Below, in pieces: positions 1 through 32,000 of a stretch of DNA of 32,000 bases. Location: the NCBI RefSeq assembly GCF_037902255.1, contig NZ_CP147990.1, forward strand, positions 2,370,001 through 2,402,000, in the 5' to 3' direction. Numbering within the stretch: the first letter of the stretch is position 1; each line of letters begins with the position of its first letter. Below the pieces are notes generated by a model that made no database searches, had not been told where the DNA came from, and saw only the letters and a list, made by a program, of their open reading frames with translations. Origin of the DNA: Candidatus Electrothrix sp. GW3-4. Lineage in GTDB: Bacteria; Desulfobacterota; Desulfobulbia; Desulfobulbales; Desulfobulbaceae. The position numbers and the translations under genes were made by a program.

Positions 1-130
1 TCTACGGGCGCCATGTGTAGCCTCTTCCTCTTTCTCTTTTCCCCGCTCACCTTCAGCAGGAAGGCGCACTCCATGAGCCCACGACAGGCAGCTTTTACCT
101 TGTGCCATCCCTTCATCTCAACAAAGCGGT

Positions 131-970
131 GTGAATATGCGTTGGAAACAATTTCTTACTCCGGTCAAGTCACTCAATGCACCGGAGACCAGAAAGTACC
201 TGAATGATCTTTCCGTTGATGACTATAACATCATAGATGTACGCCAACCTGGTGAGTATAAAAGTGGACATATCCCAGGGGCAAAACTCATCCCAGTGGC
301 GGAACTGGCCGAGCGCAGCAAAGAGCTTGACCCGGAAAAGCCCACCGTAGTCTACTGAGCCATTGGCGGGCGCAGCCGGGTTGCTGCCCAGATGCTGGCA
401 GGTAAAGGGTTTGCCGAGGTAATCAATATGGCTGGCGGGATCAAGGCCTGGAACAGTGATACGGCCATTGGCCCTGAGGACACTGGCATGGCCCTGTTCT
501 CGGGCAAGGAAGAGATCGGGGAGGTCCTCCTGATCGCCTATGCCTTAGAGGCCGGGCTTCAGGATTTCTACACCTTGATGCAAGAGCAGGTCAGGCAGGA
601 GGAGGTCAGGTCTCTGTTCAGTAAGCTCAGCGCCATTGAGGTGAAGCATCAGGATCGGATCTTTGCTGAATACCAGCAGATAACAGCGCCCCCCCTGAGC
701 CGGGAAGAATTTGAGCGTAAGGCAGAGGTCCAGGCTATGGAGGGCGGCCTGACCACTGAGGAGTACCTGGCCCTCTACCCCACTGATATGGAGGTGGCTA
801 CGGAAGTACTTTCTCTGGCCATGGGCATTGAGGCCCAGGCCCTTGACCTCTATCTCCGGGCGGCTGCCAACTGTTCCGATGGAGCGACCCAGCAGACCCT
901 TCTTCGTATTGCCGAGGAAGAGCGCACCCACCTCAAACTACTGGGCGATCTGATGGACGAAAGAGCATGA
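131..970 (+). CDS. Rhodanese-domain / ferritin-like (rubrerythrin-type diiron) fusion protein, read through an in-frame TGA (356-358) as selenocysteine
   Basis: ORFs 131-358 and 392-970 share a frame (392-131=261). The TGA falls where the rhodanese active-site loop CxxGxRS has its Cys: ...KPTVVY[TGA]AIGGRSRVAAQMLAGKGF..NMAGGIKAW. The C-terminal half carries E / ExxH / E / ExxH motifs (LEAGLQDFY, AIEVKHQ, GIEAQALDLY, AEEERTHL). The start is GTG 131 or ATG 137. Confidence 0.75.
359..399 (+). promoter_or_regulatory. SECIS-like stem-loop immediately 3' of the in-frame UGA
   Basis: The lower stem pairs GCCA (359-362) with TGGC (396-399). The upper stem pairs GGcGCAGC (369-376, c371 bulged) with GCTGCC C (383-389). 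The apical loop is CGGGUU (377-382), about 21 nt after the UGA. Folded by eye only. Confidence 0.5.
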
Positions 971-1005
971 GCAGAAGCAGCGCACGCATTTAACGAGGAC
1001 ATATT

Positions 1006-2118
1006 ATGAGCAAACGACTGGTAATTGCTGGTGGCGGCCATGCCCATATGCTGACCCTGGCCCACCTGGAGGACTTTGTTGCCAAGGGCTTTGAGGTGAC
1101 AGTGATTGGCCCGGACAGCCACCATTACTATTCCGGCATGGGACCGGGCATGTTGGGCGGCACCTACCGCCCCGAGGAGATCCGCTTTGCCACCCAGCAG
1201 CTGGTGGAGAACAAGGGCGGCCTGTTTATCCAGGCCAAGGTAACCGGTATCCAGCCTCTTGAACGGGCCGTCCGGCTCAGCTCTGGTGAGGAGGTGCCCT
1301 ATGATGTCCTGTCCTGCAACCTGGGCAGCCAGGTCCCGGCGGATCTGATCAAGGGACCGCTGGAGGATATCTTTCTGGTCAAACCCATTGAGCGGCTGTT
1401 CAAGGCCAGGCAACGGATCCTTGAACTGGGGGCCAAGCAAAGGATAAGGATCGCCGTGGTAGGCGGCGGCCCCTCTGCGGTGGAGATCGCGGGCAATATC
1501 TGGCGGCTGGGCCAGGAGCCCGGTATGCAGGAACCGGCCATCACCGTCTTTGCCGGTCGTTCCCTGATGCCCCATCATTCGCCAGGGGTGCGCCAGCGGG
1601 CCGTGGCCTCCCTTGCTGCCCGCTCCATCAAGGTCATCAGTAACACCCGGGTGCAACAGATCCATCAGCGCCAGCTCTTTGATAGCGAGGGCATCACCCA
1701 CAAGTTCGATATCATCTTTGTGGCGGTGGGGGTGCAGCCCAACAGGCTCATTGGCGAGTCCGGCATCCCCACTGGCCCCCAGGGCGGCATGCTGGTGAAC
1801 CGCTATCTGCAAAGCATTAAGCATACGCGCATCTTTGGTGGCGGGGATTGCATTGACTTCCAGGACAGGCCCTTGGACAAGGTGGGGGTCTATGCGGTCC
1901 GCCAGAACCCCATTCTCCGGCATAACCTGATGGCAGCCCTGACCGGGGAGCGGATGCAGGCCTTTGCACCTGGGGGCAAGTATCTCCTCATCTTCAACCT
2001 GGGGGATGGCACAGGGATCCTCAGTAAGTGGTCCATGGTGCTGGGCGGGCGGCTGGCCTTCTTTATCAAGGACTGGATCGACCGCCGCTTTATGCGCACC
2101 TTTCAGGCCTTTGAGTAG
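1006..2118 (+). CDS. FAD-dependent pyridine nucleotide-disulfide oxidoreductase (NDH-2/SQR-like; GGGHAH...YSGMxPG subfamily)
   Basis: The N-terminal Rossmann motif is LVIAGGGHAH, a second dinucleotide motif is IAVVGGGPSAVE, and GGGDC lies near the C-terminus. SD GAGGA sits 7 nt upstream of the ATG. Confidence 0.85.
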   Translation: MSKRLVIAGGGHAHMLTLAHLEDFVAKGFEVTVIGPDSHHYYSGMGPGMLGGTYRPEEIRFATQQLVENKGGLFIQAKVTGIQPLERAVRLSSGEEVPYDVLSCNLGSQVPADLIKGPLEDIFLVKPIERLFKARQRILELGAKQRIRIAVVGGGPSAVEIAGNIWRLGQEPGMQEPAITVFAGRSLMPHHSPGVRQRAVASLAARSIKVISNTRVQQIHQRQLFDSEGITHKFDIIFVAVGVQPNRLIGESGIPTGPQGGMLVNRYLQSIKHTRIFGGGDCIDFQDRPLDKVGVYAVRQNPILRHNLMAALTGERMQAFAPGGKYLLIFNLGDGTGILSKWSMVLGGRLAFFIKDWIDRRFMRTFQAFE

Positions 2119-2140
2119 GGGCAGACCTGTGTGTCTGCCC
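2119..2140 (+). terminator. Intrinsic-terminator-like hairpin after the oxidoreductase gene
   Basis: GGGCAGAC-ctgtgt-GTCTGCCC starts 1 nt after the stop codon and is followed by TTATATTATT. Confidence 0.55.
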
Positions 2141-2150
2141 TTATATTATT

Positions 2151-2306
2151 GGGGAGACACAGAGGTCTCCCCCTACGGGTGGCGTATTGATTCATCGCCT
2201 GCCCTGAAGAGGCCGTATTCATCAGCCCGGTGCAACGGGCTGGGGGTTTGCTGCACCGAAGATCAGTTGGGGTCTACCCCTACTGGGCGTTGGGGTCTAC
2301 CCCAAC
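2151..2306. repeat. GC-rich hairpin repeats with CCCCTAC tails
   Basis: GGGGAGAC-acagag-GTCTCCCC+CTACGGG lies at 2151-2179. GTTGGGGTCTACCCC occurs twice (2266-2280 and 2289-2303), and the second copy forms GTTGGGG-tcta-CCCCAAC. Confidence 0.5.
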
Positions 2307-2368
2307 AGACCGTTCCTGGATAGGGGAAAGAGATCAGCAGGAGATTCCGGGACCGCCGCTGCATTTGC

Positions 2369-2397
2369 TTGACAAACACAGCCCAGCTGTTTATGAT
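2369..2397 (+). promoter_or_regulatory. Sigma70-type promoter candidate for the 2452 gene
   Basis: TTGACA (2369-2374), a 17-nt spacer, then TATGAT (2392-2397), about 55 nt upstream of the ATG, which is preceded by GGAGGAG. Confidence 0.5.
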
Positions 2398-2451
2398 TTT
2401 TTCTAACGTATTTACAAGGCCGTATCAAATTCACCGTATTGGAGGAGAGCT

Positions 2452-3528
2452 ATGGCAGCAATTCAATGGAGACCAGTACCCAACCACCTGACCACCCCTG
2501 ACTCTTACAGCATCTGCTTTGTCTCACGCGGCTCTGCCGGGCTTAATGATCTTGCCTCGGACATCACCCTGCATCATCCCAATTTCAGTAAGGACGATAT
2601 CATCACCATCCTCCATGCCGAGGACGAGGCCATTCTGGAACGGCTGCTCAATGGCGAGCAGGTGACCAAAGAGGGCAGCCTGAGCTGGTTTCCCTCCTTC
2701 ACCGGCAGATTAGACAACCCGGACGACCCGCTGCCGCCCCTGGATGAATGCCTGCACCTCAACACCCGCATCTCCGCGCCCTTTCTCGAACATCTGCGCC
2801 AGGAGGCCCAGACCGAGCGCCTGCCCATGCGCGAAAAACTGCCAGTCATCACTGCTGCCGAAGACACGGTGCTGGGCCTGCGCGATGTCCTGCGCTCGGA
2901 TGGCATGCTCCGCCTTACAGGCAACAACCTCTCCTTTGACCGCAACGATATCGGCTCCCACTGCCTGATTGAGGGGACCCGCAGCGGCAGCGCGGTCCAG
3001 AGCCGGGTCGGCACCATTGCCAACAGCGAGATCGTGCTCATGCCTGATGTGCCCAGCCAGGACGATCCATGGAACAATGAGTACCGCCTTTCCGTGACCA
3101 CCCATTACACCGAGCACGGCACGCCGCGCACTGGCACCTACAAACGGATGCTGCGCAGCCCCCTGAGCATCACCCTCAGCAGCAGTGGGCCGCCCGCGAA
3201 TATCGGCATCCTCACTGGCAGTGCAACTGCGCCCCATGTGAGCGTCACCGGGGCCACGATGAGTGAGGATACCAGCCTCCGCATCCAGGTCATTCAGGAC
3301 CTGCCTGGCAACCGGCTCCTCTTTAACCTCCTTGATATGGACAAGGACGGACAGGCAGGCGAGCAGGTCAGCCTGACCACGGACGGCAGTCTCAGCCTGT
3401 CCGGCTTTACCGGCTCGCCCCTGAGCTCCCTGGCCCTCACGGTCAATGACTATGCTGCCCTCTGGGAGATGCTCCGTAAGGAATACGGTGGCAGGCTGGT
3501 GGATACACTTGATATCACATCAACATAA
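2452..3528 (+). CDS. Hypothetical protein (the N-terminus resembles HU-HIG-type DNA-binding domains and the remainder may be DUF4469/Ig-like; tentative)
   Basis: A 358-aa ORF with a strong SD (GGAGGAG) and its own promoter. The family assignment is recalled from sequence pattern only. Confidence 0.65.
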   Translation: MAAIQWRPVPNHLTTPDSYSICFVSRGSAGLNDLASDITLHHPNFSKDDIITILHAEDEAILERLLNGEQVTKEGSLSWFPSFTGRLDNPDDPLPPLDECLHLNTRISAPFLEHLRQEAQTERLPMREKLPVITAAEDTVLGLRDVLRSDGMLRLTGNNLSFDRNDIGSHCLIEGTRSGSAVQSRVGTIANSEIVLMPDVPSQDDPWNNEYRLSVTTHYTEHGTPRTGTYKRMLRSPLSITLSSSGPPANIGILTGSATAPHVSVTGATMSEDTSLRIQVIQDLPGNRLLFNLLDMDKDGQAGEQVSLTTDGSLSLSGFTGSPLSSLALTVNDYAALWEMLRKEYGGRLVDTLDITST

Positions 3529-3588
3529 ACAAACTACACAGAGGCGGCCCCGCAGCAAGGCCTCTGTAACCGGCACACAAGGAGAGGA

Positions 3589-4188
3589 ATGCGAGAGAAA
3601 CACGACTGGGATAAACGCTACGACGAGGACGATATGCCCTGGGATACGGGCATGCCGGAGATCACCCTGATCAATCTGATTGCTCAATGGCCCCAAGGCA
3701 TTAAGCGGGTACTGGAGATCGGCTGTGGCACCGGCAGCAATGCAGTCTGGCTGGCTGAACAGGGCCTGGAGGTAACAGCAATGGATATCTCGGACAAGGC
3801 CCTTGCCCTGGCAGAAAAACGCTGCGCAGAACATGCCGTACAGTGTCGCCTGATCAGAACAGACTTTCTCACCTGCACCCCGGCTGGCCAGTACGACCTC
3901 CTCTTTGACCGGGGGTGTTTCCATTGCACAGAGGAAGAAGCAACACAAAGGGACTTTGTCCAGCAGGCTACGGTCCATCTCAAACCAGGCGGCTTTTGGC
4001 TAAGCCTGATCGGCAACAAAGACCAGGTATCGCCGGAAGGCAAAGGCCCTCCCCGGCTCTCTGCCAGCGAGATATGCACGGCAGTGGAGCCTGCCTTTGA
4101 GATCCTCAGCCTGCAATCTATACTTAAACCCTCGCCCAAGCAGCCCAGGCCACTCAGGTTCTGGCATTGCCTGATGCGGATGAGGTAA
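3589..4188 (+). CDS. Class I SAM-dependent methyltransferase (TPMT/TehB-like)
   Basis: Motif I is VLEIGCGTGSNAVWLAEQG..V.AMDIS. The N-terminal WDKRY...PWD pattern resembles the thiopurine/tellurite methyltransferase families. SD AGGAGAGG. Confidence 0.85.
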   Translation: MREKHDWDKRYDEDDMPWDTGMPEITLINLIAQWPQGIKRVLEIGCGTGSNAVWLAEQGLEVTAMDISDKALALAEKRCAEHAVQCRLIRTDFLTCTPAGQYDLLFDRGCFHCTEEEATQRDFVQQATVHLKPGGFWLSLIGNKDQVSPEGKGPPRLSASEICTAVEPAFEILSLQSILKPSPKQPRPLRFWHCLMRMR

Positions 4189-4203
4189 GGCTACTCATCT
4201 GGC

Positions 4204-4728
4204 ATGGCCACGAAAAAATCTATTACTTTACCGAGGGGCTGGGAGGAACGTATAAAGAAGGCAGGCGAACGCTACCGTGTGCTCTCCTTTGAAGACGACT
4301 GGCCCCGCAGGATGTCGATCACCGTAAAGATCAGGGAAGATGGGGTTATTTTCACCCGGACAATAGCCCTTTCCATGCCCATTACTGACCGGATTGGCCA
4401 TGAAACGGTCTTTAACGCCTGCATCATCAAAGAGAAAGGGATGACGGATTGCCTGATGAACAGAACAGGATACCTGAAGGTGCTGGAAGCACTCTCCTCA
4501 ATAACTCTTCCTACCATCCAGCCCTCGCAATCACCCTTCTGTACCATGAGCAGAGAGGTCATCTTTATCATTGAAATCGGGGACACCTACACGCCCCAAC
4601 GGTCACGGTTTCAATGGAGGAATCCTGGCAGGGAGGCAACACACTGTCTTGAATATATATGGGAACTCTTCGGACGTGTTATCCAGGAATGCAATCCTGA
4701 TATCCGACTTGACGACTTTATAGTTTGA
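4204..4728 (+). CDS. Hypothetical protein
   Basis: A 174-aa ORF 15 nt after the methyltransferase stop, with no recognisable motif and a weak SD. Confidence 0.5.
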   Translation: MATKKSITLPRGWEERIKKAGERYRVLSFEDDWPRRMSITVKIREDGVIFTRTIALSMPITDRIGHETVFNACIIKEKGMTDCLMNRTGYLKVLEALSSITLPTIQPSQSPFCTMSREVIFIIEIGDTYTPQRSRFQWRNPGREATHCLEYIWELFGRVIQECNPDIRLDDFIV

Positions 4729-4754
4729 GAGGAACGACGTGGTGTTCGTTTTAT

Positions 4755-4799
4755 ATGAACGTAGCGACGACTCCTTGGAGTCGTCCGATCAACGTTCAT
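4755..4799. terminator. Nested hairpin between convergent genes (candidate bidirectional terminator)
   Basis: The outer stem pairs ATGAACGT (4755-4762) with ACGTTCAT (4792-4799). The inner stem is GACGACTC-cttg-GAGTCGTC (4766-4785). There is no clear U-tract. Confidence 0.4.
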
Positions 4800-4865
4800 G
4801 CTTTGTTGAGAGCGCAAGCTCATGGCCGTTAGACCGTCCGTTATACCGTCCCATTACCATTATTA

Positions 4866-6032
4866 CTACCGCACACTACGATCCAACATAGCCCGCAGGC
4901 CGCCCTGCTCGCTCGGGGTAGAGCCAAAAACCTCCTGCCAGATATTCTCGCTCTCCATGCAAAAGTAGATGCAGGTGCGGGGATGGGCAAAGCGGGCCAG
5001 CTCATCAGCGATGAGCTGGTACATCTCCACCCGCTGACTCCGGAAATAACGGGCCTTGCCGTCCAGCCCCTCCACAAACTCCTCATAGAAAAACCTGGAC
5101 TGGGGAAAGCGCTCAGCAGCGATATTGCGTAAGGCGGGCAGATAACGCAGGGCCCCCAGACTGATCCAGGCGATACGGTCCGCAGGCACCGTGCGAAAGA
5201 GCTGCCGGATGGTGGCCCGGTAGCCCTCCTGCCAGCCCTCATGCCAGATAATGGGATCAAAATGAAAGGCCAGGCGATAGCCCCAATCCGCACAACGGAC
5301 CGCAGCGGCCAGCCGCTCCTCCAGACTGGCGGTCCGGATCTCTTCCTGTTCCATAATCGGAGGACTGTTCAGAGACCAGGCCACCAGGGTACGCCCGCCG
5401 TGATCCAGCCCTTCCAGGTTGTCTATGACCACGGACTTGGACTTGAGCTCCAGGACCGCGTTCTCCTTATCCCGCATATAGTCCACCAACAGGGGGCTAA
5501 AACGAGTCAGGCTGTCCAGGGCCAGGCTGTCGGTGAACTCGCCAGTACCGATACGGAGAAAGGTCTGCGGGTCCGCGGCAAAGGCCGCATCCAGCTCAGC
5601 GAACAGGTCTTGGATATTGACAAAGAAGCTGATCCAGGGGTTATTGAGATAGGCCTGGAGAATGCAGTAGACGCAGTCCATGGGGCAGCCCATGCCGATA
5701 TTAAGGACCTGGTATTCACAGCAGGTGTACTCCCGGGTAGCAGGACAGGGCTTAAAGAACTGGCCCCGGTTCCGACAGAGAAGGAGGTAGTGTTTGCCCT
5801 GGCTCAGGTTACCCGGATAGGCCCCGGCAACCACAGGGTGCTGCCGGTCCCCAATGACCGTGACTGGCAACCGACTCCGCTGCATGATCTCCTGGGTATA
5901 GGGATCCTGCTGGCACTCTTCGCTCACATAGAGTTGGGTGATGTATTTTGCTGGATCGCCGTAGGACATGAATGCTGGTTTTCTTTTATATGAAAGTGGT
6001 CGGTGAAACCAACCAGGCTTCCCTTCTTTCAT
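4866..6032 (-). CDS. Spore-photoproduct-lyase-family radical SAM protein (SplB-like)
   Basis: The radical SAM cluster motif is GCPMDCVYCILQAY, and overall length and layout fit the SPL family. An alternative start lies at MSYGD, 22 codons in. Confidence 0.8.
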   Translation of the reverse strand: MKEGKPGWFHRPLSYKRKPAFMSYGDPAKYITQLYVSEECQQDPYTQEIMQRSRLPVTVIGDRQHPVVAGAYPGNLSQGKHYLLLCRNRGQFFKPCPATREYTCCEYQVLNIGMGCPMDCVYCILQAYLNNPWISFFVNIQDLFAELDAAFAADPQTFLRIGTGEFTDSLALDSLTRFSPLLVDYMRDKENAVLELKSKSVVIDNLEGLDHGGRTLVAWSLNSPPIMEQEEIRTASLEERLAAAVRCADWGYRLAFHFDPIIWHEGWQEGYRATIRQLFRTVPADRIAWISLGALRYLPALRNIAAERFPQSRFFYEEFVEGLDGKARYFRSQRVEMYQLIADELARFAHPRTCIYFCMESENIWQEVFGSTPSEQGGLRAMLDRSVR

Positions 6033-6042
6033 GTTTTCTTGT

Positions 6043-6060
6043 CCCTCCCAGAGGGGAGGG
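6043..6060 (-). terminator. CCCTCCC/GGGAGGG hairpin after the dehydrogenase stop, overlapping the SD of the SPL-family gene
   Basis: CCCTCCC-agag-GGGAGGG. On the minus strand its 3' arm GGGAGGG lies about 10 nt upstream of ATG 6032. Confidence 0.35.
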
Positions 6061-6062
6061 CG

Positions 6063-7340
6063 TTATAAGGACCCGTCTGCCAGGCCCTTGGCCAGCACAT
6101 TCTTGACATCATAGACCACAAAGCTCGGACGAGTGAGCCGCTCCAGGTCCTTCTGATCCAATTGCACGAACTCCTGGTGGGCAACGGCCAGCACCACGGC
6201 GTCATAGCTATTCCAGGGCAGGGTCTCGGTCATGATGACCCCGTAATAGCGATGGGCCTCCTCCGGGTCGACCCAGGGATCATAGACCTCCACCTCGGCC
6301 CCGTACGAACTGAGCTCATCAATAATATCCGTTACCCGGGTATTGCGCAGGTCCGGGCAGTTTTCCTTAAAGGTCAGGCCAAGGATGAGGATCCGGGCGT
6401 CCGCCACTGGGATCCGTTGCATGAGCATCAACTTGACCACCTCTGAGGCGATATAGCGGCCCATGTCATCATTCAGCCGTCGCCCGGCCAGGATCATCTC
6501 GGGATGATAGCCCACCTGCTGGGCCTTATGGGTCAGATAATAGGGATCCACCCCGATGCAATGGCCGCCCACCAGGCCAGGGCGAAAGGGGAGGAAGTTC
6601 CACTTGGTGCCTGCTGCCTCCAGGACCTCCAGGGTATTAATCCCCAGCCGGTTGAAGATCAGGGCCAGTTCATTGACCAGGGCAATATTGACATCCCGCT
6701 GGGTGTTCTCAATGACCTTGGCTGCCTCAGCCACCCGGATACTGGTGGCCTTAAAGGTGCCCGCCGTGATAATGGTCTGGTAGAGCGCATCCACGAACTC
6801 GGCAATCTTAGGGGTGGAGCCGGAGGTCACCTTGACAATGCTCGGCAGGCGATGTTCATGGTCACCTGGATTGATCCGTTCCGGGCTGTAGCCAGCAAAG
6901 AAGTCCTGATTATAGACCAACCCGGATTCCTGCTCCAGGATCGGGACACAGACCTCCTCAGTGGCACCGGGATAGACCGTTGACTCATAGATCACCACAT
7001 CGCCCGCTTTCAGGACCTGGGCCACGGTGCGGGAGGCCCCTTCTAAAGGACGAAGATCAGGCCGCTTAGCATCATCAATAGGGGTGGGCACAGCAATGAT
7101 AAAGACCGTACAGGTCCGCAGGTCCTCAATACGGGCTGTGAACTGGAGTTGTTTGGCGCTGACCAGCTCCTCGGAAGGCACCTCGCGGGTGAGGTCAATC
7201 CCCTGCCGTAACTGGGCAATCCGCTCTTCCTTCAGGTCAAAACCGACACAGGGCAGCTTCTTACTGAATTCCACAGCCAGCGGCAGACCAACATAACCGA
7301 GACCGATAATAGCTAATTTGGTGGAATGGATATCAGGCAT
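6063..7340 (-). CDS. Nucleotide-sugar dehydrogenase (UDP-GlcNAc/GalNAc 6-dehydrogenase type; TviB/WbpA/CapL-like)
   Basis: [18 protein letters not shown] Rossmann start, the catalytic region [11 protein letters not shown] and a C-terminal UDP-binding domain. The start is moved to ATG 7340 because the GTG-7400 extension is not family-like. Confidence 0.9.
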
Positions 7341-7400
7341 GTTTTTTCTTGGGTTGATGGGATAAAGGAAGCAAGACGAACAGAGGCCGTTAGAAAGCAC

Positions 7401-8075
7401 TCAGACCCCTCGCCGGGCATCGGGCCAAAGCTGGCTATGGAGCTGGAGCTGCAACCTGATCGGCAGCTGCTCCTGCAGGACTAGCTCAGCAAGCAGGGCC
7501 GGAGATAAGCGCTCAATGACCGGAGAAAAAAGGACCGGTACCTGTTCGGTCAGCGTATATTGTCGCACAATATCCAGGGCCCAGGCCACATCCTCAGGTG
7601 AGCAAAGGACAAACTTGACCTCATCACGACTCCCAGCCTGTTGCCGTTGCTCCAGTAAGGCAAGATTGGGCCAGTAATTCTGCTCTGTCATTCCAGAGTC
7701 AGGCGTTTTCAGGTCCATGATAACGCTGACCGCTGTCGGAACCCGCTCAATACTCAGACTGCCCCCGGTTTCCAGCAGGACCTTACGCTCATCGGCTACG
7801 AGCTGTTCCAGGAGAGGATACACCGCCTCCTGCAGCAAGGGTTCACCACCAGTGATCTCCACCATGACTCCGGGAAAATCTGCGAGCCAATCCTCTACCT
7901 GTTCAATGCCCATGACCCTGCCCTCTTCTTCCCAGGTATAGCGAGAATCACAATAGGAGCAGCGCAGATTACAGACGCAGAGCCGAACAAAGACGCAAGG
8001 AAGCCCTGCCCAGGTGGACTCCCCCTGAAGAGAGTAAAAGAGCTCGGAAACGAGCAATGAAGCGGAATCAGGCAC
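7401..8075 (-). CDS. queE: 7-carboxy-7-deazaguanine synthase
   Basis: LFYSLQGES..G.PCVFVRL..CNLRCSYCDS is the radical SAM QueE signature. The gene overlaps queD by 8 nt. Confidence 0.9.
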   Translation of the reverse strand: MPDSASLLVSELFYSLQGESTWAGLPCVFVRLCVCNLRCSYCDSRYTWEEEGRVMGIEQVEDWLADFPGVMVEITGGEPLLQEAVYPLLEQLVADERKVLLETGGSLSIERVPTAVSVIMDLKTPDSGMTEQNYWPNLALLEQRQQAGSRDEVKFVLCSPEDVAWALDIVRQYTLTEQVPVLFSPVIERLSPALLAELVLQEQLPIRLQLQLHSQLWPDARRGV

Positions 8076-8439
8076 CGTAATAAATCACGCCGCTGGAGTC
8101 GGTTTCCCGGACCTGCACGGAATAGAGGGAGTAACGCTCTGTTTTTAAACCTGCTGTCAGCTGCTCGAAAAGAAAGGTGGCAATATGCTCGGAAGAGGGA
8201 TTATGGTCCTGAAAGGCAGGGTGCTCGTTCAGGTCACAGTGATCCAACTCATCAACAACGCTGTTGACCTCTTTTTTTAAGACCTTAAAATCGATCCCCA
8301 TCCCTAATTTGTCCAGTTCCTGCACCCGCACAGTGACCTTTACCTTCCAGTTATGGCCATGTGGTTTTTCACAGTTACCAGGATAATCCCGGAGATGGTG
8401 GCCCCCGGAGAAATGGGTTTTTATAAAAACATCAAACAT
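8068..8439 (-). CDS. queD: 6-carboxy-5,6,7,8-tetrahydropterin synthase
   Basis: A 123-aa protein with HxxxGHNW(K)V and CxxxHGH-type PTPS motifs (CEKPHGHNWKVKVTV). Confidence 0.9.
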   Translation of the reverse strand: MFDVFIKTHFSGGHHLRDYPGNCEKPHGHNWKVKVTVRVQELDKLGMGIDFKVLKKEVNSVVDELDHCDLNEHPAFQDHNPSSEHIATFLFEQLTAGLKTERYSLYSVQVRETDSSGVIYYGA

Positions 8440-8644
8440 AATGAGTCCTTTTAAAACGCACAGCAGGTTCGCAGAATCAAAGAGTTGATGGACGAACCGC
8501 CAGCCTTATACCTTATAGTTATAATCATACGTTACGTTATATCATGCTCGAACGTTCCCTCTAGTATAACGACGACTCATGGAGAATACTACTTTTTTCT
8601 CCACACACTGCCTGTCAGGTGCCTTACCGCAAAAAGCAAGGCTG

Positions 8645-10339
8645 TTACTGCTCTACGACCTGCTCTTCAAAGGCGGCCAGCTGCCCTTCCAGCTTCCACT
8701 GCATGGCAGCCCGCCTACTCCCCTGGAGGAATCGGTTACAGGAAGCAGAGCCATGAGTGGCTCCAGCAGGATCTTGAGCGCAGGCATTGACAACTCGCTC
8801 ATAACGCCCCTCTTCTTGCCAGAGACTTGCTCCGGGCAGGAAACTATGCTCCACACTGGCCCGGACCATCCGCTTCAGCTCAGAGTATCCGAGATGCTGA
8901 TGCGTCACCGCCCGGACAAACTCATCAGTGATATCAATCCGCAGGATCCCTGCATGGTCAGTGGCCAAGACGACCGGAACTCCCTGGCCCAGGTAGAGAT
9001 TCAGGGGGTGAGAACGTCCTGTCTTCCCCAGCAAGACGGCGTTGGAGGTCAAGCAGGCCTCGACCAGCACGCCCCTCTCGCGCATCCTCGTAAGTAACTC
9101 GGTGTGGTCCTCCTCGCCCAGCACGTCACAGCCGTGCCCGACCCGCTCGGCATGCCCCATTTCCACAGCATGACGGATGTGGAATTTCAGATGCCATTGC
9201 CCCTCCAGAGTATCTGGCACGAGTTCCGGGATCAGCTCACCAGCAGGCAGGGCGATCCGAACAGGTTGTTGCTGGGTATCGGCTTGTTTGAGGCGATGGA
9301 GCACATCCAGGGCAAACATCTCGTCATCATAATAGGCAAGCGAGTTCTCATGCTCCTCCGGCCCCATCAAGCCAATCCCTAAAACCAATGGTGATTGCCG
9401 GGCGAGCTCGTAACCGTAGACCCATTGGCCAAACACATACCCTCGATCCCTGGTCCGATTGGCAGACATAAGAAATCTGACCTCCACAGCACAGCCTGGA
9501 TCAGGGTTGCCTGTCTTGCAACCAAGCAAGTCCCGGGCACCGGCCACCCATTTTTTCAGATTAGCAGTGGTATGAGCCACGGTCTTTTGAAAAAGCGGAT
9601 CCGCCATGATCTGTTGACGCCTTTTCAGCAATACCGTTTCGGTCCACGGATCATCCGGCTGAATATATCTGGCAGCACGTTTGCCCACCTGATCTGAATT
9701 AAGACCATGCAGCAACTCCACATAGGAGTGTGTGTTCTTTCCGGCAATAGACAGGATATCGGCCAGACTATCGACCAGGCGTTTCTTGGAAAGCACCGCG
9801 TCGAATTTATCCAGGGCATCCCAAAAATGCTGCTGCGCCTCCTGTCTGCTGCCCTGAAAATGCTCCATGGACCACTCCTGCACAATTTTCCGGTGCAGGG
9901 CTCTCTCTGCCATGGCCTCTTGCATGGGCACGGCCTTTCCTTGACAGGGAGGCGATTCTGCTGTCCAATTCTTCCGGTTAATGCAGAGGCCATCAGCAGC
10001 ACCCCATGCAATCAGACGCTCCGTGCTCACGGACCCGGCAAGATCCATATGGAGACCTGCACCTTTAGGTAGAGGTAAAAAAAACTCCCGCAACTGTTCC
10101 GGGTCGTGCGCCAGAGATCGTAATTTCCAGTCAATGAGCATTTCCCGATAACGGGCATCGTCCTTGCTCGGGGATATCAGGCGGGTATGTTGTTTCTGAA
10201 CGGTTTCTACCGGAACCTGGGCCATACGGGTTGCTCCTCTGGTCTTGACAACTTTGGTGTTGACGGGCAGGATACAGCCCTGGAGAGTCAAACCTATACC
10301 CATGACACACAGCCAGGATGTTTTTCGTATATTTTTCAT
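8645..10339 (-). CDS. Adenosine/AMP-deaminase-family protein, predicted lipoprotein
   Basis: A signal peptide with lipobox LTLQGC, then ADA-fold landmarks (ERVGHG, CLTSN, LATDHAG). Several canonical metal-ligand positions look substituted (see findings). Confidence 0.7.
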   Translation of the reverse strand: MKNIRKTSWLCVMGIGLTLQGCILPVNTKVVKTRGATRMAQVPVETVQKQHTRLISPSKDDARYREMLIDWKLRSLAHDPEQLREFFLPLPKGAGLHMDLAGSVSTERLIAWGAADGLCINRKNWTAESPPCQGKAVPMQEAMAERALHRKIVQEWSMEHFQGSRQEAQQHFWDALDKFDAVLSKKRLVDSLADILSIAGKNTHSYVELLHGLNSDQVGKRAARYIQPDDPWTETVLLKRRQQIMADPLFQKTVAHTTANLKKWVAGARDLLGCKTGNPDPGCAVEVRFLMSANRTRDRGYVFGQWVYGYELARQSPLVLGIGLMGPEEHENSLAYYDDEMFALDVLHRLKQADTQQQPVRIALPAGELIPELVPDTLEGQWHLKFHIRHAVEMGHAERVGHGCDVLGEEDHTELLTRMRERGVLVEACLTSNAVLLGKTGRSHPLNLYLGQGVPVVLATDHAGILRIDITDEFVRAVTHQHLGYSELKRMVRASVEHSFLPGASLWQEEGRYERVVNACAQDPAGATHGSASCNRFLQGSRRAAMQWKLEGQLAAFEEQVVEQ

Positions 10340-10651
10340 ATAACGTTCTCAGTCAAAACAGAATAAATGATTATTTTCCAACGAAAGCTCAAAGGTTAGC
10401 AAGAAAAAATCAACAGGAAGGTTCAAGACATGTGAAGGGGCATTCCGACTGTAGCCTGATCTGCCCATGAGTGCGACAAAAAAATACAACCTCACTAACT
10501 ACCCATAAAAAGGCCTTTTATTCTGCACAGTATTACTCATCAGCAAGAGTTTCTCTGGCTGCGCAAGCAACAACCTGCTAAGGTAGAAATTATATTCGCT
10601 TTCATAAAATAATCTCCATATGCCTCAAACCAACCGTTAACGGAGTCTTTT

Positions 10652-11335
10652 GTGACAACAGTACGAGTTGATTATACTGCACATGATGCGATCTATCAAA
10701 AAAACAAGGAGACAGGACGCCCAGGTTGGGATACGGCGACAGGAACAGCACAGACGCTCCTCAAGTGGCAAGAGATACTTCAAAGCAGATATATACCTGA
10801 TAAGGGCAGAGTTCTGGAGCTCGGCTGCGGTGCTGGTGACCTCAGCCTCTGGCTCACCACAAAGGGCTACGAGGTCTCCGGGGTAGATATTTCACCAACC
10901 GCCATCGACTGGGCACGTGAAAAAGCACAAGCAGGCAATGCACTGGTAGATTTTCATCTCGGCAACGTTATCAATCTCTCCACATACCAGGAGAGTGCCT
11001 TTGACCTTGTTCTGGATAGCCACTGCCTGCACTGTATCATCGGGGACCACCGCGCCCTGTTCCTCAGATCTGCCTACCGAGTTCTCCGCCCTGCCGGTTG
11101 TTGTATCATCAAAACAATGTGCGGCAGACCCGCCAAGGGGTGGTCACCCGGGCATTTTGATCCACAGACCCGTTGTCTGATTCGAAAGGACGGCCTGGCA
11201 ACCCGTTATCTTGGCCTGTCCAAGGACATTATGCAGGAGGTGGTGGACGCAGGTTTTCAGCTCAAAGAGTGGAAGATACGGCCAGCAAGCTGCGAGGAAG
11301 ATCAAGGCGAACTGCTCGTGTACGCAATAAGGTAA
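10652..11335 (+). CDS. Class I SAM-dependent methyltransferase
   Basis: VLELGCGAGDLSLWLTTKGYEVSGVDIS is motif I. GTG start with GGAG 7 nt upstream. Confidence 0.85.
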   Translation: MTTVRVDYTAHDAIYQKNKETGRPGWDTATGTAQTLLKWQEILQSRYIPDKGRVLELGCGAGDLSLWLTTKGYEVSGVDISPTAIDWAREKAQAGNALVDFHLGNVINLSTYQESAFDLVLDSHCLHCIIGDHRALFLRSAYRVLRPAGCCIIKTMCGRPAKGWSPGHFDPQTRCLIRKDGLATRYLGLSKDIMQEVVDAGFQLKEWKIRPASCEEDQGELLVYAIR

Positions 11336-11422
11336 TCTGGAGAATCCCCTGCGGGTGAATCCGACGCTCAGCATAATAGATCTCTCGACAGATATACTCA
11401 TAGCGAAAAAAGGAGAATAAAA

Positions 11423-12424
11423 ATGTCTCAACAACGCATCACAAGGTTCATTATACGCTTCATCATGACCTCGGTCCTGCTGCTCTATTATACGACGGGA
11501 AACACGGCAGAGGTCCGGGAACTTGCTTCTCAGCCGCAGATTCATCAATCCGGTCAATTTCGCGTTCTCTATTATACAGAGGGCAAAGACGCCATCTCCC
11601 TGGAGGATAAAAATAGAAACAAGGTCCCTGACCAGGCAGAAGACGTCCTGACCCAGACATTGGCTGCGTATTATCTCTTTGTCGAGACCCTGGGCTTTCC
11701 AGATCCGTTCCAGAGCAGGTATTTTCAAGATGCAAAATTTCTCGATATCATACTCTATTCCCAAGACGCCTCTGGAGAGGAAGGGGAACTTGGCGAGCAA
11801 AAGGAACTCGCCTTTGCTCACCCCCGCTTCCTCCATGTCCCCAGCGACCCAGAGGACACAGTCAGCATTAACTTCCGGGTCTCCTCCTCTCTCAAGGCAT
11901 CAACAGACCAAGGACCGGCCCGCGAATTTTTTCATCTCATTCAATACGGGGTGACCTTTTTTCGGAACAGATGGTTTATTGAGGGAACTGCGCGTTGGGC
12001 AGAATACGGGCTACGGAAAGACGACCCGGACGGATCGGTTCCACAGTTTACGACTTGGCCGTTATCCAACGAGGAGAGAACGGCCCTGTTTGCAATGGAT
12101 GAGCAGGCAGCAGAAAGCTTTTGGATACCGCTGGCTGCCAAAATGAATAATAAAGGGGTCATTCCTTTTACCCCGGCTATCTATAAGATTATGCCGCTGA
12201 CCTATGCCAACGAAAAACCTGTCTTTAAAAATATGCGTTTCCCTGGCTGGATGTTTGTCCGGGATGTCCTGATCGAGCTCGGGCGGATGGACGACATAGC
12301 CTTCCGGGAGTTAGGATATCAGGAATGGACAGCAGAAAATCAGGCCTCACCCGAGAATAACAAGTACATCATGGACGCCATTAGCACGGTGGTAACCCGT
12401 TATCAGGCCGCCTTTCACCTCTAA
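11423..12424 (+). CDS. Secreted hypothetical protein, MA-clan peptidase-like with a degenerate HExxH (REFFH)
   Basis: An N-terminal hydrophobic signal, the pattern FRVLYYTEG.DA...D.N.N.VPDQAEDV typical of uncharacterised zinc-peptidase families, and AREFFHLIQYG where HEFFH is expected. SD AAGGAG. Confidence 0.6.
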   Translation: MSQQRITRFIIRFIMTSVLLLYYTTGNTAEVRELASQPQIHQSGQFRVLYYTEGKDAISLEDKNRNKVPDQAEDVLTQTLAAYYLFVETLGFPDPFQSRYFQDAKFLDIILYSQDASGEEGELGEQKELAFAHPRFLHVPSDPEDTVSINFRVSSSLKASTDQGPAREFFHLIQYGVTFFRNRWFIEGTARWAEYGLRKDDPDGSVPQFTTWPLSNEERTALFAMDEQAAESFWIPLAAKMNNKGVIPFTPAIYKIMPLTYANEKPVFKNMRFPGWMFVRDVLIELGRMDDIAFRELGYQEWTAENQASPENNKYIMDAISTVVTRYQAAFHL

Positions 12425-12433
12425 CACAAGGCT

Positions 12434-12931
12434 ATGAAGAAAATCCATCTGCTCCGACACGCAAAGTCCAGCTGGAAAGACAGCACCCTGACCGATATGG
12501 ACCGCCCTTTGAACAAACGCGGCAAGCGGACCTGCCGCTTCATGGCCCAGCATATTGCCCAGGCGGGCTGTTCTTTTGAGTATATCTTCTCCAGCCCAGC
12601 CCTCCGGGCCCAGACAACCATTGAACGCATTGGCAAAACCCTGGAGCGTGATCTTTGCTGGCAGACTGCGGGCCAGCTGTTCACCTTTGACCAGGAGGTC
12701 CTCTTTGCCTGGTGCAGGACACTGGATGAGACCGTACGCGAACCCCTGCTCATCGGCCATAACCCGGCCCTGACCGAATTCTGCAATACCCTCAGCAACA
12801 GCACTGTCAAAAATATCCCCACCTGCGGTTATGTCCAGCTGACCATTGAACAAGACTGCCCTTGGCAGGAACTCGCTGAAGGGGTTGCGGAGCTGACCGT
12901 CTTGCTTCGCCCGAAAAAACTGATGCAATGA
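12434..12931 (+). CDS. Histidine phosphatase family protein (SixA-like)
   Basis: IHLLRHAKS...RPLN.RG is the RHG phosphohistidine phosphatase signature. 165 aa. Confidence 0.8.
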   Translation: MKKIHLLRHAKSSWKDSTLTDMDRPLNKRGKRTCRFMAQHIAQAGCSFEYIFSSPALRAQTTIERIGKTLERDLCWQTAGQLFTFDQEVLFAWCRTLDETVREPLLIGHNPALTEFCNTLSNSTVKNIPTCGYVQLTIEQDCPWQELAEGVAELTVLLRPKKLMQ

Positions 12932-13063
12932 TGCAGCACAGCATGGACAGCTCAGAAGCTTGTCTCCTCTGACGTCTGCGCTTTCACCCCTGTCCGCCCC
13001 TGCATCAGGCGGAAGCATTCAAAATTCATTCAAAGTTCATTCGGAGTTTAGCATGATGCGCTC

Positions 13064-14275
13064 TCATCTGACCGGATCTTTCAGCACCAGCACAAAGACC
13101 GTCAGCATAACCAGGGCGCAACTGGCCCCGGCATAAAAAGCCCCGTCTGTTCCCCAGAGCATAAAGAAAATTCCCATCAGGAGAGGCCCTAAGGTCTGAC
13201 CCATCCGCAGGATCATACTGTTGACCGCCATGAAGGAGGCCCGGTACTCCAATGGAGCCAGTCCGGCCAGCATGGTCTGAACCGTGGGAATATTCAGGCC
13301 CTGGCCCATGCCAAAGAGGACCAGGGGGAAAAAGAGGAGTGGGAGGTTGGGCACCAGGGGGAGCAGGAACAGGGCCACGCTATAAAAGATATAGGCCGTT
13401 GTCAGGAGCTGCTTCTTGCTATAATGTTTTGCCAACCTGCCCATTTGAGAAGAGGTAAAAGCCATGGTGCAGGCCATGCCGGACATGATCAGGCCGATGA
13501 GCGGGGTCGATGCCTTGAAGGTCTGACTGAGCAGAAGGGGAAAATAGGTGAGATAGGAGCCGTAGAGGATAATAAAGGTGATCAGGGTGGCCAAAAAGAG
13601 CAGAGCGACATCAGGCTGTCGCACAGCCTGCCAGATATTGCCCAGGTAGCCTTTGAGGGGACGGTTACTCTTCGGTTCCGGGTTTTTCAGAAATAACAGG
13701 ACAAAGAAGCCCACCGGCAGGGCAAACAGGGAGAGGTAAAAAGGGTACTGCCAGCCTGCCGCTGCCAGGAGGCCACCCAGGGCCGGATAGCTGGCCACCC
13801 CAAGGCTGAGGACACTGGTGTTATAGCCCATAGCGGCGTCCCGCTCCCTGCCGGTATAGAGGTCACCGATCAGGGCAACGTTAATAGCGGGCAGGGCTGC
13901 CGCGCCGATCCCCTGCAAGAAGCGGAGGAGAAGCAGCAGCGGAAAATCCTTGGTCAAGGCACAGGCCCCGCCAGCCAGAGCGAACAGGAATAAGGATGGG
14001 GCCAGCACCCGCTTTCTGCCGAAGCGGTCAGCAAGTACACCGAGGATCGGGGTAAGGAAGACGCCCGGTACCGTGAACACGGTGATCAGCAACCCGATGT
14101 CTCGGGGAGAGATGTTCAGCTCCTTGATGATCTTGGGAAAGGCCGGAGTGAGACTGGCTACTCCCATGACCGCCATCAGGGTGACGGAGAAGATGATGTG
14201 CAGGTTGCGGTCGCGCAGCAAAAGACTGCGACGATCCTGCGATTCTGGGTTTGGTTTCATGAGGTTATTATGCAC
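13064..14275 (-). CDS. MFS transporter
   Basis: About 12 predicted TM segments and the MFS loop motif GVLADRFGRKRV. Confidence 0.9.
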   Translation of the reverse strand: MHNNLMKPNPESQDRRSLLLRDRNLHIIFSVTLMAVMGVASLTPAFPKIIKELNISPRDIGLLITVFTVPGVFLTPILGVLADRFGRKRVLAPSLFLFALAGGACALTKDFPLLLLLRFLQGIGAAALPAINVALIGDLYTGRERDAAMGYNTSVLSLGVASYPALGGLLAAAGWQYPFYLSLFALPVGFFVLLFLKNPEPKSNRPLKGYLGNIWQAVRQPDVALLFLATLITFIILYGSYLTYFPLLLSQTFKASTPLIGLIMSGMACTMAFTSSQMGRLAKHYSKKQLLTTAYIFYSVALFLLPLVPNLPLLFFPLVLFGMGQGLNIPTVQTMLAGLAPLEYRASFMAVNSMILRMGQTLGPLLMGIFFMLWGTDGAFYAGASCALVMLTVFVLVLKDPVR

Positions 14276-15330
14276 CGTTTAGCACTACGTTCATACTTAT
14301 TACTTGAATCTAGGCACACTAAATAATCTGTCGGCAACTGGAACCCGGTCTCCTCACCGGCAAGGAGCAGGGAAACCGTTCGTCGCACCCGTGCTTCCTC
14401 CAGCTTATCGGCCAGCTGATCAAGATGGGTTGCGCGGGATTGGATCAGGCGTTCCCGCGCAGCCTGATACTGCTGCAAGGTGATGTCCGCCGTACGATCA
14501 CGGGCGCTCTTGTCCTTCCAGGCCATCTCGTAGGCCAGGGCATTGACCAGCCACGGCTGGCCCTGGGTGTCCTGCCAGACTTCAGCAAAAATCTCCGGGG
14601 CAAAGGCCTGACCGGTTTCCTGGGTATGCTGTTGATAGAGCAGATGGATTTCTTCCTGGCTAAAGTTGCCCATACGCAGGGATTCCGCTTTGATGTTAAA
14701 GGCAGAACCGCCGGTGATCACCTCTCCGTCCGCCTGCCGGATCCGGTAATCCTTGACATCCCGCACACCGCAAAGAACCACGGTCTGGGGAAAGGCGGCA
14801 GGACGCTGGTTATAGCCGCTACGGAGCTGACGCAACAAAGAAATCAGAGTATCACCGACCAGGGCGTCCACCTCATCCAGAAGCAGGACAACAGGCTTTG
14901 CGCTTTCTCTGGACCAACGAGCCAGAAGCGCTTCCAGAATACCGTGGCTCCCACGTTGTTCCTTTTCTTCTCTAATCCATTGATGCAGGCGTTTATCTTT
15001 GAAATAGACCGAGGCAGATTCCGCAATGGTCCGTGTCACCTCATACATGCCCTGTTCAACATTGTTCCGTGCAGTCTGGGCGGTTTCAATATTGGCATAC
15101 AGGCATATATACTCGTCTCCGCTATTCAGATAGTCCATCAGGGCGAGCAGGAGGGAGGTCTTGCCGGTCTGCCGGGGGGCGTGGTGGGCAAAGTATTTCT
15201 TCTGTTGGATCAGCAGGAGGAATTCATCCGCATCCAGCCGGGAGAGCGGCGGCAGGGCGTAATGATCCTCCAGGTTGACCGGGCCTGCGGTGTTGAAGAA
15301 TTTTATAGAGGCTGTGGTTCTTTTTTGCAA
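14257..15330 (-). CDS. AAA-ATPase-like (P-loop) protein, probably C-terminally truncated or divergent
   Basis: FFNTAGPVN.EDHY is a family-typical N-terminus. Walker A is PRQTGKTS and Walker B is VVLLLDEVD. TTG start. The last ~16 codons are AT-rich, unlike the rest, and overlap the MFS start by 19 nt. Confidence 0.75.
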   Translation of the reverse strand: MQKRTTASIKFFNTAGPVNLEDHYALPPLSRLDADEFLLLIQQKKYFAHHAPRQTGKTSLLLALMDYLNSGDEYICLYANIETAQTARNNVEQGMYEVTRTIAESASVYFKDKRLHQWIREEKEQRGSHGILEALLARWSRESAKPVVLLLDEVDALVGDTLISLLRQLRSGYNQRPAAFPQTVVLCGVRDVKDYRIRQADGEVITGGSAFNIKAESLRMGNFSQEEIHLLYQQHTQETGQAFAPEIFAEVWQDTQGQPWLVNALAYEMAWKDKSARDRTADITLQQYQAARERLIQSRATHLDQLADKLEEARVRRTVSLLLAGEETGFQLPTDYLVCLDSSNKYERSAKRCIITS

Positions 15331-15340
15331 AGCTGTTCAG
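15175..15340. repeat. 166-bp direct repeat, copy A (leader plus first 52 codons of the ATPase gene)
   Basis: Identical base for base to 16073-16238 by manual alignment. Confidence 0.95.
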
Positions 15341-15400
15341 AGCAAACGGTGCAGGGCGCACACTAAACACCTAACAGGAAGTAGGTGAACAGATATCAGT

Positions 15401-15706
15401 CTATTGTTTACCTATTGGCCTTGCCCGATTAATCCGGTCCATTCTTTTCGGAGAATGCAGAGCCTCCCAAAGGTCATTACGCTGCTGAAGATTCAGCCAA
15501 AAATGTGCTGTATTGCCGAACACCTTAGCCAGCATCAGAGCAGTATCAACTGTTATCGCTCTCTTGCCAGTACAAAGCTCGTTGACAGTCTTCCGGCTTA
15601 CACCCATTGCAGCAGCCAGCTGTACCTGAGTAATCTCCTGCGGTGCCATAAACTCTTCAGTAATCATTTCCCCGGCACTCACAGGCTGACGTTTAGTAAG
15701 AATCAT
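15401..15706 (-). CDS. higA: HigA-family antitoxin (XRE HTH)
   Basis: ITQVQLAAAMGVSRKTVNELCTGKRAITVDTALMLAKVFG..FWLNLQ. Located 9 nt after higB. Confidence 0.9.
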   Translation of the reverse strand: MILTKRQPVSAGEMITEEFMAPQEITQVQLAAAMGVSRKTVNELCTGKRAITVDTALMLAKVFGNTAHFWLNLQQRNDLWEALHSPKRMDRINRARPIGKQ

Positions 15707-15715
15707 TTGTCTTCC

Positions 15716-16012
15716 TCATCTGTACGTGTGATTATCAAGATAGACGTCGTCCGCTTCTCCACTTTCTGCATTCCAAGTGAAAATAAGACGCCATTGGTTA
15801 TTGACTCGTATAGAGCACTTCCCCAGTAATTTCCCAGCCAATCTCTCAAAATGATTGCTAGGAGGGCTTCTTAAATCTTCATCACAAGTAGCATCATCAA
15901 GCAATTGCAGCTTTCGAAACAATCGTGAACGAAGGGTTGAAGGAATTTTCTTGGAATGAGTATCCTCTATGAAAAACTTCTTCAGCCATTTATCACGGAA
16001 ACTTTCTATCAT
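15716..16012 (-). CDS. higB: HigB-like toxin (RelE/ParE superfamily, plasmid-maintenance killer type)
   Basis: A 98-aa protein with F.D..L.K......K.P......L..KL..L..A....DL..PP.N..E.L.G.....SIR.N.QWR..F. The toxin-first order is typical of higBA. Confidence 0.85.
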   Translation of the reverse strand: MIESFRDKWLKKFFIEDTHSKKIPSTLRSRLFRKLQLLDDATCDEDLRSPPSNHFERLAGKLLGKCSIRVNNQWRLIFTWNAESGEADDVYLDNHTYR

Positions 16013-16013
16013 A

Positions 16014-16047
16014 GTTACAATGTAACACTCATGGTTACATCCTGCAA
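16014..16047 (-). promoter_or_regulatory. Candidate higBA promoter/operator
   Basis: Three GTTACA/TGTAAC half-sites lie at 16014-16019, 16021-16026 and 16034-16039. On the minus strand, TTGCAG (16047-16042), a 17-nt spacer and TACATT (16024-19) end 6 nt before the ATG. Confidence 0.4.
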
Positions 16048-16054
16048 GTTCTGA

Positions 16055-16228
16055 TTATTTGCAACGTCTGGCGGGGGCGTGGTGGGCAAAGTATTTCTTC
16101 TGTTGGATCAGCAGGAGGAATTCATCCGCATCCAGCCGGGAGAGCGGCGGCAGGGCGTAATGATCCTCCAGGTTGACCGGGCCTGCGGTGTTGAAGAATT
16201 TTATAGAGGCTGTGGTTCTTTTTTGCAA
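16055..16228 (-). pseudogene. Duplicated 5' fragment of the AAA-ATPase gene (52 native codons, then ARRCK-stop), ending just before the Walker A motif
   Basis: Lies within repeat copy B. Its translation is identical to the ATPase N-terminus up to ...YFAHHAP, then diverges to a TAA stop at 16055-16057. Confidence 0.7.
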
Positions 16229-16238
16229 AGCTGTTCAG
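16073..16238. repeat. 166-bp direct repeat, copy B
   Basis: 100% identical to 15175-15340, offset by 898 bp. Partial similarity continues about 8 nt further (gtctg..). Confidence 0.95.
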
Positions 16239-16561
16239 TTAGTTTCGTTTTTTTGCTTTGAGCCCTGCAACTGCTCGACCTCATTTACAGAAAGACCGGT
16301 AATTGCAACCACAACCTGCACTTCCAGTCCTTGTTCCAAAGATCGCTTGGCAATCATCATTTTCTCTTCTTTTCTCCCTTTTTCAACCGCACCTTTTTGA
16401 AAAAAAATAAAATCCCGCCGCTTGCTCTGCAACTCAAATTCTTCCTCTGGTAGACTATCTGTATTTGCCATACGTAATGTTTCCCTCAACAAGTCGGTAG
16501 GTCCGCTTGAGTGAAACGAAAGCGGACTGTCTATTTTTCGAATTGTCTGATTTTGTTGCAC
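16235..16561 (-). pseudogene. Remnant resembling the C-terminal tail of Rpn/YhgA-like PD-(D/E)XK recombination-promoting nucleases
   Basis: ...KGRKEEKMMIAKRSLEQGLEVQVVVAITGLSVNEVEQLQ matches the characteristic C-terminal helix motif of that family, and the nuclease domain is absent. Family recalled from pattern only. Confidence 0.4.
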
Positions 16562-16583
16562 TCAACCATACCTACCAAACGGC

Positions 16584-17720
16584 TCATTCAGCATTTTCAG
16601 AATCTTTCAACGAATCTTCAGACATTTCCTGACGTCGCTTATTATATTCGATAAATTCGGCGGCATGATGACGGCGGCCAAGCTCAAGATGATCCTGAAT
16701 GGATTTATTGCGCGTAAAAGTCGTGTTGGAGGCTGCGTCATGAAATCGGTAGAGGTAGAGCATCTTGTCCAGGTGCAGACATTTTGAATGCAAGAAGAAT
16801 CTTGCGTACAGTTCCCAATCGTCGGCAACCGGAAAATTTCTATTGTATCCTCCGAGACTGCGCAGCGTATCCGCCCGGTATGCACGGACATGATTTGGTC
16901 CGACAGTCAGAAACCAGCCAAACAGCTGATGATGCTCAGGGCCAAAGCTGTCATAAATATCAGGATTGAGGCATTCTCTGTATATCTTTCCCCGGTACTC
17001 AGTATCCCGGTAGCGATCCTTCCAGAAATCACCGTCGAACATATGCGGGCTGCCATCGGAGAAAAAGCTGGCACAGTTTGAATAAACCATCCCCACTTCA
17101 GGATGGGCATCAAAGGCTTGACGAACCTCCTCCACCGCATTATCGGTGAGCATATCATCGTGGTCCAGTTCGATCAGGTACCTGCCATTGGCCATCCGGG
17201 TGGCGACATCCTTCAGGTGTCCGATCTTGCCGCTGTGTTTTATCTGCATCGGACGGACCCGGTAGTCTTCCCTTGCCAGCTCAAGCAGTTTCTGCCAAGT
17301 ACCGTCGCTGGATTCATCGTCCACCACGCACCATTCCCAGTTCGGATACGTTTGTTCACGAAGAGATTGATAGGTGTCTCTGAGAAAATCCCCAGTGTTA
17401 TAGGTTGGCGTATAGATGCTGATCAGTGGCAGGGACTCGTCCAGATGATGGGGGCCGAACAATGTGCCGATATAGCAGCTGTCAATAGCAAGGGTCACCT
17501 CGTCATCCGAGGCATCGGGATTAATATGTATCCACTTTTTCCGTAACTCCAGCCCGGCAATATTTAAAGCCCCTGGAGCAAACTCGCTGGTGACAAGGAC
17601 ATCCGGGGCGAATGAGGCAATATCCCGGAACAATCCGCTGATGTTTTCGCAGACTTTTACTTCATAGGGTACGGTCCAGCTCTTGCCAATAAAGAGCACT
17701 TTTATCCCTGCTGTGGGCAT
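16584..17720 (-). CDS. Family 2 glycosyltransferase with an ~95-aa N-terminal extension
   Basis: ISIYTPTYNTGDFLRDTYQSLREQTYPNWEWCVVDDESSDGT and the DHDD (DxD) motif. SD GGAGG. Confidence 0.85.
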   Translation of the reverse strand: MPTAGIKVLFIGKSWTVPYEVKVCENISGLFRDIASFAPDVLVTSEFAPGALNIAGLELRKKWIHINPDASDDEVTLAIDSCYIGTLFGPHHLDESLPLISIYTPTYNTGDFLRDTYQSLREQTYPNWEWCVVDDESSDGTWQKLLELAREDYRVRPMQIKHSGKIGHLKDVATRMANGRYLIELDHDDMLTDNAVEEVRQAFDAHPEVGMVYSNCASFFSDGSPHMFDGDFWKDRYRDTEYRGKIYRECLNPDIYDSFGPEHHQLFGWFLTVGPNHVRAYRADTLRSLGGYNRNFPVADDWELYARFFLHSKCLHLDKMLYLYRFHDAASNTTFTRNKSIQDHLELGRRHHAAEFIEYNKRRQEMSEDSLKDSENAE

Positions 17721-17765
17721 AGGTCAATCCTCCAGTCTTACCCAGGGGAAAAGGGGACTACTTGG

Positions 17766-18125
17766 TTATGGCAACAACTGAAGAGGCCTTGCGTCCAGCC
17801 CGGTTACATGAAGAAGTTGTTTGTCATTGGTGAGCAAGGTTGCCTTATTGACAAGAGCTGTCGCGCAGATGATAGCGTCAGGGGTTTTCAGTTTACGAGT
17901 TCTTTTTAGGGCAATAGTTTCATTTTTAATGTTTTCATCCAGCGGGTGGATAAGGATGTCACGGAAAAGATTTCTAAGCAAGTTTTCATGCTTATCGGAA
18001 AGCCCGGAGAAAGAAAGTAATTCGATTTCGGTAATGACAGATATACCGTACGCATCTTCAGCAAGCGGTGTTGCCAGTTGATTGTTGAGCAGGTAGATAA
18101 CAGCATTAGTGTCAAGAATCACCAT
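17766..18125 (-). CDS. vapC: PIN-domain ribonuclease toxin (VapC-like)
   Basis: MVILDTNAVIYLL..., later acidic residues (TEIEL; TNDKQ) and DAIICATAL. The start is chosen at ATG 18125, 1 nt after the upstream stop. Confidence 0.8.
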   Translation of the reverse strand: MVILDTNAVIYLLNNQLATPLAEDAYGISVITEIELLSFSGLSDKHENLLRNLFRDILIHPLDENIKNETIALKRTRKLKTPDAIICATALVNKATLLTNDKQLLHVTGLDARPLQLLP

Positions 18126-18126
18126 C

Positions 18127-18330
18127 TCACCATTCCTCGTCTCGGATTTTCCTTTGATATTCAACGCCGTCCACAGGCCATTCGACCCGACCGGCATATT
18201 GCATTATATCAGCAGACTGAGGCTGACTCTTCTCTTCTATAATTTTTATTTTATTTCTCGGTAACCCCCTGAGCATTGAGAGTATTATTTTATACAAACT
18301 GTTATCTATTTCCAGATAGAGCGTTTTCAT
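18127..18330 (-). CDS. Putative antitoxin partner of the PIN toxin
   Basis: A 67-aa ORF whose stop abuts the vapC ATG (TGAgATG). The C-terminal ...W..DGVEYQRKIRDEEW tail is typical of small PIN-associated antitoxins. SD GAGAGG. Confidence 0.6.
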   Translation of the reverse strand: MKTLYLEIDNSLYKIILSMLRGLPRNKIKIIEEKSQPQSADIMQYAGRVEWPVDGVEYQRKIRDEEW

Positions 18331-18534
18331 GATGTGCCTCTCTGTGGATTGTCCCCATTTCCATGTCGTAAGAATATGATACCGTTGTTCCTGTTGTCCT
18401 ACAAGAAATATTTCTTATGGAAAAAACGTGCATGTTCGAGTGGTGGTCAGCCTTACCCAGGATGTTACCCTGGGCTGGTTATATATTGCCCTTTCAAGGC
18501 ATCGGTATCCTGTTGATCCGTCGGGCCGCGCGTA

Positions 18535-18654
18535 GGGTGCGAACCTATGTGTTCGCCCTGAATATCCGGGATGCCCGAACCGGGCAGGCACAGGAACCTG
18601 CCCCTACAGGATATCGTTTCATCCCGTCGTAAGGGCACGGCATGCCGTGCCCTT
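18535..18654. repeat. Cluster of three GC-rich hairpin repeats
   Basis: GGGtgCGAAC-ctatgt-GTTCGCCC lies at 18535-18558. GGGCAGG-cacaggaa-CCTGCCC+CTACAGG lies at 18582-18610. A perfect 24-nt palindrome, AAGGGCACGGCATGCCGTGCCCTT, lies at 18631-18654. Confidence 0.5.
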
Positions 18655-18792
18655 ACATACCGATGTAATCTCCGACCGTTGGATGAGGCTATGGAGGAGA
18701 GCGGGTTGTTTTATGTACGATAATGACCCAACGACCGCACGCTACGCGATGCGGTCGTAAAGGGACAAAGATGACAAATAAATCAAAGTGTC

Positions 18793-20232
18793 TTAATCCT
18801 TGAGGCAACGGACAGAGAAGCCGCCTGCGCGGCTGTAGCTGAACAGGGAGGCGAAGCCGCTACTGAAGTCCAAGACGCGGGCGCTGGCTCCATCGACCGT
18901 ACTGCCCCAGTAGATGCCGCTGCTGCCCGCGTTGCCGAGCGTGCCGAAGCTGCTGCGATAACCTGCCGCTACAAGCTTCAGGGGTGAATCAAAAAGTGCG
19001 ATGCCGGTTGCTCCGTATTGATCGATCTCATCCTGCCACTCCGTATCTGTGGGCAACCGGAAGCTGGTGGGACAGGGATTATTTATACCGGCTACACCAT
19101 TCCAGAGCGCGGGGTCCGGCGTGCTCAGCCAATCTGTGAAGCCGGTTATAAAATTCCCATGATCGGGTTGGGGCTGTGCGCCACCCCATTGAGTACCTAC
19201 AGTGCCGCTGTCCCGCTGTTCATGGCCGTCTGTCGGTCGGCCCCACTGGTACAGATCGCCGTAGGCGGCTGTATCGTCAAACGACGTTGCCACCTGACTC
19301 GCACCCAGGTTGCGGTCCATCCAGACCTTGCCGGTAGCAGATGTAACCGTGGGTACGGATAGATCATATACCTTAGTCAACGACATCCAAGCAGTACCGT
19401 CGCACCCCTCGAAATCCGACCCGCTCCAACGGATCTTCCCTGTAGCGGCCGCGTCACAATTCGCGGAAGATGACTCCAACTTCAGCTCACCATCCACATG
19501 CAAGGCCGCCGCAGGGGTGGCTGCACCCGGACCAATACCCACATTCACTGTCGCGGTCACTTGGTCGGTTCCATCTGTCCAGGAGCTGGTACCAGCGGGG
19601 CCTGTGGGGCCTGTGGGCCCCTGAGCACCCTCTGCACCTTGTGGCCCTGCTACTCCCTGCGGACCTTCTGCACCCTGAACTCCCTGAGATCCCTCTGCAC
19701 CTTGCGGACCTGCTACGCCCTGCGGACCTGCTACGCCCTGCGGACCTTCTGCACCCTGAACTCCTTGAGCACCCTGCGCTCCTTGTGGACCTGCTACTCC
19801 CTGCGGACCCTCAGCACCCTGAACTCCCTGAGATCCCTCTGCACCTTGTGGACCTGCTACTCCCTGCGGACCTTCTGCACCCTGAAAGCCCTGAGCACCC
19901 TGCGGGCCAATTTCACCCGTATCACCCTTCCCCGCCATCAGGCTCCAATAGGTCTCATTGGGCGGAATATTGGCGGACGAGGACTCATGATTCTTCACGC
20001 AGAGATAGCTACTGCCACCGTACTGCATCCCGTCTCCGATGGCATACTGAAAGCCGTCCTGCCACTCTCCGGTCCAATAGATGGACGCACCGATATTGGT
20101 CGTACTGCCCAGCGGTATCACCACCACTTTATTCGCCTGCACCGCAGGCGCAGTGAGCATTAAAGAGACCAGACATAGGGCTGCCAGGCTCCGATTTTTT
20201 TTCCTGCTGCTGAAATCTTTCGTTCTTTGCAT
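18793..20232 (-). CDS. Secreted mosaic protein: signal peptide, CBM5/12-like module, collagen-like GXY region, beta-rich stalk, and a C-terminal FISUMP (Fibrobacter succinogenes major paralogous) domain
   Basis: The start is set at ATG 20232 (SD AGGAGA; signal LAALCLVSLMLTAPAVQA). The CBM-like motif is YWTGEWQDGFQYAIGDGMQYGGSSYLCVKNH....P...YW. There are 38 GXY triplets. The FISUMP motifs are VWMDRNLGA..YGDLYQWGR...NPCPTSFRLPTDTEW...GFSVRCLKD. Confidence 0.85.
   Translation of the reverse strand: MQRTKDFSSRKKNRSLAALCLVSLMLTAPAVQANKVVVIPLGSTTNIGASIYWTGEWQDGFQYAIGDGMQYGGSSYLCVKNHESSSANIPPNETYWSLMAGKGDTGEIGPQGAQGFQGAEGPQGVAGPQGAEGSQGVQGAEGPQGVAGPQGAQGAQGVQGAEGPQGVAGPQGVAGPQGAEGSQGVQGAEGPQGVAGPQGAEGAQGPTGPTGPAGTSSWTDGTDQVTATVNVGIGPGAATPAAALHVDGELKLESSSANCDAAATGKIRWSGSDFEGCDGTAWMSLTKVYDLSVPTVTSATGKVWMDRNLGASQVATSFDDTAAYGDLYQWGRPTDGHEQRDSGTVGTQWGGAQPQPDHGNFITGFTDWLSTPDPALWNGVAGINNPCPTSFRLPTDTEWQDEIDQYGATGIALFDSPLKLVAAGYRSSFGTLGNAGSSGIYWGSTVDGASARVLDFSSGFASLFSYSRAGGFSVRCLKD
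19585..19926 (-). repeat. Coding tandem repeat (9-bp GXY periodicity with nested 63/144-bp higher-order units)
   Basis: For example, 19657-19719 and 19801-19863 differ at about 4 of 63 positions. The protein blocks GAEGSQGVQGAEGPQGVAGPQ recur 48 aa apart. Confidence 0.9.
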
Positions 20233-20296
20233 ATACTTTCTCCTGTTTTCCAAACGGAACGCCCAATCGCCCATTAATATTTCTGTTTCTCTGCTA

Positions 20297-20569
20297 TCAG
20301 GAAATCCCGATCGCATTACGTCCAGCGCATTTCGCATCGTTGATCGTGATCTGACAGGCATCAGCCGGGGTCATCTGGCGACAGTTGGGCAGCAGGCTGG
20401 TGACCGGCTCTTCCGCCGGGCCATGGGGTCCCACGCTTCCTTCGACTCCCTCCCGGTTAACCTTGATATTGCCCGAGCGGAGCTCGTCCTTGAGCACAGC
20501 CACCACAACACAGACAACTATCACCAAGCCCACAGCGACAACCGAAGCGATCTGTACCTTTTCCGACAT
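20297..20569 (-). CDS. Small single-pass membrane protein (hypothetical)
   Basis: A 90-aa ORF with an N-terminal TM (IASVVAVGLVIVVCVVVAVL) and a strong SD (GTAGGAGAAAACCATG). It sits directly upstream of the collagen-like gene. Confidence 0.55.
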   Translation of the reverse strand: MSEKVQIASVVAVGLVIVVCVVVAVLKDELRSGNIKVNREGVEGSVGPHGPAEEPVTSLLPNCRQMTPADACQITINDAKCAGRNAIGIS

Positions 20570-20629
20570 GGTTTTCTCCTACTTAGAGTTCAGGAGTTGT
20601 GTATTGCGGGTGATTACCCGTGTTGGTTG

Positions 20630-21571
20630 TTACCCTCCATTGCCTTCGGCAATGTCTTTATTATAGTACTCTACAGTTTTGACGTGATCATCCGGCATCT
20701 TCTCCCCTTCCTTCAATTCTGCGACAACAGCCCTGTTTGTCATGGCAGGTGCATAGGTCGGGTCAATCTCCAACGCCTGATCAAAAAAGGCCAAGGCCTT
20801 TGCTCTCTGCCCTAAAAAGGCATGACATAAGCCGAGGTTCCCATAGGTTTGCGCGGCGTTTTTGTTGAGACTCAACACCTTGTTGAATCCGACAATTGCC
20901 TTTTCATACTCACGATTTTGCAGGAGTGCAAAGGCATTATTAAAGGTATCATTGGATTCAACGTATTTTTCCAAAGACAAACCAGTTTCCTTGAAAACAC
21001 TTGCAGCCATATCTTTCAGAAACTCCTTTGCCCTTTGGACAAACTCTTCTTGTGGATCACCGAATTCAACAACCTTTTGATACGATTTGATTATTTCGCT
21101 GATCTTCAGGAGTTCCCTATACGCATTGCCTCGATTGTACCAGGCCGCGACAAAATAGGGAAATATCTCAAGACATTTATCAAAATAAACAATGGATTCC
21201 CTATAGTTCCCCTTCATGGCCTGAAGGGTTCCCATGCCGTATTGGACAATATACAGGTCAGGATGCTCTTGGATGAGTTTGTTCAGTAGAGTTTCCCCTT
21301 GAGCAAACTCTCCCTGTTCCACATAGGCTAATGCCTTATCGACCTCGTCGTCAATCGCCGGATCAATCTTTGCTATAAAGCTCTTGTATTGAGATTTTTT
21401 CAGCTTTTCCAGTGAGTATTGCTCTGCCTGGGCATAATGGGTACAGCCCTCACAATCGGCGTTGCGAATCTCAGCACAACAGCGTGGGCAGATAAAGGTT
21501 TTATTTTGGAGTGTACACAAACGTTTGCCCTTCACTTTCAGGCAAAGACTACATTTATTTTTCTTTATCAT
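20630..21571 (-). CDS. Zinc-ribbon plus tetratricopeptide-repeat protein
   Basis: N-terminal CSLC...CPRCC...CEGC cysteine pairs, then several TPR units (A..YN.GN.Y......A...Y.KA.E..P pattern). Confidence 0.85.
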   Translation of the reverse strand: MIKKNKCSLCLKVKGKRLCTLQNKTFICPRCCAEIRNADCEGCTHYAQAEQYSLEKLKKSQYKSFIAKIDPAIDDEVDKALAYVEQGEFAQGETLLNKLIQEHPDLYIVQYGMGTLQAMKGNYRESIVYFDKCLEIFPYFVAAWYNRGNAYRELLKISEIIKSYQKVVEFGDPQEEFVQRAKEFLKDMAASVFKETGLSLEKYVESNDTFNNAFALLQNREYEKAIVGFNKVLSLNKNAAQTYGNLGLCHAFLGQRAKALAFFDQALEIDPTYAPAMTNRAVVAELKEGEKMPDDHVKTVEYYNKDIAEGNGG

Positions 21572-21603
21572 ATTTTCTTGTCGTTATAAGTAGGTCACCT
21601 TGA

Positions 21604-21673
21604 ATAATCGACACTTCTTATGCTCCAATATGCCGATAAATCAGTTCGGCAGCTAAATTGGAGTGTCGATTAT
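21604..21673. other. About 70-nt compound stem-loop in the intergenic region (function unknown)
   Basis: ATAATCGACAC(T)[tcttatg]CTCCAAT pairs with ATTGGAGTGTCGATTAT (21657-21673). It encloses an inner hairpin, TGCCGA-taaatcagt-TCGGCA (21631-21651). Confidence 0.35.
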
Positions 21674-21755
21674 ATTTAGCCGGGTACTTACCAGCCGATA
21701 ACAGCTTATTTTTCAACACCTAAGAAGTATCGTCCTCCTTAAACCTTAAACAATA

Positions 21756-22394
21756 TCACCAAAGCTTGAGTTGTCGGTCATGTTTCTTGACCTGTTCTTC
21801 TTCCTTTTTCTTCCTCTTCTTTTCAGCAATCTCTCGGTTTATTTCAGCCCGGCGTTCTTTTTTGGCCTGAGCAGCTGCTTCTTCCTGCTTTTTCTTTTCA
21901 GCCATGAACTGCTCAATTTCCCTGGCCTCCTCCTCGTCTGCCATTTCATAAACGACTTCGTCAACCAAGGCATCAACCTTGCTCTCTACTACTTTTTTCG
22001 GAAGAAGAAAGCCACCCTTGGTCACGACAAAGGAAAGGGAGTCGACAATCTCGTTGGTGCAGAACTTCTTGTCAGCAAAAGAAATATTCAGCGTTTTTTC
22101 AATAACAGTGGCCTTATTAGCTGTCGTTGTTTTGTTGGTACCGAAAAAATCACATATCACATCAGCGGTCAGGAAATTTTCATTCTCCTTATCAAAAAGA
22201 AAATTCGCTCGGGCTATCACATACACAATGGAAGCAGCCCAAATTTCTTTCTTTCCACGAGTGATTGTCAACTTACGATTCTGACCTAATGCAATGCATA
22301 ATCGTATTGAGCAGGCGATTAATTCCTCGTTGAGATAACGGGTACCAAAGGACCGGACCAGTTCAATTATTTCTTTTGTTCTTTTCTCATTCAT
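21756..22394 (-). CDS. Hypothetical protein with a Lys/Glu-rich C-terminal tail (possibly DUF6398-like)
   Basis: An ORF with ATG at 22394 (the TTG at 22418 is an alternative). The central RGKKEIWAASIVYVIARANFLFDKEN motif was matched to the family from memory. The tail is EKKKQEEAAAQAKKERRAEINREIAEKKRKKKEEEQVKK. Confidence 0.65.
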   Translation of the reverse strand: MNEKRTKEIIELVRSFGTRYLNEELIACSIRLCIALGQNRKLTITRGKKEIWAASIVYVIARANFLFDKENENFLTADVICDFFGTNKTTTANKATVIEKTLNISFADKKFCTNEIVDSLSFVVTKGGFLLPKKVVESKVDALVDEVVYEMADEEEAREIEQFMAEKKKQEEAAAQAKKERRAEINREIAEKKRKKKEEEQVKKHDRQLKLW

Positions 22395-22463
22395 CGAAGC
22401 TGTTATATAAAAATACAACCTGATTTTTTGGAGTCAGGCCATCAACTTTTGTATGCTTTGTTA

Positions 22464-22484
22464 TCCCTCCCCGAGGGGGAGGGA
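22464..22484 (-). terminator. TCCCTCCCC/GGGGAGGGA hairpin after the lysS stop
   Basis: A 9-bp perfect stem with loop GAG, 25 nt downstream of the lysS stop on the minus strand. No U-tract. Confidence 0.4.
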
Positions 22485-22508
22485 TTTGACATCAGGTGAA
22501 AATAAAGT

Positions 22509-24020
22509 TCACTTCTTCTTTTTCTTCTTCTTAGGCTCAGCAACAACCTCAGCCTTCAGATGCGGAAAGAGAATCACGTCCCGGATGGACGGAGAATCCG
22601 TGAGCAGCATCACCAGGCGATCAATCCCGATGCCCTCCCCTGCTGCCGATGGCATTCCGTACTCCAGGGCCCGGACATAATCCGCATCCAACTCAGGATG
22701 GATCTCCTCATCATCGCCCCGCTCCGCAATCTGCTTGGCAAAGCGCTCGTGCTGATCAATGGGGTCGTTGAGCTCGGAAAAGGCATTGGCCAACTCCCGC
22801 CCGGTAATAAAGAGCTCAAAGCGGTCAGTGATGGTCGGGTCTTCTTCATTGCGACGAGCCAGCGGAGAGACCTCTGCCGGATAGGCCGTGATAAAGGTGG
22901 GATCAATGAGTTTTTCTTCCACCAGCAGCTCGAACAACTCGGTCTTGGCCTTACCCGGACCGGCATCAGGCTGGAGCTTAATCCCGTGCTTCTTTGCCAA
23001 CCCCATGATGGTGGCATCATCCTTGAGCAGCTCAGGATCAAGGCCGCCCACTTCAATCAGGGCCTCGTCCATGGTGTAGCGCTGCCAAGGTGGTGCCAGA
23101 TTCACCGGGATGCCCTGGTAGACAATCTCTGCTGAGCCACAGACCTGGGTGGCGATGGAGGAAACCATCTCCTCGGTCAAATCCATCAGATCCTCATAAG
23201 TCGCATAGGCCTGGTAGAACTCCAGCATGGTGAATTCCGGATTATGGCGGGTGGAAAGGCCCTCATTGCGGAAGTTACGGTTGATCTCAAAGACCCGCTC
23301 AAAGCCACCCACCAACAGGCGCTTGAGATAGAGCTCCGGCGCGATACGGAGAAAGAGATCCATATCCAAAGCATTATGATGGGTCTTAAAGGGCTTGGCC
23401 GTGGCCCCACCCGGTACCGGCTGCATCATAGGTGTTTCCACCTCCATGAAACCCCGCTCAGTGAGAAATTCGCGCATCAGACGGATAATCTCCACCCGCT
23501 TGCGGAAGGTATCCCGGACCTCAGGATTGACGATCAGGTCCACATAGCGCTGGCGGTAGCGGGTCTCCACATCGGTCAGGCCGTGGAACTTCTCCGGCAA
23601 GGGGCGCAGGGACTTCGTGATCATGTGCAGATGCGCAGCCTCCAGAGAGGGCTCGCCGGTCTTGGTCTTGAACAACTTGCCCTCAACCCCGACGATATCA
23701 CCCACATCCCATTTTTTAAAGAGCTGGAATTCCTCAGCCAGCAGGTCGCGACGGGCATAGATCTGCATCCTTCCGGTCTCATCCTGGACATGAAAAAAGG
23801 CGGCCTTGCCAAATTTGCGCAGAGACATGATACGACCAGCCACCCGATACACCACATCATCCGGGGCATGGGTTTCCGGTTCCAGGTTGTCTGCTAAAGG
23901 CAGAATTTCCCGGACCGCTTGAGGGTTTTTAAAATCATTGCTAAAAAGAGTAACCCCGGCCTCGGCCAGGGTTTCTGCTTTCTCACGTCGCTGCTTGAGG
24001 AGTTGGTTCTGATTGTCCAT
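22509..24020 (-). CDS. lysS: Lysine--tRNA ligase, class II, with a C-terminal heptalysine tail
   Basis: Full-length class IIb layout: an N-terminal OB anticodon-binding domain and motifs 1-3 (e.g. FMEVETPMM, RNEG.S..HNPEFT.LE.Y, GEGIGIDRLVMLLT). It ends ...AEVVAEPKKKKKKK. Confidence 0.95.
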   Translation of the reverse strand: MDNQNQLLKQRREKAETLAEAGVTLFSNDFKNPQAVREILPLADNLEPETHAPDDVVYRVAGRIMSLRKFGKAAFFHVQDETGRMQIYARRDLLAEEFQLFKKWDVGDIVGVEGKLFKTKTGEPSLEAAHLHMITKSLRPLPEKFHGLTDVETRYRQRYVDLIVNPEVRDTFRKRVEIIRLMREFLTERGFMEVETPMMQPVPGGATAKPFKTHHNALDMDLFLRIAPELYLKRLLVGGFERVFEINRNFRNEGLSTRHNPEFTMLEFYQAYATYEDLMDLTEEMVSSIATQVCGSAEIVYQGIPVNLAPPWQRYTMDEALIEVGGLDPELLKDDATIMGLAKKHGIKLQPDAGPGKAKTELFELLVEEKLIDPTFITAYPAEVSPLARRNEEDPTITDRFELFITGRELANAFSELNDPIDQHERFAKQIAERGDDEEIHPELDADYVRALEYGMPSAAGEGIGIDRLVMLLTDSPSIRDVILFPHLKAEVVAEPKKKKKKK

Positions 24021-24159
24021 GTATTTTGTTCTTCTCTTATTTTAACGTTGAAATCCCCTGCTGGTCTTCTACTCCTACAAAGGGCTCTTCATTCTCTGAA
24101 TGAAGAAGATATGGTCGTTATCCTATTTTGCGCAACAAAACAAGTTTATTCCTTAAAGT

Positions 24160-24753
24160 TTATTCCTTAAAGGTCATCTCCTCAGCCTCTTCTTTTTTCA
24201 CGACGACATTCTCCTTTTCTGCTCTTTCTATAACCACGCTTAACTTTTGATATATCCCAAGAGAGATAACAAGAAAGGCTGAGACCATAATCAGAAGAGA
24301 GGGATATACCAGCAGTGTGAGGTCTTTTATGCCTGCCTTGAAAATATATACCAGCCCTTCAATACTGACGGCGATCGAGATGATAACCAAGATCTTGGTT
24401 ATTGTTTTCCTTGCTTCCTCAGGATTACGCAGCTCTTTATTCATCAGGACTTCTTCCTCAACCATGTACTGGGCGACATCCAGTATTGCTGCTGAAATGA
24501 TTATCGCCCCAACAGATTGCAGCATAAGGCTAACAAATCCGTGTTCCTGATTAAAATTAACAATAACCTCGTGAATAGAAAACCCCATAATAGCAATGGA
24601 TAAACAGACAAGGACAAAGGCTGCTATCAGGTATACAACGGTAAAAAGGAGTTCTGTAACTTTTTTTATATCTACCATATTGAGAGGTTTATAGATTGTG
24701 ACCGGGACAAAGGTCCCGGTCTTCGGATTAACAGAGTGTCTTATACCAGACAT
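24160..24753 (-). CDS. Integral membrane protein (four predicted TM segments; hypothetical, possibly PsiE-like)
   Basis: Hydrophobic segments and an acidic C-terminal tail. The start is uncertain: ATG 24753 overlaps ablB by 26 nt, and ATG 24678 follows a hairpin. Confidence 0.6.
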   Translation of the reverse strand: MSGIRHSVNPKTGTFVPVTIYKPLNMVDIKKVTELLFTVVYLIAAFVLVCLSIAIMGFSIHEVIVNFNQEHGFVSLMLQSVGAIIISAAILDVAQYMVEEEVLMNKELRNPEEARKTITKILVIISIAVSIEGLVYIFKAGIKDLTLLVYPSLLIMVSAFLVISLGIYQKLSVVIERAEKENVVVKKEEAEEMTFKE

Positions 24754-25564
24754 TCATGCTCTCAATCCTGCCGGAGATATTGGTGTTATTTTTCAGGCGC
24801 CCGGCAAATCGGTAGCCAGTCCGGGCAAAGGTGATGTTCATGGCTGGCGAGGCAGCACGGGCAATGGTATAGGCGGTATGGATCTGTTCCTTCTCCATGG
24901 CCCTTTCCATCTGCTGGAGAAGATGGAAAGAGAGATTATGGCCTGCCTGCTCCGGCAGGGTGGCAAAGTCTGTCATCTCCACATTGGCGGCCTCCCTGTC
25001 CATCTCTGCCGAGGCCAGGGCCGCGAGCTTGCCCTCGTTTTCCACGCCGAAATAGGCGACATGGCTCTGCATAGTCTCCAGCAGATACCCGGCCTCATGG
25101 ATGGGAAAGGGGTAGGAGGCAAAGGTCTGGTGATAGATGGCCGCCATTTCCTGGATATCCTCCTCGTGACATGGACGAAGCTGAAAACGGGCAGCAGGAG
25201 ACGACACCGCTGTTCCCTGCTTGTTGTGGGCAATATGCAGGATATCTTCCAGACGCGCAACATCCTCTTCCTGCTTACGGGCGTTCTGCAAATAATAGCC
25301 CATGAACAGAGCCCCTGTTCGGCCGGAAAAGAAACCGGGGATTTCCGCCTCCGTTGCAAAACCTGCCTGCAAAAAATCACTGGAAACATCTTCAGAAACC
25401 TTAGCAAAAATCTTGGAATAGCCCTTTCTTTCTGCCAGACTGATCAGCTGCTGGGGGAAATCGGCCGAGGGCTGGTCAGCAAGCCGCATAAGATAAATGC
25501 GATCATTATACGGCCCGTGCTGGATGGTGCTCCCCTGATACTCCTCAATCTTATCCTTCAACAT
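24728..25564 (-). CDS. ablB: GNAT acetyltransferase, putative beta-lysine N6-acetyltransferase
   Basis: The N-terminus ...[18 protein letters not shown] and a C-terminal GNAT core. ATG 25564 overlaps the 3' end of the lysine 2,3-aminomutase gene by 14 nt, the classic ablA-ablB arrangement. Confidence 0.7.
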
Positions 25565-26867
25565 GCTCCCTCTTCTCCATCCGCTCATTATCCTGCGGTA
25601 CCAGGGAAAGGGCATCATTATAATCTGCCAGTAGTTTTTTCACGCCCACTGCCTGATACTCTGTGGCCCCATCCAGGGAAAGCTGAAGCTCACATTTATC
25701 GCATTTGCGGTCGCAGAAAACCGGTTCGTAGGAATCCGGTTCCTTATAGGTGGTGATCACGCCCTCGTAATTGCGCAACACAACCTTATTGGTCGACCAG
25801 GAGATAAGGTAATTGGGCATGATGGGAATCTTCCCCCCACCCCCAGGCGCATCAATGACATAAGTGGGCACACTAAAGCCGCTGGTATGGCCAATCAGGC
25901 TTTCGATGATCTCAATCCCCTTACCCACCGGGGTACGGAAATGGGTTAACCCCTCCGAGAGATCGCATTGGTAGAGATAATAGGGGCGAACCCGATTGGT
26001 CACCAGTTTATGGACCAGGGTCCGCATAATCCTGGGACAATCATTAACCCCGGACAGAAGCACGGACTGGTTACCCAAAGGAATACCTGCATCAGCGAGC
26101 TTGGCCAAGGCTATCCGGGCAGATTCGGTCAATTCCCTGGGATGATTAAAATGGGTATTGATCCACACCGGATGATGTTTTTTCAGCATATTGACCAACT
26201 CATCCGTGATCCGATAGGGCAGGACCACCGGGGTCCGAGTGCCAATCCGCACTACTTCCACATGCTCTATTTTGCCCAGCTCAGTAAGGATATAATCCAG
26301 ATACTCATCCGGCAACAGGAAGGGGTCGCCGCCACTCAGCAGGACATCACGAATCATGGGGGTGTTGCGGATATAATCCAGCCCCTGCTCAATGGCCTTT
26401 TTTGACGGGATATTATCCACATCACCGACCTTCCGTTTTCTGGTGCAATGGCGACAGTACATGGCGCAGACATTGCTTACCAGAAAGAGCACCCGATCGG
26501 GATAACGATGGGTGATGCCCGGCACCGGGCTGTCTTTATCCTCGTGCAGAGGATCAGCCATATCTTCATTTGACCTGTCCAGTTCCCGGATGGAGGGGAC
26601 TGCCTGCATAAACACAGGGTCGTTCTCGAAATTCTCTGTGTCAATCAGAGAAAGATAATACGGGGTAATGGAGAGGGGAAATTTTTCAATGGTCTGTTGA
26701 ATATGCTTTCTCTTTTCTTCTCCAAGGTCAAGATCCAGAAAATCTTCCAGCTGATGTAGCGAACGGATACGATTTTTCACCTGCCATTTCCAGTCTTTCC
26801 AAAGTTTTTTGGAAACATCGGCGTCTATCCGCTCTGCGATTTCCTGCTGGTTTTCTGTATAAATCAT
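25551..26867 (-). CDS. ablA: Lysine 2,3-aminomutase (radical SAM, PLP-dependent)
   Basis: [12 protein letters not shown] cluster motif, the KamA-family N-terminus (WKDWKWQ..NRI) and a C-terminal Zn Cys cluster (CDRKCDKC). SD AGGAG. Confidence 0.9.
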
Positions 26868-26956
26868 TACACTCCTTTTGGTTAAATAAGGGATAAGCGA
26901 GGAGCCACCGGATACCTTCCCGGCTCGCTGCCCGCCGTTTCAATGGGCTCTGCTTG

Positions 26957-28072
26957 TTAAGCGAAGTATTTTGCCCGCAGTCTTGCTGAGACATCCTTGG
27001 TGAGCTGCAAGACCTTTTCTGCCTGCTCTAAACGCAACGAACCTGTACCGCAGCTGGGGGTGATCAGCATTTGTCGGAGCAGGTCTGTCTGATCGCGGTG
27101 AGGACGAACAAGTTTCTTTACCTGTTGCTCCCACAGTATGGCCAGGGACGCGGCACTCTCTTTTTCGATATCAGAGGGCTTACCGGTCGGGACCCCGCCC
27201 CAGGCAAGGATACCGCCCTGATCGAGATACGTCTGTGTTTGCTCGACCTGGGCTGCCAGTTTGTCAAAAAAACTGTAAGCATCAAAACTCAAAATGTCAA
27301 TTTCCGACTCTAAAAGGATTTCCCACTCCGTATTAGCGCAGACATGGATTCCGGCCAGTCCGCCAGCCTGATGGATTGCCTCTGCCACCTCATTGATCAT
27401 CTCCTGAATCTCTGCATTACTCACCGAGATAAAGGCGGATGATCCCAAGCCAGCCAAGGCAGGCTCATCAATGAAGAGAATGACCGGAGCATTATTGCAG
27501 CAGGCCAGGAATCGGGTCTGCCAGGCAGCCTTCATAGCAATCCCCTTGATAACCATCTCCCGGATGGTATCATCGTAATACCCTGCCCTTCCCTGGACAT
27601 CCTTAATCCCGGTCAGCATAGTAAAAGGGCCAGTGACCTGCCCTTTAAGAGCTGCAAGGCGGTCGCTATGCTGCTGTCCGCGCTGCATAGCCTCCGCAAA
27701 ACTATATAAGCCCTCTGCCCGCTCCCGGCTGACCCGGAAACGAGCCCCTGCCGGTGCTTCTGGATTTTCCAGTACCGCCATATAGTCCTCGTAAAAGGCA
27801 AGCATCTGCGCCTCAAAATCTGCGCCACTGGTGTCGTAGAGAATACGACCTTCCGGGTCGCGCAGATTTTCTTCCCGGACGCAGGGGATGCCCTCGGCAA
27901 ATTGAGGCATCATGCCCTCCAAAGGATCGCCGGGCAGTTGGGGCCAGAGCGGGATCTCCGGGGTGGCGCTGAAGATACGTTCAAGGGCTTCCTTATGATC
28001 GCTCAGAGGCAGAGAGCCGATGAGGACCGGGAGGCCGTTGGGGATGAATTTATTTGGAATAGGTGTTGTCAT
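26957..28072 (-). CDS. MetE-like (cobalamin-independent methionine synthase C-terminal domain family) Zn-dependent methyltransferase
   Basis: A 371-aa single-domain protein with putative Zn ligands in GIHVCAN (HxC) and ITPSCGTG (Cys). SD GAGG. Family-level call only. Confidence 0.65.
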   Translation of the reverse strand: MTTPIPNKFIPNGLPVLIGSLPLSDHKEALERIFSATPEIPLWPQLPGDPLEGMMPQFAEGIPCVREENLRDPEGRILYDTSGADFEAQMLAFYEDYMAVLENPEAPAGARFRVSRERAEGLYSFAEAMQRGQQHSDRLAALKGQVTGPFTMLTGIKDVQGRAGYYDDTIREMVIKGIAMKAAWQTRFLACCNNAPVILFIDEPALAGLGSSAFISVSNAEIQEMINEVAEAIHQAGGLAGIHVCANTEWEILLESEIDILSFDAYSFFDKLAAQVEQTQTYLDQGGILAWGGVPTGKPSDIEKESAASLAILWEQQVKKLVRPHRDQTDLLRQMLITPSCGTGSLRLEQAEKVLQLTKDVSARLRAKYFA

Positions 28073-28093
28073 GTTTGTGCCTCGAAATATGAC

Positions 28094-28109
28094 TGCGATA
28101 ATTATCGCA
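28094..28109 (-). promoter_or_regulatory. Perfect 16-bp palindrome containing an extended -10-like element, upstream of the MetE-like gene
   Basis: TGCGATAATTATCGCA (TGnGATAAT on either strand), 22-37 nt upstream of ATG 28072. Confidence 0.35.
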
Positions 28110-28145
28110 TTTTTTATCTCGTTAATACATATTGATACTTTTCAA

Positions 28146-28167
28146 AAAACCTGTTTAAAACCTGTTT
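28146..28167 (-). promoter_or_regulatory. Tandem 11-bp direct repeat (candidate regulator-binding site)
   Basis: AAAACCTGTTT occurs twice head-to-tail, about 75-95 nt upstream of the MetE-like start. Confidence 0.3.
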
Positions 28168-28240
28168 TCAGCAAATTGGGCAACGCATATGTACACAGTT
28201 GCTGCGGCCGGACGAGCTCCCCGGCTTGGAAGGGCTCTTC

Positions 28241-29929
28241 TTAAAGCATTTTTCGTGCCGCCTCGAAACTGTCCTCAAGAGACCTCGCAAACGCCACCTT
28301 CCCCCTTCTCTTTCGTATCCCGGCGCGTCTGAGCTTCAGTATCATGCGGGGTTGCAGGTTATTTATAATTAACCCTATATTTCTCGTAGATAAATCATTT
28401 GCTATCGATTCCATAGCAATAATGGCACTCATGTCAAGCATGGTGACTTCCGACATATCCAGGATGACGACCCGCACATCAGGATGCACTGTGGAAATCG
28501 TTTTCAGGGCCTTCTGGGCAGAACCAAAAAACAACGGGCCATTGACATCATAAACCACAGTATAATCAGGAAGATTATAATCAGCATGGCTGCTTTCAAT
28601 CGTCGAGGTATGGGTCAGACTGATCGTCCTGCGAATAAATAAGACTGCGGCCAAGCCCATGCCCACAGCCACGGCAACAGTCATATCAAAGAGGACGGTC
28701 AAGAGAAAACAGATAATGAGAACAAAGACATCCTCTCTGGGCGCTATTTTGACCGTACGCATAAAATGCCTGGCCTCACTCATGTTCCAGGCAACCATAA
28801 GCAGCAAGGCGGCCATGGAAGACATGGGGATGTAGGAGAGCAAAGGGGCAAGGAGCAGGATCCCGATCAAAATAAAGACCCCATGGATAAGCGAGGAGAG
28901 GGGCATAGTGCCACCTGCTTTAACATTTGCTGCTGTACGGGCGATTGCAGCGGTCGCCGGGATTCCCCCAAAGAGCGGCACAAGCACATTGCCGATCCCC
29001 TGGCCAATGAGCTCATCATTGGGATTATGCTTTTTACCGGACATCCCATCGGCAACCACAGCACAGAGCAGGGATTCCAAAGCGCCCAAAATAGCGATCG
29101 TAATTGCTGAGGGGAAAAGTAACCTGACAAGCGCGAAATTCAAACCAATCGGATTCCCATCGGCACCTGGGAGATTCCAGGGCCATGCAAAGGAAGGCAA
29201 GATGGGAGGTATTCCGTTCCCTACTATTCCGTTGATTTCAAATTGGAAACGAGTACCAATGGTCGCAACAGAGAAGTTTGAAAAAAAACGGCTGGCCAAC
29301 CAGGCCACCAAGCTCCCGAATAAGAGGGCAACGAGATGACTCGGGACCTTTGAGCGGAATCGCGGCCAAACAAGTAAGACTGCCAACGTCAGAACACCAA
29401 TAAGCGTCTCCTGCCAGTTTATCGATGGCAATGCCAACAGAAGAGCGGACAGCTTATCCAGATAATGGCCCCCCATGCCCTCTATATCCAGTCCTAAAAA
29501 ATCTTTTATCTGAAAGGTACCGATCACCACACCAATGCCCGCAGTAAAGCCGACGGTTACCGGATAAGGGACAATCTCAATCAACCTGCCAAGCTTACCG
29601 ATACCCATCAAAATCAGGATCAGACCTGCCATCATACCACTGACAAGCAAGCCCCCAAGACCAAACTTATGAACAATGGGCAGCAGAATAACCACAAAGG
29701 CCGCAGTCGGCCCGGAGATGTTCACCTTGGAACCGCCAGTAAGCGCAATAACAAGACCGGCAACCATGGCTGTGTACAGACCATGCTGGGGCGGAACACC
29801 GCTGGCAATAGCCAAGGCCATTGAAAGCGGTAGCGCAATAACGCCGACCGTCAGGCCTGCCAGCACATTGGCCTGGATATCCAGGTACGAGGGCTTGCTT
29901 TTTAATGATTTTCTCAATGCGGATAACAT
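28241..29929 (-). CDS. SulP-family anion transporter with C-terminal STAS domain
   Basis: The SulP N-terminus (D..AG.TVG...LP..MA.A..AG.PP..GLY), many TM segments and a C-terminal STAS region (VVILDMS.V..LD.S). SD GGGAGA. Confidence 0.9.
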   Translation of the reverse strand: MLSALRKSLKSKPSYLDIQANVLAGLTVGVIALPLSMALAIASGVPPQHGLYTAMVAGLVIALTGGSKVNISGPTAAFVVILLPIVHKFGLGGLLVSGMMAGLILILMGIGKLGRLIEIVPYPVTVGFTAGIGVVIGTFQIKDFLGLDIEGMGGHYLDKLSALLLALPSINWQETLIGVLTLAVLLVWPRFRSKVPSHLVALLFGSLVAWLASRFFSNFSVATIGTRFQFEINGIVGNGIPPILPSFAWPWNLPGADGNPIGLNFALVRLLFPSAITIAILGALESLLCAVVADGMSGKKHNPNDELIGQGIGNVLVPLFGGIPATAAIARTAANVKAGGTMPLSSLIHGVFILIGILLLAPLLSYIPMSSMAALLLMVAWNMSEARHFMRTVKIAPREDVFVLIICFLLTVLFDMTVAVAVGMGLAAVLFIRRTISLTHTSTIESSHADYNLPDYTVVYDVNGPLFFGSAQKALKTISTVHPDVRVVILDMSEVTMLDMSAIIAMESIANDLSTRNIGLIINNLQPRMILKLRRAGIRKRRGKVAFARSLEDSFEAARKML

Positions 29930-29937
29930 ATTCTCCC

Positions 29938-30372
29938 TTAACCTCTCGGATGGTTGTCAGCCTTTTTTTTCCTCTGGAGACAGGTCTGCACCAGCCCTGT
30001 TATCAGTAAGGTCAGGTTCACCCCAAAGGCAAAGCCAGTACAGGTGGTCTTGGTCAAAATCCGGGCCTTCACCAAGGGCCAGTTATTTATCCGAACCGTA
30101 ACGTCCTTGGAAGCAACAGGGTACGGCACCAATTCTCCATCCGCAGCAAAAAACGTTTTCCCGGCCAGATGCTCCTGAAGGGACTTTTCCCCGATAAAAA
30201 TCTGAAAGGTATTCCCGGTTTCTTTAAGGGACAGCGGCATCTCCGTATGGGTCCAGTAGATTCCTTTTTCCCCGGAGAAAACCTGCATGAGATCTGCAAC
30301 AAGGCTGCTTCCCAGGGTAAGAACACCTATCATGCCGATAAGTAACAAGACGTTAGTTGATTTCTGGGTCAT
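29938..30372 (-). CDS. Membrane protein (N- and C-terminal TM helices; hypothetical)
   Basis: A 144-aa ORF whose stop lies 8 nt before the SulP start. Confidence 0.55.
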   Translation of the reverse strand: MTQKSTNVLLLIGMIGVLTLGSSLVADLMQVFSGEKGIYWTHTEMPLSLKETGNTFQIFIGEKSLQEHLAGKTFFAADGELVPYPVASKDVTVRINNWPLVKARILTKTTCTGFAFGVNLTLLITGLVQTCLQRKKKADNHPRG

Positions 30373-30385
30373 TCTTCTGTACCTG

Positions 30386-30829
30386 TTATCTCTCAGTCGG
30401 AGTGGATATTTGCCTGATCATCTCCGGGGTGATTTCTTTCAACCCGGTCAAAGACTCAAGCACTCCCTCCATTTTTCTGACATTTCTTTTTATTATCTCC
30501 GTAATATCATCACCAAATTCTGCCTGCACAGACTCTGCTGCCGACAAGATAATCATACTGTTCATTAAATCGCGCAATAACTGATTTACCGCTCGCATAG
30601 TAGCGTTATATGTAGCGACTTTCTCCTGTTCTTTTTTATTGTTGATCCTGATAACTATATAATCTATCACCAGACCCGTTAGGATAAAAAATACGAAGGG
30701 AACGCATTTGTCCAGCACCTTGCTGTGCAAGGTATAAATAAACTGAATAAAGCTGAAATCAAGGGCAACCTCACCTACAACTGTCACACAGGATAAGGCA
30801 AAAAACAGAAGAGTAAATCTGAATTTCAT
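30386..30829 (-). CDS. Membrane protein (two TM segments plus a helical cytoplasmic tail; hypothetical)
   Basis: An ORF with ATG at 30829 (the TTG at 30844 is an alternative), 13 nt upstream of the next gene, in low-GC sequence. Confidence 0.55.
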   Translation of the reverse strand: MKFRFTLLFFALSCVTVVGEVALDFSFIQFIYTLHSKVLDKCVPFVFFILTGLVIDYIVIRINNKKEQEKVATYNATMRAVNQLLRDLMNSMIILSAAESVQAEFGDDITEIIKRNVRKMEGVLESLTGLKEITPEMIRQISTPTER

Positions 30830-30877
30830 TTTTTTTCGCACCAAAGATCATTGATTTTCCGACTTGTCAGAATGAGA

Positions 30878-31489
30878 TCAACCAAGCCGTGCATTATAGA
30901 CAAGGCCGCCGCTGGCAGAGAATTCTTTGAACACCTCAACCGCTTCTTGTTGCAGAATATTTTCCTGTAACCCTATGTCACGTTGCGCCAGTTCAGATCG
31001 CCAAGCAGGATGGAGTGGCCCTTCATCAAAACCGGTAATTGCTTCCTGCTCCGGCCCGGCGCCAGCAATCATCAAAGAACGAACCCCTGACCAAAGGACA
31101 GCGCCAAAACACATACTGCAAGGTCGCCAGTTCACGACAAGCTGATAGGCCGGAAGCCCTGCTGCACCGAGGTCATAAAGACCCAGTTGCTTCTGGGCCA
31201 GGGAAAGTGCTGTTATTTCTGCATGCGCTGAAGAACAGGTGCAGGGCAAGACACGATTGACACCAATCACCACCAACCTGCCGGAATCCCGCTCAAAGAC
31301 CCCGGCAGCAAAGGGTCCACCCGTCTTGTGTCGGAAATTCATCCGGGCAAATGTGAGCACCGCGCTCATCCGCTCTTCAGCGCTCGCCAGGTATTCCGGC
31401 AAGTCATTGAGAGCGGCAATGGCCCAGGCAGGCAGATCAAGAATAACAGAGGTATTTTCCTTGCAAAAACGTTGTTCATTCCCCATCAT
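30878..31489 (-). CDS. CDA-fold nucleoside/nucleobase deaminase (guanine deaminase GuaD-like)
   Basis: GGPFAAGVF..., the zinc motifs SAHAE and PCSMCFGAVLWSG, and GFDEGP. Confidence 0.8.
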   Translation of the reverse strand: MMGNEQRFCKENTSVILDLPAWAIAALNDLPEYLASAEERMSAVLTFARMNFRHKTGGPFAAGVFERDSGRLVVIGVNRVLPCTCSSAHAEITALSLAQKQLGLYDLGAAGLPAYQLVVNWRPCSMCFGAVLWSGVRSLMIAGAGPEQEAITGFDEGPLHPAWRSELAQRDIGLQENILQQEAVEVFKEFSASGGLVYNARLG

Positions 31490-31956
31490 CTTCCCTTTCC
31501 TGAATCATCGTCTCTCTCACGATCTTTAATAATCACAAAGGCCTTACCCAGCTTAGGCGAAACAGACCATTTCTTTCCTGTCGTCCCCAAGGGAGCGATG
31601 AGGTCCTCCTTATGAAAAACTCCAGCCTCAAGAAGGATCTGGAGCAGCTGTCCCTGCTGGTCGCCCGTGTTAATACAGCCGTGAGTGGGATGAAATAAAG
31701 AACCGCTCCGGTCGGATTGCAGGCTCGGGTTCTGTTGTGCTTCAAAATCACCGGGTGCAATACGCAGGGCAATACGACCGAGACTATAGGCCAGTGGCCA
31801 TTCATTGATCCAGTAATCATCCAGGGCCTCTGCCGGGACAATCCGGGAGAGGAGAAAGGAGTTGAGAGGATACGGCTGCGCGTTTATCGGTGGCAAGGCC
31901 GCATCAAGATCAATCCGGGCCGTCTGGAACCAGGAAGAATCACCCCCGCCGATCAT
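31486..31956 (-). CDS. Hypothetical protein with an L,D-transpeptidase-like (YkuD/DUF2778-type) catalytic motif
   Basis: A 156-aa ORF bounded by an upstream in-frame stop at 31990-31992. The motif FHPTHGCINTGDQQGQLLQIL resembles (S/T)HGC(I/V)... of the YkuD fold. It overlaps the deaminase start by 4 nt. Confidence 0.4.
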   Translation of the reverse strand: MIGGGDSSWFQTARIDLDAALPPINAQPYPLNSFLLSRIVPAEALDDYWINEWPLAYSLGRIALRIAPGDFEAQQNPSLQSDRSGSLFHPTHGCINTGDQQGQLLQILLEAGVFHKEDLIAPLGTTGKKWSVSPKLGKAFVIIKDRERDDDSGKGR

Positions 31957-32000
31957 GGTTCCCCAGATTGTGTAGATACCCTGGGGCGTATCATGGTTGA

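What the first reader, a model, noticed from the sequence alone, without database searches (positions are those of the whole stretch)
131..970. In-frame UGA at the catalytic Cys position of a rhodanese fused to a diiron ferritin-like domain: a probable selenoprotein
- Two same-frame ORFs (131-358 and 392-970) are separated only by TGA 356-358 and 11 sense codons.
- Read through, the junction gives ...EKPTVVY-U-AIGGRSRVAAQML.GKGF...AGGIKAW. This is a textbook single-domain rhodanese active-site loop (C-x-x-G-x-R-S) with the stop codon exactly where the persulfide-forming Cys sits.
- A two-tier hairpin (359-399) with a G/U-containing apical loop starts right after the UGA, at the position expected for a bacterial SECIS.
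- The C-terminal half has a complete E/ExxH/E/ExxH diiron motif set.
- Automated callers would split or truncate this gene. Sec-containing rhodanese-like proteins have been listed in computational selenoproteome surveys, but I cannot say whether this rhodanese(Sec)-ferritin-like architecture has been described.
Basis: partly seen in the sequence, partly recalled or inferred. Interest (0 to 1): 0.72.

Follow-up and report, generated by a model that had tools for sequence, protein, structure and literature searches.

The report
Selenocysteine rhodanese–diiron fusion gene
The apparent stop codon at 356-358 is almost certainly read as selenocysteine at the catalytic position of a sulfur-transferase (rhodanese) domain fused to a diiron domain; this one gene is widespread in sulfate-reducer and cable-bacteria lineages, and gene callers routinely split it in two.

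Summary
Window 137-970 (+) is one gene: a rhodanese domain, an in-frame UGA at 356-358 at the catalytic Cys position, and a ferritin-like diiron domain. All 207 full-length database homologs are continuous and carry Cys there. A TGA-specific DNA pattern hit 120 species-representative genomes, where the scan stopped. These are Desulfobacterota-type lineages, including cultured isolates and four Ca. Electrothrix genomes. All hits are the same fusion; in 101 the complete read-through gene is recovered, with about 200 open codons after the TGA. dN/dS is about 0.04-0.06 on both sides of the TGA. A hairpin at 371-388 (6-nt loop CGGGUU, 18 nt after the UGA) shows compensatory changes. At least 5 of its 6 pairs can form in 108/116 Sec forms but only 13/61 Cys forms over the same peptide. 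A flavoprotein related to the Ndh-like N-terminal domain of SelD fusions is a conserved downstream partner. Sec-rhodaneses, including a UxxG motif type, are already catalogued, so this is a new or under-described member of a known kind. Sec machinery could not be checked. Biochemical function is inferred only.

The parts
137..970 (+). Single CDS of 277 codons: rhodanese(Sec74) fused to a ferritin-like diiron domain. UGA 356-358 is read as Sec. The gene's own stop codon is also TGA (968-970).
   Evidence: Translation. Continuous homologs of about 276 aa that start MRWKQF. 120 TGA-bearing loci, 101 with the complete read-through gene recovered.
356..358 (+). In-frame UGA, the predicted selenocysteine codon, at the catalytic Cys of the rhodanese active-site loop (U-A-I-G-G-R-S).
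   Evidence: Cys at this column in all 207 full-length homologs. TGA at this column in at least 120 genomes. dN/dS 0.04-0.06 on both sides.
371..388 (+). Core SECIS-like hairpin. 5' arm 371-376 (CGCAGC), apical loop 377-382 (CGGGUU), 3' arm 383-388 (GCUGCC). C371 and C388 are mismatched in this window, and G370-C389 can close the stem. The loop starts 18 nt after the UGA.
   Evidence: 89.7% of cells paired in 116 distinct Sec forms, covariation score 0.084 vs 0.027 in shuffles (0/500), 17 doubly compensated cells. At least 5 of 6 pairs in 108/116 Sec forms vs 13/61 Cys forms. Hairpin energy -8.25 vs -2.84 kcal/mol, p = 1e-20; -5.9 kcal/mol in this window.
200..457 (+). Rhodanese domain (aa 22-107). 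The UGA lies inside it.
   Evidence: PF00581, 78 bits against a cutoff of 22.2. Structural matches to solved rhodanese domains at rmsd 1.5-3 Å.
521..952 (+). Ferritin-like / rubrerythrin-type four-helix-bundle diiron domain (aa 129-272). Ligand codons: E138 (548-550), E168 (638-640), H171 (647-649), E232 (830-832), E262 (920-922), H265 (929-931). No rubredoxin domain.
   Evidence: PF02915, 39 bits against a cutoff of 22.8. The six ligands are invariant in 44 sequences. The AlphaFold model has four long helices, pLDDT 82.8. Foldseek match to the COG1633 ferritin-like protein 2oh3.
1006..2118 (+). Conserved partner gene: a 370-aa FAD-dependent pyridine-nucleotide-disulfide oxidoreductase (Ndh-like). 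It starts 35 nt after the fusion gene with no terminator-like site between them.
   Evidence: PF07992, E 2e-28. Best NCBIfam match is TIGR03169 'Nterm_to_SelD', 261.6 bits, full length, below the 310 cutoff. Immediately downstream on the same strand in 82/106 Sec loci and 33/75 Cys loci with enough sequence, 98 loci in all by clustering. No terminator-like site between 970 and 1006.

Best explanation
Window 137-970 is one selenoprotein gene. Shown by comparative evidence: the ribosome reads UGA 356-358 as a sense codon. The only known bacterial mechanism that fits is SelB/Sec-tRNA(Sec) recruitment by a SECIS hairpin just downstream. Here that hairpin is the stem-loop 371-388, with a G-rich 6-nt loop 18 nt after the UGA, built from the codons for R79-S80-R81-V82-A83-A84. 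Sec74 replaces the persulfide-forming Cys of a single-domain rhodanese. Inferred: Sec74 accepts a sulfane sulfur (or selenium) atom as a Se-S(-) or Se-Se(-) adduct. It passes that atom to, or receives it from, redox chemistry carried out by the fused diiron four-helix bundle and the co-transcribed NAD(P)H/FAD flavoprotein. This would be a persulfide-processing module, analogous to rhodanese fused to persulfide dioxygenase or to NADH-dependent persulfide reductase. Sec and Cys versions interconvert repeatedly within the family.
For: Sec decoding: (1) Cys is at the TGA column in all 207 full-length homologs, all continuous. All are the same Rhd-Rbr fusion; 101 give a complete read-through gene (64 of them 276 aa), the rest mostly running off the locus. 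Neither feature was imposed by the pattern. (3) Sec forms are 36-98% identical to each other, median 54%. dN/dS between the window and four Electrothrix Sec forms is 0.036-0.047 upstream and 0.041-0.065 downstream of the TGA, with dS above 1. (4) SECIS: structure A has 89.7% of cells paired, covariation 0.084 vs 0.027 (0/500 shuffles), and CG-to-AU double changes at two pairs (17 cells). Some of these cost an Ala-to-Ser substitution. Slid registers reach at most 72.6% paired. (5) Cys-form control over the same peptide: at least 5/6 stem pairs in 108/116 Sec vs 13/61 Cys (Fisher p = 7e-23). Ala83 is GCU in 91% of Sec forms vs 16% of Cys forms. Within the same Sec sequences GCU is only 20% at Ala75 and 17% at Ala84, which serves as an internal control. 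(6) The hairpin meets the published bSECIS constraints in PMC13188914 Fig. 2A: 6-nt loop, G at loop position 2 followed by G or U, 18-nt spacing. (7) The same mRNA ends with a TGA stop (968-970), so UGA is not reassigned genome-wide. Function: the rhodanese loop residues and six diiron ligands are invariant. The closest solved rhodanese domains are those of persulfide dioxygenase-rhodanese fusions, Npsr, CoADR-RHD and CoAPR. The flavoprotein partner is conserved.
Against: No Sec machinery genes are in the window, and the source genome could not be scanned. No experimental data exist. In this particular window the comparative hairpin is only -5.9 kcal/mol because of the C371/C388 mismatch. A competing register with a 3-nt loop is the MFE at -13.3 kcal/mol. 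Overall folding energy does not distinguish Sec from Cys forms (p = 0.58) or the window from its shuffles. The compensatory changes probably reflect only about 3-4 independent events, because the sequences are related. The Cys control came from metagenomes and the Sec set from genomes, so lineage composition differs. The functional model is by analogy only. Neither the substrate nor the direction of redox chemistry is known.
Confidence: 0.9

Rival explanations
1. Pseudogene or sequencing error: a recent TGC/TGT-to-TGA nonsense change, or a miscalled base, in an ordinary Cys-rhodanese-rubrerythrin gene.
For: Close relatives at about 80% identity carry Cys. Gene callers treat the TGA as a stop. 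The identical Logan contig may come from the same sample, so it does not count as independent resequencing.
Against: TGA sits at the same column in at least 120 species-level genomes, including four Electrothrix genomes with saturated synonymous divergence and dN/dS about 0.05 downstream. A TGA-form-specific hairpin with compensatory changes is present.
Confidence: 0.02
2. Two real genes: a truncated 73-aa rhodanese fragment ending at TGA, and a separate rubrerythrin-like protein starting at ATG 392.
For: ATG 392 (Met86) exists and is ATG in 100/120 Sec loci. Databases hold such 191-aa 'rubrerythrin' fragments.
Against: The split would cut the rhodanese fold at its active-site loop, leaving its last strand and helix on the second protein. 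About 16/120 loci have no start codon at that position. The codons between the TGA and Met86 that the search pattern did not fix (V82-Q85) vary at synonymous sites while the peptide stays conserved. All Cys homologs are continuous.
Confidence: 0.02
3. UGA is read through but not as Sec, for example near-cognate Cys or Trp insertion or another programmed read-through, with the hairpin acting as a generic read-through stimulator.
For: Sec insertion was not demonstrated and the Sec machinery was not checked. A Cys product would be functional, since Cys forms are common.
Against: The position is a catalytic Cys with repeated Cys/TGA interchange, which is the signature used to define selenoproteins (PMC13188914). 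The hairpin fits the bSECIS model in spacing and loop. All carrier lineages belong to the phylum described as among the most selenoprotein-rich (PMC13188914). Sec-rhodaneses are already catalogued.
Confidence: 0.05

Closest known systems
[quoted passage not shown]
   Same: Single-domain PF00581 rhodanese with Sec at the catalytic Cys. The motif U-x-x-G matches (U-A-I-G). Occurs in Deltaproteobacteria/Desulfobacterota. Predicted computationally by Sec/Cys pairing plus a bSECIS.
   Different: None of the selenoproteome papers I searched mentions a fused rubrerythrin or ferritin-like domain or the flavoprotein partner. I could not retrieve the representative (MBM9537886.1) to see whether it is this very family. 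The other forms are clearly different: form 3 NF041203 (CxU) scores 34 bits against a 115 cutoff, form 5 TsoB scores 18 against 805, and form 4 is COG2897.
Bacterial SECIS (bSECIS consensus model, Zhang & Gladyshev, as summarised in PMC13188914 Fig. 2A)
   Same: Hairpin inside the coding sequence just 3' of the UGA. 6-nt apical loop (allowed 3-9), 5-6 bp stem (allowed 4-16), G at loop position 2 followed by G or U, 18-nt spacing (allowed 16-37).
   Different: In this window the comparative register is only -5.9 kcal/mol, against a model limit of -7.5 or below; the family median is -8.0. A second register satisfies the energy limit. No Rfam family matches. SelB binding has not been tested.
Rhodanese fused or coupled to persulfide-processing redox enzymes: persulfide dioxygenase-rhodanese fusion BpPRF (5ve3-5), NADH-dependent persulfide reductase Npsr (3nta), CoADR-RHD (3icr), CoA-persulfide reductase (8a56)
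   Same: These are the closest solved relatives of the rhodanese domain by sequence and fold. The logic is the same: a rhodanese Cys carries sulfane sulfur next to an iron or flavin redox centre. Here both an iron domain (fused) and a flavoprotein (adjacent gene) are present.
   Different: The iron domain is a diiron four-helix bundle, not a mononuclear metallo-beta-lactamase fold. The flavoprotein is a separate NDH-2-like protein, not a CoADR type. The catalytic residue is Sec. No activity is known.
Rubrerythrin / ferritin-like diiron proteins (PF02915; COG1633, e.g. 2oh3, TM1526 1vjx)
   Same: Four-helix bundle with E / ExxH / E / ExxH ligands, all invariant.
   Different: It lacks the C-terminal rubredoxin domain of classical rubrerythrin and has an N-terminal rhodanese domain instead. 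Peroxidase function cannot be assumed.
TIGR03169 'Nterm_to_SelD' / Ndh-like domain fused to SelD (PMC2398784, PMC4561486)
   Same: The partner gene aligns end to end with this model (2-365 of 365, E 1e-77). That family is linked to selenium metabolism through fusion to selenophosphate synthetase.
   Different: The score of 261.6 is below the curated cutoff of 310. The protein stands alone. No selD was found within about 5 kb in any of 240 loci.

Membership tests
Bacterial selenoprotein gene (Sec-UGA + bSECIS) | In-frame UGA aligned with Cys in homologs | tested here: met
   All 207 full-length homologs have Cys at the column of TGA 356-358.
Bacterial selenoprotein gene (Sec-UGA + bSECIS) | Coding conservation continues downstream of the UGA in the same frame | tested here: met
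   Of 120 TGA loci, 101 give a complete read-through gene with about 200 open codons after the TGA. dN/dS downstream is 0.041-0.065 with dS above 1.
Bacterial selenoprotein gene (Sec-UGA + bSECIS) | bSECIS geometry: 3-9 nt loop, 4-16 bp stem, G in the first two loop positions, 16-37 nt from the UGA (PMC13188914) | tested here: met
   Loop CGGGUU (6 nt), stem of 5-6 bp, G378 at loop position 2, spacing 18 nt. Conserved with covariation in 116 sequences.
Bacterial selenoprotein gene (Sec-UGA + bSECIS) | bSECIS MFE of -7.5 kcal/mol or lower | tested here: inconclusive
   The local MFE is -13.3 kcal/mol but in a different register. The comparative register is -5.9 in the window and has a median of -8.0 across Sec forms, with 72/114 at or below -7.5.
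Bacterial selenoprotein gene (Sec-UGA + bSECIS) | selA, selB, selC, selD present in the genome | not testable with these tools
   None are in the 32-kb window (no tRNA; Pfam on 30 ORFs) or in the 17.5-kb Logan locus.
Bacterial selenoprotein gene (Sec-UGA + bSECIS) | Selenium actually incorporated (75Se labelling or MS) | not testable with these tools
   Requires an experiment.
Rhodanese (PF00581) sulfurtransferase | Pfam model above the gathering score, and active-site loop C-x-x-G-x-R-[ST] | tested here: met
   78 bits against 22.2. Loop U-A-I-G-G-R-S, with R79, S80 and R81 invariant.
Classical rubrerythrin | Diiron four-helix bundle with E/ExxH/E/ExxH | tested here: met
   PF02915 at 39 bits against 22.8. 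The six ligands are invariant. The model shows four helices.
Classical rubrerythrin | C-terminal rubredoxin-type FeS4 domain (two CxxC pairs) | tested here: not met
   The protein ends at residue 277 straight after helix 4. There are no CxxC pairs in the translation. It is better described as a COG1633-like ferritin-like domain.
NF041203 rhodanese-related (seleno)protein (form 3, CxU) | NCBIfam score at or above the cutoff | tested here: not met
   34 bits against a cutoff of 115. The motif also differs.
NF045694 TsoB rhodanese/DsbD selenoprotein (form 5) | NCBIfam score at or above the cutoff | tested here: not met
   18.1 bits against a cutoff of 805.
Rhodanese-related sulfurtransferase COG0607, UxxG (form 2) | Single-domain rhodanese with a U-x-x-G motif | tested here: met
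   U74-A-I-G77. Table in PMC13188914.
Rhodanese-related sulfurtransferase COG0607, UxxG (form 2) | Orthology to the catalogued representative MBM9537886.1 | not testable with these tools
   The accession could not be retrieved. The review has no supplements held. Sequences containing U are rejected by the look-up tool.
TIGR03169 Nterm_to_SelD (partner gene 1006-2118) | NCBIfam score at or above the cutoff | tested here: not met
   261.6 bits against a cutoff of 310, though aligned over 2-365 of 365. It is a relative, not a certified member.

The most novel reading that the evidence does not exclude
The Rhd(Sec/Cys)-diiron protein and its Ndh-like flavoprotein partner form a previously uncharacterised two-component redox system. 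It would mobilise chalcogen atoms carried on the rhodanese Sec or Cys, either sulfane sulfur or selenium as a perselenide. One possibility is NAD(P)H-driven release of selenide for SelD. This could explain why the same flavoprotein family is so often fused to SelD. It would also give the first function to a diiron-rhodanese architecture found in thousands of anaerobe genomes, including cable bacteria.
Probability: 0.15. Interest if true: 0.7.

Novelty: new member of a known kind. Interest (0 to 1): 0.4.

Why it matters
1. Annotation. In the example tested, a Sec form of this gene is stored only as truncated 'rubrerythrin' fragments, and the window's own locus is called as two ORFs. No NCBIfam selenoprotein model covers the family. 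A curated model would fix at least 120 species-level genomes and add a selenoprotein to cable bacteria. I found no paper in the searched library that discusses selenoproteins in cable bacteria.

2. Biology. The family is a clean natural experiment in Sec/Cys exchange at a persulfide-forming catalytic residue, with many interconversions.

3. Function. The conserved pairing of rhodanese, a diiron domain and an Ndh-like flavoprotein related to the SelD-fused domain is an uncharacterised module. It may bear on sulfane-sulfur or selenium trafficking in sulfate reducers and cable bacteria.

Tried and rejected
- **Thermodynamic significance of the hairpin.** z-scores of -0.63 to +0.99 against shuffles, and no Sec/Cys difference in unconstrained MFE. 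This is not informative in such a GC-rich coding segment, so I used covariation and a register-specific energy instead.
Not better than shuffles. Rejected in favour of the 6-bp stem with a 6-nt loop.
- **Rfam.** No family matched at gathering threshold in the window. Only chance-level hits appeared in 300-480.
- **Exact look-up of the 192-aa ORF product.** Not on record. The neighbouring protein did locate an identical Logan contig, but it may be from the same sample, so it is not independent.
- **Look-up of full-length U-containing proteins.** The tool rejects U.
- **Structure prediction of the U-to-C edited window protein.** I modelled the 82%-identical natural Cys form P0001 instead.
- **Other selenoprotein candidates in the window.** A scan for same-frame ORF pairs around a TGA found none credible.
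- **selD or other selenium genes near the locus.** Clustering of neighbours in 240 loci found none.
- **TPMT/TehB-like methyltransferase (3589-4188) as part of the module.** Not among the conserved neighbour clusters in other loci, and separated from the operon by a promoter-like site. Rejected.
- **Literature.** No paper combines rhodanese, selenoprotein and rubrerythrin. The rhodanese + rubrerythrin + fusion hits were irrelevant. Kryukov & Gladyshev 2004 is not held.
Full report
**Observation.** The sequence is as described. ORFs 131-358 and 392-970 lie in one frame and are separated by TGA 356-358 and 11 sense codons. Homologs begin MRWKQF, so the true start is ATG 137. With the UGA read through, the 277-residue product matches Pfam Rhodanese (E 8e-22, residues 22-107) and Rubrerythrin (E 1e-9, residues 129-272), both above their gathering scores. 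The UGA lies inside the rhodanese domain, in the loop Y-U-A-I-G-G-R-S.

**Is the UGA a sense codon?**

- A protein search with U replaced by C found 3,497 homologs. The listed ones are about 276 aa, continuous and fused.
- In two searches, all 207 full-length proteins carry Cys at the UGA column.
- Protein databases cannot show Sec forms, so I scanned 185,579 species-representative genomes with a degenerate DNA pattern encoding T-x-V-Y-TGA-A-[IVM]-G-G-R-S-R. By my own bit count, about 0.3 hits are expected by chance.
- All 120 hits are the same rhodanese-rubrerythrin fusion. In 101 of them the complete read-through gene is recovered (64 are exactly 276 aa), with about 200 open codons after the TGA; most of the rest run off the stored locus. 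Neither feature was imposed by the pattern.
- Carriers are Desulfotignum, Desulfobacula, Desulfosarcina (including D. cetonica JCM 12296), Desulfofustis, Desulfopila aestuarii DSM 18488, Desulfarculus, and four Ca. Electrothrix genomes (E. laxa, E. aarhusensis MCF and two uncultured).
- The window's closest relative is an Electrothrix Sec form at 83% identity. The closest named Cys form is from Ca. Electrothrix scaldis at 76%. The window is therefore from a cable bacterium or a close relative.
- Sec forms are 36-98% identical to each other, median 54%. They interleave with Cys forms: 9 Sec forms have a Cys form as nearest neighbour and 17 Cys forms have a Sec form.
- Between the window and four Electrothrix Sec forms, synonymous sites are saturated (dS above 1). 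dN/dS is 0.036-0.047 upstream and 0.041-0.065 downstream of the TGA.
- This excludes a recent nonsense mutation or a base-calling error. The gene's own terminator is also TGA (968-970), so UGA is recoded locally, not reassigned.

**The recoding signal.**

- Folding energies of 350-420, 356-400, 359-399 and 365-392 are not better than dinucleotide shuffles. The thermodynamic argument fails in this GC-rich segment.
- The comparative argument does not fail. In 116 distinct Sec-form sequences the codons R79-S80-R81-V82-A83-A84 are almost frozen as CGC AGC CGK GTN GCT GCN. They form a 6-bp stem (window 371-376 with 383-388) closed by the 6-nt loop C-G-K-G-U-N (377-382).
- On this structure, 89.7% of cells pair. 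The covariation score is 0.084 against 0.027 in shuffles (0 of 500 reach it). 17 cells carry changes on both sides (CG to AU at two pairs). The best slid register pairs only 72.6%.
- Some compensations (CGA...UCG, AGA...UCU) cost an Ala84-to-Ser substitution. A small clade (AGG/CGG AGC CGY GUR GCG GCU) uses a register shifted by two bases, GAGCCG/CGGCUC.
- As a control I collected 120 TGY (Cys) loci from metagenomes and kept those encoding the same peptide. At least 5 of 6 stem pairs form in 108/116 Sec forms against 13/61 Cys forms (Fisher p = 7e-23).
- Ala83 is GCU in 91% of Sec forms against 16% of Cys forms. Within the same Sec sequences GCU is only 20% at Ala75 and 17% at Ala84.
- The energy of this specific hairpin averages -8.25 kcal/mol in Sec forms and -2.84 in Cys forms (p = 1e-20). 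Unconstrained MFE does not differ.
- Geometry fits the published bacterial SECIS model (PMC13188914, Fig. 2A): loop 3-9 nt, stem 4-16 bp, G in the first two loop positions followed by G or U, and 16-37 nt from the UGA (here 18 nt).
- Caveats. In this window a C371/C388 mismatch leaves the comparative hairpin at -5.9 kcal/mol, and a 3-nt-loop register is the MFE. The compensatory changes probably represent only a few independent events. No Rfam family matches, which is expected for gene-specific bacterial SECIS elements.

**Rivals.**

- "Two genes" is contradicted. The split would cut the rhodanese fold at its active site. About 16 of 120 loci lack any start codon at the Met86 position. Codons V82-Q85, which the search pattern did not fix, vary at synonymous sites while the peptide stays conserved.
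- Non-Sec read-through cannot be formally excluded without experiment. However, Cys/UGA exchange at a catalytic Cys, a bSECIS-compatible hairpin, and restriction to a phylum described as among the most selenoprotein-rich (PMC13188914) all point to Sec.
- The one refutation criterion I could not test is the presence of selABCD. The window has no tRNA and none of these genes, and neither does the 17.5-kb public contig that contains the locus.

**Public annotation.** A Logan assembly contig (SRR28154588) is identical to the window over 12,118 nt, TGA included. Its gene caller produced a 73-aa Rhodanese ORF and a 180-aa Rubrerythrin ORF. I queried the database with a Sec form from a RefSeq Desulfobacula genome. 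The nearest entries (94-95% identity) are 191-aa fragments named 'rubrerythrin' that start at the equivalent of ATG 392. The best full-length entry is only 77% identical. No NCBIfam model reaches its cutoff for the protein.

**What the protein may do (inferred).**

- The rhodanese loop (C/U74, R79, S80, R81) and the diiron ligands (E138, E168xxH171, E232, E262xxH265) are invariant in 44 homologs.
- An AlphaFold model of the 82%-identical Cys form has mean pLDDT 82.8 and pTM 0.72. It shows an alpha/beta rhodanese domain followed by a four-helix bundle.
- There is no rubredoxin domain, so this is not a classical rubrerythrin. The bundle resembles COG1633 ferritin-like proteins such as 2oh3.
- The closest solved rhodanese domains are those attached to persulfide-processing enzymes: persulfide dioxygenase-rhodanese fusions, NADH-dependent persulfide reductase, CoADR-RHD and CoA-persulfide reductase.
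- The only neighbour conserved across lineages is the 370-aa FAD-dependent oxidoreductase. It starts 35 nt downstream (1006-2118) with no terminator-like site between. It occupies this position in 82/106 Sec loci and 33/75 Cys loci with enough sequence.
- Its best family match is TIGR03169 'Nterm_to_SelD', full length, 261.6 bits against a cutoff of 310. Ndh-like domains of this kind are the commonest N-terminal fusion partner of selenophosphate synthetase (PMC2398784, PMC4561486).
- I therefore propose a two-gene chalcogen-persulfide redox module. Sec74 carries a sulfane sulfur (or selenium) atom, and the diiron domain and flavoprotein supply the redox chemistry.
- Substrate and direction are unknown. 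No selD lies within about 5 kb in any of 240 loci.

**Novelty.**

- Sec-containing rhodaneses have been catalogued since 2005. The 2026 review lists five forms, two with a UxxG motif. One of these, the COG0607 type, was among the most abundant selenoprotein families in the Desulfosarcina-related Olavius symbionts.
- The present family fits the UxxG, COG0607 description and may be that family. I could not retrieve its representative to check.
- None of the papers searched mentions the rubrerythrin or ferritin-like fusion or the flavoprotein partner. No paper in the library links cable bacteria with selenoproteins.
- I file this as a new (or newly delineated) member of a known kind. The selenoprotein call is solid. 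It is of moderate interest to specialists, useful for annotation, and has an open and potentially interesting function.

Noticed in passing
window 2159-2311 and 2369-2397: Three copies of a 23-nt motif (GTTGGGGTCTACCCC...) lie in the intergenic region after the flavoprotein gene. They are followed by a near-consensus sigma-70-type promoter (TTGACA-17-TATGAT, 11/12) in front of a 358-aa ORF (2452-3528) with no Pfam or NCBIfam match.
   Followed up: partly
window 3589-4188 and 10652-11335: Two TPMT/TehB-like SAM methyltransferases. Families of this type are annotated for thiopurine methylation and tellurite resistance. They are not among the conserved neighbour clusters found around the Sec gene in other loci.
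   Followed up: partly
window 4866-10339 (minus strand): A run of genes: SPL-like radical SAM (4866-6032), UDP-glucose/GDP-mannose dehydrogenase (6063-7400), QueE-like radical SAM (7401-8075), QueD-like 6-pyruvoyl-tetrahydropterin synthase (8068-8439), and a 564-aa protein with an adenosine-deaminase domain (8645-10339). This may be a deazapurine or nucleotide-modification cluster.
   Followed up: no
window 18793-20361 (minus strand): A 522-aa protein with collagen triple-helix repeats and a weak Fib_succ_major domain match. This is unusual for a Desulfobulbaceae-type genome.
   Followed up: no
window 968-970: The selenoprotein gene ends with TGA, so the same mRNA uses UGA both as Sec (356-358) and as a stop.
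   Followed up: yes
L001-L120 (e.g. L119 3425-4001): In 21 Sec loci, apparently Desulfotignum-type, a classical rubrerythrin with a C-terminal rubredoxin CxxC...CxxC lies about 2.1 kb downstream of the Rhd(Sec)-Rbr gene. In 38 loci a roughly 510-aa ORF, not run through any family library, lies upstream, and in 18 loci a 716-aa membrane-anchored flavoprotein lies downstream. All of this context is lineage-specific.
   Followed up: partly
L009, L013, L020, L023, L051, L063, L106 (Sec loci): A sub-clade has the codons AGG/CGG AGC CGY GTR GCG GCT CAA. Its SECIS stem forms in a register shifted by two bases (GAGCCG/CGGCUC). This looks like a case of SECIS register drift within one gene family.
   Followed up: partly
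window 22509-24020, 25551-26867, 28241-29929: Lysyl-tRNA synthetase, a lysine-2,3-aminomutase-like radical SAM protein, and a SulP-family sulfate permease with a STAS domain. These are ordinary housekeeping and transport context.
   Followed up: no

Follow-up and report, generated by a model that had tools for sequence, protein, structure and literature searches.

A higBA cassette of Candidatus Electrothrix sp. GW3-4: a probable single, old insertion with long target duplication and later homogenised repeats

Insertions with long target duplication

For restriction-modification (RM) gene complexes, a scar termed "insertion with long target duplication" has been described (Nobusato et al. 2000, Gene 259:99; Furuta, Abe & Kobayashi 2010, NAR 38:2428, PMC2853133). 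In the RM examples the repeats measure 46 to about 420 bp and often lie over a start or stop codon, mobility genes are absent, and the mechanism is unknown (PMC2853133). The signature has been in print since 2000 without a mechanism, and how toxin-antitoxin (TA) or small defence cassettes move without a transposase or integrase is still open.

We analysed a locus in the cable bacterium Candidatus Electrothrix sp. GW3-4 (single-contig genome of 4,642,691 bp, 4.64 Mb). All coordinates are positions of the window, which is the whole 32,000-nt stretch of DNA that was analysed. The relatives compared were Candidatus Electrothrix genomes G001, G002, G005, G008 and G010, the Desulfobulbaceae MAG G003, and also G009. 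The downstream and upstream copies of the duplicated target, relative to the minus-strand genes, are named R1 and R2, respectively.

The locus resembles the RM long target duplications in that a small addiction-type cassette without transposase or integrase stands between direct repeats located where an adjacent gene starts or stops. When the definition of Furuta et al. (2010) is applied, the direct repeats (166 nt perfect, ~174 nt in total) are longer than 30 bp, a single-copy empty site is present in related genomes (G010, G008, G001 and G002), mobility genes are missing, the insert is smaller than 20 kb and the repeat is not multi-copy; in place of the R and M homologues that the definition expects as cargo, there is a TA pair. 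The original prediction had considered this mode of mobility not to be a textbook one, but the signature was already in the literature under the name of insertion with long target duplication (PMC2853133). Taken alone, the locus adds a further example of a known scar, not a new mobility mode. It differs from the RM cases in its type II TA cargo, in its repeats, which are homogenised in one genome and diverged in another, and in the decoupled history of the cassette. HigB family toxins are ribosome-dependent mRNases, and therefore the DNA-breakage explanation for RM enzymes is not directly applicable here.

Our preferred reading, to which we assign a probability of roughly 0.6, is that higBA was inserted once and long ago with duplication of ~175 nt of its target, that the repeats were homogenised later, and that the cassette was decoupled from its surroundings by recombination.

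Repeats, cassette and flanking genes in GW3-4

The following features were annotated, from the downstream to the upstream side of the minus-strand genes:

13064-14275, minus strand: MFS transporter gene, conserved downstream flank
14257-15330, minus strand: AAA_35-type ATPase gene, 3'-truncated, 357 aa
15167-15340, minus strand: R1, with the Rpn-family stop codon, a 6-nt spacer and the first 52-55 ATPase codons; perfect part 15175-15340
15341-16072, minus strand: insert of 732 nt, consisting of higBA with 60 nt upstream and 60 nt downstream
15349-15387, minus strand: two terminator-like hairpins (15387-15368 and 15361-15349) between higA and R1
15401-15706, minus strand: higA, HTH antitoxin of 101 aa; HTH_3; NCBIfam HigA equivalog TIGR02607 (98 bits, cutoff 47.7)
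15716-16012, minus strand: higB, RelE-fold toxin of 98 aa; PF05015 (E = 4.4e-31; 107.7 bits, cutoff 27)
16014-16039, minus strand: overlapping TGTAAC / GTTACA palindromes immediately ahead of the higB ATG, read from the sequence
16066-16238, minus strand: R2, which forms a 57-aa ATPase stub (ORF 16055-16228) ending before Walker A
16239-16492, minus strand: 3' remnant of an Rpn-family (PDDEXK_2) gene, last ~85 codons; listed ORF 16235-16561
16496-16575, minus strand: ~80-nt leader element with a hairpin, located ahead of the Rpn-family gene in relatives; synteny ends there

The repeat search found positions 15175-15340 and 16073-16238 to be 100% identical over 166 nt each at a distance of 898 nt, which confirmed the predicted pair of copies, identical at every base and bracketing an intact higB-higA. 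By megablast of the genome against itself, the pair was extended to 15167-15340 / 16066-16238 (174 nt, 98.85%), the extended copies departing from each other by one 1-nt gap in a C-run and by one mismatch. Exactly two copies of the 166-mer are present in the whole 4,642,691-bp genome, and thus it is not a multi-copy element; a perfect repeat of this length cannot have arisen by chance. Each copy comprises a 10-nt leader, which starts one base ahead of the TGA stop of the upstream gene, and 52 codons from a TTG start, in agreement with the predicted content of about 10 nt of leader and 52 ATPase codons. The predicted truncated stub also exists: its 57 aa terminate with ...HHAPARRCK, just ahead of the position at which the downstream copy continues into its Walker A (PRQTGKTS).

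The insert, which occurs in one copy in the GW3-4 genome, has a GC content of ~41-48%, compared to 52-60% in the ATPase gene. As predicted, it holds only the TA pair, the remainder, ~100 nt, being non-coding. The gene order is higB followed by higA, with the higA start 10 nt past the higB stop. The toxin domain, the HTH antitoxin, the toxin-first order and the upstream palindromes are those of HigB-HigA type II systems; the higBA genes themselves are ordinary, and the interest of the locus lies in the insertion context only. The TGTAAC / GTTACA palindromes are retained in the 85%-identical cassette of G003 although the spacers between them differ, and they likely represent the HigA operator, as judged from the sequence. 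A consensus scan revealed no sigma-70 promoter upstream of higB. Downstream, the first hairpin is part of a 30-nt tail which is kept wherever the cassette occurs; similarity across contexts stops at CCTGTTAGG. The two hairpins, which lie within the 60 nt separating higA from the ATPase gene, would argue mildly against the predicted transcription of the latter from the TA promoter. For the 29-nt filler at 15341-15369 and the junction sequence, no other copy was found in GW3-4 or in the relatives' loci compared, and no Rfam match was obtained within 14000-18500.

Exchangeable, promoter-bearing TA pairs in variable slots, here behind lysS, are reminiscent of the TA cassettes of chromosomal integrons such as the Vibrio superintegron. 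However, no integron integrase was seen and the brackets are local target copies. Inspection of the 60-nt tail also speaks against an integron cassette: GTTAGGT is present, but there is no inverse core, no long imperfect palindrome and no attC-like site.

The ATPase gene downstream of the cassette, which the original prediction had called full-length and intact, is 3'-truncated. It encodes 357 aa, while the orthologues in G005 and G010 encode 530 and 538 aa and the paralogues in GW3-4 522-524 aa. Homology to the relatives stops at ~14323, where a 3.3-kb deletion, which took the C-terminal ~200 aa of the ATPase together with an S9 peptidase gene, abuts sequence upstream of the MFS gene. The GW3-4 ATPase gene is thus a pseudogene, already dead. 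On the other side of the cassette, the Rpn-like remnant was recognised correctly, as its alignment to TIGR01784, a model of 273 positions, covers 193-273; the gene is intact in G005, G010, G008 and G001 (276-279 aa, 169 bits to TIGR01784). Rpn (YhgA-like) proteins are recombination-promoting nucleases (Kingston et al. 2017, PMC5350276; Zhong et al. 2023, PMC10400941). The higBA insertion is located at the stop codon of an Rpn-family gene, which in G010 and G008 is in turn flanked by 37-43-nt copies (single copy in G002); the association of this nuclease family with insertions is positional only.

Empty and filled sites and the age of the insertion

Four congeners (G010, G008, G001 and G002) carry an insert-free ATPase locus, each with a single R at the transition from the upstream gene to the ATPase gene, which supports the proposal that the insertion duplicated its target. 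Among all data searched, filled alleles were found in GW3-4 and G005 alone. The junctions in G005, ...CGCCAGAC followed by GTYGCAAATAA and ...CCGTTTGCT followed by CTGAACAGC, are identical to those in GW3-4, and the 732-nt insert begins and ends at the same points in the two genomes. R1 and R2 of G005 are ~91% alike, with 3 differences over the first 29 nt and 9 over the last 100, and a 379-bp insert splits its R2. The G005-type architecture was detected again in the Logan assembly of SRR25385360, 100% identical to G005 over 7.4 kb. A recent event had been predicted, with the same structure and diverged repeats in a relative named as the observation that would speak against it, and this is what G005 contains, with the same junctions. 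The insertion is old and common to the sister species G005, not fresh. Comparison of the two filled genomes, on which the single old event is based, shows that the insertion happened once, before the ~9-11% flank divergence of GW3-4 and G005. Since then, the Rpn gene of GW3-4 has been shortened at its 5' end and the ATPase gene at its 3' end, and G005 has acquired, in addition to the 379-bp insert in R2, IS elements upstream.

Because G005 has the same junctions with ~91% alike repeats, the perfect 166-nt identity in GW3-4 most likely arose afterwards, when R1 and R2 were homogenised by gene conversion or an equivalent process. Of the two explanations originally offered for this identity, the recent event is at odds with the diverged repeats of G005, and ongoing gene conversion is the better one. 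In the final 8-10 nt of R2 in GW3-4, the C-run is one base shorter and CGC is found instead of CGG; here the sequence agrees with R2 of G005 and not with R1. A conversion tract that stopped 8-10 nt short of the junction would have left this end in its older state, the direction of conversion being suggested by few informative sites. Alternatively, the perfect identity could have been created in a real structure during assembly or polishing, by cross-mapping of short reads between near-alike copies, and a 166-nt repeat does exceed the typical short-read length. We regard this as very unlikely: elsewhere in this assembly, the copies of comparably long repeat pairs (80-190 nt) have remained 2-9% divergent, and thus repeats were not flattened generally, and R1 and R2 still differ in the adjoining 8 nt.

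The cassettes of GW3-4 and G005 differ at 3 of 732 nt (99.6% identical) and their flanks at 119 of 1110 nt (about 11%), a contrast with a Poisson probability of ~7e-30. A 559-nt run is identical in both genomes and ends within 10-22 nt of the cassette borders, and other stretches of the window that are common to the two genomes are 73-91% identical, mostly about 80%. This difference in divergence means that the history of the cassette was decoupled from that of the flanks by recombination. According to our preferred reading, recombination with other alleles would have given the cassette a history of its own; the near-identity could alternatively mean that the structure spread recently and that the flanks were overwritten later.

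The same contrast between cassette and flanks would be expected if the ~0.9-kb cassette plus one R was excised as a minicircle (R1 x R2), moved between cells and re-integrated by a single crossover at the ATPase 5' end, the insertions in GW3-4 and G005 being separate, fairly recent integrations of one circle lineage. Both junctions lie inside such a circle, and independent integrations would share them. In addition, a YhcG nuclease cassette is found with one repeat copy at an unrelated locus in G009 and G005, and an insert-amplify-release cycle was proposed for RM cassettes by Furuta et al. (PMC2853133). The topology of the product, with a 5' stub, the insert and a full gene copy, and with a repeat as long as the homology patch, is that of the Campbell-type integration of a suicide plasmid. 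However, the cassette-adjacent R should be of the donor type in both genomes, yet R2 of G005 and R2 of GW3-4 disagree at 8 of 92 positions, as far as the junction itself, and one recent donor would therefore not account for the cassette-adjacent repeats. Neither a circle nor an origin of replication or a transfer function is known, and a higBA cassette with a solitary R away from the ATPase gene was not found in 14 congeners, metagenome contigs, plasmids and phages. How the first insertion at a never-occupied site was achieved is also left unexplained. Overall, we consider this scenario, which follows the original prediction, unlikely; a Campbell-type circle can account for transfer into homologous sites but cannot create a founding insertion.

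In the search for further carriers, the degenerate operator pattern had no match in metagenome contigs, and in genome contigs it matched only the 85% cassette of G003. HigB relatives in metagenomes reached 76% amino acid identity at most. An exact HigB look-up returned nothing beyond SRR25385360, the source run of G005, and an exact HigA look-up returned no match. The HigB proteins of GW3-4 and G005 are identical. No close copy of the cassette was present in plasmid and phage collections.

Origin of the insertion and similar loci

Based on the single, old insertion favoured above, a ~0.7-kb, low-GC higBA cassette without a mobility gene would have entered the ATPase 5' end directly behind the stop codon of the Rpn-family nuclease gene, with duplication of ~175 nt of the target. 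The founding junctions would have been formed by illegitimate joining, either of a foreign import or by a local tandem duplication followed by deletion; in the local variant, the pair would have moved out of an older slot behind lysS, 4-6 kb upstream. The repeat-cassette-repeat structure could then pass to insert-free relatives by a double crossover in the flanks or, alternatively, an excised circle of repeat plus cassette could re-enter via Campbell recombination. Deletion between the repeats would be selected against through killing by HigB after loss of the cassette.

In a purely local version of events, higBA stood in its ancestral slot behind lysS, a tandem duplication beginning shortly ahead of higB extended to ATPase codon ~55, and the genes between higA and R1 as well as the original higBA were deleted afterwards. 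Tandem duplications via illegitimate recombination are common in bacteria. An orthologous higBA (G003, 85%) or an orphan higA (G001 and G008, 81-83%) is indeed located behind lysS in the same orientation, 4-6 kb upstream of the ATPase gene, and in GW3-4 lysS is still syntenic at ~6 kb upstream, without higBA behind it. Against this, at least three events are needed, the 29-nt filler is not matched downstream of higA in any relative or in GW3-4, the 99.6% identity between species is not accounted for, and the same signature is seen for cassettes without a local source. A purely local origin therefore appears improbable.

Other cassettes with this signature were found in the same syntenic block. 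In G010, hicB is framed by a duplicated 91-nt stretch of the lysS 3' end whose copies are 93% alike, and HEPN-MNT lies between 37-nt copies in G008 and between 26-nt copies in G003. Genome-wide in GW3-4, repeat-bracketed inserts contain vapBC, phd-PIN, the YhcG nuclease at the lysA 3' end and a second higBA. Similar brackets were found at about 9 of 58 environmental higBA loci. Across the genus the repeats vary from 26 to about 190 nt and many targets are affected.

This variety also bears on the possibility that a larger, recombinase-bearing island entered the ATPase 5' end, brought a replacement 5' end and decayed to its addictive TA pair. TA modules often outlive the elements that carried them, and islands at gene ends leave partial gene duplicates. 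However, many targets with repeats of such different length in one genus do not fit one recombinase, no integrase or other tyrosine or serine recombinase gene or remnant was detected between the repeats in GW3-4 or G005, and the limits of the 732-nt insert are equal in both genomes, all of which makes an eroded island highly improbable.

It is tempting to speculate that small addiction and defence cassettes of cable bacteria propagate without a recombinase of their own. Repeat-bracketed units would leave as circles or fragments of cassette plus repeat, cross species borders and re-enter by homologous recombination of the host at the gene end they carry, killing by the toxin guarding against deletion. 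We put this forward tentatively and with considerable doubt. If true, a 99.6% identical cassette in 89%-identical flanks would be the trace of an excision and re-entry cycle, and this would supply the "release and re-infection" step which Kobayashi's group proposed for RM cassettes and which was never observed. Within one genus, one site can be compared without the insert, with diverged repeats around it, with homogenised repeats around it, and with decayed flanks. Together with the decoupled cassette history and the sister events a few kb away, these states provide a natural series on which excision, the formation of circles and re-integration could be tested.

Several repeat-associated loci were set aside. 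The repeat-bracketed TA loci b, c and d of GW3-4 were not accepted as proven target duplications, since their empty sites are unclean and IS or multi-copy repeats occur in the flanks. Locus a adjoins tRNA genes and could simply be the scar of an integrase, and the brackets of loci l and m are REP-like multi-copy palindromes and not target copies. The ~80-nt element upstream of the Rpn remnant is not a leader of Rpn genes generally, as it is absent beside close Rpn paralogues elsewhere in GW3-4; about 14 copies exist in this genome and many across the genus. Finally, the repeat pair at C1:1547281/1548986 belongs to a diversity-generating retroelement (template plus variable repeat), which is unrelated to the insertions described here.

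Structure of the higBA locus and its empty sites

A repeat search of the window found the 166-nt direct repeats of the original prediction, at 15175-15340 and 16073-16238; they are 100% identical, at a spacing of 898 nt. In a megablast of the whole GW3-4 genome against itself the pair extends to 15167-15340 and 16066-16238 (174 nt, 98.85%). The single-contig genome (4,642,691 bp) contains exactly two copies of this sequence (R), downstream R1 and upstream R2, and one copy of the 732-nt insert between them (15341-16072, minus strand; the cassette). The genes are, in the order of transcription:

16235-16561, minus strand: upstream ORF, remnant of an Rpn-family gene with its C-terminal ~85 codons (193-273 of the 273 model positions)
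16055-16228, minus strand: ORF, ATPase stub of 57 aa that ends ahead of Walker A
15716-16012, minus strand: HigB-like toxin (PF05015, 4e-31)
15401-15706, minus strand: HigA antitoxin (HTH_3; TIGR02607, 98 bits)
14257-15330, minus strand: AAA_35 / AAA_22 ATPase, 357 aa (domain search)

The HigBA pair itself is ordinary. On the gene strand (minus), R1 ends with ...CACCACGCCCCCCGGCAGAC followed by CGGCAAGACC, the Walker A region, and R2 ends with ...CACCACGCCCCC-GCCAGAC followed by GTTGCAAATAA. The two copies differ only in their last 8-10 nt, by one base of a C-run and one G/C change, and comparison of their ends points to a duplicated target of ~175 nt.

Insert-free relatives, which the original prediction proposed to look for, were found when the site of this cable bacterium was compared with that in 13 further species genomes of its genus. 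Four sites are empty and have a single R each: in G010, G008 and G001 the Rpn-family gene, R and the ATPase gene follow one another with no sequence in between, and in G002 R stands immediately after a TPR gene. Therefore, the GW3-4 structure is an insertion with a duplicated target. The site is filled in the congener G005, which shares the cassette and whose ATPase gene is intact; the left (CGCCAGAC joined to GTCGCAAATAATCAGAAC) and right (GCACCGTTTGCT joined to CTGAACAGC) junctions match those of GW3-4. The G005 structure is also present in the Logan assembly of run SRR25385360, which matches G005 at 100% identity across 7.4 kb.

This arrangement had been considered no textbook mode of mobility, but its signature is already published. 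"Insertion with long target duplication" was described for RM systems by Furuta, Abe and Kobayashi 2010 (PMC2853133), after Nobusato et al. (2000). Such inserts lack mobility genes and lie between repeats of 46 to ~420 bp, frequently across a start or stop codon; a related genome has the site empty, and the mechanism is unexplained. The higBA locus has all these properties and differs in the class of its cargo, which here is a TA pair. It is a real, well-preserved case of a known, mechanistically unexplained insertion signature. In the literature searched, no paper on long target duplication in TA cassettes or in Electrothrix was found.

The proposed layout of Rpn-like remnant, stub ending before Walker A and higBA was borne out, but the ATPase gene behind them is not full-length. 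It encodes 357 aa, as compared to 530 aa in G005 and 538 aa in G010 for the orthologues and 522 and 524 aa for two paralogues within GW3-4. Similarity to every relative ends at position 14323; between the equivalent point and the sequence upstream of an MFS gene, G005 keeps the rest of the ATPase gene and a gene for an 836-aa S9 peptidase. Thus, GW3-4 has suffered a 3.3-kb deletion (joint at 14257-14325, with microhomology of 1-2 nt at most), which removed the C-terminal ~200 aa of the ATPase and the peptidase gene and joined ATPase codon ~327 to the MFS-gene upstream sequence. The ATPase gene hosting the cassette is a pseudogene in GW3-4.

Upstream of R2, the first ~190 codons of the Rpn-family gene (16239-16575) are lost; a leader of ~80 nt and the C-terminal ~85 codons remain, and an ATG at ~16471 is in frame. 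Intact Rpn-family genes of relatives score 169 bits against the same model. In E. coli rpn genes the C-terminal part is an antitoxin and is translated separately (PMC10400941), and by analogy the remnant could give rise to such a protein. The ~80-nt element (16496-16575) contains an 8-bp hairpin (GTCCGCTT...AAGCGGAC) and is present in ~14 copies in GW3-4, including positions 620636, 624971 and 627851 of its contig (C1), and in many copies in every congener. It has no match in Rfam. The same patch harbours a second TA-like pair, in which a PIN-domain gene (17766-18197) and a 67-aa ORF (18127-18330) overlap, and adjoining it an orphan GT2 glycosyltransferase gene (16584-17720). G005 has a copy of this glycosyltransferase gene with 91% identity, ~1 Mb away from the ATPase locus. 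At 18793-20361, in place of the NTPase and TPR genes of G010 and G008, stands a gene whose 522-aa product includes a region of collagen-like GPQGAxG repeats (DNA repeats 9/18-nt periodic at 19601-19965).

Age of the insertion and exchange at the locus

The perfect identity of the repeats had been ascribed to a recent event or to gene conversion. A recent event is contradicted by G005, where the same structure has diverged repeats, the very outcome named beforehand as a refutation. There, R1 and R2 are mismatched at 9 positions in the final 100 nt and at 3 in the initial 29, and R2 has lost 47 nt and is split by a 379-bp insert with 21/42-nt tandem repeats. Read-through from the start codon of this interrupted stub (4775-5145 of the extracted G005 locus) yields a 128-aa ORF repeating a DIQNEILDVQNE-like motif. 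Between GW3-4 and G005, R1 is 91.6%, the shared part of R2 91.3% and the rest of the ATPase gene 88.6% identical.

Gene conversion fared better. Within the 8-10 nt at the junction, R2 of GW3-4 has CGC, as has R2 of G005, versus CGG in R1 of GW3-4. This can be read as the trace of homogenisation, gene conversion between the two copies being its simplest form, with a tract that would have stopped short of the junction in GW3-4. A further site agrees weakly with such a tract: both GW3-4 copies and R2 of G005 have CAC versus CTC in all other ATPase alleles. Other 80-190-nt repeat pairs of the same assembly retain 2-9% divergence, which argues against polishing artefacts as a general feature of the assembly and makes one less likely at R1 and R2. 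The insertion at the ATPase gene is old, and the perfect repeats are most likely secondary.

The cassette has a history different from that of its flanks. Between GW3-4 and G005 the 732-nt insert has 3 differences as compared to 119 in 1110 nt of aligned flanks; 78 would be expected in the cassette (Poisson probability of at most 3, ~7e-30). The longest identical run has 559 nt (16062-15504), and together with its neighbouring runs it stops within ~10-22 nt of either cassette border. The HigB proteins are identical, and HigA has one substituted residue and, in G005, a length of 111 aa through a stop-to-Gln change, while the rest of the window is 73-91% (mostly ~80%) identical. These data fit recent replacement of the cassette interior from a copy having only the cassette in common. 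They also fit a recent spread of the filled locus, each flank being later overwritten by alleles of insert-free relatives; overwriting tracts are limited by homology and can reach only the cassette border, and tracts crossing it would delete the addictive module. The ATPase gene is mosaic, since the G005 protein almost equals that of G010 over a long stretch where GW3-4 differs. The safe conclusion from these comparisons is that recombination has decoupled the cassette from its flanks.

Source of the cassette and consequences of its insertion

The same higBA lineage is found after lysS in G003 (85% identity over 15370-16056), and an orphan higA (81-83%) occupies this slot in G001 and G008. The slot lies 4-6 kb upstream of the ATPase gene in the same orientation. 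Similarity between the two contexts starts ~45 nt ahead of the higB ATG and stops at CCTGTTAGG, 30 nt past higA; the 29 nt from there to R1 had no match elsewhere in GW3-4 or the extracted loci. In GW3-4 lysS is syntenic, ~6 kb upstream, but is followed by other genes. Local origin by tandem duplication and deletions is therefore a live rival to import. The original prediction explained the insertion by an 898-bp circle with a 166-bp homology patch; such a Campbell circle is unproven as an account of cassette spread and cannot have founded the insertion. For RM cassettes an insertion-amplification-release cycle was put forward, but is unobserved (PMC2853133). Precise excision of higBA by recombination between R1 and R2 is possible in principle.

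In empty sites the ATPase start is 6 nt past the Rpn-family stop codon, so the insert separated the ATPase gene from its upstream gene. The proposed transcription of the ATPase gene from the TA promoter would concern a dead gene in GW3-4. The 60-nt spacer between higA and the ATPase gene contains two terminator-like hairpins. A consensus scan revealed no promoter, and higB is preceded by conserved TGTAAC/GTTACA palindromes only.

Recurrence of repeat-bracketed inserts

Other inserts in the genus are bracketed in the same way, some of them in the syntenic block of the ATPase locus. There, copies of the lysS 3'-end flank hicB in G010 (91 nt, 93% alike; 9100-9190 and 9649-9739 of locus L023) and HEPN-MNT in G008 (37 nt; L022 4733-4769 and 5501-5537) and G003 (26 nt; L026 1323-1348 and 1793-1818). 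The slot after lysS gathers different TA genes, species by species. A 37-43-nt direct repeat encloses the Rpn-family gene and its 80-nt leader in G010 (L023 4828-4864 and 5816-5852) and G008 (L022 609-651 and 1581-1623), the second copy providing the last 8 codons and the stop. In G002, which is without the Rpn-family gene, this sequence is single-copy.

In the GW3-4 genome, local direct repeats of ~80-190 nt bracket vapBC, phd-PIN, a YhcG nuclease gene, an AAA_21 ATPase pair and others, and also a second higBA, the kind of copy that the original prediction proposed to look for. Six small cassettes lie between 90-190-nt direct repeats:

C1:1100617-1101525
C1:1807383-1808266
C1:3269051-3270079
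C1:4262149-4263237
C1:3526004-3527873
C1:4235838-4237772

Their contents are PIN with a partner, the second higBA, phd-PIN, vapBC, a gp49-like/XRE pair and the AAA_21 ATPase pair. Of the GW3-4 loci compared across relatives, the lysA case alone showed a clear pattern. Here a YhcG/DUF1016 nuclease gene lies between 111-nt copies of the lysA 3'-end, 91% alike (C1:3747523-3748911, locus L045). The site is filled in 3 genomes, and in 9 others similarity stops with lysA, where the first repeat copy ends. The YhcG cassette with one lysA fragment is also present at an unrelated locus beside RM genes in G009 and G005 (L050 2966-4250; L052 3000-4222). Clean empty sites were sought for three other GW3-4 loci and none was found; their flanks hold IS elements or multi-copy repeats, and as evidence of target duplication these loci prove nothing.

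Among the 58 environmental contigs with a HigB relative and sufficient flank, ~9 have 75-270-nt repeats around a higBA pair. In an unrelated sediment metagenome contig (L070), 154-nt repeats (92%; 504-657 and 1744-1897) extend across the start of a gene for a branched-chain aminotransferase and enclose a 73%-identical HigB, its HigA and a transposase fragment. Finally, C1:1546688-1549301, with a reverse transcriptase gene beside a formylglycine-generating-enzyme-type target gene and a 70-nt repeat pair (93% alike), is likely a diversity-generating retroelement.
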